Origin: Lutibacter sp.
Lineage (GTDB): Bacteria; Bacteroidota; Bacteroidia; Flavobacteriales; Flavobacteriaceae
Direction of reading: 5' to 3'
Assembly: GCA_041652835.1 (NCBI GenBank)
Contig: JBAZGP010000001.1
Location: 1 to 41,558 of the forward strand
DNA: 41,558 nucleotides
Shown: in pieces, positions 1 through 41,558 of the stretch
Layout of the letters: each line of letters begins with the position of its first letter
How positions within the stretch are numbered: position 1 is the first letter of the stretch
Notes under the pieces: generated by a model
Told to the model about the DNA's origin: nothing
Database searches by the model: none
The model's input: the letters and a program-made list of their open reading frames with translations, nothing else
Program-made: the position numbers and the translations under genes

Positions 1-1038
1 AATACCGCCGATTTTGCTTTTACGCTCGATGATTCTAAGTTTTTAGACATTTCAACCCTAAATGAAAACACTTATTTTACGTTGCAATTGGTTATTAAAT
101 ACTATGATTTTTACGATGGCGTTCAGCAAACTGAAACCTTAAATTACAAACTACCGCTTTTTAATAAAAAACGCATTTTTAGTGTTGGAGAAATTATTCA
201 CAGAAATTTAAGCAGCATTTCCGTTTTAAATTCTCAGCAATTGCAATATAAAACGGCCTTGGTTGATATTACGATTAAAGAATATGATTTTTTGGATCCA
301 GAAACGGTTATTTCTTCTGAAGAAATGCTGGCAATTAAATTTATTGCAGGGCCGTTACCTGTTTTAATTGATGCCAATAAAGCATTATTATCGGTAAATG
401 CCAATGCTTCAAGAGTTACGCCTATTGGCTATATTTCTGTAAATTTTTTATTGCCGCTTGGTGATTATACTTTTGAAATTTCAAAAAATGGTGTTGTTGT
501 TTTTTCTGAAATTATAAGTGCCACAATTACCGACAATGTTTTTACAAAAACTTTAAAAGTTTCATTGTACAACGCATTACCGGGCGACATTTTTACAATG
601 GCAATTAATGGTACTGTTATTTCCAAAACCATTGAAATCAATGACTACCAACTGTTTTCAAACACTATTTTGTTTGTAAATGAATTCAAGTTATTGGAAT
701 CGTTGGAGTGTACCGGTGATTTTTCTTTTCCTGGTGATTATGATCAAATTACTCATAAATACAAACGCAATTTAATTGAGATTTTAGAAATAATTCGCAC
801 TAAAAAAGAAGATAATTTTAAAGTGGATACAGGTTGGGTTTTAGAAACCGACGGTATTTCAATTGACAGTTTGCTCCTGGGTAAAAAAGCTTGGTTATTA
901 AAAGAATCAAATAAAGTGGCTGAATTGGTTCCAATTTCTAAAAAAAACACCGCCATTGACAGCAAAAGAGAATCTTTTCAGTATGATTTAGAGTTTAAAA
1001 TTAATTCAACTTACAATGCACAAAATTATATATTCTAG
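1..1038 (+). CDS. Tail protein following the tape measure (distal-tail-like), 5'-truncated, allele A
   Basis: Frame is open from position 1 (NTADFAFTLDD...); paralog of 40462..41517, which directly follows the TMP. Confidence 0.75.
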   Translation, partial: NTADFAFTLDDSKFLDISTLNENTYFTLQLVIKYYDFYDGVQQTETLNYKLPLFNKKRIFSVGEIIHRNLSSISVLNSQQLQYKTALVDITIKEYDFLDPETVISSEEMLAIKFIAGPLPVLIDANKALLSVNANASRVTPIGYISVNFLLPLGDYTFEISKNGVVVFSEIISATITDNVFTKTLKVSLYNALPGDIFTMAINGTVISKTIEINDYQLFSNTILFVNEFKLLESLECTGDFSFPGDYDQITHKYKRNLIEILEIIRTKKEDNFKVDTGWVLETDGISIDSLLLGKKAWLLKESNKVAELVPISKKNTAIDSKRESFQYDLEFKINSTYNAQNYIF

Positions 1039-1079
1039 TTATGAATTAGATTTAACCCCTTTTAAAATTACAACGGTAG
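1..1079 (+). repeat. Diverged direct repeat, copy A (pairs with 40480-41558)
   Basis: Colinear at offset 40479 with no indels seen; first 118 nt identical, then many substitutions. Confidence 0.95.
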
Positions 1080-2845
1080 AGGAAAATCATTGGTTTAGCG
1101 ACCAGTTTTTTACAAAATATTCTTTTCCTTTTGACATTAAATTAATTGAAGCTTTAATTAAAGTTTTCGGTAATTTATTGGATGATAACAATGTGGTGTT
1201 AGAAACTTATTTTGAAGTTTTATATGTCGAAGGCAATAAAATTGAAACGGCTATTTTAGAAATAAATTCACAAAAAGGTTTAATTCTAAATGCTAAAATT
1301 CGTTATGGTTTTGATGAATTGCCAAACTGGAATAAAAAGTTAGCGGAACTGCCTTTGGAAGTAACTGCAATTACAGATATTTACGCACACGCCAAAACCA
1401 TTATTCCGCAAACGTGGCCAGCGGTAAATTATAACTATCCGCAAATTCATACCGATAAATACGATACTAATGAAGTTACCTGGGCTAATTTTAAAAAGAT
1501 TATTAATAATTATGATGGTACTAATTTTTTAGCCAATGTCTATAATGAATTTTATAAAGTAAATAGCAATATAATACAACCGTTACCTTACTTTCTGCAT
1601 ATTTTAACAGTTCTATTTGCTGATGCTGGCTATACATTAAAGGGAAATGTAACTACCAATGTCAACTTTAAAAAGCTATGCTTGTTTTCTGATATAGATT
1701 ATTTTAAAAATATCAATGGAAATTCTCAAACCTTGGTGTTAAAATCATCAGAATATACGCATATAGATAGTGATGGATTTTATAATTATGCTTTTCAAAT
1801 TACACTTAATAAAAATTCAGGTTATAGAGTTACTGGTAAGGTAATCTTTAATAATTTCTTTTCGGGGACTTTTTATCCATCAGAAATTTTAATAATGTAT
1901 AGAAACCAAGCTATATTTGGAAGAGTTGCCGTTTCTAATAGTGGGTTGACTGAATATAATTTAGATGCATCTTTTGTAACTATGGATGATGATAATAGTC
2001 ATACAATTGATATAACTGCAAAAATGTTATTGTTTTCAGAAGAAACGGAAATTTTAGACATTTCAATTCAAAGAGTATCTTTAATTAATATAGATGGTTT
2101 TGAAGCTCCTGTAGTTCCTGAAATATCTGAAATAAAATTATATAACGAAGTAGATTTAACCAAAGTAGTGCCTGATATTACGGGAGGAACATTCGTTTCC
2201 GCCTTAAAAAATTGGTACAATATAGATCTTACCATATTAGGCAAAGATATTTATATGAATTTCATTGAAAATGAAATTAATTACAATGATGCGGAAGATT
2301 TAAGCAATTTTGAAGTTTTAGAGCCTGCAAAAACATTCAACAATGATGTTTCCTTTTTGCTAAAATTTGCCGATGTAGATTCTGAAGCGTATAAATATGA
2401 TGTAATATTTCAAAACAAAGCCGGATTTGAAGTATCTGACAAAAATGTAAACAAACAAACCAATACAATCACTATTGATGCCCTGCCATTGCCTCAAAAA
2501 TATGCGGAAGGTGTGGAAACTGCCTTTGCTTTTGACCATGGTGGAAACAATAAAATTTATGCGGTACTTTATGATGGTTTAAATGCTGCCGGGTTAAATT
2601 TAACTGATGACATTACGCCTATTCTTATTCCTGCGGTACATCATAACCATTATAAAAAATGGTTTAATTTTAGAATTAATGCCATTAATTATGACTGGAC
2701 ATTTAAAATGTTTTCAGAAAAATTAGAAAAAATCAAAAAGAAAGTTTGGGCTTATGGCCGTTATCATGTTGTTAAAAGTATGAGTAAAACTCAAATAGAT
2801 GAAGATTTATACGAGGTAGATATTGAAACCCACAGTATGCCTTAA
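1016..2845 (+). CDS. Putative tail tip/baseplate hub protein
   Basis: 609 aa, beta-rich, second gene after the TMP; the TKYSFPF N-terminal motif resembles Bacteroidota phage tail proteins. Confidence 0.65.
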   Translation: MHKIIYSSYELDLTPFKITTVEENHWFSDQFFTKYSFPFDIKLIEALIKVFGNLLDDNNVVLETYFEVLYVEGNKIETAILEINSQKGLILNAKIRYGFDELPNWNKKLAELPLEVTAITDIYAHAKTIIPQTWPAVNYNYPQIHTDKYDTNEVTWANFKKIINNYDGTNFLANVYNEFYKVNSNIIQPLPYFLHILTVLFADAGYTLKGNVTTNVNFKKLCLFSDIDYFKNINGNSQTLVLKSSEYTHIDSDGFYNYAFQITLNKNSGYRVTGKVIFNNFFSGTFYPSEILIMYRNQAIFGRVAVSNSGLTEYNLDASFVTMDDDNSHTIDITAKMLLFSEETEILDISIQRVSLINIDGFEAPVVPEISEIKLYNEVDLTKVVPDITGGTFVSALKNWYNIDLTILGKDIYMNFIENEINYNDAEDLSNFEVLEPAKTFNNDVSFLLKFADVDSEAYKYDVIFQNKAGFEVSDKNVNKQTNTITIDALPLPQKYAEGVETAFAFDHGGNNKIYAVLYDGLNAAGLNLTDDITPILIPAVHHNHYKKWFNFRINAINYDWTFKMFSEKLEKIKKKVWAYGRYHVVKSMSKTQIDEDLYEVDIETHSMP

Positions 2846-3222
2846 TTCAAAAATTTAACAGATGATTTTTGTATATTTTTATCGGCAACTTTCAAATCTT
2901 TAGGCGTGTATGTGTCAGTTTGTGCAGAACTGTAATGCCTTGCCTGATCTCTAACCGAAATTAAAGGAACTCCTGCACGCAACAAATCAGTAATGCCACT
3001 ATCTTTAAGGCTATACCAATCAATATTTTTATTAATTGCCAGTTCCGTTCTCATTCGCGCCCAGCTTTTAGTAATTCTATCCGGATGAATAGGTCTAAAG
3101 AGTTTATCACCTCTAAAATTTGCGGAAGTTTGCCCTATAGAAGTATAAAAAAATTCTTTAGTAACATCTTGTTTTTCAGCAAATTGCTTAATTCTTTCTT
3201 TTATGGCCGAAACTTTATTCAC
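2842..3222 (-). pseudogene. In-frame chimera: CI-like repressor N-terminus (aa ~1-44) plus tyrosine integrase C-terminus (aa ~45-126)
   Basis: IKERIKQFAEKQDVTKEFFYTSIGQTSANFRG is an XRE-type repressor start divergent from a cro-like gene; WYSLKDSGITDLL...VRDQARHYSSAQTDTYT is a recombinase box II with His and Tyr; most of both proteins is missing. Confidence 0.8.
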
Positions 3223-3260
3223 TTTTATTTGTGTATATGAAACTTTATTCTCTATATTTA
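3209..3260. promoter_or_regulatory. Immunity-region operators/promoter: GAAACTTTATTC x2 (3209-3220, 3239-3250) and a -7-like TATATTTA (3253-3260)
   Basis: Exact 12-bp repeat between the divergent repressor-like and cro-like genes. Confidence 0.55.
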
Positions 3261-3329
3261 CATTATTAAAAAAACAATTACTGTTAGCAAGTTAACAATT
3301 TATTAAACACCAACAAAACATAGATTTCT

Positions 3330-3584
3330 ATGATATCAACCGAAGAAAAATTAAAGTTTAAAATGATTTTGGGACATAGATATGTATCCCAAATTAAGGA
3401 AGTATTAAACGAACGCAATATTATTGACGGTTCGGGTAAGGCTTATAGTGATGGAATGATTAGACAGGTTTTTAACGGGAATTCTGAAAACTTCGAAATT
3501 GAATCTGCAATTATTGAAGCCGCTAAAAGGCAGAAAGAATTTATATCAAATCTAAAAAAACAAAAAAACACAATTTTAAAATAA
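3330..3584 (+). CDS. Cro-like small DNA-binding protein
   Basis: 84 aa, divergent from the repressor remnant; YSDGMIRQVFNG is HTH-like. Confidence 0.6.
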   Translation: MISTEEKLKFKMILGHRYVSQIKEVLNERNIIDGSGKAYSDGMIRQVFNGNSENFEIESAIIEAAKRQKEFISNLKKQKNTILK

Positions 3585-3589
3585 AGCGT

Positions 3590-4219
3590 ATGAAAGCAAT
3601 TGAATTTATTTATCAGGAAAACGCCATTCATTTTTTAGTGAATCCTAAAAATGACAATGTAATGATAAACGCCACAGAAATGGCAAAAGCATTTAATAAA
3701 AGAGTTGAAGATTTTAAAAGATTAGATGGTACTTCCATTTTTATTGAAGCACTTTTGAAGTCAGAAAATAGCAAGTTTGAACACGCAGATGTGCGTGAAC
3801 AACTTACCGAAAAAGATTCAGAAAACAGCAAATTTGAACCCTCACATGTGAGGGAACAACTTACCGAAAAAGATGTTATTTATGGAACCAATAAAGCCAC
3901 TTTTATGCACAGGAAATTGGCGATGTATTTTGCATTTTGGTTAGATGTTGATTTCCAAATTTGGATTATTGATACAATTGATGATATTTTATTTGGAAAC
4001 TACAAACAACACGATCAGGCAGTAATCGAAAATTTAAAGTTTGAAAAAGAACTTGAAGATGTAGAAGTTGAACTTTATAACAATCCTTTGTTTGTAAAAT
4101 ATCAAAATATCAATTTACTTATCAAAACTACAAACGCTGAAAAGCGCAAAGCTTTAAAAGCACAAATAAATCAAATTAAGTTAGATTTTTCAAACAGTGA
4201 TAAATCTACTTCACAATAG
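3590..4219 (+). CDS. KilA-N domain protein (antirepressor-like), copy 1
   Basis: VMINATEMAKAF...TFMHRKLAMYFAFWLDVDFQIWI KilA-N signature. Confidence 0.9.
   Translation: MKAIEFIYQENAIHFLVNPKNDNVMINATEMAKAFNKRVEDFKRLDGTSIFIEALLKSENSKFEHADVREQLTEKDSENSKFEPSHVREQLTEKDVIYGTNKATFMHRKLAMYFAFWLDVDFQIWIIDTIDDILFGNYKQHDQAVIENLKFEKELEDVEVELYNNPLFVKYQNINLLIKTTNAEKRKALKAQINQIKLDFSNSDKSTSQ
3761..3874 (+). repeat. 57-bp (19-aa) tandem duplication inside KilA-N copy 1
   Basis: SENSKFEHADVREQLTEKD / SENSKFEPSHVREQLTEKD at 3761-3817 and 3818-3874. Confidence 0.9.
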
Positions 4220-4293
4220 TAGGGTATCGAAACATTTTAAAAATCTTTGGTAGTATGGAGGGTTAAAACTACCATCTTTTTCATAGCAATTTT

Positions 4294-4330
4294 CTACTCT
4301 CGTTAAGAGATTTTCGAGAGTAGTTTTTTT
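4294..4330 (+). terminator. Intrinsic terminator
   Basis: CTACTCTCG...CGAGAGTAG stem followed by a T7 tract. Confidence 0.65.
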
Positions 4331-4345
4331 AAAACAACAAACAAA

Positions 4346-4432
4346 ATGAAAAACGATTTAAAAGCATTTTTACTGGCCGTTTTACTTTTAGCATTGGCCT
4401 TTATTATTCAATACACACAAATACTAGACTAA
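4346..4432 (+). CDS. 28-aa single-TM peptide (MKNDLKAFLLAVLLLALAFIIQYTQILD)
   Basis: Translated by hand; A-rich leader and hydrophobic core; below the ORF-track cutoff. Confidence 0.5.
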   Translation: MKNDLKAFLLAVLLLALAFIIQYTQILD

Positions 4433-4433
4433 A

Positions 4434-4604
4434 ATGAAACGTACATTTTTATTTGCACGCATTGCCGGGGTAATTTTTAACGGGTATTTATATTTTGGGA
4501 TGGATTTAGATTTCCTGAGTTGTCTTATATCAACTTTAATAGTTTTTGCAATTACGGCCCCCGAGAAAAAAAATAAACCCGAAGCGGACACTTCAGGTTT
4601 GTAA
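4434..4604 (+). CDS. 56-aa small membrane protein
   Basis: Translated by hand (MKRTFLFARIAGVIFNGYLYFGMDLDFLSCLISTLIVFAITAP...); starts 1 nt after the previous stop. Confidence 0.5.
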   Translation: MKRTFLFARIAGVIFNGYLYFGMDLDFLSCLISTLIVFAITAPEKKNKPEADTSGL

Positions 4605-4631
4605 AATCACTAATCACTAAAATTTACAACT

Positions 4632-5225
4632 ATGATTAACAATTTCAACAAAAGTAGCAATTACTTACAACTAGACCAAATTGTTGCAGGCGTTATGCCA
4701 AACGATTCTAACATTGAATTTGTGGGCATAAAAAAAACCAAGCAAGTATTATGGCTTCAAAATGGAAGCAATCATTATTTTTCCGATTTGCCAAGTGAAT
4801 ATTTGCAATTAATTAAAGAGGAATATTTAAAATGGCCTAAGGCCATAGCCTTTTTAAGCAATATTACATCTTCGTTTCCCCGGCAATTAGAACTATTTAC
4901 TTACTATATGTATGGCAATTTGGATACAAGGCCAGATATAGCCAATGGTAAATTATCGTTTCCTGATAATTTTAGAGATACCCGAAATTGCCCTAGCCTT
5001 CTTTGGAACTGCAAAAACATAACAATTGATGGCTACGTGCTTGATCAAAGGGAACTGTTAATTACCGATATGTTTTTTGATGATGTTCCGGATAAAACAA
5101 TTGCCAGGGCGCTAAACATTTCTGAATCTTATTTAAATGACATTAAAAGTAAAATGTATCGCAATACAGGCGTGCAAACTAAGGTTGCCTACATGAGAAA
5201 AGCAATTCAACAACAAGCGGTTTAG
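4632..5225 (+). CDS. Regulator with C-terminal LuxR-type HTH
   Basis: LDQRELLI...PDKTIARALNISESYLNDIKSKMYRNTGVQTK. Confidence 0.8.
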   Translation: MINNFNKSSNYLQLDQIVAGVMPNDSNIEFVGIKKTKQVLWLQNGSNHYFSDLPSEYLQLIKEEYLKWPKAIAFLSNITSSFPRQLELFTYYMYGNLDTRPDIANGKLSFPDNFRDTRNCPSLLWNCKNITIDGYVLDQRELLITDMFFDDVPDKTIARALNISESYLNDIKSKMYRNTGVQTKVAYMRKAIQQQAV

Positions 5226-5227
5226 TT

Positions 5228-5359
5228 ATGGAAAAATCCAAAATAGTGCTAGGTCGTATAATTTTTATACCTGAATTCACCGGAACTGAACAAGTTGAAT
5301 TCAATGAATTAATGAGTTTATATAATTCATTAGGTAAAACTAAAAAAACCGAATTATGA
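5228..5359 (+). CDS. Hypothetical 43-aa protein
   Basis: Translated by hand; fills the gap with an ATGA overlap to the next ORF. Confidence 0.45.
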   Translation: MEKSKIVLGRIIFIPEFTGTEQVEFNELMSLYNSLGKTKKTEL

Positions 5360-5727
5360 AAAACCAAATTCACCGCAAAATTGACATTCAAATTGATTCC
5401 AGTTTAAAAATTGAATTATTAGCTGATAGGTTTATAAAAGAACTCAAAAAGGCAGGTTACACACCTTTTGAAATGGTAAGAGTTTTAAAAATGGCCAGAT
5501 TAAAATATGAATACTTAAAATATAAAAATATGTCAAAATTTCTTTTAACAATAAACCAATTACAAGAGCAATCAGATAAATATCAGGCGCAATTAGCCGC
5601 TTTAGAAATAGATGAGAGTTATAAAGATTTTGAAGAAAACCGAACGCTTTTAAGAACTTTTTATAAGGAAAAAATTTCTGAGTTTACTGCCGAAATAAAC
5701 AAGTTTAAAGCGGTTGAAAATGTGTAA
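5356..5727 (+). CDS. Hypothetical protein
   Basis: ORF track; tightly packed early operon. Confidence 0.6.
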   Translation: MKNQIHRKIDIQIDSSLKIELLADRFIKELKKAGYTPFEMVRVLKMARLKYEYLKYKNMSKFLLTINQLQEQSDKYQAQLAALEIDESYKDFEENRTLLRTFYKEKISEFTAEINKFKAVENV

Positions 5728-5911
5728 AAAACAACAAAATCGCAGGTATCAATTGCATCAGTCCATTAAAAACAATTTTGAATATGATGTAAAAACGAAG
5801 CTTGTTAAACTTCCGCATAATTTTTCAGAAGATCACTATTCTAAAAAAATAGTAAACGCTTTAAAAGAACTTCAAAAAATGAATTACTCACTCCAAATTT
5901 CTATTTGTTAA
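5714..5911 (+). CDS. Hypothetical protein
   Basis: ORF track; TAATG coupling to the primase ATG at 5911. Confidence 0.6.
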   Translation: MKMCKKQQNRRYQLHQSIKNNFEYDVKTKLVKLPHNFSEDHYSKKIVNALKELQKMNYSLQISIC

Positions 5912-8900
5912 TGTATACCAAAGAATCTATTGATAAAGTAAGAGATACCGATATAGTACAAACAATAATGAAGTACGTTGAACTTAAAAAAAGCGGTTCG
6001 GGGTACGAGGGTTTTTCGCCATTTGTTGCTGAAAAAACACCAAGTTTTAAAGTTTCACAATCCAAACAAATATTTAAATGCTTTAGTTCAGGCAAAGGTG
6101 GCGATGCCATATCCTTTATTGAAGCGCATGAGAAAGTTAACTTTTATGAAGCTATTGAAATAATTGCAAAAATTCATTCCATTTCTTTGGAACGTGTTCA
6201 GGAAACTGAAGTGGCCAAGCGCTCACGTATTGTCATTGAAACAATGGAAGAATTTTCCACAAAAGTAGCTTCAATTTACCGAAACAATTTTTTCACATTA
6301 GAACCAACGCACTGGGCAAAAGAAATGATTAATGTTGAGCGTGGTTTTAGTGATGAAATACAAATTGACTTTCAAATTGGATATGGATTGCTTGAAAATC
6401 AAATCACAAATTACAGTCAGGAAACTGGAAACTTTGAAAATGCCAAAAAATTAGGATTGGTAAACACCAAAGAATCTTCAACCTATGATGTTTTTAAAAA
6501 GCGTGTCATTTTCCCAATTCATAACCATAGAGGTAAAGTTGTTGGTTTTGGCGGCCGACGCTCAAATGATGAAGCTGATGCAAATTATGCCAAATATTTA
6601 AATTCAAAAGAATCGGATATTTTCGATAAATCTTCCATATTATACGGTTTATGGCAAGCTAAAGAAGCTATTAACAGAAAAGGATTTGCCATTTTAACAG
6701 AAGGTTATACCGATGTTATTGCGATGCATCAGCATTTTTGCGACAATACCGTTGCATCCATGGGGACGGCTTTAACCGAACAACACTTAAAATTATTGGG
6801 CAGATATTGCAAACACATTGTTGTTTTGCGTGATGCCGATAAGCCCGGACAAGCTGCTGCCGAAAAAGACCTAAATGCTGGATTAGATAATGGGTTTACT
6901 ATAGATGTATGCAGTTTGCCACTGGGCGAAGATCCAGACAGTTTTTGCCGAAAAGAAAAGGATGTTGAAGCGTGGATTGATCAAAATAAAAAAGACGGAA
7001 TTTATTGGATTACGGAATTGCTTTTTTCTGAAGAAAACATTGTACGTGATAATTATCAGCGTGAAGTTGATGATCTAAATGAATCTTTAAAAATTAATGT
7101 AAAAGCGTTAGAAGCTGATATTGTTTCTGTTGATGATTTAGAAGATGTCGCCGAAATTAAACAGGCAAAACTTCATAATAAAACAGTTTTGGCCGATGTT
7201 GAACGCTTTAAAAAAGACCATTTGCAAGAAGTGAAAAACCTTGTAAAAATTGATGTCCGCAAAAAATCTGCGGCACTTAAAAAAATATGTGAAATCCTGT
7301 TTAAAATTAAACGCGAAGCCGTAAGGTTCGAATATATTAAAGAGGTTTCGAAAATTACAGAATATACGCCCGGCACTATAAAACTTGAAATAGGAAATCT
7401 AGAAAAAGAAGCAACCGAAAAACGCATTAATGATACCGGAAAATTTAAATCTTCAAAAAAGAATTTACCAAAAGGTGCCGACCCTGAAGAATATAATGAG
7501 TTTGGTTTTGTATCCATAAAAGGCTCATATCATTTTGAAAATTCAAACGGTACTTTTTTTGAAGCAACCGATTATCTTTTTAATCCGCTCTATCACATTT
7601 TAGGCCGTCGAGAAAATAAGCGAATTGTTGAATTAATTAACGATGCCGGCAAACGTAGATTGATAGATTTTGATTCGGGTTTGTTGGCCGATTTTGGACG
7701 GTTTAGAAGAGAGTTATACAAGTTAGGGGGGTTTCGCTTTAAAATTGAAAACGGTTTCCGTACGGAACATTTTGAACGCTTTGTTGGCAGATTTGACCGA
7801 GAATTTGAACCGGCCAAAGAATTGTTTTCAATGGGTTGGAATAAAAATGGTTTTTGGGCCTTTGCTGATGGAATTCATTATAAAAATCAGTTTACAAAAG
7901 TAAACAAATACGGCATTGTTAGGCTTGAAGGCATTAATAAAACAGAGGTTATTGATGAATACAATGATGAGATTGAAAATTACTATTCGCCCGCATTTTC
8001 TGTAATGCACAAACAAAATGAGGAAGATGATGATCCTTATGAAAATGACCGGTCTTTTGTTTACCGTAAATCTCCGGTAACTTTATTGGAATGGGAAAAT
8101 CAAATGATTACCGTTTTTGGTGAAAAGGGAAAAATTGGAATAACCTATGTGTTTGCCGCAATTTTTAGAGACCTTTTTATGACCAATTACAAAACGTTTC
8201 CAATCTTGGGATGCTTTGGTGAAAAAGATTCGGGAAAATCAACCTTTGGTGAATTACTGCAAAACTTCTTTTATACAGATTTGAAAGCTTTGGATATTTC
8301 TCAAGCTACACACGTAGGTTTTACACGATTGGTTTCTCGTTGCCACAATACAATAATTGCCTGTGATGAATATTCCGACAAAGGTGTTGACCCAAAAATA
8401 CAACAGGGCGTAATGGGGAGTTATGGCGGTTTAGGACGTGCAAAAGGGTTAAATACCGGTGATAAACGCACTACCAACGATAAAATAAACTCTTCAATAG
8501 TTTTAATGGGCCAATGGCTTCCGGCAATTTTTGACAATGCTTTGGTAACAAGAATTATTGCCTTAATGTTTCCAAGCAGCAAATTTACGCCAGAACAAAA
8601 AGAGGAATATAACAAATTGGTAAATTGGATGATTCCCGGTGTCTCTTCATTGATTTTAGAAATTTTGGAACACAGAACCTATTTTGAAAAACAATTGCCA
8701 ATTGTTTACAACCAAGTTACCCGCACTTTAAAGGAAAAATTAAAAGACAAAGAATATCAGGAACGTGTGTTAGAAAATGTAACAAAATTACTGGTGACCT
8801 ATAAAATTTTAGCTGACAAAATTAGCATTCCATTTAATGAAGTTGATTTTGAAGCGATTTGCATAAATACCATTATTGAAAACAGCGAACAAATTTCCGA

Positions 8901-9360
8901 CAGTAACGGCGTTAGCGAATTCTGGAAAATATTGGAATGGCTGTATGAACATGGTCGCTTGCGTGAAGGCTTGCAATTTCAACTTGAAAGTAAAGCTGTT
9001 TACAAATTAAAAGTTGGTAAGGAAGATATTGATTATGAAAATTATGAGGGTAATGAACTTTTATTTCTTCGTTTAAGCAGTGTGCATCAAGATTATGTGA
9101 AAGAAGCCAGTACACGTGATGGTGTTGATATTATTGGTGAAACTACCTTACGCAATTACTTTAAAAACAGAAGCTATTTTATTGGCAAGAGTGAAGGTAA
9201 AAAATTCGATGGAAAAAATACTTCCAGTTATGTGTTTAACTATACAAAAATGAAATTATTAAATATTGTGAATTTAGATATGCCTATAAAAAATCAAGCT
9301 GAGCAATCCACAATAAAAATGCCTGACGAAGCGGCTGAAGAAGATGATTTACCATACTAA
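5911..9360 (+). CDS. dnaG: DnaG-type primase fused to a C-terminal P-loop helicase-like domain
   Basis: Degenerate CHC2 region (SPF..EKTPSF..CFSSG), GFGGR, KYLNSKE, TOPRIM EGYTDV and DADKPG; Walker A GEKDSGKS, Walker B IIACDE. Confidence 0.93.
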   Translation: MYTKESIDKVRDTDIVQTIMKYVELKKSGSGYEGFSPFVAEKTPSFKVSQSKQIFKCFSSGKGGDAISFIEAHEKVNFYEAIEIIAKIHSISLERVQETEVAKRSRIVIETMEEFSTKVASIYRNNFFTLEPTHWAKEMINVERGFSDEIQIDFQIGYGLLENQITNYSQETGNFENAKKLGLVNTKESSTYDVFKKRVIFPIHNHRGKVVGFGGRRSNDEADANYAKYLNSKESDIFDKSSILYGLWQAKEAINRKGFAILTEGYTDVIAMHQHFCDNTVASMGTALTEQHLKLLGRYCKHIVVLRDADKPGQAAAEKDLNAGLDNGFTIDVCSLPLGEDPDSFCRKEKDVEAWIDQNKKDGIYWITELLFSEENIVRDNYQREVDDLNESLKINVKALEADIVSVDDLEDVAEIKQAKLHNKTVLADVERFKKDHLQEVKNLVKIDVRKKSAALKKICEILFKIKREAVRFEYIKEVSKITEYTPGTIKLEIGNLEKEATEKRINDTGKFKSSKKNLPKGADPEEYNEFGFVSIKGSYHFENSNGTFFEATDYLFNPLYHILGRRENKRIVELINDAGKRRLIDFDSGLLADFGRFRRELYKLGGFRFKIENGFRTEHFERFVGRFDREFEPAKELFSMGWNKNGFWAFADGIHYKNQFTKVNKYGIVRLEGINKTEVIDEYNDEIENYYSPAFSVMHKQNEEDDDPYENDRSFVYRKSPVTLLEWENQMITVFGEKGKIGITYVFAAIFRDLFMTNYKTFPILGCFGEKDSGKSTFGELLQNFFYTDLKALDISQATHVGFTRLVSRCHNTIIACDEYSDKGVDPKIQQGVMGSYGGLGRAKGLNTGDKRTTNDKINSSIVLMGQWLPAIFDNALVTRIIALMFPSSKFTPEQKEEYNKLVNWMIPGVSSLILEILEHRTYFEKQLPIVYNQVTRTLKEKLKDKEYQERVLENVTKLLVTYKILADKISIPFNEVDFEAICINTIIENSEQISDSNGVSEFWKILEWLYEHGRLREGLQFQLESKAVYKLKVGKEDIDYENYEGNELLFLRLSSVHQDYVKEASTRDGVDIIGETTLRNYFKNRSYFIGKSEGKKFDGKNTSSYVFNYTKMKLLNIVNLDMPIKNQAEQSTIKMPDEAAEEDDLPY

Positions 9361-9372
9361 AATTTAACAATC

Positions 9373-9663
9373 ATGAGCGCAAAAGTTTTAAAAACAAATC
9401 CAATTACCGTAGAAATTGAATTGGTAATTGCCAAACCCGATGATTTAAAAGAAATAGATTATTACAAAGATATGGGCGAAGGATTGCCAAAAGAAAAGGT
9501 TATGAAACGCCGCCTTGGCGTTCCTTATTGGCTTATAAACTCCAAAGGCGAAGTTGAGGCCCATCCTTACATCATTCACAAAGAAACCGATGTAAAACAA
9601 CTGGCCATGTATTTAAAAAACGAACAATTGTTAATAGCTAAAAGCCGCTTTCAAACCAATTAA
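9373..9663 (+). CDS. Hypothetical protein
   Basis: ORF track, co-oriented. Confidence 0.65.
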   Translation: MSAKVLKTNPITVEIELVIAKPDDLKEIDYYKDMGEGLPKEKVMKRRLGVPYWLINSKGEVEAHPYIIHKETDVKQLAMYLKNEQLLIAKSRFQTN

Positions 9664-9667
9664 AAAA

Positions 9668-10081
9668 ATGGTAATAGAATCAAGAAATAGACCAGGAGGC
9701 TACTTTATAAACGGAAAGTTTGTTTTAGCAGTTAATTGGGAAATATCCAAAGAAAATTTCACCAAAGGAGAGCAACAGGAATTTTTAAGTTTTTTGCTTG
9801 GAAAGTTGCTGAAAAAGATAGAATCAGACATTAACAAATTGAATTTAGCAACCTATAATAATGTAAAAACAAACCTATATATGAGTTCAATAGTTAAAAG
9901 AGAAAAAACCGAAATTAAATACACAAACAACTTTTTAGCCTGGTTAAAATCTGAACCAATAGAAGATCAGGATAACTATAGCCTTAAAGCATTATTTGAA
10001 ATATACATCAATCAAATATGTTGGAATGAAATTGAAAAGGACCCGGAACTGGAAGCCTCAGATTTAATACTTAGAATGTAA
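9668..10081 (+). CDS. Hypothetical protein
   Basis: ORF track, co-oriented. Confidence 0.6.
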   Translation: MVIESRNRPGGYFINGKFVLAVNWEISKENFTKGEQQEFLSFLLGKLLKKIESDINKLNLATYNNVKTNLYMSSIVKREKTEIKYTNNFLAWLKSEPIEDQDNYSLKALFEIYINQICWNEIEKDPELEASDLILRM

Positions 10082-10084
10082 AAA

Positions 10085-10504
10085 ATGAAAAAAACAGCAC
10101 ACGAATTTAAAGGCGGTTGGGGAAAAATAATTATTGAAGCCCCAACGCAAAAAGCGGCCAAAAAGGCTTTGCAAAGTTTCAAATTGAAAATTCTCTATTT
10201 AACGGTACACAAACAAGCATTTGATGTGATGGTAACGGGTGAAAAAACAAATGAATTCAGAAAATATACCAAATGGATTATTTCACGTCTTATAGACAAA
10301 AAAACGCTTAAACCAAAAGAATATGATGTTGTGAAGATTGTAAATGGTTACGGAAACTCCAGACCTTATTTTATAGCTGAATTTAAAGGGTTTTTCTATG
10401 CCGAATTATTTTCTGTCATTCATTATTCCAATGGATTGCAAGTAAAACAAGAACCCGGTGATTTTGTGATAAAACTTGGTAAAATAACGGAGCGAAAACA
10501 TTGA
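10085..10504 (+). CDS. ASCH/PUA-like domain protein
   Basis: LYLTVHKQAFDVMVTGEKTNEFR (GxKxxExR motif), NGY, and FVIKLG near the C-terminus. Confidence 0.8.
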   Translation: MKKTAHEFKGGWGKIIIEAPTQKAAKKALQSFKLKILYLTVHKQAFDVMVTGEKTNEFRKYTKWIISRLIDKKTLKPKEYDVVKIVNGYGNSRPYFIAEFKGFFYAELFSVIHYSNGLQVKQEPGDFVIKLGKITERKH

Positions 10505-10536
10505 AATTAATTAACCATAAACCAAACCTTTAAAAA

Positions 10537-10668
10537 ATGAGCCCAGAAACGTCAAAACCAATACCGCCTATGTTAAATATTTTATTCAAACTAAAATCCG
10601 GATTTGCAAAGTTCATAAAGTTTATGGAAGAACAGGCTAAGGATTGCCCTAGAGAAACGAAATGGTAG
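10537..10668 (+). CDS. 43-aa protein whose stop codon begins the attC-like site flank
   Basis: Translated by hand, MSPETSKP...CPRETKW*. Confidence 0.5.
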   Translation: MSPETSKPIPPMLNILFKLKSGFAKFIKFMEEQAKDCPRETKW

Positions 10669-10747
10669 CATTGTATTTAACTTACTGATTAAAATTTGGT
10701 GTAGCGTAGCGAATCAATTTTATCAGTTGTTAAATACAGTGCGATTT
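10666..10747 (+). repeat. attC-like site 1 (ATTTAAC 10675-10681 ... GTTAAAT 10729-10735)
   Basis: RYYYAAC/GTTRRRY cores and a bulged inner stem ACTGATtAAAATtTG/CAATTTTATCAGT; outer flanks recur at 20491 and 21689. Confidence 0.7.
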
Positions 10748-10803
10748 GAAAAAACTTACTTAAAATGAATTGGAATCAAAAAAAATTTTAAAACTCAATT
10801 ACA

Positions 10804-10974
10804 ATGAAAAACATCTTAAATCTTTTAGACAAATATGAGAATAGACACGACGGTAATCTACATAAAATCATTAGTTTTTCTGATGGAAGTGGAACAATAA
10901 TTAATTGTGAAGCTGAATCTGAAATTTTTCAATTTGAAACCCAAGAAGAGTTAGAAAATTTTTTAAAAAATTAA
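10804..10974 (+). CDS. 56-aa hypothetical protein
   Basis: Translated by hand, MKNILNLLDKYENRHDG...LENFLKN*. Confidence 0.55.
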   Translation: MKNILNLLDKYENRHDGNLHKIISFSDGSGTIINCEAESEIFQFETQEELENFLKN

Positions 10975-10998
10975 CCTAAAAACTAAATTAGAATAAAA

Positions 10999-11541
10999 AT
11001 GAAAAATCTAAAAAATGTAAAATTTATAGCAAAAGATTGGTCAAATAATGAACCGATAATTGGTAATTTATCAGTTAGATGCAAAAAAACTTTAAAAACT
11101 TTTGACGAATTAAAAGTTACACGTGAAGACGGTACAAGTTTCGACACTAATCATCATGGATATATTATTGGAATTGAAACGGAAGGTGGATTTGTTATGG
11201 TTAATCCAGAAACTATTTTTCTTCCTGAAAAAGTAACAAGCGCCACTAATAAAGTAACAATAGGCTTTGTTAATTGGCTAATGGAAAATTGCGAATTAGC
11301 GGAAGATAACTCACTTTGGAGTTATAATGGTGAAGATTACACAAACAAAAAATTATTTAAAATTTACAAAAACGAAATTAAAGCGGAAGTAGACAATAAA
11401 AAAGAGGGATTTGAACTAATAGAAATATTACTTAACGAATTTCATAATGATTTAGCTAAAAACATTATTGATATGAAAATCTATAAACCATTGAGTTCTG
11501 ATTTGTTGATTATTAAAGAAAAAATTCATCTTCTTAAATAA
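10999..11541 (+). CDS. Hypothetical protein, YopX-like N-terminus
   Basis: VKFIAKD...IIGNL...VNPETI pattern; C-terminus looks composite. Confidence 0.5.
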   Translation: MKNLKNVKFIAKDWSNNEPIIGNLSVRCKKTLKTFDELKVTREDGTSFDTNHHGYIIGIETEGGFVMVNPETIFLPEKVTSATNKVTIGFVNWLMENCELAEDNSLWSYNGEDYTNKKLFKIYKNEIKAEVDNKKEGFELIEILLNEFHNDLAKNIIDMKIYKPLSSDLLIIKEKIHLLK

Positions 11542-11546
11542 AAATT

Positions 11547-12323
11547 ATGGTACTTACTCGCCTAGGCAATAAAAGAAGAATGAAAACTCAGCTTTCAACT
11601 TATTTTCCAAATCATAAAATGAGAATAGAATTATTTTTTGGCGCTGGAGGCTCTTTTTTTTATTTACCTGAGCCTAAATTTTCTATTCTAAATGATCTGG
11701 ATGATGATGTAACTAATTTATACCTGGTAATTCTTGATCAAAAAGAGGAATTTAAAAAACAAGTTGCGATGTTACCAATTTCAGAATCTTTAATAAATTA
11801 TTGGAGGTGTAATTTAGAAACTGAGCCAATGAAAAAAGCCTTGCGCTTTTTATTACTTTCTAACTTTACGTATTTAGGCAAAGGAGATACTTTACGGCTG
11901 GGAAAAGATCACAGCAAAAGAAACTTATTAAATAGAATTGAACCCACGTTTTTAAAGCTGCAAAACGCTAAAATAACCAATGTAGATTTTAGGGATGTTT
12001 TAGGGAAAATTTCCTTCGATAAAAATGTTACGCCAAAAAACGAATGCTTTGTTTATTTGGATCCAGTTTATTTAGATACTGAACATTATTATAAGGTTCC
12101 AGATTGGAAGCCATCCGACACCGAAGATTGTTTTAAAATTATGGCTAATTGTGGTATTAAAACTGCTATGTCGGAATTTGACCATGAGCAGGTTTTAGAT
12201 TTTGCTTCAGATTATAAAATGAATGTAATCAATTTAAAAACTCGTCAAAATATTAAAAATAAACGGCAAGAACTGTTAATTACTAATTACGATGCCAAAC
12301 AACAAATTTCATTAAATATTTAA
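11547..12323 (+). CDS. Orphan DNA N6-adenine methyltransferase (D12/Dam-like class)
   Basis: RLGNK, ELFFGAGG (motif I), LNDLD, YLDPVY (motif IV variant), ELLITNY. Confidence 0.9.
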   Translation: MVLTRLGNKRRMKTQLSTYFPNHKMRIELFFGAGGSFFYLPEPKFSILNDLDDDVTNLYLVILDQKEEFKKQVAMLPISESLINYWRCNLETEPMKKALRFLLLSNFTYLGKGDTLRLGKDHSKRNLLNRIEPTFLKLQNAKITNVDFRDVLGKISFDKNVTPKNECFVYLDPVYLDTEHYYKVPDWKPSDTEDCFKIMANCGIKTAMSEFDHEQVLDFASDYKMNVINLKTRQNIKNKRQELLITNYDAKQQISLNI

Positions 12324-12332
12324 AACCAAATT

Positions 12333-12524
12333 ATGCAAGTAAAAAATAATGATGGTAGCTATGGCGACTTAGTTCCTTTTGATCAAGATGAAATGGAAAC
12401 ACTCCTTTCAAATCCGGATACGGAAAGTGTGGAAGTATTTAAAGCTTCAGACAAGCAAATTATAAAGCACAATAAATACAGTGTTGGAAAACGCTTTAAA
12501 AAAGTACCCAGAATTAAAAAGTAA
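12333..12524 (+). CDS. Hypothetical protein
   Basis: ORF track. Confidence 0.6.
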   Translation: MQVKNNDGSYGDLVPFDQDEMETLLSNPDTESVEVFKASDKQIIKHNKYSVGKRFKKVPRIKK

Positions 12525-12527
12525 CTT

Positions 12528-12695
12528 ATGGAATGGACTAGTAAAATGGTTAAAGAAAAAATGTCAGTTGAAAAAGTAAGCACTTTGCTCCTGGCGTTAG
12601 AAATAATTGCAAATGGTGATCCAATAGGAATTGGAGTGGATGAAGTTAAAGGAGTTTGCCAAAAAGCATTAGAAGTTTTTAATAAGGATGATTAA
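12528..12695 (+). CDS. 55-aa hypothetical protein
   Basis: Translated by hand, MEWTSKMVKEK...VFNKDD*. Confidence 0.55.
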   Translation: MEWTSKMVKEKMSVEKVSTLLLALEIIANGDPIGIGVDEVKGVCQKALEVFNKDD

Positions 12696-12743
12696 GTAAT
12701 TAAATTTTCAATGCAACAATCAAGTAACATTCCGTTGTGGGAT

Positions 12744-12771
12744 AAAAAGACTGCCGGTAGGCGGTCTTTTT
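12744..12771 (+). terminator. Bidirectional intrinsic terminator ending the early operon
   Basis: AAAAAGACTGCC-GGTA-GGCGGTCTTTTT. Confidence 0.75.
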
Positions 12772-12829
12772 GCATATATTTTCTATTCACTACAATTTAC
12801 AACTTTTGGAAATTTTTGTTTTTGGCTCG

Positions 12830-13170
12830 TCCCCCGTACCCCCTCAATATAAAACATCGGGTAAAAGGTAATGAGCGAAATCTAATTTTTTGGGAAAGAC
12901 AAATGTTTTAGAACCTACTCACCTACTTTTATATTAATAGTATAGATATTATTTATATAACATACTATATATTAAGATTTTAAATAAAAAAAACTCGGTA
13001 GGTGCTAGGTGTAAAAAAGGTAGGTAATAGGTAGGTGCTTTAAAAAATACAAAACCTACCTTTTTTACTGAAACCTACCTAGTACCTACCTTTTTAAAAT
13101 AGCTTTAATTTATTTATATAACTGATAATCAGTAATATTAGGTTAAAAGTAGGTGAGTAGGTGGTTCTAA
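12830..13170. other. Putative replication origin (ACCTAC/GTAGGT iteron array)
   Basis: Non-coding; perfect 18-bp IR 12913-12930/13145-13162, inner clusters of GTAGGT and ACCTAC, AT-rich spacers. Confidence 0.6.
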
Positions 13171-13199
13171 TTCCTGAAAACTACCGGTCGGTTTAAAGA

Positions 13200-13235
13200 T
13201 GTCCTATTTATAAAAATGCCACTGCATTACATTTG
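13200..13235 (+). promoter_or_regulatory. Late-type promoter TGTCCTA-N21-TACATTTG
   Basis: Motif recurs with identical spacing at six sites. Confidence 0.7.
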
Positions 13236-13255
13236 ATTTACTAAATAATTTTAAA

Positions 13256-13468
13256 ATGGAAATTTCAGTATTAAGCGTTGGCGGTTCCAAAAAAAAACCA
13301 ACTCAGATTTATAAGCCTGTATCAAAAAAAGATTTGGAAGATCATTTAATGTTAATTGAAAAATTGAAGCAAAAACGGCAAACCTTTAAAATTGTTGAAA
13401 AGGGTGTTGAAAATAAATACTATTTTAACGGAAATAACTATATAATTAGCTCTAAAGTAGTTAAATAA
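13256..13468 (+). CDS. Hypothetical protein
   Basis: ORF track; follows the promoter motif. Confidence 0.6.
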   Translation: MEISVLSVGGSKKKPTQIYKPVSKKDLEDHLMLIEKLKQKRQTFKIVEKGVENKYYFNGNNYIISSKVVK

Positions 13469-13484
13469 GTATTATATTCGTCTA

Positions 13485-13979
13485 ATGGCTGCGGAACTAA
13501 TTTACACCAAAGAACCACTACGAGTAAAAGTGCCAATGAAACCGTATGTGGTTAAATTCTTATTAAAAAAATTTGGGAAAACGCATAAAGCTTCAAAAAA
13601 TTCGTGGCTAGGTTTAAATGCTATTGAATTGCTTAGAAAAGATTATTGCAAGCCGGTTAAATTGACCTCTAAAAATTATTTTACCATTGTAATACCTTAC
13701 TCGCTTTGTGTTCAAAACGGCCATTTTGTAGATTATACGAAGTTTCCGGAACTTGAAAAAAAGTGTGAGAACATTTTCCGCAATTTTATGTATGATTTTA
13801 TACAAATTAATTCTGTAAATGCTGGGAGCGGTGGCGTTACCAGAAGCCTTCGAAATTTTTTGGCATTTTATAAAATTAATGAGGATGAATTGAAATCAGA
13901 TTCCGTTTACCGACAATATATGAGGTATTTGAATGAACAAATGACAGATTTAAAAACTGATAAAAAAAAAGCGTCGTAA
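13485..13979 (+). CDS. Putative late-gene transcription regulator
   Basis: RHH-like N-terminus (RVKVPMKPYVVKFL) and helical C-terminus; lies just before the structural genes; function inferred. Confidence 0.45.
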   Translation: MAAELIYTKEPLRVKVPMKPYVVKFLLKKFGKTHKASKNSWLGLNAIELLRKDYCKPVKLTSKNYFTIVIPYSLCVQNGHFVDYTKFPELEKKCENIFRNFMYDFIQINSVNAGSGGVTRSLRNFLAFYKINEDELKSDSVYRQYMRYLNEQMTDLKTDKKKAS

Positions 13980-14040
13980 AACTTTCATTTTTAGAGAGTT
14001 AATTTATGACTGAATTGTTTAAAATAAAAAAGTGTCCTAA

Positions 14041-14520
14041 ATGAAAATAGTAAGTTTAATGCAAAGAGAACAAATAGGCGGTTTTCACAGCATAGAAGTA
14101 ATTACGCTTGAAGATATTATTTTTTGTCCGCATATTTTAACCAACGAAAACGCATCCACTTTTCAATATACCAAAGGTTATAGTGATGCTGTTGAAATTA
14201 TGCCTGTTGGTGAAACGCTGGCTGTTGGTTCATCAACCACAAAAACAAGTTCAGGCAGATTATTTAATATTACAGCCACTTTTGAAGTGTTATATTTAGA
14301 TGCTCCTATTGACACAATTTTTAATAATTTTCAGCATAAAAAGGTAGTTGTAAAAGCAAATAAATACGACGGAACTTCTATTATATATGGCAGCGTTCGT
14401 TATCCGCTTACTTTTTATTATGATCTCACAAACTCTAAAAAAGCTGAAAGCCCTTCAAAATTTAAGGCTAAAATTACCGGTAAAATATCTCAAAAACCCG
14501 TAATTTATAAGCCTATATAA
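14041..14520 (+). CDS. Putative virion structural protein
   Basis: Beta-rich, with a pattern reminiscent of tail tube folds; precedes the protease. Confidence 0.5.
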   Translation: MKIVSLMQREQIGGFHSIEVITLEDIIFCPHILTNENASTFQYTKGYSDAVEIMPVGETLAVGSSTTKTSSGRLFNITATFEVLYLDAPIDTIFNNFQHKKVVVKANKYDGTSIIYGSVRYPLTFYYDLTNSKKAESPSKFKAKITGKISQKPVIYKPI

Positions 14521-14523
14521 AAG

Positions 14524-14559
14524 TGTCCTATTTAAAGCTGCTGTATTAAAATAGGTTTG
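14524..14559 (+). promoter_or_regulatory. Late-type promoter TGTCCTA-N21-TAGGTTTG
   Basis: Upstream of the protease-capsid operon. Confidence 0.75.
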
Positions 14560-14582
14560 TAATGTGCTAAAGCATATTACAG

Positions 14583-15881
14583 ATGGATATTAGTAACGTA
14601 CATTCTTTATTAAGTGATAAATGGTTTATCAACCAATCATACGGACAGGCTTTAATGCCTACTTTATTTTCAATTTTAAGTGGAAATAAAATTTCTATTG
14701 AAAAAACTAAAACTCCTGAAGCTTTCATTTCATCTGAAAATAAATCAATAGTTGCAAGCAATTTTGATTCTTCAAACAATAATGAGGACTATGTTTTAAT
14801 TGTTTCTTTAAAAAACCCAATTACAAAATATAATCAATATTGTGGTCCTGAGGGAACAAAGTCAAAACAACAAACAATGGCATCTTATGAGGGAGACCCT
14901 AAATGCAAAGGTGTTGTTTTAGATATTGATAGTGGTGGTGGTCAAGTTTCAGGCACTCCTGAATTTCACGATTTTATTAAAAACTATTCTAAGCCAGTTG
15001 TTGCTTATACTGATGGCTTAATGTGTAGTGCAGCTTATTATCTAGGAAGTGCTGCAAGTTACATTGTTGCAAATAAAAGGGCTGATGCTATTGGAAGTAT
15101 AGGTACTATGATTTCGTTTGTAGATATGACCGGATTTTATGAGAAAAAAGGAGCTAAAGTAATTACGGAATATGCTACAAAATCCACAGAAAAAAATAAA
15201 GATTTTGAAGACCTTTTAAAAGGTGATCCAACTGGTTATATAAAAAACGAGTTAGACCCAATTACAGACACTTTTCATGATGATGTGAAAGCAGCTAGAA
15301 AAAACTTAAATGAAGAAGTTTTAACTGGAGGAACTTATAATGCCAAAAAATCTATTACTAATGGACTTATTGATGAAATAGGAACTATGAAAACAGCAAT
15401 TGAAAAAGTCTTTTCATTAGCAAAAACTAAAAAAAGTAACACCCAAAATTCCAACCAAAATATGAAAGAAATTAAGGCTCCTAGCATTCAAAATGCTTTA
15501 GGATATGAAACTCCTTTTCAGGCAACTGATGAAGGTGTTTTTATGCAAGAAAGTGAAATTAACACTTTAGAAACCGCTTTAACTTCTGCAACTGCCAACG
15601 CAACTACTTTACAAGCCAATTTGGATACAGTGAACACCACTGTAACCGATACTGCAACTGTAATTGATGCTGCTTTAGACAATGCGGAAATTGAGCACAC
15701 TCCTGAAATGAGTTTAAGCGAAAAAATTACATTGCTAAACAACCAGCGCAATGAGTTTGCAAAAAAACCAAGCAAACAAAATACAGCTGCTATTAGTGAT
15801 GGTGATGATGCTCCAGATGGTGCGCCTATTAAAAAAGTATATGCTCATAACGAGTATGCAAAACAACTGTTAAACCAATAA
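14583..15881 (+). CDS. Prohead protease (S49/SppA family) with C-terminal scaffold region
   Basis: LDIDSGGG, MCSAAYYLGS, IGSIG, GLIDEIG; possible internal scaffold start at MKEIKAP. Confidence 0.9.
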   Translation: MDISNVHSLLSDKWFINQSYGQALMPTLFSILSGNKISIEKTKTPEAFISSENKSIVASNFDSSNNNEDYVLIVSLKNPITKYNQYCGPEGTKSKQQTMASYEGDPKCKGVVLDIDSGGGQVSGTPEFHDFIKNYSKPVVAYTDGLMCSAAYYLGSAASYIVANKRADAIGSIGTMISFVDMTGFYEKKGAKVITEYATKSTEKNKDFEDLLKGDPTGYIKNELDPITDTFHDDVKAARKNLNEEVLTGGTYNAKKSITNGLIDEIGTMKTAIEKVFSLAKTKKSNTQNSNQNMKEIKAPSIQNALGYETPFQATDEGVFMQESEINTLETALTSATANATTLQANLDTVNTTVTDTATVIDAALDNAEIEHTPEMSLSEKITLLNNQRNEFAKKPSKQNTAAISDGDDAPDGAPIKKVYAHNEYAKQLLNQ

Positions 15882-15895
15882 TTCAATTTTAAATT

Positions 15896-16909
15896 ATGCC
15901 AACAATTAGCGTAACAAGTGTAAAAGCCGAATTAGATGACTACATTGACAATAACAAAGATGTTATTTCTGTAGGCGTTTATGCCGGTGAAGTGCAGTTA
16001 GATAAATACTGCAAAAAGATTTCCTCTGTAAAAGGGAAATATCCTCAATTCCATAAAGTCTTGTCACGCGTTGTACAAGGTTTTAAAGCCGAATGGCAAG
16101 CATTAGGAGAGATGCAATTTAGAGCGAAAGTTTTACAAAACTTCCGTCAAAAAGTAAACTTACCAATAATTGTAGATGAAATTTACGGTACCTGGTTAAG
16201 CGATTTGAAAATTGAGGGGAAAACTCCTGAAGAGCAACCAATTTCTAAATTAATAATTCAGGAATTATTAGAAAAAGTGATTGACGATTTAAGCGATTTG
16301 TCAATTGTAGGAGATACATCGGCAGGTGTTGCCGACGGTAATTTTGGTTATTCAGTTAACGGAATTGGAAAAGTAATCAGCTTGGCTTTGGCCAATGTTG
16401 CAAATCCTGTTTACCGCATTCCTTTAGATGCTATTGTGCCTGCAAACATTTTAGATATGTTTAAGCAGTTTGAAAGAACCATACCTTCAAAAGTTCGTAA
16501 AAAAGTGAAACAAATTTTTTGCTCGGACAATGTGAAGTTAATGTACGGCGATGCTGTTGTTGAAAAATATGGAGATCATACCAATTACAGTGAAGACAGA
16601 ACCGGTAAATCCGAAACTTACAAATTTGAAATTGTTGGTTTAGAAGGTTTGGCTGATGATGTGATTTTTGCAACTGCCGATGGCAATATGCTAAAATTGA
16701 TTGATGTAATTGACAATCCGCCTACAATTACCGACACTCAAGTGCAAGATTATGTACTTAAAATCTTTATGGAATTTCATTTAGGTTATGATTTCGCAAT
16801 AAATGAAATTGTATTTGTTGCCGACTTTAATGCTTTGGCCGTTGCCGGATTACAAAGCAATGCTTTAAACGCATTGTATTATGATGCTGAAAACTTACCA
16901 TTAATTTAA
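15896..16909 (+). CDS. Major capsid protein
   Basis: 337 aa directly after the protease-scaffold; size and position fit. Confidence 0.75.
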   Translation: MPTISVTSVKAELDDYIDNNKDVISVGVYAGEVQLDKYCKKISSVKGKYPQFHKVLSRVVQGFKAEWQALGEMQFRAKVLQNFRQKVNLPIIVDEIYGTWLSDLKIEGKTPEEQPISKLIIQELLEKVIDDLSDLSIVGDTSAGVADGNFGYSVNGIGKVISLALANVANPVYRIPLDAIVPANILDMFKQFERTIPSKVRKKVKQIFCSDNVKLMYGDAVVEKYGDHTNYSEDRTGKSETYKFEIVGLEGLADDVIFATADGNMLKLIDVIDNPPTITDTQVQDYVLKIFMEFHLGYDFAINEIVFVADFNALAVAGLQSNALNALYYDAENLPLI

Positions 16910-16913
16910 TATT

Positions 16914-17429
16914 ATGGCAAAACAACAAGTAAAAACATCAGCGACTTCGGTTGCTGATGTTACACCAGAACAACTTCAATCTAAAGTTTTAGAACTTGAA
17001 GGATTATTAGCTGCTGAAAAAACAGCTAAAGAAGAACTTGGAAAAGCTTACAACGAATTGCAAAATGAATTTGTTGAAGTTTCAGGAGCCAAAGCGTCAT
17101 TAGAAACCAATGTAATTGCTTTAGGCGCTGAATTAGAAGCTGTTTTAGAAAGTAGAAAATTAGCTGAAGAAGCATTGGAAAAATTAATGTCTGCCTCGGT
17201 TCCAACAGAAACAAATGAAATTGATGTTGAAGCTGAAGAAATTGAAGAAGCCCGCCCGGAACATACTTTAACCGATGGCCGTAAATTTTCATTTACAAAA
17301 AAAGCCCCTAAACACTTAAAAGTTTTAGGTGTTGTTCATTCTCAGGCTGAATTGGTGAAGAATAAAGAAGCGATGGAATTCCTTATTTACGGAAATTCAT
17401 TTTTTGTTGAACAAATAAATTCAAAATAA
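16914..17429 (+). CDS. Hypothetical coiled-coil virion-module protein
   Basis: ORF track; E/A/L-rich heptads. Confidence 0.6.
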   Translation: MAKQQVKTSATSVADVTPEQLQSKVLELEGLLAAEKTAKEELGKAYNELQNEFVEVSGAKASLETNVIALGAELEAVLESRKLAEEALEKLMSASVPTETNEIDVEAEEIEEARPEHTLTDGRKFSFTKKAPKHLKVLGVVHSQAELVKNKEAMEFLIYGNSFFVEQINSK

Positions 17430-17430
17430 G

Positions 17431-18015
17431 ATGGATTTTGTACATGATATTAAATTAGAAGTAATTGGAGGAACATCCATTGAACCAACAGGCGGTTTTA
17501 GCCACGTTGATATTTTGATTGCTCCTACCAGAACATTTACAAACATTGCCGGTGTTAAGCCAATTGAAGGCGATGTTTTACTGGATCTTGCCACTAGCGC
17601 AAAAGATGCCGCAGAAATTACAACCGATCATACATTTAATGTTGGTTTTGGTTTTGCCAAGTTTAAAGCTGTGCAAGATAAAAACGGATTAGAAAGTGCA
17701 ATGCTTGGTGAAAAAGGCGGTAAAGTTTTTGAAAACAAACTAACTGTTGTTGTTCGCGGAACTGATCCTGAAACTATTGGTGCTTTGCGTTTGTTGAAAA
17801 ACGAACAATTAATCATTTTAGCCAGAGAAGCCGGAACCGGAAGATACCGACAAATTGGGCATTCTCGTTATGCTGCTGAATTATCTGAAGCCACGCCAAA
17901 AATTGCTCCTGAATATGAAGGAGAAAATGGTGTAACATTTGTTTTTTCTGATAAAAACATTGTTGCGGCCCCAATTTATACCGGTGTAATTACTATGCAA
18001 CCGGCTGCTGTATAA
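17431..18015 (+). CDS. Putative major tail tube protein
   Basis: 194 aa, G/T-rich beta protein ending the capsid operon before a terminator. Confidence 0.6.
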   Translation: MDFVHDIKLEVIGGTSIEPTGGFSHVDILIAPTRTFTNIAGVKPIEGDVLLDLATSAKDAAEITTDHTFNVGFGFAKFKAVQDKNGLESAMLGEKGGKVFENKLTVVVRGTDPETIGALRLLKNEQLIILAREAGTGRYRQIGHSRYAAELSEATPKIAPEYEGENGVTFVFSDKNIVAAPIYTGVITMQPAAV

Positions 18016-18058
18016 TTATTCATGTTTTTTTGTTTATATTTATTTTTATTGATTCCTT

Positions 18059-18086
18059 AAAAACCACTTTAACCGGTGGTTTTTTT
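18059..18086. terminator. AAAACCAC...GTGGTTTT hairpin family member
   Basis: Stem with A and T tails. Confidence 0.75.
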
Positions 18087-18087
18087 G

Positions 18088-18123
18088 TGTCCTAAAAATA
18101 ACAATTGTTATTTATCACTTTTA
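18088..18123 (+). promoter_or_regulatory. Late-type promoter TGTCCTA-N21-CACTTTTA
   Basis: Same spacing as the other copies; ATG at 18128. Confidence 0.6.
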
Positions 18124-18127
18124 CCGT

Positions 18128-18283
18128 ATGAAAAAAAATAAATATCATATAGAAAAAGAATTGAAGATTTATAAAGGCTTCGGTTTTTGTTTTGCTGTTC
18201 ATTTTGAAGGCGGTTTTCAATTAGTTATAATAGTACTTTGTTTCTATTTCAGGTATATGTTAGAAAAAAGAGATGACAGTTAA
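18128..18283 (+). CDS. 51-aa hydrophobic hypothetical protein
   Basis: Translated by hand; follows the promoter motif and overlaps the next start. Confidence 0.45.
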   Translation: MKKNKYHIEKELKIYKGFGFCFAVHFEGGFQLVIIVLCFYFRYMLEKRDDS

Positions 18284-19040
18284 TGAATGGATTGCAAGTG
18301 GTGAAAACTATAAAATTGGTTTGGAAATATACCAAAGCCTGCCAAACCATAACGCCAATTTTTTAAAAGTGTGGAGCCGTAAAGAAACGCCTCAAAACTT
18401 AATTAAGCTGCGTTACGAACTTCAAAAACAATTACAGCCTACATTAAGCGTTTCAACATCTGAAATTATTGAAGAAAGTAAACCTGTAGGTTTAGATAAA
18501 TACTTCAGAAAACTTAGAATTAATGAATTGCCTGTTGCTTTACATCCAATTTATATTCAGCAAAAAAATGATTTTTCAATTGCCTGTAGTTTAAAAATTC
18601 AATTGAATGCCCTGGGCAATATTTTAGACTGCAATGGAAATATTGTTTTTGGTGCCGATGGATTGCCAAAATTAAAACCACAAACAAAAGATGATCAAGA
18701 AAAGGCTTTGCGTTTGTGCTTAAAAATTGAAAGCTTGTTTGATGCCATTGATAAAACTTGGGGTGTTATTGATTATTATCTGGAAAATAAAATAGTTCCT
18801 AAAATTACGGAAAACGATTTTTCTACCTTATCTGAAGGAAAATTACGGGATAAAATAATTTCGGTTCGCTCATCTATTACACGCCAAAACCAACGCTTGG
18901 CAATGCTTCGCCAAAAATTAGCCTTTGCCATTGCCAAAAAATTTAAAATTAAATACGAACGCAATATTGCTAAATGCGATAATGCGCTTATGCAATTAAA
19001 CCAGGACCTTATAAAACTTTTAGAAATTAGAGATAAGTAG
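18273..19040 (+). CDS. Hypothetical helical protein
   Basis: ORF track, 255 aa. Confidence 0.7.
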   Translation: MTVNEWIASGENYKIGLEIYQSLPNHNANFLKVWSRKETPQNLIKLRYELQKQLQPTLSVSTSEIIEESKPVGLDKYFRKLRINELPVALHPIYIQQKNDFSIACSLKIQLNALGNILDCNGNIVFGADGLPKLKPQTKDDQEKALRLCLKIESLFDAIDKTWGVIDYYLENKIVPKITENDFSTLSEGKLRDKIISVRSSITRQNQRLAMLRQKLAFAIAKKFKIKYERNIAKCDNALMQLNQDLIKLLEIRDK

Positions 19041-19085
19041 AAATGAAGTGGTTTTATTCCCTCCATTTGGTGGAAATAAATTTAT

Positions 19086-19111
19086 AAAAACCACTCAATT
19101 GAGTGGTTTTT
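19086..19111. terminator. Perfect 26-bp palindrome, bidirectional terminator
   Basis: AAAAACCACTCAATTGAGTGGTTTTT between convergent genes. Confidence 0.8.
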
Positions 19112-19113
19112 TT

Positions 19114-19329
19114 TTAGTTCATTTTAATTTCTTGAATAATATAATCTAAAATTTTGATGGGTTTGGACTTGTTTAACCTTGTTATTGTCCAATAAGAAGG
19201 AAATTTAGGTTCTACTAATTTAATTTCTTCACAAAGTTGCTTAAGGTTTGTAAATAAGCCTAAAGTGATGTTATCTCTATTAATAACGTAGTATTTCTTC
19301 TTTTTTAATCGCTCTTTATATGTAACCAT
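19114..19329 (-). CDS. 71-aa basic protein (module copy 1)
   Basis: Near-identical paralog at 35661-35876 with conservative substitutions. Confidence 0.8.
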   Translation of the reverse strand: MVTYKERLKKKKYYVINRDNITLGLFTNLKQLCEEIKLVEPKFPSYWTITRLNKSKPIKILDYIIQEIKMN

Positions 19330-19432
19330 ATTGCGAATTTACAAAAATAGTCGGAAATAAATACAAAAATATTTGTTTTACAATAAAAACCTGCTATCTT
19401 TGTAAAATATTAATATAAAATAACATAATATT

Positions 19433-19987
19433 ATGAATCAAAAAACAGAAACACCAACAGAAAATGTAGTTGAATTTTTGTACCAAGAAACACAAATTCA
19501 CTTTTTAGTAAATCCTAATGAAAAGGATGTAATGATTAATGCCACCGAAATGGCAAAACTTTTCGAAAAAAGAACGGGAGATTATTTAGCAAATCAAACC
19601 ACAAAAACGCTAATTAATGAACTTGAATTAACGCTAATTAGCGTTAATTCAAATGTTAAAATAATTGAAAACAGAGGTCAATTAGGTATGTATTTTTGTC
19701 CAATTTTAGCAATTGACTTTGCTACATGGTTAGATGTTAAATTTAAAATTTGGGTATATGAAACTATTATATCAATAATGTTTTCAAAAACCAAGTCTGT
19801 GGAAAATGCAGTATCTTTAAAACAACAACAAGAAGCTAAAAAAATAGCGTTAGTTGAAAAAGCCACTAAAGAAAATAATAAGGATTTTTTAGATTATTTA
19901 CTTGTTCAAAAAGCTATTAAAAAAATTACTTCTTTAGAAAACAAAGCCATTAATAATTTAAAATCTCAATATAAAATTAATTTTTAA
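19433..19987 (+). CDS. KilA-N domain protein, copy 2
   Basis: VMINATEMAKLF...LAIDFATWLDVKFKIWV. Confidence 0.9.
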   Translation: MNQKTETPTENVVEFLYQETQIHFLVNPNEKDVMINATEMAKLFEKRTGDYLANQTTKTLINELELTLISVNSNVKIIENRGQLGMYFCPILAIDFATWLDVKFKIWVYETIISIMFSKTKSVENAVSLKQQQEAKKIALVEKATKENNKDFLDYLLVQKAIKKITSLENKAINNLKSQYKINF

Positions 19988-20070
19988 TAAATTTTGGCGG
20001 GGATAATTATCCTCGCCAAATTAAAATTTTAAGCTATTTATTATCAGAATAAAAAAAATTATTATCTTTA

Positions 20071-20240
20071 CAACGACAAAAAAACCAGTACAATGATTTC
20101 AAAAACTAATTTTTTAACAATACGGCAGGAGTTCGGTAGCAGTAATGCCCGACAGCTTACATTACTTCGGTACTGGTTTGGCTGGTCAACTCCTGCTATT
20201 TTTAATATTTACCGTTATGACAGACAAAACCAGTACCCAA
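20071..20240 (+). ncRNA. Putative C4/CI-like antisense RNA or structured leader, copy 1
   Basis: -7-like TATCTTTA 20063-20070; closing stem GCAGGAGTT/AACTCCTGC; inner GGTACTGGTTT complementary to AAACCAGTAC both upstream and at the downstream gene start. Confidence 0.6.
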
Positions 20241-20486
20241 GAAAAAACACCTGTAAACATCGAAAAAGAAATAGCCTGGTTAATTGAAGGCTTTAATATG
20301 CATTTAAATTGTTTGGAAAGCCCTCAAAAGAAGCTACATTCTAGTTTAATGTGCTTAGATGAACAATCTTTCTCCGATGAAGAAAAACTTGTTGTAAGCA
20401 GTTTTTTAAATGATGTGTTGGCATTTACCTTTACTTTAAAGGACAGACCCGATGATATTAAAAAATTTATAGAATATCATACCTAA
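20217..20486 (+). CDS. 89-aa hypothetical protein (start revised to ATG 20217)
   Basis: Aligns end to end with 36744..37016 when started at MTDKTS. Confidence 0.75.
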   Translation: MTDKTSTQEKTPVNIEKEIAWLIEGFNMHLNCLESPQKKLHSSLMCLDEQSFSDEEKLVVSSFLNDVLAFTFTLKDRPDDIKKFIEYHT

Positions 20487-20610
20487 ATTTTAGCATTGTA
20501 TTTAACGTATACGTATATGAGCATCTTTTAAATTTAAGCGTTGGCAATTTGGCTGATAAGCCAAGAAATATGCGGTCTTTGAAATAGTTTCGTAAAGTTT
20601 TCGTAAATAA

Positions 20611-20664
20611 TAAGTAAATACTTACTAAAATATTTGCGAGATAGTAAGTATATACTTATCTTTG
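20611..20664 (+). promoter_or_regulatory. Bacteroidota sigma-A promoter (TTTG 20633-20636, TATCTTTG 20657-20664) with two TAAGTA-NN-TACTTA operators
   Basis: Canonical -33/-7 with a 20-nt spacer; palindromes at 20611-20624 and 20645-20658. Confidence 0.75.
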
Positions 20665-20687
20665 AGTATAATTAAAAAGCTAAATAT

Positions 20688-21093
20688 TATGACAACTTTA
20701 AAAATAGGACAAACAGTTTACACAACTTCAGGGATAGAAGGCACAATAGTTGAAAATCAAGGAATGTTTACATTAGTAAATGTTAATGGTGAAACTAAAA
20801 AGTTAATGACTATGATTTTAAAATCTAAACCAGTTTCTAAAAAAGTAAAATCGTATATGAAAGAAGAAACTAAAGAAGTTATAAATTTTAATTCAATAGT
20901 TAACAATTTAGAAGGAACTTCAAAAATGCGTAATTCTTTTACTTTACCAATTTATAATGAAATTGAAAAATTAGCAGATTCTAAAAACCATTTTGCAGGA
21001 TCAATTATAGAAGATGCAAGAAACGGAAAAAAAATATCAAAAAAACAAGCTCAAGTAGTTGCTTTTTTCGCAAAAGAAAATGGTTTAATCTAA
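20688..21093 (+). CDS. Hypothetical protein (start likely the ATG of MTTLKIGQ)
   Basis: ORF track TTG start lies inside the -7 box; N-terminus is a small beta (KOW/SH3-like) segment. Confidence 0.7.
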
Positions 21094-21104
21094 AAATTTG
21101 AAAG

Positions 21105-21521
21105 ATGAAAAATTTAAAAATTATAATAAAAGAAGATTTAACAATTTTAGAAATATCTAAAAAAGGAACATTGATTTTAAATTGCGATGACTATAAATTA
21201 TTTGGATTTGAAAATAGACCTTTCAATTTGTCAGCAGTTCCAATTGTTAATGGACATACTAAAAAAATAATTTATGAAGTAAAAGGAGCTTATAAGCATA
21301 CGTGGTCGCAATCTCAACAAAATATGAGTGAAATGGGTACTTTTAAAATTATTGATATTAAATCTATAAAAGATGAACTTAGTTTAACAGATGATGATTT
21401 AGCTAAAATGTTTGGTTATAAAAATAGACTTTCTTATACAAATTCATCTGCTAAAAGCAGAATTGAAAAAGGTTTAGTTTCTTTTTATTCTCTAATTAAA
21501 AAAAGCGAGGGAGAAATTTAA
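21105..21521 (+). CDS. Protein with C-terminal HTH (probable autoregulator)
   Basis: IKSIKDELSLTDDDLAKMFGYKNRLSY; the stop codon lies inside the right arm of the giant element. Confidence 0.65.
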   Translation: MKNLKIIIKEDLTILEISKKGTLILNCDDYKLFGFENRPFNLSAVPIVNGHTKKIIYEVKGAYKHTWSQSQQNMSEMGTFKIIDIKSIKDELSLTDDDLAKMFGYKNRLSYTNSSAKSRIEKGLVSFYSLIKKSEGEI

Positions 21522-21643
21522 AAGTTGCTTATATGCGAAGTTAACTGCCGTTTTTGAAAACTATGAAACGGCAAAAATAAAAAAGGAAATGAACAAAAAG
21601 AATAAAACAGTTAGAATAGAAATTGACATCGGACAAAAATGAC

Positions 21644-21708
21644 ATTTAACTTTCCGATTGAAAATTCGTTTTAATGAATTTTATCGGATGTTAAATACAG
21701 TGCGATTT
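21644..21708 (+). repeat. attC-like site 3 (ATTTAAC 21644-21650 ... GTTAAAT 21690-21696)
   Basis: Bulged stem TCCGATtgAAAATTC/GAATTTTATCGGA; right flank identical over 20 bp to 10728-10747. Confidence 0.7.
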
Positions 21709-21715
21709 ACCAACT

Positions 21716-21742
21716 AAAAGCCACTTAAAATAGTGGTTTTTT
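21716..21742. terminator. CCACT...AGTGG hairpin family member
   Basis: Stem with A and T tails. Confidence 0.65.
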
Positions 21743-21771
21743 AGTATATTTACTTAAATAATTTACAAATT

Positions 21772-22059
21772 ATGATAGACGCTACTCCTCAAATTACCCA
21801 ATTCTTAAAAGAGAATTTTAAGCCTTCTAACTTACTCGAAGCTACTCACAAACTAACTACACAACAGCTTTTAAACTTGCTTTTTAATGTGTTTCCAAAA
21901 GGTTCTATAGATGATTATGATTTATATCAAATTTTAATATCTTTACAGTACGCACCATTTAGAAATACAATTGAAATTGAAGATTTGGAAACCGATGAAA
22001 TAATTACCGAATTATCTTTAGTTTGGTGTTTGGAGGAATTAGGAACAATGCAATTTTAA
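21772..22059 (+). CDS. Hypothetical protein
   Basis: ORF track. Confidence 0.65.
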   Translation: MIDATPQITQFLKENFKPSNLLEATHKLTTQQLLNLLFNVFPKGSIDDYDLYQILISLQYAPFRNTIEIEDLETDEIITELSLVWCLEELGTMQF

Positions 22060-22062
22060 GTT

Positions 22063-22260
22063 ATGAAAGAATTAATAGAAGAGTTAAAACAAAAGCATTT
22101 TATTAAATCTATAAATGAAAGTTCGTCTAAAGATAGTAGTGACTTTCCTAGAATGGTAATAGGCTTAGAAAAGCATTTAGCTACTGAAAAGGAAATTTCC
22201 GATTTATTTAGTTTAATGAGAAATCAAAAACATATAAAAAAATGGGTAATAGAAATGTAA
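22063..22260 (+). CDS. Hypothetical protein
   Basis: ORF track, packed operon. Confidence 0.6.
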   Translation: MKELIEELKQKHFIKSINESSSKDSSDFPRMVIGLEKHLATEKEISDLFSLMRNQKHIKKWVIEM

Positions 22261-22559
22261 TTTTTAGCGCTGAATATTCTATCGATAGAATAGAATTTAT
22301 TTTTAATCAAGTAAATAAGGCAATTAAAGAAGTCTATGAGCGAGGTTTTAGACCTGAAGAGATTTTAATTTCAATGCCAACTTACTTTAAAGAAATTTTA
22401 GTTGAGTACAATCGAAGGGGATTTTCGAATTCAATTGCTTGTGATTATAGGTTTTTTGGTTGCAAAATAGTGCCTGCTTATGAAAACAAAATTGTGATTT
22501 TTCATGAAGATATGCCAAAGCTTGATATTCATCTTTATCATGAAATTTTATTAAAATAG
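22242..22559 (+). CDS. Hypothetical protein
   Basis: ORF track, packed operon. Confidence 0.6.
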   Translation: MGNRNVIFSAEYSIDRIEFIFNQVNKAIKEVYERGFRPEEILISMPTYFKEILVEYNRRGFSNSIACDYRFFGCKIVPAYENKIVIFHEDMPKLDIHLYHEILLK

Positions 22560-22561
22560 TT

Positions 22562-22816
22562 ATGGCCAAAAAAAACAAAGTTGATGAGTTTATTGCTAAA
22601 CTGCCTGAATTAGTACTTAAGGCTAAAACTGGTTTTGTTTTATGTTTGCATACTCAAGAATTTCAACATATTAAATCTAAAATTACCAAAGGAAAATATA
22701 AAAACCTTGAAGTTTATGAATATGCAGAAACTGTTATGCCAAAGGACTATATGTTTGTAATTCATAAAGATGATGTTTGTAAAGAATTGGCAGAATTAAG
22801 AATGATAACACTTTAA
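22562..22816 (+). CDS. Hypothetical protein
   Basis: ORF track, packed operon. Confidence 0.6.
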   Translation: MAKKNKVDEFIAKLPELVLKAKTGFVLCLHTQEFQHIKSKITKGKYKNLEVYEYAETVMPKDYMFVIHKDDVCKELAELRMITL

Positions 22817-22819
22817 TTT

Positions 22820-23005
22820 ATGGAAGCAATTAAAAAAACAATTACTTATAAAAATGTTTGTGAACAAGATTTAAAAGATTTGAATGATATGAAAAATAAA
22901 TTAGATGATGATGGATTTCTAATTACAAGCATTATTACTGAAAGTCATCCAGATTCCTTATCTAGATTCATAATTGTTTATGAAAAGCCATATCAAGACT
23001 TTTAA
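22820..23005 (+). CDS. Hypothetical protein
   Basis: ORF track, packed operon. Confidence 0.55.
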   Translation: MEAIKKTITYKNVCEQDLKDLNDMKNKLDDDGFLITSIITESHPDSLSRFIIVYEKPYQDF

Positions 23006-23035
23006 AATTCACAAAGTAACTACGCCCTTTTTTTC

Positions 23036-23071
23036 TGTCCTATTATAAGCGTTTGACAATTGTCATTTTTA
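23036..23071 (+). promoter_or_regulatory. Late-type promoter TGTCCTA-N21-CATTTTTA
   Basis: Upstream of the terminase genes. Confidence 0.65.
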
Positions 23072-23090
23072 CAGTACTAAAAATGAAACT

Positions 23091-23708
23091 ATGTCTAACC
23101 TACCGCAAATTAACCTAAACGACACCACGTTTGATAAAATTTGGGCTTACTATAAACACCCCGGTAAAATTGCTTTAACCGACAAACAGGAAGAAATTAA
23201 AGAACGTTGGTTGTCTCTTTTTTCGCTTCGTTTAAACTTTCATTCTCGCCTACAGGCAATTAACGCTTATATTGAGCAATGGAAACAAAAAGATATTGAA
23301 ATTAGCCTGTCGCAAGCTTACAAAGATTATTCGGCCAGTGAACGGCTGTTTGGCAATGTTCATAAAGCCGACAGGCAAGCCAGCTTGGTTATTTTAGCCG
23401 AATATGCCCATAAAAACTTACTGCTTGCTTTTAAACAGAAAAATTCTTTAGCAATTTCTGCGGCACTTACCAAATTAGATAAATACTTAGAAATTGATAG
23501 AGTTGACGCTATTAACTTCAATCCTGCCAAATTAGAAGACAAACCTGATAAATATAACGTGCCAAAAGAAGTACTGGAAGCACTTGCCGAACATTTTAAT
23601 GTCGGTAGTATTAATCTCAACAATCTTATAATTGAGGATATTGAATCTGAAGAAATAGAGGAATCTGAAGAAATAGAGGAAACGGAAGATGAAGAAACGG
23701 AAGATTAG
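23091..23708 (+). CDS. terS: Putative terminase small subunit
   Basis: Helical with HTH-like ISLSQAYKDY; overlaps the terL start; acidic tail with an 18-bp tandem repeat at 23643-23678. Confidence 0.65.
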   Translation: MSNLPQINLNDTTFDKIWAYYKHPGKIALTDKQEEIKERWLSLFSLRLNFHSRLQAINAYIEQWKQKDIEISLSQAYKDYSASERLFGNVHKADRQASLVILAEYAHKNLLLAFKQKNSLAISAALTKLDKYLEIDRVDAINFNPAKLEDKPDKYNVPKEVLEALAEHFNVGSINLNNLIIEDIESEEIEESEEIEETEDEETED

Positions 23709-25221
23709 TAAGTATCGTGAAATTACGCTAAATGCCATTCAATTAATGGCTTTTTTAGCTGTTACAATTTTTGGGAAAACGAAAATATTTCTTGAATGGG
23801 GACGTGGAACCGGGAAGTCTTTTATCCTTGCATTTTTCATGAAGAAAATGGTAAAGCAAATGCCAGGCGCTGCATTTTCTTTGGTTGGTTGTACTTATCA
23901 GCAAATATTGGCAAGAACCTTGCCCAGCACAAAACAAGGCTTGGAAGTTTTAGGGATTTATCAGGATGTTGATTATGTAGTTGGAAAATGTGGTGATAAA
24001 TATGGTTTTGCTATGCCTTTTCAATCGCCGGATAGTTGGAAGAATATCATTCATTTTTCAAATGGATGTATATTTCAATTGGTAGGTTTAGACAATCCTA
24101 ATAGTGGTAGGGGTTTGAATATCTTCGGATTTTTAAATGATGAAGCGGCACTATCTGATGAAGTAAGATTGTATAATAATGTCAAGACTACAAATAGGGC
24201 GAAGTCCAAACGGTTTCCAAAAGCCACATTGCTTGGTTGCGAAATTTATGCGTCATCTACTCCATTAACCAAAAAAGGTCGTTGGTTTACTGATGTGGAA
24301 GCCAAGATTAAAAACAAAGAATTAAAGCGGTCTGAAAAATATATTTATTTACGTGCATCTGCATTAATAAATAAAATGAATTTACGGTCTGAATGGTTTG
24401 ATGAAATGAGGGATGAATCGCCTTCAGACTTAATATATAATGCGGAAATATTAAACATTAGGCCTAAAGAGATATTGAATGGTTTTTATCCGCAATTTTC
24501 ACCAAAGAATTTATATACAGATTATAATAATGATTATTTGGTTCCATTGACAGAGGACTATTCTAAGAGCGATTTGAATTGCAAACAGGATAACGATATT
24601 GATAAAGGCAAACGTTTGATCTTATCTATTGACTGGGGTCTGTTCTTGTCTGCCGTAGTATCTCAGGACCTACAAACAGAATATAGAGCCTTGAATGAAT
24701 TCTTTAAGGAACAGCCAGATATTATAGATGATTTAATCAATGAATTCTGTGACTATTATGAGCCGCTTCCTAAAGAACAAAAACGATTGTATTTATACTA
24801 TGGACATGATGGTAACAGACAGCGTGATAAAAGTAAGGAGACTTACGGTGATGAAGTTGTGCGCTTATTAAAAGGACGTGGCTGGAATGTTGTAGATAAG
24901 TCTAAAGGAAAGCCTGCCGCACCTCATAACAGTAAGTATGCGCTTATAAACCTGATGTTTAAGGCTGTATCTAAACGTTACAAACCTATTTCTATTAACG
25001 AACACAATTGCCCGAATCTTATTATATCACTCGAACGTGCTGAAGCAACTGATGGAAAGAATGGTATCGAAAAACTTAAAAAGGATGAAAAGAATGCTTC
25101 GATGAAGCAACAACATACCACTCACTTCTCTGATGCCTTTGATATTCCTATCTATGCTTTGTTCAAACATTTATTGAAAGGAGACAAAGAACACTTCGAT
25201 TTACACCCTCAAAAGGACTGA
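23689..25221 (+). CDS. terL: Terminase large subunit
   Basis: Walker A WGRGTGKS, Walker B FLNDEA, motif III ASSTP, nuclease SIDWG and HFSDAFD. Confidence 0.92.
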   Translation: MKKRKISKYREITLNAIQLMAFLAVTIFGKTKIFLEWGRGTGKSFILAFFMKKMVKQMPGAAFSLVGCTYQQILARTLPSTKQGLEVLGIYQDVDYVVGKCGDKYGFAMPFQSPDSWKNIIHFSNGCIFQLVGLDNPNSGRGLNIFGFLNDEAALSDEVRLYNNVKTTNRAKSKRFPKATLLGCEIYASSTPLTKKGRWFTDVEAKIKNKELKRSEKYIYLRASALINKMNLRSEWFDEMRDESPSDLIYNAEILNIRPKEILNGFYPQFSPKNLYTDYNNDYLVPLTEDYSKSDLNCKQDNDIDKGKRLILSIDWGLFLSAVVSQDLQTEYRALNEFFKEQPDIIDDLINEFCDYYEPLPKEQKRLYLYYGHDGNRQRDKSKETYGDEVVRLLKGRGWNVVDKSKGKPAAPHNSKYALINLMFKAVSKRYKPISINEHNCPNLIISLERAEATDGKNGIEKLKKDEKNASMKQQHTTHFSDAFDIPIYALFKHLLKGDKEHFDLHPQKD

Positions 25222-25469
25222 TTTTCATATATCACTAATTTTTAAAAACAACAATTGTCAATTTTCAAAGGTGGGTGCGTGCCACATAGAAACAAAATAA
25301 GATTTTTCAGGGGGTTTTTTTCGGTCAAAAAACTAATTACCAAATATTTAGCATTTTAAAAATGAGAATTTACACGCTAAAACAATCTTATTACTAGGTT
25401 AAACTATCATTTCATTATTTAAAAAGGTCGCTTTCAGTAAAAAAGCAAAAGTTTTTATCATTTTTTTTC

Positions 25470-25505
25470 TGTCCTATTTTATGGCTACTCACAATAATAC
25501 TTTAG
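25470..25505 (+). promoter_or_regulatory. Late-type promoter TGTCCTA-N21-TACTTTAG
   Basis: Upstream of the portal operon; ATG at 25510. Confidence 0.7.
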
Positions 25506-25509
25506 CTGT

Positions 25510-25848
25510 ATGGATACGGTAACATTAAGCGAGTGTTTAGAAATAATTAATATAAAAGATAAGGCTGGAAAACCTTATCCATTCAATATTGATGTTTACA
25601 CGCTTAATAAAAATTCAAAGTCTGGAGGAATTTTAAAAAGATATGAAAAGGTGAAGTTGTACTCAAGAAAAAAAGGAAATAAATCTTTAGGCGCTTTAAC
25701 TATTTCAGCTTCAACAATGGAAAAATCAAAAAGAAACCCTCAGCACATTAAAAACCGCACTCGAAATATTGAATTTCCTAATGGAGATATAAAAACTATC
25801 CATATTAGGTTAATTGATAGTATTAACGGCAAAAAAATGGTTTACTAA
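25510..25848 (+). CDS. Hypothetical basic protein preceding the portal
   Basis: ORF track; RNPQH..NRTRNI...IHIRLI..ING C-terminus. Confidence 0.7.
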   Translation: MDTVTLSECLEIINIKDKAGKPYPFNIDVYTLNKNSKSGGILKRYEKVKLYSRKKGNKSLGALTISASTMEKSKRNPQHIKNRTRNIEFPNGDIKTIHIRLIDSINGKKMVY

Positions 25849-27213
25849 ATGAGAGAAAATTTTGGAGATATAGGCATTATAGGCAACGGAAAAATAAAAG
25901 CTGTTGTAAGATTAAACCGTTCGGCTACAAATAGTACTTCAAAAGTTGTTGAGCCTACAAAAGTTGTTGTGCATACCGAAAATAAAAAAGGTGCCATCGC
26001 TTCTTGGGGTACCAACAACAAACATCCGCAGGAACTTTTAGAATCAATTCGAAAAAATGCCGCTACAACTTCAGGACTAAGCGCTGTTAGCCATAACCAT
26101 TATGGCGGTGGGTTTTTATTATTTGAAGAAACGTTTGTTGATGATGGAAATGGAAATACAAAAAGACAATTAATTCAAAAATCAATTCGCCAGTTCCCTA
26201 AAATAGATGCTTTTTTCAAACTAAGCAATATGAAACGGTTTCATAAAGAAACCGTTGTGGATTTAGAATATTTTGCCATTGGATTTCCGGAATACGTTTT
26301 GTCAAACGATTATAACCTAATTAGTAAAGTAAAACGACAAAAAACAGCACATTGCCGTTTTGAGGTGATGGATGAAAAAGGGTTGATAAAAAATATTTGG
26401 ATTTCCACTAAATGGCATAAATCAGTCGAATTAGATTCTGTTTACGCTAATGATGTACGCTTTATTTCGCCCGACTGGAGCCCTGAAGAAGTTAAAGAAT
26501 ATTGTAAAAAAAATAAAATTCAAAATTTCATTCGTCCAATATTCTATGCAATGTTGGATGAAAGCTACTACCCTATTGCTACATGGCATTCCGCTTATTA
26601 CAGTAAATGGATAGACGTTGCAAACTCAATTCCTGAATTTAAAAAAGCATTGTTTGAAAATCAAATGAATATCAAATTTCATATTGAAATTGATGAAGAA
26701 TATTTTCAAAATAAATACAAAGAAACTTGGGACGATTTTTCTGATGACGAAAAAGAAAAAAAGAGACAGCTGTTTGTGCTTTTTATAGATGACAATTTAA
26801 GAGGAAATAAAAATGCCGCAACTTCTATTTGGTCAATGATCTATAAAGATGATGAAGGCAAACCAATGTCAGGTTTAAAAATCACAGCTATTGATGACAA
26901 GTTAAAAGATGGTGCCTTTTTGCCAGACGGTAAAGTGGCCGACGAACAAATATTTTTAGCCATTGGCATAGATGCAACCGTATTAAGTGCCGGAACTCCC
27001 GGTATGGGTGCCGGAAGCGGAAGCGATAAAAGAGTTGCTTGGAATATACTTTCCGCCCGGTCAAAACCAAAAAGAGAAACCACGCTCGAAGTTTTTGAAT
27101 TTATTCAGCAATATAACAACTGGCCGCCTGAATTATTGGGGGCTTTTGAAGATACCCAACTTCAAACATTAGACATTAATCCAACAGGTTCTAAAAAAGC
27201 TGCAAACGTATGA
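25849..27213 (+). CDS. Portal protein
   Basis: 454 aa after terL; WGTNNKHPQ, YYPIATW, LRGNKNA, GSGSDKRVA motifs of the kind seen in Bacteroidota phage portals. Confidence 0.8.
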   Translation: MRENFGDIGIIGNGKIKAVVRLNRSATNSTSKVVEPTKVVVHTENKKGAIASWGTNNKHPQELLESIRKNAATTSGLSAVSHNHYGGGFLLFEETFVDDGNGNTKRQLIQKSIRQFPKIDAFFKLSNMKRFHKETVVDLEYFAIGFPEYVLSNDYNLISKVKRQKTAHCRFEVMDEKGLIKNIWISTKWHKSVELDSVYANDVRFISPDWSPEEVKEYCKKNKIQNFIRPIFYAMLDESYYPIATWHSAYYSKWIDVANSIPEFKKALFENQMNIKFHIEIDEEYFQNKYKETWDDFSDDEKEKKRQLFVLFIDDNLRGNKNAATSIWSMIYKDDEGKPMSGLKITAIDDKLKDGAFLPDGKVADEQIFLAIGIDATVLSAGTPGMGAGSGSDKRVAWNILSARSKPKRETTLEVFEFIQQYNNWPPELLGAFEDTQLQTLDINPTGSKKAANV

Positions 27214-28154
27214 TAACTAAAAATATAGAGGACATAAGAAAATACGCAACTGTAAGCAGTAGTTTTACATTTCCAAAATTAGAAAATCACTTATTACGAG
27301 TTTCAGAAAATGAAATTTCCGAAACTATTTCTGAAGAGGAATATGCCAGATTAGAAGCCTATGCAGATTCAGATCTAGTTGTTTTAAAAGCAATTAAAAT
27401 AATTAAAGATGCCGAAACTAATTTAGCATTGTTCAATTATTTACAAGTTGGAGATATTCAAATAAACAGCGGTGGTGTTTCTAAAATTATTCCACAAGGT
27501 CAAGATGCTGCTCCAGATAAAGACGTTAGAGATGCAATGCGTTATCACAAAAAATGCGGGTTAAAAGCATTGGACAAACTACTTACTTTATTCGAAGAAA
27601 ACGAAGCCGAATTTGCATTATGGAAAGCTTCAAAACAATACACCAAATTTAAAAATCTCCTGGTTAATTCAACAGCCGATTTTCAGGCACATTATAATAT
27701 TTTTGAAAGTCGTCAAACATTCCTTTCATTGGTTTCAGAAATTGAAACTGTTGAATATGAATTTATAATGCCAAGCATTACAAATGCCAGTTTAACACAT
27801 TTAAAAACTACGGAAAGCGCAGACCCAATTTTTATCAACGTAAAAAAATTACTTGAAAAAGCAATTGTATTTTTTACAGTTTCCAAAACGTTAGGAAGTG
27901 GCCTATACTATCAAAGTGCCACAGGTTTCGAGTTGCGTTTCGATGTTCTGGACTATGAACGCAAATTTGGTTCAGAAAAAGAAATTTCATCACATATAAA
28001 AGCGCAAAAAAAACAAAAAGAAACCGAGGCAATACAGTTTTTAAAAATGGCAGTTGGTTTAATAAGAGCCAATCCTTTGCTTTTTGCTTATGTAGCGCCA
28101 ACCGTTGTTGAGCGAAATCCATTTATAGCAGGTAAATCAATTGTTGGATTATGA
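27210..28154 (+). CDS. Putative head-tail adaptor (DUF6712-like)
   Basis: 314 aa, helical with two similar halves, directly after the portal. Confidence 0.6.
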   Translation: MITKNIEDIRKYATVSSSFTFPKLENHLLRVSENEISETISEEEYARLEAYADSDLVVLKAIKIIKDAETNLALFNYLQVGDIQINSGGVSKIIPQGQDAAPDKDVRDAMRYHKKCGLKALDKLLTLFEENEAEFALWKASKQYTKFKNLLVNSTADFQAHYNIFESRQTFLSLVSEIETVEYEFIMPSITNASLTHLKTTESADPIFINVKKLLEKAIVFFTVSKTLGSGLYYQSATGFELRFDVLDYERKFGSEKEISSHIKAQKKQKETEAIQFLKMAVGLIRANPLLFAYVAPTVVERNPFIAGKSIVGL

Positions 28155-28259
28155 TAACAGTATACGCAAATATGGAATTAACGGTATTAAACGCGCAAAA
28201 TAATGTGTTTAATAATTTATTGCCGCATGATATTCCAATAACCTTAATTAACATTTAGT

Positions 28260-31200
28260 ATGCAATTTCCCATAAATACAGGTCCAAAAGAAGATCATCC
28301 TACACGCCTTGCAAATCTTATCGGGGTCGATCCAAAATATTACTACAAAGCTGAAGAATTAAAGCTGTATGAAAATGCTATAAATGAACTTTACAGTTTA
28401 TTAGGAACATCAAATAGTAATGAAAACAAAGTCATCGACTATACCCTTGAATGGATTCCCGGCACTTACACCTACAAAATAACCGTACGAAAATACATAT
28501 TCAACGGCGTACTGCACACAAACACCATTTACTTTGAAAGAACTTTAGGCGCATCCGACCTTGTTTACAACCGTTTCGACAGTTTTCTAATTGATGCAAA
28601 CGAACAAATAATTGTATGGCCGGGCGATGCTGTAGAATTTCCTTACCCAAAAGAGTTTGATCTAGATACCTATGTATTAATAAATTTTGTACGTGTTGAT
28701 GCCAATACAACAGCACCAACAGGACATAGTGAGATTTTGGTATTTAATGAAGGTACTGGTGCTCCTGGAGAATGGGCCATCAACTATTTAAGCGGAACCT
28801 TAAGCACCGAGCATCCTAGCCTTGACTTAAAATCTATAAAACTCGTAAACAAACAAGCTGTTCTGGCCACTTCACCAGTTCCGTATGAAGGCCGTTTTTT
28901 AAAAGATTTATTAATTGATGTTACTTGCTACACGGCAGCCGCAAATAACCGCTTGCGCTTTTCTTTTTGGATTGCCGATACTATGCGCGTGGGTGAAGTT
29001 TACGTAACGCATGGCACTTTTAATTTCGATGCCTTTTTAGTGGGCGTGCCACAAACCATTGTAATACCGGGAAGTGCCTTTGTAAATGGCGGCACTTGGG
29101 GCAATTTTCAATATAATAGCCTTTGGATGAATAATGATAAAACGGGCACTATCGTTTATTTAGATAATGTACGCATACAACAAACCGATAGCGAGCAGGT
29201 TTCCGGGACAAACCATACCCACAAAGAACTTGCTTTTTTAGAATCATTAAACCAAGCTAAGTTTGATGCAAAAGTAGGATTCACAGCAGCAGGCGTTTTA
29301 GCCACAGTTTTAACAGGCATATCATTTGTAACAGGAACGGCAATAGTTGCAACCGATAGTATTTTGGTTGCGTTTGGAAAACTGCAAAAACAGATAACTG
29401 ATATTTTAACGGCATTAAACAGCAAACAACCTATTTTAGTAAGTGGCACAAACATAAAAACAATAAATAGCACAAGTCTTTTAGGAAGTGGTGATATTGC
29501 AATTACCAATTCGCCTTATAGTGTTAGCCAAACGCCTGACAATGGTACTTATGGTTTATTAGCGGGTACTGTTAACGGAACTAATACAGTTTTTACAACT
29601 GACAAAGGTATTTATATAGCAGGTTCATTGGTTGTTTATTTAGACGGTCAATTAATGACACAAGGAGGTTTAAACGATTATACAGAAACAAATCCAAGCA
29701 TAGGAACATTTACTTTTGTAACAGCTCCACCAAGTGGTAGTATAATTACAGCAATGTATAATGATGGTGAAGCTATCATTACAGACTTGTCTATTTATAA
29801 ATTGAAAACGGACAACGTAAAGATTGAACCTTGGACTGCAAAAACTTATCTTTTAAACGACCAAGTAAACCATTTAGGAAAAGATTGGTACGCAAATGCC
29901 GCAACTCTTTCAACTGATGTTCCTGGTACTTCTACAAAGTGGGTTAATAGGCTTAGTGGTATGGCAAACGGCATTGTTGCAAGTGGTAATGTTGATGCTG
30001 TTAAAGGTGGTGATATATTTGATGCCTTTAAGAGTTTAACAACTAAACAAGGTTATTTACAATCTTCAAAAATTAGTTCTATTGATTTTGATTTTATAAG
30101 TAATAGGGTTGTTTTATCGGATGGTTGTTATATATTATTACCAAACAGTGCAACATACCCATTTATAGATTCTGTAAGTATTGATTTTACAAATATAGCA
30201 AATTACCTTATTTATAATATTGTTTCTAATTTATTAGAAGTGCACCCAATAACAGAGGTGAGTTCAGCGTCAATTATAAATGATAGCGATGTGGTTATTG
30301 TTGGAACATTTTTTAAATCAGAGGGAAGCGTTAATTTAAACGGTTCATATTTTACTGTTAATGGAAAAGAATTAAATATAAATATGAAAAAAACAGGATA
30401 TTTACAGACTTCAAAAGATACCAACATAATAAATTTTGATTTTGTAAATAGTAAAATAATAATACCTAATAATACTTATATTTTATTACCTGATAGTGGT
30501 ACGTATTCTATTATATCGGCAATAACGCTTAGCATAGGTACGGTTGCAGCATATTTATTTTATGATATAAGTACAAATACAATATTTACATCAACTGTTG
30601 TGGACGTAAATTTACCAACTTATTTAGACGATAAAGATAATATTATTTTAGGCACTTATTTTCCTACGGAAAAAAATGTAAATCTTAATGGTTCGTATTT
30701 TCAAATGAATGGTTTTGATTATGGTATTGATACTACCCCATTCACTTTTGTAGATACGGTACAAAGATTAATATTACCTCCTGAAATGTATTTTATAGAC
30801 AATGAGGAATTGCCGCTTTATAAAAAAAGCATCTTAATGGAAGATGATATTTATAAAATAAACGAATTACAAACAGTTGTAAAATCAAATATAAATTCAG
30901 CAAACAGATATAATGGTTTTAATTATAATACAACGCTTAAACCTGAAAATTTAGGTTCTCTTTTCAATATTGGAATTAGTCAATCTAAAAATGCTGATTA
31001 TAACTACTATGCAAACATTATAAAAAACACTATGCCCGCTTCTAATTTAATAGGCAAAGCGATAAAGGTTTTAAGTATTGGAGATAGTTTAACTGCTGGC
31101 GGTATTCCTAAAAAATTAAATGATGCTTTAACAAGTGCGGGTGCAACCGTTACAAGTATTGGTAGTTTTGCTGATGTTTTAGGCACTTATGGAGAAGGAA

Positions 31201-31967
31201 AAGGTGGATGGTGTTTTAGAATGGCGGTTGGCAAATCTAACCTTAGGTCAGGAGTTGCAATACCAATAACAATGCCATTAAATTCAAGTTTAAGCGGTTC
31301 TGGTGATAACCCTTTTTTAAAATTAGCCGACGCTTCGGATAAAACAAATCACCCTACTTGGTGCTTTAGAAATACAGGAGCATTATTAGAATTATCATAC
31401 CAAGACGACACAGATAAAACAGGTGATTTTTACATCTATGATTTTGGATGGTACATTACTAATAGAGGTATAACCGTACCTGATATTGTTACCATTGGTT
31501 ATAGTACTAACGATATTGGTTTGGATGGTTTGTCACAATCTGCGTGGTTAGAATGGGCGAGGCTTGGAATGGAGATTATGATTAGCCAAATAAAAACAGC
31601 CTATCCAACTATGATAATAGGCGTTGTACCAAATCCGTTTTGGTCAAGTTCAGTAAGTGGAAGCAAAAGGACTATAACAGACGGTTCTGTATGGATTGAA
31701 AATTGTATGACTGATATTATAACCTATCAAGCGACTTATACAGATATTCATATTATACCTGTTTGGTGTCATTTAAACAGGGATTGGAATTGGCAATATC
31801 TAACAGGCGGTTATGCAAATACCGTTACAGATATATCAGCAACAAACCAAACTAAAAAAATAACAAGAGGTGAGTTTATACACTTCAATTCAGATGGTTA
31901 TGAGGAATATATTAACGTTATGAAGGCTTGGTTTTGCAATATTATTAAAAATTATGATAACATTTAA
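28260..31967 (+). CDS. Tail fibre/spike with C-terminal SGNH/GDSL hydrolase
   Basis: KQPILVSGTNIKTIN fibre motif, CBM5/12-like W-rich segment, IGDSLT, STND, IHFNSDGY. Confidence 0.8.
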   Translation: MQFPINTGPKEDHPTRLANLIGVDPKYYYKAEELKLYENAINELYSLLGTSNSNENKVIDYTLEWIPGTYTYKITVRKYIFNGVLHTNTIYFERTLGASDLVYNRFDSFLIDANEQIIVWPGDAVEFPYPKEFDLDTYVLINFVRVDANTTAPTGHSEILVFNEGTGAPGEWAINYLSGTLSTEHPSLDLKSIKLVNKQAVLATSPVPYEGRFLKDLLIDVTCYTAAANNRLRFSFWIADTMRVGEVYVTHGTFNFDAFLVGVPQTIVIPGSAFVNGGTWGNFQYNSLWMNNDKTGTIVYLDNVRIQQTDSEQVSGTNHTHKELAFLESLNQAKFDAKVGFTAAGVLATVLTGISFVTGTAIVATDSILVAFGKLQKQITDILTALNSKQPILVSGTNIKTINSTSLLGSGDIAITNSPYSVSQTPDNGTYGLLAGTVNGTNTVFTTDKGIYIAGSLVVYLDGQLMTQGGLNDYTETNPSIGTFTFVTAPPSGSIITAMYNDGEAIITDLSIYKLKTDNVKIEPWTAKTYLLNDQVNHLGKDWYANAATLSTDVPGTSTKWVNRLSGMANGIVASGNVDAVKGGDIFDAFKSLTTKQGYLQSSKISSIDFDFISNRVVLSDGCYILLPNSATYPFIDSVSIDFTNIANYLIYNIVSNLLEVHPITEVSSASIINDSDVVIVGTFFKSEGSVNLNGSYFTVNGKELNINMKKTGYLQTSKDTNIINFDFVNSKIIIPNNTYILLPDSGTYSIISAITLSIGTVAAYLFYDISTNTIFTSTVVDVNLPTYLDDKDNIILGTYFPTEKNVNLNGSYFQMNGFDYGIDTTPFTFVDTVQRLILPPEMYFIDNEELPLYKKSILMEDDIYKINELQTVVKSNINSANRYNGFNYNTTLKPENLGSLFNIGISQSKNADYNYYANIIKNTMPASNLIGKAIKVLSIGDSLTAGGIPKKLNDALTSAGATVTSIGSFADVLGTYGEGKGGWCFRMAVGKSNLRSGVAIPITMPLNSSLSGSGDNPFLKLADASDKTNHPTWCFRNTGALLELSYQDDTDKTGDFYIYDFGWYITNRGITVPDIVTIGYSTNDIGLDGLSQSAWLEWARLGMEIMISQIKTAYPTMIIGVVPNPFWSSSVSGSKRTITDGSVWIENCMTDIITYQATYTDIHIIPVWCHLNRDWNWQYLTGGYANTVTDISATNQTKKITRGEFIHFNSDGYEEYINVMKAWFCNIIKNYDNI

Positions 31968-32127
31968 GAGAACTTAAAAATTATACTAAATCCGCTACAG
32001 GAAAGAATTCAGAGCATAGATAAATAAAGTCAAATCACAAAACCACAACGGAATGAAAATCATAAAATCACTGTTCTTTAGCATAATCTACATAGCCGAT
32101 AGCATTAAAAATCTTTAACATAAAATT

Positions 32128-32538
32128 ATGAAATATGTAAAACAAATAGGAGTAAACATATTGTTAATAACAATAACAATATGTTTATTTCCTTTTCTCT
32201 TTATATGGGGAGTAATAGAAATGATACTTAATCTTTTTATAGGTAAACGATTTTTTAAAGCTCTTGCTAATTTTAGTGATGTATTTAAAGTGATAGGTAT
32301 TGTAGCTGATATTTTTATAAATTATATACTACAAGTGCCTTTAAATAGATTACTAATTACACCTGATGGTTATAAATTTGGTCAAATGCCAGACACAATG
32401 AGTTATGCTTTAGGACGTAATGAACTCAATAAAACAACTTTATCAAAAGGCGATAAACTAATTGCAATTTTAAACCTTACTGAAAGCAATCACAGCATAA
32501 AAACTGTTAAACAAAGGGATGAAAATATACATAAATAA
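32128..32538 (+). CDS. Membrane protein at the start of the lysis module
   Basis: N-terminal TM helices; FGQMPDTMSYALGRN. Confidence 0.65.
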   Translation: MKYVKQIGVNILLITITICLFPFLFIWGVIEMILNLFIGKRFFKALANFSDVFKVIGIVADIFINYILQVPLNRLLITPDGYKFGQMPDTMSYALGRNELNKTTLSKGDKLIAILNLTESNHSIKTVKQRDENIHK

Positions 32539-32550
32539 AAGCATTAAGAT

Positions 32551-32733
32551 ATGAAAAACTTCATTATTAAAAATTGGAAAACCACAGCAAGCGGCTTATT
32601 GATATTTGTCATTTTAGGCGTGTATTTGTTAAATAAAATAACTATTGAGCAGTTTATGACAGCAACATCATTTTTAGTTAGTGTTGGTTTTATTGCCTCA
32701 AAAGATAGTGATAAAACAGGAATTAATAAATAA
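32551..32733 (+). CDS. Putative holin
   Basis: 60 aa, two TM segments, KNWKTT...ASKD pattern. Confidence 0.7.
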   Translation: MKNFIIKNWKTTASGLLIFVILGVYLLNKITIEQFMTATSFLVSVGFIASKDSDKTGINK

Positions 32734-32737
32734 AGCT

Positions 32738-33034
32738 ATGAACGCAGACGAAATAACCCGGTTTAATAAAATGGAAAAAACAGTTGAAAGCATCCAAACT
32801 GATGTTTCTGAAATAAAACTTGCCTTATTGGGAAATCCTTTAAGTGGCGATAATGGCTTAACAGGTCGTATCACAATGCTATCGGCGCAATTGACAATTT
32901 TAGAAAGTCAGGTTAAAATACTGCAAGAAGAAAAAACAAAAAATACTGTTTATGTGAAATTAATAAACTGGTTGTTAGCCACAATTGCCGCTGCTTTTAT
33001 TATGTGGATTTTCACAATGTTAAAAAATAGTTAG
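32738..33034 (+). CDS. Coiled-coil protein with C-terminal TM (holin/antiholin-like); start revised to MNADEI
   Basis: The ATG follows the holin stop; single C-terminal TM. Confidence 0.6.
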   Translation: MNADEITRFNKMEKTVESIQTDVSEIKLALLGNPLSGDNGLTGRITMLSAQLTILESQVKILQEEKTKNTVYVKLINWLLATIAAAFIMWIFTMLKNS

Positions 33035-33036
33035 AA

Positions 33037-33477
33037 ATGAACAAACCAATCATTAAAATTCATCGCATTAACCAGGACAAAAACCAAACGTTTGGAACTT
33101 GTACTGTTTTGGACCATAATAATAAATTGGTTTTTACTTCTTTGGCCTTGGAACGTGGCTGGCGCAACAATGAAAACCGAGTGAGTTGTTATCCTGCCGG
33201 AGTTTATACGGTAAAATTAGAAATGTCGGCTCGGTTTAAAAAGAAACTTTGGGAAGTAAAAGATGTTGCGGGAAGAAGCGAATGTAAATTCCACGCCGCC
33301 AATTATTGGAAACAACTGGAAGGTTGCACAGCATTGGGTTTACGTGTGCGCGATTTAAACAATGACAATGATGATGATGTTACCAACAGCGGTGATACTA
33401 TGGATGAATTTCATTTGGCATTATCTGCATATACCGAAGCCGTTTTAATTGTTACAACCGAACCAAACGTAAAATAA
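33037..33477 (+). CDS. Putative endolysin (DUF5675, L,D-transpeptidase-like)
   Basis: LERGWRNN..SCYPAGVY...FHAANYWKQLEGC; lies between holin and spanin. Confidence 0.8.
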   Translation: MNKPIIKIHRINQDKNQTFGTCTVLDHNNKLVFTSLALERGWRNNENRVSCYPAGVYTVKLEMSARFKKKLWEVKDVAGRSECKFHAANYWKQLEGCTALGLRVRDLNNDNDDDVTNSGDTMDEFHLALSAYTEAVLIVTTEPNVK

Positions 33478-33498
33478 TTAACTTATAAGTGAATTAAT

Positions 33499-34122
33499 AT
33501 GAATTTCATCAACGATTTCAGCAAAGCAGATAAAATACTATTTAAAGCTGCAATATTGGCAATTTTACTATTTGCAATTTTCTCGTTGTCTTCCTGCGGA
33601 AGCAAAAAAAAGCAATTGGAAAAAACAAAGTCAGAAATTGAAATAAAACGCAAATTGGATAGTGTCAACACTTCCAAAGTTTTCACCGAAAAAAAGAAAG
33701 TTGAAGAAGCTACAGCCAACGAAACCGAAAAAGAAGAAATTATAGAATACAACGGCAAAAAAGGCGATAGCCTAAAAGTCATCAAAATAGGTGAAAACGG
33801 CAAAATACTTTCAGGCACCATTTATACCGGTACCGGCAAAGCCAAAATAAATAACAAAGAAAAAACTGCCCAAACTAAAAACACCAACAGCGAAGCTTCA
33901 AAAAAAACAGCGGACAGTAATGTGTCCGTAAATTTGGATGAAACCAAAAAAGAAACTGCAAAAATTCTAAAAAAAGACAACAAAACAACCGGACCATCAT
34001 TTTCATTCTATGTGTGGCTAACTGCGATAATTGCAGCTATTGCCGGAGGTTGGTATCTAAACAGAAAATTTAAAATTTTTCTACGCATTAAAAATGTAAT
34101 TGCAAAACTTCGCCAAAAATGA
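33499..34122 (+). CDS. Putative unimolecular spanin
   Basis: Lipobox LSSC after a hydrophobic signal, plus a C-terminal TM and basic tail; follows the endolysin. Confidence 0.7.
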   Translation: MNFINDFSKADKILFKAAILAILLFAIFSLSSCGSKKKQLEKTKSEIEIKRKLDSVNTSKVFTEKKKVEEATANETEKEEIIEYNGKKGDSLKVIKIGENGKILSGTIYTGTGKAKINNKEKTAQTKNTNSEASKKTADSNVSVNLDETKKETAKILKKDNKTTGPSFSFYVWLTAIIAAIAGGWYLNRKFKIFLRIKNVIAKLRQK

Positions 34123-34925
34123 AACTAAAATTTAACATCCCAATTAACTGGAATAGGTTAACCGATCATCAGCTGTTAAAAGTGGCTACTTTATTTTTTT
34201 CGCCAAAAGAAGCCTTTTTGTTCGATTTTACGCTGTTAAAAATTATGGCCAACCACAAATGGTACAAGCCATGGTTAATTGGTAAAATTATACTCCTGTT
34301 TAAAAATGTGCCTATCAAAACCATTAAAGAACACTATGGTTTTATTTATAAAGAGCAAAATTTAACCAGGTTTATTCCTTCAGTAAAAATTAAAACGAAA
34401 TGGTATAAAAAAGCCATTAAATATTATGCGCCTGCCGATAGGTTAACCAATTTAAGTATTGGGGAATTTTCGCTTTGTGAAGATTTGTACCTTGGTTATT
34501 TGCGTAATTGTAAAAATACTGATGCAAACTACGGCTATAGCTATTTAATTTACTTATTTGCAGTTTTGTACATTGAAAAAGGATTATCAAAACGCCCGAA
34601 ATTTCAAAAAGAAAATTTAGGAAATTATGTAGCTGCTATTAAAAATGTTCCTAAAAAATATGTGTATGCCTGCCTTTTAAGCTATAAAGGATGTAGGGAT
34701 GCCGTTACAACAAACCCAAAATACAAACATATTTTCCCAAATAAAAAAGCCGATCCAAATACCGTTTTAAAAATTCCTGCTTCAAGTGGTTTTTCTGATA
34801 TTATTTTAAGCTTTTCGGGCAAACTTTTTGGAGATTATGACAAAACATTTACAACCAATTTATATACCTTTTTAGATGGCTATGAAATTGCATTAAAAAA
34901 TATTCCTAAAGAAAACACAAAATGA
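34119..34925 (+). CDS. Hypothetical tail-assembly-region protein
   Basis: IPINWNRLT start; position upstream of the TMP region. Confidence 0.55.
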   Translation: MKLKFNIPINWNRLTDHQLLKVATLFFSPKEAFLFDFTLLKIMANHKWYKPWLIGKIILLFKNVPIKTIKEHYGFIYKEQNLTRFIPSVKIKTKWYKKAIKYYAPADRLTNLSIGEFSLCEDLYLGYLRNCKNTDANYGYSYLIYLFAVLYIEKGLSKRPKFQKENLGNYVAAIKNVPKKYVYACLLSYKGCRDAVTTNPKYKHIFPNKKADPNTVLKIPASSGFSDIILSFSGKLFGDYDKTFTTNLYTFLDGYEIALKNIPKENTK

Positions 34926-35434
34926 CACAGCTAACCTTCAATGATGTTATCAATAAATTAAAAGAATTGGGAGATTCTCATGTTGATGTAAAAACAAATT
35001 ACCGATGGAACCTTAAAGAGTTCGACGGCAATGTAAGGGATAACACCGTTTTTACTTTAATGACCTATGAAAGCCCTCAATTGGTGCCCAGCAACACTGA
35101 AAGTAATTTATTGCTAAATTATATGTGTGCTTTCAATATTTTAGGAATGGAAGGTGTAGATACTTCAGATGTAACCGATGAAGCTGCACAAAATTTAGTA
35201 TTAAACCATTGCTTAAACATTGCCATTGAAATAGCACGAAAAATTATTGAGTTTTCGGCAATACCATTTCTGGCAAATAATGTAAAAAACGACTGGTATT
35301 CTATTTTAAACAAACTTTCATTTTCATTCACAAAAATTGGCCCGGTAACAACCGGCTATTTATATGGCTATAGATGTGAGTTTACGCTAAATCCTAAATT
35401 CATTTTAGAGGTTGACCCAGCAAAATGGGAATAA
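34922..35434 (+). CDS. Putative tail terminator/completion protein
   Basis: 170 aa, ends GYRCEFTL; position. Confidence 0.5.
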   Translation: MTQLTFNDVINKLKELGDSHVDVKTNYRWNLKEFDGNVRDNTVFTLMTYESPQLVPSNTESNLLLNYMCAFNILGMEGVDTSDVTDEAAQNLVLNHCLNIAIEIARKIIEFSAIPFLANNVKNDWYSILNKLSFSFTKIGPVTTGYLYGYRCEFTLNPKFILEVDPAKWE

Positions 35435-35660
35435 ACTAAAAATGTTGCTGTTATGCCGGTTCAATTAAAGCTGCAACCCAATTATTTAGAAATTTACGAT
35501 TCACAATTTTTACATAATTATGCAAACAATTACAAGCTAAACAGCACTGCTAAAATTCATTTTTACCAGAGTTACCCCTATAAGCAACCCATACCCTTTC
35601 TCTATACATAGTGCCATTACTTGGATTTAAAAAACCACTCGATTGAGTGGTTTTTGTTGT

Positions 35661-35876
35661 TTAGTTCATTTTAATTTCTTGAATAATATAATCTAAAATT
35701 TTGATGGGTTTGGACTTATCTAACCTTGTTATTGTCCAATAAGAAGGAAACTTAGGCTCTATTAATTTAATTTCTTCACAAAGTTGCTTAAGGTTTGTAA
35801 ATAACCCTAAAGTGATGTTATCCTTATTAATAACGTAGTATTTCTTCTTTTTTAATTGCTCTTTATATGTAACCAT
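35661..35876 (-). CDS. 71-aa basic protein (module copy 2)
   Basis: Paralog of 19114..19329; start set at MVTYKE. Confidence 0.8.
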   Translation of the reverse strand: MVTYKEQLKKKKYYVINKDNITLGLFTNLKQLCEEIKLIEPKFPSYWTITRLDKSKPIKILDYIIQEIKMN

Positions 35877-35979
35877 ATCGCAAATATACATATATATTCG
35901 AAAATAAACGTATATTTATTTGTTTTATAAAAATATTCGAGTATCTTTGTAAAATATTAATATAAAATAACATAATATT

Positions 35980-36546
35980 ATGAGTCAAAAAACAGAAACA
36001 CCAACAGAAAATGTAGTTGAATTTTTGTACCAAGAAACACAAATTCACTTTTTAGTAAATCCTAATGAAAGGGATGTAATGATTAACGCCACAGAAATGG
36101 CTAAAATGTTTGATAAAAGAATTGATGTTTATTTAAAAACACAACCAACAAAAGCATTTATTGAAGCACTTCAATTTACACCTGTAGGTGGAAATTCAAC
36201 GCCATTATCGTATGAACAAATTATACAAACAAAAGGTCATTTAGGTACTTTTATGCATCGTAAATTAGCTTTAGATTTTGCAGCTTGGTTGGATGTTAAT
36301 TTTAGAGTTTGGATAATTAATACAATTGATGAAATTCTATTTTCAAAAACGGAACCAATTGCAAATGCAGTTTCTTTAAAACAAAAACAAGAATCTGAAC
36401 AAAAGGCTTTAATTGAAAAAGCTACTTTAGAAAAAAATGAAGATTTCTTAAGCTATATTAAACTACAAAAAGCCATTAAAAAAACGACTTCTTTAGAAAA
36501 CAAAGCTTTAAATAATTTAAAATCTCAATATAAAATTAATTTTTAA
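35980..36546 (+). CDS. KilA-N domain protein, copy 3
   Basis: VMINATEMAKMF...GTFMHRKLALDFAAWLDVNFRVWI. Confidence 0.9.
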   Translation: MSQKTETPTENVVEFLYQETQIHFLVNPNERDVMINATEMAKMFDKRIDVYLKTQPTKAFIEALQFTPVGGNSTPLSYEQIIQTKGHLGTFMHRKLALDFAAWLDVNFRVWIINTIDEILFSKTEPIANAVSLKQKQESEQKALIEKATLEKNEDFLSYIKLQKAIKKTTSLENKALNNLKSQYKINF

Positions 36547-36596
36547 CCATCCCCCTCAGGGGGTATAGTTGAATTCAAAAAAAATTATTATCTTTA

Positions 36597-36765
36597 CAAC
36601 GCGAAAAACCAGAAAAACAATGATTTTCAAAAACAATTTTTTAACAATACGGCAGGAGTTCGGAAGCGGTAACGCTCCGACAGTTTCGATTACTTCGGTT
36701 TTCTGGTACTGCGCACCTCCTGCTATTTTTAATCTTCAATATTATGCGAAAACCAGAAGAAACAC
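36597..36765 (+). ncRNA. Putative C4/CI-like antisense RNA or structured leader, copy 2
   Basis: TATCTTTA 36589-36596; stem GCAGGAG/CTCCTGC; inner GTTTTCTGGT..GCGCA complementary to GCGAAAAACCAGAAAA upstream and TGCGAAAACCAGAA at the gene start. Confidence 0.6.
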
Positions 36766-37016
36766 CAAAAGAAAAATCACCATTAAAAATTGAATCCGAA
36801 TTAGCCTATTGGCTCGATGAATTTAACGGGCATTTAGAATTTTTAGAGCATCCGCAAATGAAATTGCACAGCGCTTTAATGTCTTTAGATGATCAATGTT
36901 TTACAGAATCTGAACAAATTACTTTAGCCGCTTTTTTAAACACAGCATTGGCATTAACATTTATTGTAAAAGACAATAAAGAAGCTGTTCAAAAATTTAT
37001 AGAATACAATACTTAA
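36744..37016 (+). CDS. 90-aa hypothetical protein (module copy 2)
   Basis: Paralog of 20217..20486. Confidence 0.75.
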   Translation: MRKPEETPKEKSPLKIESELAYWLDEFNGHLEFLEHPQMKLHSALMSLDDQCFTESEQITLAAFLNTALALTFIVKDNKEAVQKFIEYNT

Positions 37017-37094
37017 AAAAAAACTATCGTTGATAGTAGGGTTGCGAAACATTTTGTACAATTGCTAAAAACCACTCAATCGAGTGGTTTTTTT

Positions 37095-37130
37095 TGTCCT
37101 ATTTTTAGCTGTGCGCCACAAGTAACTTGC
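37095..37130 (+). promoter_or_regulatory. Late-type promoter TGTCCTA-N21-TAACTTGC
   Basis: Upstream of the TMP operon; ATG at 37138. Confidence 0.7.
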
Positions 37131-37137
37131 AGCTATT

Positions 37138-37500
37138 ATGGCAAACGAAAACCAAACTTCAATAGAAAAACAAATCGGCGATAAATACGCTGGTTTACTG
37201 CAAGGCGCTATTCGTTTCGCTATTCAGCAAGAATCCGCTTCATTTTCAACATTGGCATTAAGAACCAAAGTAGTTGCCAAAATAAAAGATGGCCACTTAC
37301 AACGCTTGGTTTTAGAATCTCCAAAACACTCTTTTGTACATCATTACGGTTTTGAAGGAATCCGATCCAACAGGCGAAAATTAAGTTTAGAAACCAAAAA
37401 TCACTTATCAGATTTAAAGCAAATAGCTATTTTAAATGGTTTGGCGAACGAAATAGGCAATTTAAGAGCCGACGAAGTAACTGCAAAAATAAATTTCTAA
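37138..37500 (+). CDS. Putative tail completion/neck protein
   Basis: FVHHYG motif; directly before the TMP. Confidence 0.55.
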   Translation: MANENQTSIEKQIGDKYAGLLQGAIRFAIQQESASFSTLALRTKVVAKIKDGHLQRLVLESPKHSFVHHYGFEGIRSNRRKLSLETKNHLSDLKQIAILNGLANEIGNLRADEVTAKINF

Positions 37501-37504
37501 AGCA

Positions 37505-40462
37505 ATGGCAGAGGAAGATATTAAAAGAAAAATATCCATTTGGATAAACGACAAAGAAGTTAATGACAGCCTTGGAGGAATTGGGCGTGAAATTGGCAAA
37601 CTAAAACGTGAAATAAGAGAAGCTACAGACCCAGCCGACAGGGCGCGGTTAAATAAACAATTAACCGAAACCAAAAAACGTTATGCCGATATTAATACAG
37701 AAATTAATGGCACAAATGGTTTTTTAGACAAAATGAAAGCCAAACTCGGACCCATCGCTTCGGGGTTTTTGGCTGCTTTTTCTATAGGCGCACTTGTTAC
37801 CGGCGCAATGGCCGCATTAAGAGGCGCTACCAAAACAATTAACGATTTTGAACAAGGAATTGCCGATTTAAAAGCGATTACCGGCGCAACTGGCGATGAT
37901 TTAGAATACTTAAAAAAACAGACCATAGATTTAGGTGTAAAAACAAAAGGCGGCGCTATTGCGGTTGTTGAAGCCTACAAATTAATAGCATCTGCCAAAC
38001 CTGAATTATTAGAAGATGTAAAAGCATTAAATGCCGTTACGGAAGCCACACTTATTTTAGCGCAAGCCTCCGGAATGGAATTACCAAAAGCCGCAACCGC
38101 TTTAACGGATGCGATGAATCAATATGGCGTTGATGCAAAAGAAGCTATTCCTTTTGTAGATGCTTTGGCTGCTGGTGCTAAATATGGCGCCGCTGAAATT
38201 GAAAATGAAACCGAATCTTTATTAAAATTTGGTGCCGTTGCCCGTACTTCAAATGTAAATATTAAAGAAAGTGTTGGCTTAATTCAATTAATGGCAGAAA
38301 ACGGTGAAAAAGGCGCTGAAGCTGGTACCAAATTAAGAAACATACTTTTAAAAATTTCTGCTCCGGATGCACTTCCTAAAGAAGCACAGGCAATTTTCAA
38401 GGAATTGGGAATTGATATGGAATTTTTAAAAGACAAATCCATTCCTGTTCAGCAAAAATTAGAAGCTTTAAAACCATTATTGCAAGATAACGCCAATATT
38501 GTAAAAGTTTTTGGAATTGAAAATGCCACAGCTGCTTTAAATGTTTTAGGCCATACCGACAGACTTGCCGAACTGACTTCTAAAATGGGTGAAGTTGGTG
38601 TTGCTTCAGAACAAGCCGCCATTAAAATGGATACAGTTCAGGGGAAATCTGACCTTTTAGCCAGTAAATATGATAGTTTAATACTTTCCGTAAGTACTGG
38701 AGGCGGGGCAGTTTCAAACTTCTTTAAATTCTGGATTGATGGTGCTTCAAGTGCGTTAACAGGTTTAACCAGGCTAAATTCGTCATGGGATGAATTGTAT
38801 GCAAGGGCTCAAAGTGATGGGGAAACAAAAGGGGTTAAATCATTTGCGGAAAGGTTTAATAATTTAGCCGGAACCGGTAATGATGCCGATGTAGCCAAAT
38901 CTGTAAAAGAAGCGGCAAGAAACACTTTATACACGCTTAAACAATCCTATAAAGAAAATGAGGAAGCAATGGCGGCTCACAATCCTTGGGCGCTAAATTT
39001 TAGCGGTGTTTCTCCGAAGGATATGAAAGAAAATAAAGAAAAATTAACCAAAGAAATTGCCGCGTACAATACCATTATTTCTGAAGCTAACAATAAAATA
39101 AATTCGTTTGAAAATCCAAATTTAGGCGCTGGCGTACCAACAACACCGGGAACGCCAACGACGCCAACAGGTTCATTAACCGATGATGAAAGTAAAAAAA
39201 GAGAAGCGGCCGCGAAAAAATATAAAGAAGCTGAAGAACAACTTACGGCAAGTATCAAGCAACAACAAGAACAACGTGCTATAAATCAGAAAGAAGGCTT
39301 AGACAAAGAACTTGCGACTATAGATGAAAAATACCGCATTCAAATTGAAAAGGCAGCCGGACATGATGAACAAATTAAAGAACTCGAAGCTTTACGCGAT
39401 CAGGAAAAACAAGATTTAACATTACAAAGAGCTGCTGAATTTGAAATTAAGAAAAAGGAGTTACAGGATGAAATTGATTTGCAAAATGCAACAACTCAAG
39501 AAGAGGCCGATGCATTAAAATTAACGCTTGATTCTGAAAAGGAAATTTTGGAATTGGATAAATTGGCTCTTTCTGAAATTCAAAAAGGGGAATTAAAAAA
39601 GAAAATCATTGAAAAATACAACAATGATATTGATAAACTTACCGAAGCTGCGGCATTAAAAAGACTTCAAAAACAAGCGGAATTTGATATTCAGGAAATT
39701 AATTTTGAAAAACAAAAATCTGAAATTAAAATTGGGTTAGCGCAACAATTAGGCGGTGTTTTAATTGGTCTTTTAGGTGATTCTTTAGGCGCACAATTGG
39801 CTGCAATTGCACTCAATGCAATAATAGAAGTTGCCAAAATACAAATTGCCACATCCGCAGCACAAGCAATAAATTTAGCACAAGCTGTAGCCTTAGGTCC
39901 TATATTGGGACCGCCAGCAATTGTAGCAGCAAAAATAACGAACGCTAGTTTAGGCGCTACCTCAAAATTACAGCAAGGTGCCGTTATTGGCGCGGCTGCT
40001 ATTAGCGGTTTAGGTGCTGTATTAAAGAAAAAATCCCATTTTGATGGTGGCTATACCGGTGATGAAGTCATTTACCCAGATGAACATGGAGGTATTGTTG
40101 GCGGTGTTCATAAAAATGAATGGGTAGGCCCGGCAATAATGACACAAAACCCAAAGTATGCCGCAAACTTCGCCTATTTAGAAGCCGAAAGGCAAAGGCT
40201 TAAACGCGGTTATTTTGATGGTGGCACAGTTACTGAAAACAAAGCTGCCGGTACTTCATTTATTGCTGAAACTTCAAGTGCTCCAGCAGCAAACTATGAT
40301 CAAAATTTGATTAATGCCATAAATAAAAATTCTGAATTATTAGAATATTTGAAAGTACACGGCATTTTGGCTGTTGTTTCCAACAAAGATTATAAGTCTA
40401 TGAAATTGCTTCAGGAAGGCATTAACGATTACAATGATTTAAGAAACACAAATAAAGTATAA
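37505..40462 (+). CDS. Tail tape measure protein (TP901-like core)
   Basis: FEQGIADLKAITGAT, GAEAGTKLRNIL, long coiled coil, Ala/Gly-rich TM segments, FDGGYTG. Confidence 0.93.
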   Translation: MAEEDIKRKISIWINDKEVNDSLGGIGREIGKLKREIREATDPADRARLNKQLTETKKRYADINTEINGTNGFLDKMKAKLGPIASGFLAAFSIGALVTGAMAALRGATKTINDFEQGIADLKAITGATGDDLEYLKKQTIDLGVKTKGGAIAVVEAYKLIASAKPELLEDVKALNAVTEATLILAQASGMELPKAATALTDAMNQYGVDAKEAIPFVDALAAGAKYGAAEIENETESLLKFGAVARTSNVNIKESVGLIQLMAENGEKGAEAGTKLRNILLKISAPDALPKEAQAIFKELGIDMEFLKDKSIPVQQKLEALKPLLQDNANIVKVFGIENATAALNVLGHTDRLAELTSKMGEVGVASEQAAIKMDTVQGKSDLLASKYDSLILSVSTGGGAVSNFFKFWIDGASSALTGLTRLNSSWDELYARAQSDGETKGVKSFAERFNNLAGTGNDADVAKSVKEAARNTLYTLKQSYKENEEAMAAHNPWALNFSGVSPKDMKENKEKLTKEIAAYNTIISEANNKINSFENPNLGAGVPTTPGTPTTPTGSLTDDESKKREAAAKKYKEAEEQLTASIKQQQEQRAINQKEGLDKELATIDEKYRIQIEKAAGHDEQIKELEALRDQEKQDLTLQRAAEFEIKKKELQDEIDLQNATTQEEADALKLTLDSEKEILELDKLALSEIQKGELKKKIIEKYNNDIDKLTEAAALKRLQKQAEFDIQEINFEKQKSEIKIGLAQQLGGVLIGLLGDSLGAQLAAIALNAIIEVAKIQIATSAAQAINLAQAVALGPILGPPAIVAAKITNASLGATSKLQQGAVIGAAAISGLGAVLKKKSHFDGGYTGDEVIYPDEHGGIVGGVHKNEWVGPAIMTQNPKYAANFAYLEAERQRLKRGYFDGGTVTENKAAGTSFIAETSSAPAANYDQNLINAINKNSELLEYLKVHGILAVVSNKDYKSMKLLQEGINDYNDLRNTNKV

Positions 40463-41517
40463 TGAGTTTTATTCCATACAATACCGCCGATTTTGCTTTT
40501 ACGCTCGATGATTCTAAGTTTTTAGACATTTCAACCCTAAATGAAAACACTTATTTTACGTTGCAATTGGTTATTAAATACTATGATTTTTACGATGCCG
40601 TTCAGCAAACTGAAACCTTAAATTACAAACTACCGCTTTTTAATAAAAAACGCATTTTTAGTGTTGGAGAAATTATTCACAGAAATTTAAGCAGTATTTC
40701 AAGTTTAAATTCTCAACAATTGCAGTATAAAACGGCCTTGGTTGATATTACGATTAAAGAATTTGATTTTTTGGATCCAGAAGCGGTTATTTCTTCTGAA
40801 GAAATGCTGGCAATTAAATTTATTGCGGGGCCGTTACCTGCCTTAATGGATGGAAACAAAGCCTTATTGTCTGTAAACGCAAATGCTTCAAGAGTTACGC
40901 CTATTGGATATGTTTCTGTTAGTTTTTTACTTCCGGCAGGCAATCACACCTTTGAGGTATTAAAAAATGGTGTTGTTGTGGATTCTGAAATTATATCCGC
41001 TACAGCAACTGATAATGTATTTACAAAAACGGTAAAAGTTTGGTTTTATGGAGCATTACCGGGCGATATTTTCACAATGTCAATTAAGGATACTCTTATT
41101 TTAAAAACCATTGAAATTAATGATAATGAACTGTTTTCACATACTATTTTGTTTGTAAATGAATTCAAGTTATTGGAATCGTTGGAGTGTACCGGTGATT
41201 TTTCTTTTCCTGGTGATTATGATCAAATTACCCACAAGTACAAACGCAATTTGATTGAGATTTTAGAAATAATCAGCACTAAAAAAGAAAACAATTTTAA
41301 AGTGGATACAGGTTGGGTTTTAGAAACTGATAATATTACCATCGATAGTTTGTTAATGGGTAAAAAAGCCTGGTTATTAAAAAGAGCCAATAAAGTAGCT
41401 GAGTTGGTTCCAATTTCTAAAAGAAATACTGCCATTGACAGCAAAAGAGAATCTTTTCAATACGATTTAGAGTTTAAAATTAATTCAACTTACAATGCAC
41501 AAAATTATATATTCTAG
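40462..41517 (+). CDS. Tail protein following the tape measure, allele B (complete)
   Basis: TAATG-coupled to the TMP; paralog of 1..1038. Confidence 0.8.
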   Translation: MSFIPYNTADFAFTLDDSKFLDISTLNENTYFTLQLVIKYYDFYDAVQQTETLNYKLPLFNKKRIFSVGEIIHRNLSSISSLNSQQLQYKTALVDITIKEFDFLDPEAVISSEEMLAIKFIAGPLPALMDGNKALLSVNANASRVTPIGYVSVSFLLPAGNHTFEVLKNGVVVDSEIISATATDNVFTKTVKVWFYGALPGDIFTMSIKDTLILKTIEINDNELFSHTILFVNEFKLLESLECTGDFSFPGDYDQITHKYKRNLIEILEIISTKKENNFKVDTGWVLETDNITIDSLLMGKKAWLLKRANKVAELVPISKRNTAIDSKRESFQYDLEFKINSTYNAQNYIF

Positions 41518-41558
41518 TTTTGAATTAGATTTAACTCCTTTTGAAATTACAACGGTTG
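40480..41558 (+). repeat. Diverged direct repeat, copy B
   Basis: Colinear with 1-1079. Confidence 0.95.
41495..41558 (+). CDS. 5' fragment of the tail tip protein, allele B
   Basis: MHKIIYSSFELDLTPFEITTV versus MHKIIYSSYELDLTPFKITTV at 1016. Confidence 0.8.
   Translation, partial: MHKIIYSSFELDLTPFEITTV

Follow-up and report, generated by a model that had tools for sequence, protein, structure and literature searches.

Phage genomes are mosaic, and the movement of single accessory genes among them is mostly ascribed to rare illegitimate recombination. Xer-dependent elements, among them CTX-type phages, which integrate as folded single strands, and the pdif modules found on Acinetobacter plasmids, are served in trans by a host tyrosine recombinase that uses folded single-stranded DNA as its substrate. 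In the attC sites of integrons, extrahelical bases and an unpaired central spacer mark the bottom strand. The PeSL elements of T4-type phages were reportedly the subject of work by Comeau et al. in 2014 (PMC4122927). According to the available part of their description, attC sites are 57-141 nt long, vary only within the terminal structure and are recognized by structure, with about three conserved nucleotides (PMC5371416). CALINs comprise two or more attC sites separated by under 4 kb on a single strand and have no intI (Cury et al. 2016, PMC4889954). CALINs in phages are already published, and in the accessible part of that paper one of the sites, P12002L_attC1, was called attC by HattCI yet was the only one of six tested that showed no IntI1 recombination (Qi et al. 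2023, PMC9892861). PeSL elements, in the portion of the source at hand, combine an early promoter with a terminator stem-loop and are exchanged through homologous recombination at any point of the repeat (Arbiol et al. 2010, PMC2839356).

The window analyzed here, a stretch of 41,558 nucleotides of phage-bearing DNA from Lutibacter sp. (JBAZGP010000001.1), contains three copies, H1, H2 and X, of a hairpin site family that occurs in Flavobacteriia phages and whose stems covary. All features are on the forward strand unless stated otherwise. A 1137-bp unit lies exactly at the core of H2, a site that is intact in a close relative. It is probable that the family bounds gene cassettes and that its sites are cut and rejoined after the YAAC of the 5' arm by a non-integron recombinase acting in trans, and this cassette reading is largely supported by the evidence presented below.

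Two near-identical hairpin sites

Site H1 (10666..10747), recognized by folds, repeats and models, is intact. Its cores, ATTTAAC in the 5' arm (10675-10681) and GTTAAAT in the 3' arm (10729-10735), span 61 nt from core to core, and its outer stem comprises 14 bp (10668-10681 with 10729-10742). As RNA it folds at -29.8 kcal/mol (z -5.3), with none of 200 shuffles as good. The near-identical site H2 is found about 10 kb away, next to X, in two parts separated by 1137 bp: a detached 5' arm, TAGCATTGTATTTAAC (20491..20506), now joined to the body of X, and the body with its 3' arm (21644..21708; fold and models). At the start of the body the core ATTTAAC occurs a second time (21644-21650); GTTAAAT follows at 21690-21696, 53 nt from core to core. 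The body folds at -17.7 (RNA, z -3.2), with 1 of 200 shuffles as good.

The sequence-only reading that preceded this analysis had noted identical, near-complementary outer flanks at two loci. These repeats are exact and the H1 fold is significant: the full flanks TAGCATTGTATTTAAC and TGTTAAATACAGTGCGATTT are present at both loci, 10668 and 20493 are the sole positions that match GCATTGTATTTAAC with 0 mismatches, and its near-complement (1 mismatch) is confined to 10729-10742 and 21690-21703. The second locus had been taken as the same flanks with about 1.1 kb more between them; the flanks are indeed shared, and the locus is better described as H2 split at its 5' core by an insert. The inner stems, as had been observed, differ and keep pairing; in three stem pairs, both partners differ between H1 and H2. 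Stop codons also abut the 5' arms as described: TAG at 10666-10668, the stop of a 43-aa ORF at the H1 arm; TAA at 20484-20486, 4 nt before the 5' flank of H2; and TGA at 21640-21642, next to the H2 body.

Comparison with the close relative G001 defined an A-rich tail 3' of H1 (10748..10789). Together, H1 and the tail form a 129-bp island (10661-10789) with 96.9% identity to G001 and replaced segments on both sides, the breaks falling at 10661 and 10789/10790, off the core. Retention of such an island is consistent with an alternative that we regard as possible but unlikely, namely that the hairpins are RNA-level elements (leader, processing site or terminator-associated) of the sense transcript and mere patches for homologous or microhomology swaps of modules. 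The strand asymmetry of H1 points in the same direction, being larger with RNA (-29.8 on the forward versus -21.4 on the reverse strand) than with DNA (-16.3 versus -14.7), as does a terminator-like hairpin with a T-run (21716..21741), part of the context outside the site, 7 nt past the H2 flank. DNA folding of H2 is near equal on the two strands (-19.5 and -19.4).

A 1137-bp unit at the core of H2

The insert (20507..21643) is absent from G001, in which H2 is intact, with TAGCATTGTATTTAAC directly joined to TTTCCGATTG. ATTTAAC is present at both insert junctions (20500-20506 and 21644-21650) as a 7-bp direct repeat, and the right junction is covered again, with full identity, by a 151-nt contig from run X3 of another study. 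Breakpoints in relatives had been anticipated at the cores; the empty site of G001 places the indel in the ATTTAAC core, that is, in the 5' arm and not between the G and the TT of the 3' arm (G/TT).

The third site, X (20500-21546), which had likewise been proposed from the sequence, is a real long-range inverted repeat, with 4 mismatches in a 26-nt arm (none of 2000 shuffles as good, the best having 6) and a core-to-core span of 1047 nt. Its left inner arm (20507..20535) begins directly after the core and pairs with a partner 978 nt away; its right inner arm (21514..21546) ends in GTTAAC. Since the TTAAC/GTTAA pairing continues into the duplicated core, this core appears to be part of the incoming site rather than a target duplication. 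The assignment of X to the site family comes from comparing its arms alone, by eye.

The apical loop of X contains a two-gene module (20586..21521), with an upstream region rich in palindromes followed by ORF1 (20689-21093, 134 aa) and ORF2 (21105-21521, 138 aa). Runs X2 and X4 contain the module as well, between other flanks and with boundaries at 20586-21487, suggesting that it moves by other routes too. X and H2, lying on one strand at a distance of 1.1 kb, are separated by a 97-nt spacer (21547..21643) with a small hairpin (21546-21573) and a 17-codon ORF (21589-21642).

A 7-bp direct repeat, inverted repeats within the insert and a single event documented in this phage lineage would also fit a non-autonomous transposon that duplicated 7 bp of its target, or a single microhomology-based insertion stimulated by a fragile palindrome, the hairpins then having no role in exchange. 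This is very improbable, given that the inverted repeat on the right is set back 97 nt from the end of the insert and the true ends are not inverted repeats, that no transposase was found, and that the junction position recurs in five junctions of unrelated phages, where TAAC(GT) are the only letters shared. The position of the 1.1-kb block exactly at the core of one copy suggests instead that the sites are likely swap points for cassettes. Counting against this reading, four other indels listed between the window and G001 have no hairpin site at them. A search for excised circles had also been suggested; among the contigs of four runs neither an excised circle nor an empty-site joint was found.

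A family of sites in Flavobacteriia phages

The earlier remark that G-T wobbles fall mostly on the top strand agrees with the scores of model R1, which reach 108, 103, 93 and 70 bits on the forward and 34, 28, 41 and 21 bits on the reverse strand, the G-T pairs favouring the former. Model R3, trained without any H sequence and run on the window plus G001 (75.8 kb), gave as its best four matches H2 of G001 (27.4 bits), H1 (25.1), H1 of G001 (23.8) and H2 (21.1), with E-values of roughly 0.001-0.03; the next match has an E-value of 0.09. Beyond the sequences on which it was trained, model R2 recovered sites in P12002L (2), L424 (2), L020 (1), mymlan6-1 (1) and, at E<0.05, P12002S (5; 2 in L431 and 3 in L433).

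In a 12-site alignment, which was fitted to the model, 91.0% of cells are paired versus 76.4% in shuffles (0 of 500 reach the former value), pairing drops to 36-46% when the partner is slid, and 10 of 19 pairs are changed on both sides. The covariation of stems that the sequence-only reading called for is therefore found in the window and across the wider family. ATTG, an apical CGTTT..AATG and TGTTA are conserved across phages of different genera, and the loop TCGTTTTAATG is common to H2 and two P12002L sites. One apical-stem pair is G.U in 11 of 11 cases. On the forward strand of the window, the 5' arm holds both an asymmetric spacer of 2/1 nt and a single bulged T.

All sites are on the coding strand. 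This bias suits an RNA element equally well, as do the U/A-rich tails, the conservation of the loop and the G.U pair that never varies, and all of these count against the cassette proposal, while a search of the sites against Rfam gave no family match.

Five of the six sites of Polaribacter phage P12002L lie directly 5' of DNA-modification genes, and the site of L418 likewise stands directly 5' of such a gene, a methylase that shares 75% identity with the one at 11547-12320 of the window. We read the published 'attC1' of P12002L as a copy of the family, and 'attC2' as the unit ending both arrays, in reverse complement.

Cassette junctions and polarity

All seven in-site cassette junctions fall at or within the 5'-arm core on the coding strand: two in the window, three in the 30-32 kb array of P12002L/P12002S, and two bounding a replaced block at 37.3-39.2 kb. 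The differing cassettes of these two published Polaribacter phages join at the core position used in the window, all five junctions examined lying directly after the YAAC of the 5' arm, which the window's two match. Identity across the junctions is just 4-7 nt, and the only letters shared at the P12002L/P12002S junctions are TAAC(GT). Such identity is short for homologous exchange, and an RNA-level role with incidental swaps does not readily account for seven of seven junctions in so small a core, although some 70 nt of similar sequence could host a crossover, nor for an insert that brings its own core-bearing site.

PeSL elements provide that alternative with a published precedent in T4-type phages. 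In the part of the report available, they too are repeated intergenic stem-loops at the borders of variable genes, linked to insertion, deletion and replacement of ORFs and to circles of one element plus ORF (PMC2839356). In contrast to PeSL, the junctions described here lie in a single 4-7-nt core, and no promoter was shown within the element; a sigma-70 scan found 74 promoters versus 68 expected, which is chance level for a tool whose coverage does not extend to Bacteroidota promoters.

As in attC sites and CALINs, the hairpins are imperfect, with RYYYAAC and GTTRRRY at the base (ATTTAAC and GTTAAAT in H1 and H2, ATTTAAC and GTTAAC in X, all agreeing with the attC consensus), they bound single accessory genes with junctions inside the AAC core, and one strand folds better than the other. 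However, the crossover maps to the coding strand's 5' arm and the hairpin leads the gene, whereas in attC it takes place at G/TT of the 3' core on the bottom strand. Further differences from attC are an apical loop and one G.T pair whose sequence is conserved and, in H1 and H2, an outer stem that continues 7 bp past the core; in this phage, moreover, the sites are 10 kb apart rather than in a long array. The attC-like sites described here are not those of a canonical integron, and their polarity is reversed.

That they are nonetheless attC sites of a CALIN, with a host IntI recombining the bottom strand at G/TT, is extremely improbable, despite their fitting cores, the HattCI call and the phage CALINs already published (PMC9892861, in its accessible part). 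To the crossover position and the failure of P12002L_attC1 with IntI1 in that study can be added the conserved loop and the 1047 nt of X, set against three conserved nucleotides and 57-141 nt for attC in the part of PMC5371416 available. The sequence-only interpretation of the loci as landing pads served in trans remains a fair one, given the empty site and the five further core junctions, whereas their membership in the attC/CALIN class is unsupported.

Under the cassette reading, cutting and rejoining would likely occur right after the 5'-arm YAAC, and the substrate would probably be folded DNA of the coding strand, a choice of strand that we infer. A cassette would begin right behind one YAAC, take in the hairpin body and then the gene, and extend to the next YAAC; with this starting point the hairpin leads the gene, the reverse of the usual integron layout. 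The inserted unit is made up of the X body, whose loop holds the two-gene module, followed by the 97-nt spacer and a 5' arm that is new; it may have entered as a circle via one exchange between the X and H2 cores. The sites may also act at the transcript level.

More broadly, Flavobacteriia phages, virulent ones included, may run their own mirror-polarity, IntI-free exchange of methylases and small modules between unrelated genera, the window representing a freshly captured cassette and the sister phage the empty site, a proposition to which we give slightly less than even chances. A defined site with a defined junction recurs in unrelated phages, often before anti-restriction methylases. Should the sites be acted on by a dedicated or host enzyme, they would constitute a second, phage-borne way to build cassette arrays; this would explain the quick trading of counter-defence genes among phages, and the site would help to find the enzyme. 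Predictions of attC in phages need to be read with strand and junction in view.

Candidate recombinases

No IntI was found with the phage sites, in contrast to complete integrons: the best TIGR02249 match in the host MAG reaches 109 bits against a cut-off of 265, so that no IntI-like host gene of the kind that had been envisaged reaches it, and the phage contig has zero matches. No recombinase domain was detected among the window ORFs scanned, nor any PF00589 match in P12002L, which weighs against the cassette reading. The enzyme would probably be a host or helper recombinase other than an integron integrase. Like Xer-dependent elements, the modules are without a recombinase of their own and have short inverted bounding sites; unlike these, the likeness of the 3' arm to the candidate dif site of the host is at chance level (2 matches versus 2.78 expected).

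The initial statement that the phage has no integron integrase is correct and incomplete, because a tyrosine integrase of tRNA-targeting type, carried whole by relatives, has been deleted here. The phage is without an integrase since its lysogeny module is reduced to a fused remnant, an ORF on the reverse strand (2842..3222) in which a repressor-like N-terminus is joined to about the last 87 residues of that tyrosine integrase. In site-bearing proviruses the integrases are located at contig ends, away from the sites, and the integrase of G001 is an ordinary one, with an attP region that contains a tRNA 3' end.

Paired hairpin sites in the phage genome

The window holds a phage genome of ~40.5 kb (32% G+C), all of whose clear genes lie on the + strand, including those for a primase, a D12 methylase, an S49 prohead protease, the large terminase, portal and tape measure proteins and three KilA-N paralogues. 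Judged by its large terminase, the phage is closest among isolates to Polaribacter phage Leef_1 (46% identity), and the genome is therefore that of a Flavobacteriia-type phage. It was recovered as contig C1 of a host MAG of 4.0 Mb and 33% G+C, and identical pieces of it occur among the assembled contigs of a run from another study (X3), one of which spans the right junction of the insert described below. A close relative, the 34 kb viral contig G001, matches the window as a mosaic of blocks with 85–93% identity.

The hairpin H1 (10666-10747) is long and imperfect, with an RNA folding energy of -29.8 kcal/mol (z -5.3); folded as DNA it scores -16.3 on the + strand versus -14.7 on the - strand. 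In the second hairpin, H2, the 5' arm (20491-20506) is separated by 1137 bp from the body (21644-21708). The sequence-only reading had reported identical outer flanks at both loci, inner stems that differ yet still pair, and G-T wobbles lying mostly on the top strand. Both flanks proved exact, H1 and H2 have the outer stem in common and differ by three compensatory inner-stem pairs, and the G-T pairs do favour the + strand. A scan of the host MAG with a structure model of the sites (R1) located the element on the phage contig alone, and within the candidates scored (150 of 6675) a host-wide repeat is ruled out as its identity. An Rfam search with the hairpins gave sub-threshold rows only and none at gathering scores.

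In the likely source run (X1), two versions of the stretch 10772-10948 were present: an identical one at a depth of 10.8 and, at a depth of 4.0, another with 17 differences. The two diverge from ~10802, directly past the H1 tail, so that a second strain departs from the window at the end of the conserved H1 island.

An insert at the core of H2

Both hairpins are present in G001, where H2 is unbroken; the window therefore carries an insert (20507-21643). An indel breakpoint at the core, which the sequence-only reading had proposed to seek in relatives, is thus seen here, since G001 lacks the insert and ATTTAAC stands on both sides of it in the window. At H1 there is no junction at the core with respect to G001. 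Six other discontinuities between the two genomes were recorded: two beside H1 (at 10661 and 10789/10790), off its core, and four that are ORF-precise indels or replacements without a hairpin. Only one insertion event is documented in this phage lineage.

The insert consists of a palindrome-rich upstream region, two ORFs and a 97-nt spacer. Its left arm (20507-20535) pairs with 21514-21546 with 4 mismatches in 26 nt, a pairing equalled in none of 2000 shuffles. The arms of this third site, X, resemble by eye the inner stems of the family described below, and the right arm had no match in viral contigs. The insert contains no recombinase. Searches of PHROGs, Pfam and PADLOC gave no match for ORF1 or ORF2, and their predicted models (pLDDT 86 and 85) had no PDB fold at E<=0.001; the ORF1 N-terminus, as modelled, weakly resembles small beta-barrels. 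Homologues of both ORFs occur on contigs of the same three sizes (37016, 3169 and 1169 bp), an indication that the two travel together. The module (20586-21487) has different surroundings in runs X2 and X4, where the inverted repeat is missing; it is therefore moved by other routes as well, and its entry into the loop of site X was a separate event.

A family of sites in Flavobacteriia phages

The intergenic hairpins beside methylase genes of the published Polaribacter phage P12002L align with H1 and H2. Shared features are ATTG and YAAC with four variable letters between them, then an apical CGTTT..AATG, TGTTA and a tail rich in U/A, and the 11-nt loop TCGTTTTAATG is common to H2 and two P12002L hairpins. 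A methylase 75% identical to that of the window has a site of this kind immediately 5' of it, and DNA-modification genes lie directly 3' of five of the six P12002L sites. Beyond its training set, model R2 matched further sites in P12002L, Polaribacter phage P12002S, records L424 and L020, and Flavobacterium phage mymlan6-1. When the model was trained without any H1 or H2 sequence (R3), its top four matches were the four H sites of the window and G001. Covariation of the stems, on which the sequence-only reading had also staked its proposal, was borne out in 12 sites aligned by fitting to the model: 91% of cells were paired, against 76% when shuffled and 36–46% when the partner was slid. Both sides had changed in 10 of 19 pairs, and one G.U pair was invariant (11/11).

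In place of the window's H2 and terminator, two more distantly related records, L018 (7900-8046) and L020 (15418-15564), carry another conserved structured element, just 5' of the homologue of the window ORF 21772-22059, with GCGAAACATTTT ... AAAATGTTTCGC around its inner stems. The two copies show compensatory changes at four pairs.

Clusters of attC sites without an integrase have been described in phages, including P12002L (Qi et al. 2023, PMC9892861). The published P12002L_attC1 is the family site 29996-30066, and it is reported there as the sole one of six sites not recombined by IntI1. The two P12002L arrays both end in one ~70-nt unit, AACGGATAAAACAAG...AAAGTTTGAT (L056 29160-29260 and 37200-37270, - strand), which also ends the P12002S array at the matching place. 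The reverse complement of this unit is the published P12002L_attC2, a site that IntI1 did recombine (PMC9892861), and the unit could be the terminal or entry site of the array. Shuffling mediated by PeSLs, the stem-loop elements of T4-type phages, is already in print (PMC2839356); among the literature listed in our searches there was no account of the present site family, its reversed polarity or the P12002L/P12002S junctions.

Junctions and a proposed cassette exchange

P12002L and P12002S are 92–100% identical around two arrays; what follows is given on the coding strand. Site A of P12002S equals the P12002L site 32291 as far as ATTGCAGGTAAC and then diverges, and site B equals the same site from just past TAAC onward but has a different 5' arm; this arm, with the methylase end preceding it, is identical to the sequence flanking P12002L site 30066 on its 5' side. 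A replaced block at 37.3-39.2 kb is shared up to ACAACGT at one edge and from just after AAC at the other. All five junctions fall at the same position as the two of the window, and the letters common across each junction number only 4-7.

A cassette would accordingly begin immediately past one YAAC, take in the hairpin body and a gene, and extend up to the next YAAC. The window insert agrees with this rule, being composed of the X body, the X 3' arm, the 97-nt spacer and finally a new 5' arm with ATTTAAC at its end. Had a circular form recombined once with H2, core to core, the outcome would be exactly the order observed at the second locus. The bias towards one strand, the wobble pair that never varies, the conserved loop and the tails are all consistent with an RNA-level role. 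That the hairpins are purely RNA elements at which recombination is incidental is argued against by the position of all seven in-site junctions in one short core. An RNA role may exist alongside the DNA role.

Search for a recombinase

No candidate enzyme for the sites was found. The sequence-only reading had proposed a host or helper recombinase acting in trans, with IntI-like genes to be sought in the host; the MAG has no IntI, its best TIGR02249 match scoring 109 bits where the cut-off is 265. Fourteen Phage_integrase matches were found in the MAG, none of them on the phage contig. Relatives G001-G004 encode an integrase of ~390 aa of generic type, and in G001 its attP region includes a tRNA 3' end. 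In the window, a deletion has removed most of the integrase gene and part of the repressor-like gene next to it, and a fusion ORF (2842-3222) remains. The phage's own integrase was rejected as the enzyme of the sites, being deleted in the window, intact in G001, generic and without a link to the sites. No tyrosine recombinase match was found in P12002L, nor a compact recombinase beside the sites in G001-G009 (G001 and further records) or P12002L, and in other site-bearing proviruses the integrase is encoded at the end of a contig and not next to the sites. The host dif was likewise discarded as kin of the 3' arm: a candidate dif 17-mer on host contig C17 has 2 matches in the window versus 2.78 expected by chance.

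The lysogeny module is lost: with respect to G001 (10233-12904), the window (2842-3251, - strand) has ~1.7 kb replaced by ~160 bp, with loss of most of the integrase, the tRNA 3'-end region and part of the repressor-like gene. In the fusion ORF, a repressor-like N-terminus is followed by the final ~87 residues of the integrase. The phage appears to derive from a temperate family and to have become defective in lysogeny.

Searches for further copies and for activity

The right-arm pattern matched 7 loci in genome contigs and 11 in metagenome contigs, by chance only. Scans with the left-flank 15-mer, covering 21 of 64 and 7 of 64 database parts, gave at least 119 and at least 120 loci, a chance level, with no partner arm among the 239 loci listed. 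The right flank with two N matched 118 loci, none of them real; L358 was unrelated on inspection. No excision or circle joint was seen in the contigs of the four runs (X1-X4), the single apparent joint, in X3, being an H1 copy aligned to the shared flanks.

Other features of the phage genome

The first ~1.08 kb of the window (1-1078) match the last (40480-41558), with 97% identity in the 300 nt that were compared; as identity is ~97% and not 100%, the overlap is two variants joined and not one molecule. The KilA-N paralogues lie at 3590-4219, 19433-19987 and 35980-36546, two of them within duplicated modules (19107-20148 and 35654-36675; 72–89% identical). Terminator hairpins of nearly the same sequence, AAAAACCACTC..GAGTGGTTTTT, bound these modules at 18058, 19085, 35629 and 37066. 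The region 12913-13250 holds no genes and many direct and inverted ACCTAC/GGTAGG repeats, among them a 23-nt inverted pair at 96% (13014-13036 / 13073-13095) and 35-nt arms (12913-12947 / 13128-13162); it is conserved in G001 and may be an iteron-type replication origin.

What the first reader, a model, noticed from the sequence alone, without database searches (positions are those of the whole stretch)
20500..21546. Giant attC-like site whose loop holds a complete autoregulated operon
Seen: AAC followed by arm CGTATATGAGCATCTTTTAAATTT (20512-20535) pairs with AAATTTAAAAGTTGCTTATATGCG (21514-21537) followed by GTT, at 21/24 Watson-Crick with two of the rest G-T. Between the arms are a canonical -33/-7 promoter, two TAAGTA-NN-TACTTA operators, a ~134-aa ORF and an HTH gene whose stop codon is inside the right arm. 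Known: canonical attC sites are roughly 55-140 bp and cargo lies between sites, not inside them. Inference: the recombination site itself carries cargo, making a ~1 kb hairpin-ended mobile unit; the two-gene layout resembles a toxin-antitoxin or defence pair.
Basis: partly seen in the sequence, partly recalled or inferred. Interest (0 to 1): 0.8.

Follow-up and report, generated by a model that had tools for sequence, protein, structure and literature searches.

The report
Phage gene cassette splitting a hairpin
A 1.1-kb two-gene cassette with its own operator-bearing promoter sits exactly at the foot of a conserved DNA hairpin in this phage and is missing from a close relative; its flanking inverted repeat likely marks a hairpin-guided way of moving genes that resembles an integron site but is not shown to be one.

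Summary
Arms 20512-20535 and 21514-21537 pair at 21/24, two of the three mismatches being G-T on the + strand. The promoter, two exact operators, ORF1, and ORF2 with its stop inside the right arm are all present. Within this window alone the repeat is only weakly beyond chance.

Comparison changed the picture. A close IMG/VR relative has both flanking genes adjacent. The difference is a precise 1,144-bp indel (20507-21650) flanked by a 7-bp direct repeat, ATTTAAC. Its right edge is not the GTT beside the right arm but lies 104 nt further on. The empty site is an intact ~65-nt conserved hairpin with an ATTTAAC/GTTAAAT foot. A paralogous copy lies at 10668-10738.

A distant cassette (L009) repeats the layout AAC, 5 nt, arm ... 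arm, GTT, with different arm sequences. Three other testable cassettes show no such repeat.

No integron integrase exists in the genome or in the relatives, and a 978-nt loop breaks the attC definition. I read it as a promoter-bearing accessory cassette, likely moved by hairpin-foot-specific recombination with integron-like geometry and an unknown enzyme. An ordinary moron with an incidental repeat remains a strong rival. ORF2 is the likely autorepressor. Nothing supports a toxin-antitoxin pair.

The parts
20500..20506 (+). ATTTAAC box, left copy of the 7-bp direct repeat; left junction of the cassette (fits RYYYAAC 7/7)
   Evidence: Alignment with the empty site in L023
20507..21650 (+). 1,144-bp cassette present here and absent from the relative G401 (equivalently 20500-21643, because of the repeat)
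20512..20535 (+). Left arm of the inverted repeat, 5 nt inside the cassette's left edge
20538..20547 (+). GCGTTGGCAA motif, shared with the left ends of cassettes L009 and (interrupted) L008
20611..20624 (+). Operator O1, TAAGTAAATACTTA
   Evidence: counterparts in L008 and L029
20633..20664 (+). Predicted Bacteroidota-type promoter: TTTG (-33), 20 nt, TATCTTTG (-7)
   Evidence: Sequence; same register in L008 and L029
20645..20658 (+). Operator O2, TAAGTATATACTTA, overlapping the first 2 nt of the -7 box
20689..21093 (+). ORF1, 134 aa: N-terminal SH3/Tudor-like barrel plus conserved helical C-terminal domain; function unknown
21105..21521 (+). ORF2, 138 aa: beta-rich N-terminal domain plus four C-terminal helices; predicted operator-binding autorepressor
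21514..21537 (+). Right arm of the inverted repeat; contains the ORF2 stop codon
21540..21546 (+). GTTAACT box (GTTRRRY 6/7), 2 nt outside the right arm
   Evidence: Sequence
21546..21573 (+). Local hairpin TGCCGTTT...AAACGGCA in the 97-nt non-coding tail of the cassette; no T run follows it
21644..21650 (+). ATTTAAC, right copy of the direct repeat; right junction
21644..21703 (+). Remainder of the resident hairpin H (ATTTAAC-TT-TCCGAT...ATCGGA-T-GTTAAAT-ACAGTGC), split from its outer left stem (20494-20506) by the cassette
21716..21741 (+). Terminator-like hairpin with T run, resident (also present in the relative)
10668..10738 (+). Intact paralogous copy of hairpin H (same 14-nt outer stem, different inner stem)

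Best explanation
The inverted repeat belongs to a 1,144-bp cassette (20507-21650) that is present in this phage and precisely absent from a close relative, where the same spot is an intact conserved hairpin. The cassette was likely inserted by a recombination that recognises the ATTTAAC/GTTAAAT foot of folded hairpins, and its arms likely form the cassette's own version of such a site. Shown: (1) the indel, its 7-bp direct repeat ATTTAAC, and its position between the outer stem and the spacer of hairpin H; (2) H is conserved, with compensatory changes, in three phages and in two copies per genome; (3) box, 5-nt spacer and arm on the left, with arm, 2-nt spacer and box on the right, have the same design as H (foot, small asymmetric spacer, second stem); (4) a second, distant cassette has the same layout. 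Inferred: the order of parts equals that of an integrated integron cassette if the + strand is the recombining ('bottom') strand. Read that way, the order is: own site with R' at 20500-20506, a 97-nt body, then the resident site's R' at 21644-50. The event would then be a strand exchange at AA|C between two folded sites, carried out by an unknown enzyme that is not IntI. Candidates are the 397-aa integrase of the relatives, a host Xer-type recombinase or a host Y1 transposase. The cargo is an autonomous operon: a predicted -33/-7 promoter flanked and overlapped by two palindromic operators, ORF1 (SH3/Tudor-like barrel plus helical domain, function unknown) and ORF2, which is predicted to bind the operators and repress its own promoter.
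For: Empty site: relative G401 has the upstream gene (84% aa) and the downstream gene (94% aa) adjacent. Window 20238-20499 aligns to L023 3040-3300 at 91%, and window 21644-22065 to 3301-3723 at 93-96%, with one ATTTAAC in the relative and two here. Target hairpin: DNA folds of -16 to -19.5 kcal/mol, z -6 to -9, with 0 of 200 shuffles as good. There are copies at window 10668, at G401 20658 and 30212, and at about G402 37566. The consensus fold has 29 pairs, 5 of them with both-sided changes. The 14-nt outer stem is identical between paralogs whose inner stems differ. Same layout elsewhere: L009 reads AGTTAAC-GGTTT-arm(19 nt) ... arm'-GTT at 17/19, with the right arm starting 6 nt after the stop of a different second gene; 2 of 200 shuffles reach it. 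The left ends of the window, L009 and L008 align. Strand asymmetry: the arms fold at -18.8 kcal/mol on the + strand and -15.4 on the - strand. Passages of PMC5027507 state that folded bottom strands of attC sites carry more G:T mispairs and that exchange occurs between A and C of AAC in R'. A random pair of positions at this spacing has RYYYAAC within 8 nt outside one and GTT within 8 nt outside the other with probability 0.0005. Regulation: operator pairs in the same register as the -7 box occur in 3 of 3 loci that encode ORF2 (window TAAGTA half-sites; L008 and L029 TAGGTA half-sites). No such TAAGTA/TAGGTA-type operator pair was seen in the 6 loci without ORF2; a few of those carry unrelated palindromes upstream. 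The two half-site types go with two sequence classes of the ORF2 C-terminal helices.
Against: No enzyme is identified. TIGR02249 (integron integrase) scores at best 109 bits in the assembly and 34.6 and 29.1 bits in the relatives, against a 265-bit cut-off. The window's own tyrosine recombinase is a truncated remnant, and neither cassette protein resembles a recombinase. Only 2 of 6 testable cassettes show a significant flanking repeat: window and L009 yes, L008 p=0.07, L005, L006 and L029 no. In run X2, contigs about 96% identical to 20586-21487 carry unlike sequence to the left of 20586/20588 (loose ends), so the promoter-gene module also travels without this left end. A second small insertion beside the other H copy (10513-10681, relative to G402) has no hairpin of its own (MFE 0). 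A stem closing a 978-nt loop is unlikely to fold often. The arms have mismatches but no bulged bases. There is only one empty-site comparison, and within-window statistics for the repeat are weak. Integrons are very rare in Bacteroidetes (passages of PMC9024848).
Confidence: 0.4

Rival explanations
1. It is an ordinary phage moron. On this reading, a promoter-bearing accessory module was gained or lost at a mosaic junction by illegitimate, template-switch or microhomology recombination. The conserved hairpin would be a stalling or hot-spot site and ATTTAAC the microhomology. The 24-nt repeat would be chance, or a leftover without a role in movement.
For: The three phages are mosaics with many replacements at gene borders. 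A neighbouring 186-bp gene indel has its junction simply at ATG. Within-window significance of the repeat is weak. Three of 6 testable cassettes lack a repeat. The gene module occurs in other contexts. No recombinase is at hand.
Against: The event is exact to the base and restores or splits a perfect conserved hairpin. The left arm starts 5 nt from the junction that was found independently. L009 has a repeat at the homologous places with other sequence.
Confidence: 0.3
2. The structures act in RNA. On this reading, H is a processing, stabilising or antitermination hairpin in + strand polycistronic transcripts. The arms plus boxes would form a long-range H-like duplex of about 31 bp in read-through RNA, like the stems that flank rRNA precursors (recalled), so that the cassette message is cut out or insulated.
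For: All genes here are on the + strand. The G-T pairs favour the + strand (H outer stem). H has two coaxial stems of about 14 and 12-17 bp with a small internal loop. The cassette lies between the upstream gene and its terminator.
Against: It does not explain the exact insertion with a 7-bp repeat. The left arm lies upstream of the cassette's own promoter, so only read-through RNA would carry both arms. The identical outer-stem sequence across paralogs suggests sequence-specific recognition. No Rfam family matches. No RNA data could be examined.
Confidence: 0.12
3. It is a true integron attC site of giant size, recombined by an integron integrase.
For: Boxes fit RYYYAAC 7/7 and GTTRRRY 6/7. 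The junction lies in the AAC box. The order of parts equals an integrated cassette (definitions from passages of PMC5027507).
Against: No IntI is found. The span is 1,047 nt against 57-141 nt. There are no extrahelical bases. The cassette has its own promoter, and the genes lie inside the site and antisense to the would-be top strand. There is no array. Integrons are very rare in Bacteroidetes (PMC9024848 passages).
Confidence: 0.03
4. It is an invertible (phase-variable) segment: the arms would be crossover sites for a DNA invertase that flips the promoter and both genes.
For: Inverted repeats of 20-30 bp flanking promoter-bearing segments are common in Bacteroidota (recalled). The host assembly holds many tyrosine recombinases.
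Against: No strand-changing joint at the arms appears in the laid contigs, though contigs cannot show rare forms. The arms have three mismatches. There is no invertase on the contig. This reading does not explain the indel.
Confidence: 0.03
5. The cargo is a toxin-antitoxin or defence pair, with ORF1 the toxin and ORF2 the antitoxin and repressor.
For: It is a two-gene operon with operators overlapping its promoter and a small predicted DNA-binding second gene.
Against: ORF1 and ORF2 have no Pfam, PHROG or PADLOC match. ORF1 is followed by unrelated genes in 6 of 7 metagenome loci. In L029, ORF2 pairs with a protein that keeps only the ORF1 C-terminal domain. The ORF1 N-terminus looks like an SH3/Tudor barrel, not a known toxin fold.
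Confidence: 0.05

Closest known systems
Integron gene cassettes and attC sites
   Same: A folded imperfect hairpin with an RYYYAAC/GTTRRRY foot, a small unpaired spacer and a second stem. The junction lies in the AAC box. A 7-bp core is repeated at both cassette edges. The cassette's own site abuts one edge. G-T pairs lie on one strand (definitions from passages of PMC5027507).
   Different: No IntI. The loop is 978 nt and holds the genes. No bulged bases in the arms. The cassette has its own promoter. It sits in a phage of a likely Bacteroidota host (host phylum inferred only from the promoter type and a Polaribacter-phage match), with no array.
Phage morons (autonomous accessory transcription units between conserved genes; concept recalled, no paper read)
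   Same: Present in one phage and absent from a close relative. It has its own predicted promoter, is inserted in an intergenic space, and carries genes of unknown function.
   Different: The insertion is exact, at a conserved hairpin foot, with a 7-bp repeat and flanking inverted arms that recur in another cassette.
PeSL regulatory cassettes of T4-type phages (PMC2839356; abstract and outline seen)
   Same: Short conserved stem-loop motifs repeated in variable regions sit at the borders of inserted, deleted and replaced genes. Exchanges between them can give small circles.
   Different: PeSLs are promoter-plus-terminator units that recombine by homology. Here the shared sequence at the junctions is only 7 bp, and H is not a terminator (no T run; a separate terminator follows).
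Folded single-strand attachment site of CTX phage and other Xer-exploiting elements (recalled, not read here)
   Same: Two inverted half-sites some distance apart fold into a hairpin that a host tyrosine recombinase exchanges with a chromosomal site. No recombinase is carried by the element.
   Different: No dif-like 11-6-11 site could be shown. The element here is a cassette inside a phage genome, not a phage entering a chromosome.
IS200/IS605-type elements and their non-autonomous hairpin derivatives (recalled)
   Same: These are single-strand, hairpin-guided elements that insert next to a short specific sequence. The enzyme may act in trans. The assembly has 7 Y1 transposase matches over the cut-off.
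   Different: Those elements have local subterminal hairpins at each end rather than a long-range repeat. No Y1 transposase lies on the phage contig or in the relatives.

Membership tests
Integron attC site | R'' = RYYYAAC and R' = GTTRRRY at the two ends, complementary to each other | tested here: met
   ATTTAAC 20500-20506 (7/7) and GTTAACT 21540-21546 (6/7), with 6 of 7 complementary. RYYYAAC occurs about once per kb on a strand.
Integron attC site | Compact imperfect hairpin, about 57-141 nt | tested here: not met
   1,047 nt from box to box, with 978 nt between the arms.
Integron attC site | Extrahelical (bulged) bases on one arm | tested here: not met
   The arms align without gaps. The three exceptions are mismatches or G-T pairs. 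The small target hairpin H does have bulges.
Integron attC site | Crossover in the AAC triplet of R', so that cassette edges lie in the core sites | tested here: inconclusive
   Both edges of the indel lie in ATTTAAC, but the exact point within the 7-bp repeat cannot be told, and only one event is seen.
Integron attC site | An integron integrase (IntI) in the genome or element | tested here: not met
   TIGR02249 best scores are 109 bits (assembly) and 34.6 and 29.1 bits (relatives), against a 265-bit cut-off. The assembly is 93% complete.
Integron attC site | Match to the attC covariance model (IntegronFinder) | not testable with these tools
   The model is not in Rfam. Rfam gave no match in the window.
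Phage moron | Present or absent between close relatives, between conserved genes | tested here: met
Phage moron | Own promoter and own terminator | tested here: inconclusive
   A promoter motif with canonical 20-nt spacing is kept in L008 and L029. The hairpin 21546-21573 has no T run. The T-run terminator 21716-21741 belongs to the resident sequence. No expression data.
Type II toxin-antitoxin pair | Toxin of a known family and obligate pairing of the two genes | tested here: not met
   No family hit. ORF1 has other neighbours in 6 of 7 loci.
Helix-turn-helix repressor (ORF2) | Recognisable HTH domain and cognate palindromic operators | tested here: inconclusive
   No Pfam HTH hit even at E<=1, and no fold match at E<=0.001. 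The model has four C-terminal helices. Atlas neighbours are small HTH regulators at 0.80-0.82, which is a lead only. Operators co-occur with ORF2 in 3 of 3 loci.
IS200/IS605-derived hairpin element | Local subterminal hairpins, insertion 3' of a fixed short sequence, Y1 transposase available | tested here: inconclusive
   Both edges follow ATTTAAC. The end regions do not fold better than shuffles (z -0.4 and -0.2). Y1 transposases are present in the assembly but not on the phage contig.

The most novel reading that the evidence does not exclude
Phages of this group, whose host is likely Bacteroidota, carry a hairpin-site cassette system. Conserved intergenic hairpins with an ATTTAAC/GTTAAAT foot would serve as docking sites. 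Promoter-bearing gene cassettes would carry their genes inside the loop of their own giant version of that site. They would insert and excise by strand exchange at AA|C between folded single strands, using a recombinase that is not an integron integrase. That would be an integron-like route for moron acquisition in phages.
Probability: 0.2. Interest if true: 0.85.

Novelty: new variant of a known kind. Interest (0 to 1): 0.55.

Why it matters
How phages acquire morons is a long-standing open question, usually answered with 'illegitimate recombination'. Here one acquisition or loss can be read to the base. It happened at the foot of a conserved hairpin, with a 7-bp repeat, and the cassette carries arms of the same design. 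That makes a structure-specific mechanism directly testable by PCR for excised circles and by recombination assays with a few candidate enzymes. If it holds, it extends folded-site recombination, known from integrons and CTX-type phages, to cassette traffic inside phage genomes of a phylum where integrons are nearly absent. If it fails, the locus is still a clean example of a self-regulated accessory operon with covarying operators and regulator.

Tried and rejected
1. Run X3 contig joint 20506->21673 with 30 other letters. I first took this for a second empty-site variant. The 30 letters match the paralogous hairpin at 10682-10711 in 29 of 30 positions, so it is cross-mapping of a repeat, as the tool warns for sides under 30.

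2. Arm pattern in public collections. There were 0 matches in viral contigs. The one match in genome contigs lies inside an NAD synthetase-like gene with no partner arm and is chance. In the own assembly the pattern occurs only at the two arms.

3. Right-flank pattern in viral contigs. It found the relative again, plus one chance hit inside an SbcC-like gene.

4. ORF1 profile searches. No relatives in viral contigs or genome contigs. The order-level search gave no match in 400 genomes. The family-level DNA search gave short AT-rich noise, a paralog of the upstream gene at 36677-37017, and L029.

5. A compact hairpin inside the small insertion at 10494-10590. None found, MFE 0, so an 'array of attC-like sites' is not supported.

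6. Terminal inverted repeats or a target duplication at the arm edges. None. The ends of the 1,144-bp unit are not inverted repeats by eye.

7. Resemblance of the boxes to a dif site. This came from memory only, the spacing did not fit, and I dropped it.

8. Count of compensatory pairs between window and L009 arms: 6 of 19. Sliding the register gives 8-13, so the count adds nothing beyond 'both loci have a repeat there'.

9. Gapped repeat scoring. The scoring was too lenient and the result was not used.

Parts of the stretch without cover in X2-X4 are not used as evidence.

11. VIA-align search for ORF2: the machine was busy at each try. Foldseek gave nothing at E<=0.001 for either protein.

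12. The search of earlier findings returned nothing.
Full report
**Context.** The window is the whole 41,558-bp contig C1 of a 4.0-Mb, 588-contig metagenome-assembled genome. It is a tailed-phage genome with nearly all genes on the + strand. PHROG matches include terminase, portal, protease, tape measure, primase and methyltransferase, plus three KilA-N paralogs. GC content is 32%. Binning does not prove which host it infects.

**Observation.**
- There are two small corrections. AAC is 5 nt from the left arm, and GTT is 2 nt from the right arm.
- Judged inside the window alone, the repeat is modest. Shuffles give 0.12-0.36 loci of equal quality per window. The real window has four such loci. 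2 of 29,993 random segment pairs fold as well.
- The operators are far beyond chance: two exact copies, against none in 100 shuffles.

**The genes.** ORF1 has 19 close homologs counting itself and 42 cluster representatives. ORF2 has 6. Neither has a Pfam, PHROG or PADLOC family.
- ORF1's N-terminus is a small beta barrel. Sub-threshold matches go to SH3/Tudor-type families: YajC in 6 of 19 members, HypC in 6 of 19, the MutS2 SH3 domain in 4 of 19, and the PcrA/UvrD Tudor domain in 2 of 19.
- The PcrA/UvrD Tudor domain also matches 3 of 16 distant members, at 21.4-22.7 bits against a 23.9-bit cut-off.
- Foldseek's best rows are Tudor, KOW, SH3 and Hfq-like domains, none at E<=0.001. ORF1's function is unknown.
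- ORF2's model (pLDDT 86) has a beta-rich N-terminal domain and four C-terminal helices. A 78-aa phage protein shares only that helical part, at 54% identity.

**Regulation.** In 7 JGI loci, ORF1 is followed by ORF2 only once (L008). Elsewhere it is followed by unrelated small genes.
- A chromosomal locus (L029) pairs ORF2 with a protein that keeps only the ORF1 C-terminal domain.
- All three ORF2 loci have two palindromic operators. The second ends on the second base of the -7 box, and a TTTG or CTTG lies about 19-20 nt upstream of the -7 box (20 nt in the window and L029).
- The half-sites are TAAGTA here and TAGGTA in L008 and L029. They go with two sequence classes of the ORF2 helices.
- None of the 6 loci without ORF2 has a TAAGTA/TAGGTA-type operator pair; a few carry unrelated palindromes upstream.
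- This supports, by co-occurrence, that ORF2 represses its own promoter.

**The decisive comparison.** An IMG/VR relative (G401; loci L023, L024) has the upstream gene at 84% and the downstream gene at 94% identity, lying side by side.
- Alignment puts window 20238-20499 on L023 3040-3300 (91%) and window 21644-22065 on L023 3301-3723 (93-96%).
- The window thus has 1,144 extra bases, 20507-21650, flanked by ATTTAAC at 20500-20506 and 21644-21650. The relative has one ATTTAAC.

**The target.** The empty site is a strong hairpin (-19.5 kcal/mol, z -8.3). Its parts are outer stem GCATTGTATTTAAC / GTTAAATACATTGC, a 2-nt versus 1-nt spacer, and an inner stem with a bulge.
- The window keeps an intact paralog at 10668-10738. 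G401 has two copies and G402 one.
- The outer stems are identical between paralogs, and the inner stems differ with compensation: 29 pairs, 5 with both-sided changes.
- The cassette sits exactly between the outer stem and the spacer.

**Geometry.** On the + strand, the order of parts is:
- ATTTAAC, then GTATA, then the left arm;
- the genes;
- the right arm, then AA, then GTTAACT;
- a 97-nt tail;
- ATTTAAC, then the rest of H ending in GTTAAAT.

With the + strand taken as the recombining strand, this is the order of an integrated integron cassette whose own site abuts one edge (definitions from passages of PMC5027507). The G-T pairs favour that strand: -18.8 against -15.4 kcal/mol.

**A second case.** L009 is a TARA contig whose ORF1 is 35% identical and whose second gene is different.
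- It reads AGTTAAC-GGTTT-GTACATAACAAGTAATTTA ... TAAATTATTTTTTATGTAC-GTT.
- The arms pair at 17/19, and the right arm starts 6 nt after the stop. 2 of 200 shuffles reach it.
- The left ends of the window, L009 and L008 align, up to the shared AAGCG..TTGGCAA motif.

**Against the folded-site reading.**
- No integron integrase is present. The window's tyrosine recombinase is a remnant, while the relatives have a 397-aa one.
- L008 is borderline (p=0.07), and L005, L006 and L029 show no flanking repeat. L003, L004 and L007 lack enough flank to test.
- In run X2, contigs about 96% identical to 20586-21487 continue leftwards with unlike sequence (loose ends).
- A small insertion next to the other H copy, seen against G402, again ends on ...TTAAC and ...ATTTAAC but has no hairpin of its own.
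- Other indels between these mosaics have plain junctions, such as at an ATG.
- The arm sequence occurs nowhere else as a site.

**Verdict.** Three things are shown directly: a discrete, promoter-bearing two-gene cassette; its exact placement in a conserved hairpin; and its 7-bp repeat. That the arms are part of a hairpin-guided recombination site is my preferred mechanism at about 0.4. An ordinary moron with an incidental repeat stands at about 0.3, and an RNA-level role at about 0.12. Membership in the integron attC family fails on size, bulged bases, the integrase and array context.

**Papers.**
- PMC5027507 and PMC9024848: passages found by term search.
- PMC2839356: abstract and outline only.
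- Statements on CTX phage, IS200/IS605, rRNA processing stems, Bacteroidota invertons and the moron concept are recalled, not read.

Noticed in passing
window 19086-20486 and 35629-37091: A duplicated module: a terminator hairpin AAAAACCACTC(A/G)AT(T/C)GAGTGGTTTTT (19086, 35629, 37066), a small minus-strand gene, a near-identical promoter and 5' region (-7 boxes at 19395 and 35942), a KilA-N gene (19433-19987; 35980-36546), and a paralog of the gene upstream of the cassette (20145-20486 versus 36677-37017, 67% DNA identity). A third KilA-N gene is at 3590-4219.
   Followed up: partly
window 12913-13162: A dense set of inverted GGTAGGT/ACCTACC-type repeats in a non-coding stretch, iteron-like. 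It is conserved in inverted self-match in both relatives.
   Followed up: no
window 2842-3291 (-): A truncated tyrosine recombinase. Only the C-terminal ~90 residues, with the His and Tyr region, remain. Relatives G401 and G402 have a 397-aa gene at the same place, and about 1.5 kb is missing here.
   Followed up: partly
window 10513-10681: Relative to G402, the window has about 170 extra bases holding a ~43-codon ORF. It lies between a degenerate copy of the hairpin's left half (CATTGAAATTAATTAAC, ending 10512) and the intact hairpin. Both edges end in TTAAC.
   Followed up: partly
G402 (L065) about 37640-38180: G402 has about 570 extra bases right after its hairpin copy, flanked by two ~30-nt direct repeats, TTTGAAAAAAC..ACTTAAAATGAATTGGA.
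   Followed up: no
window 22066-22251: A 65-codon gene (22063-22260) is absent from G401 and replaced by other sequence in G402. The junction lies at the start codon.
   Followed up: partly
window 1-1080 and 40462-41558: Both contig ends carry paralogs of the same phrog_19217 gene. The last 44 bases resemble 1036-1078 without being identical, and there is no exact terminal repeat. This may be a tandem tail-gene duplication or an unresolved circular join.
   Followed up: no
G000 contigs C509, C21, C163, C188, C109, C5, C48: Seven matches to the Y1 (IS200/IS605-type or REP-associated) transposase family score over the cut-off in the assembly. None is on the phage contig.
   Followed up: no
L005 55-380: Two intergenic ATTTAAC boxes (55 and 374) bracket a 77-codon minus-strand gene just upstream of an ORF1 cassette. 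L005 and L006 share a different conserved left-end sequence after an AAC box.
   Followed up: partly
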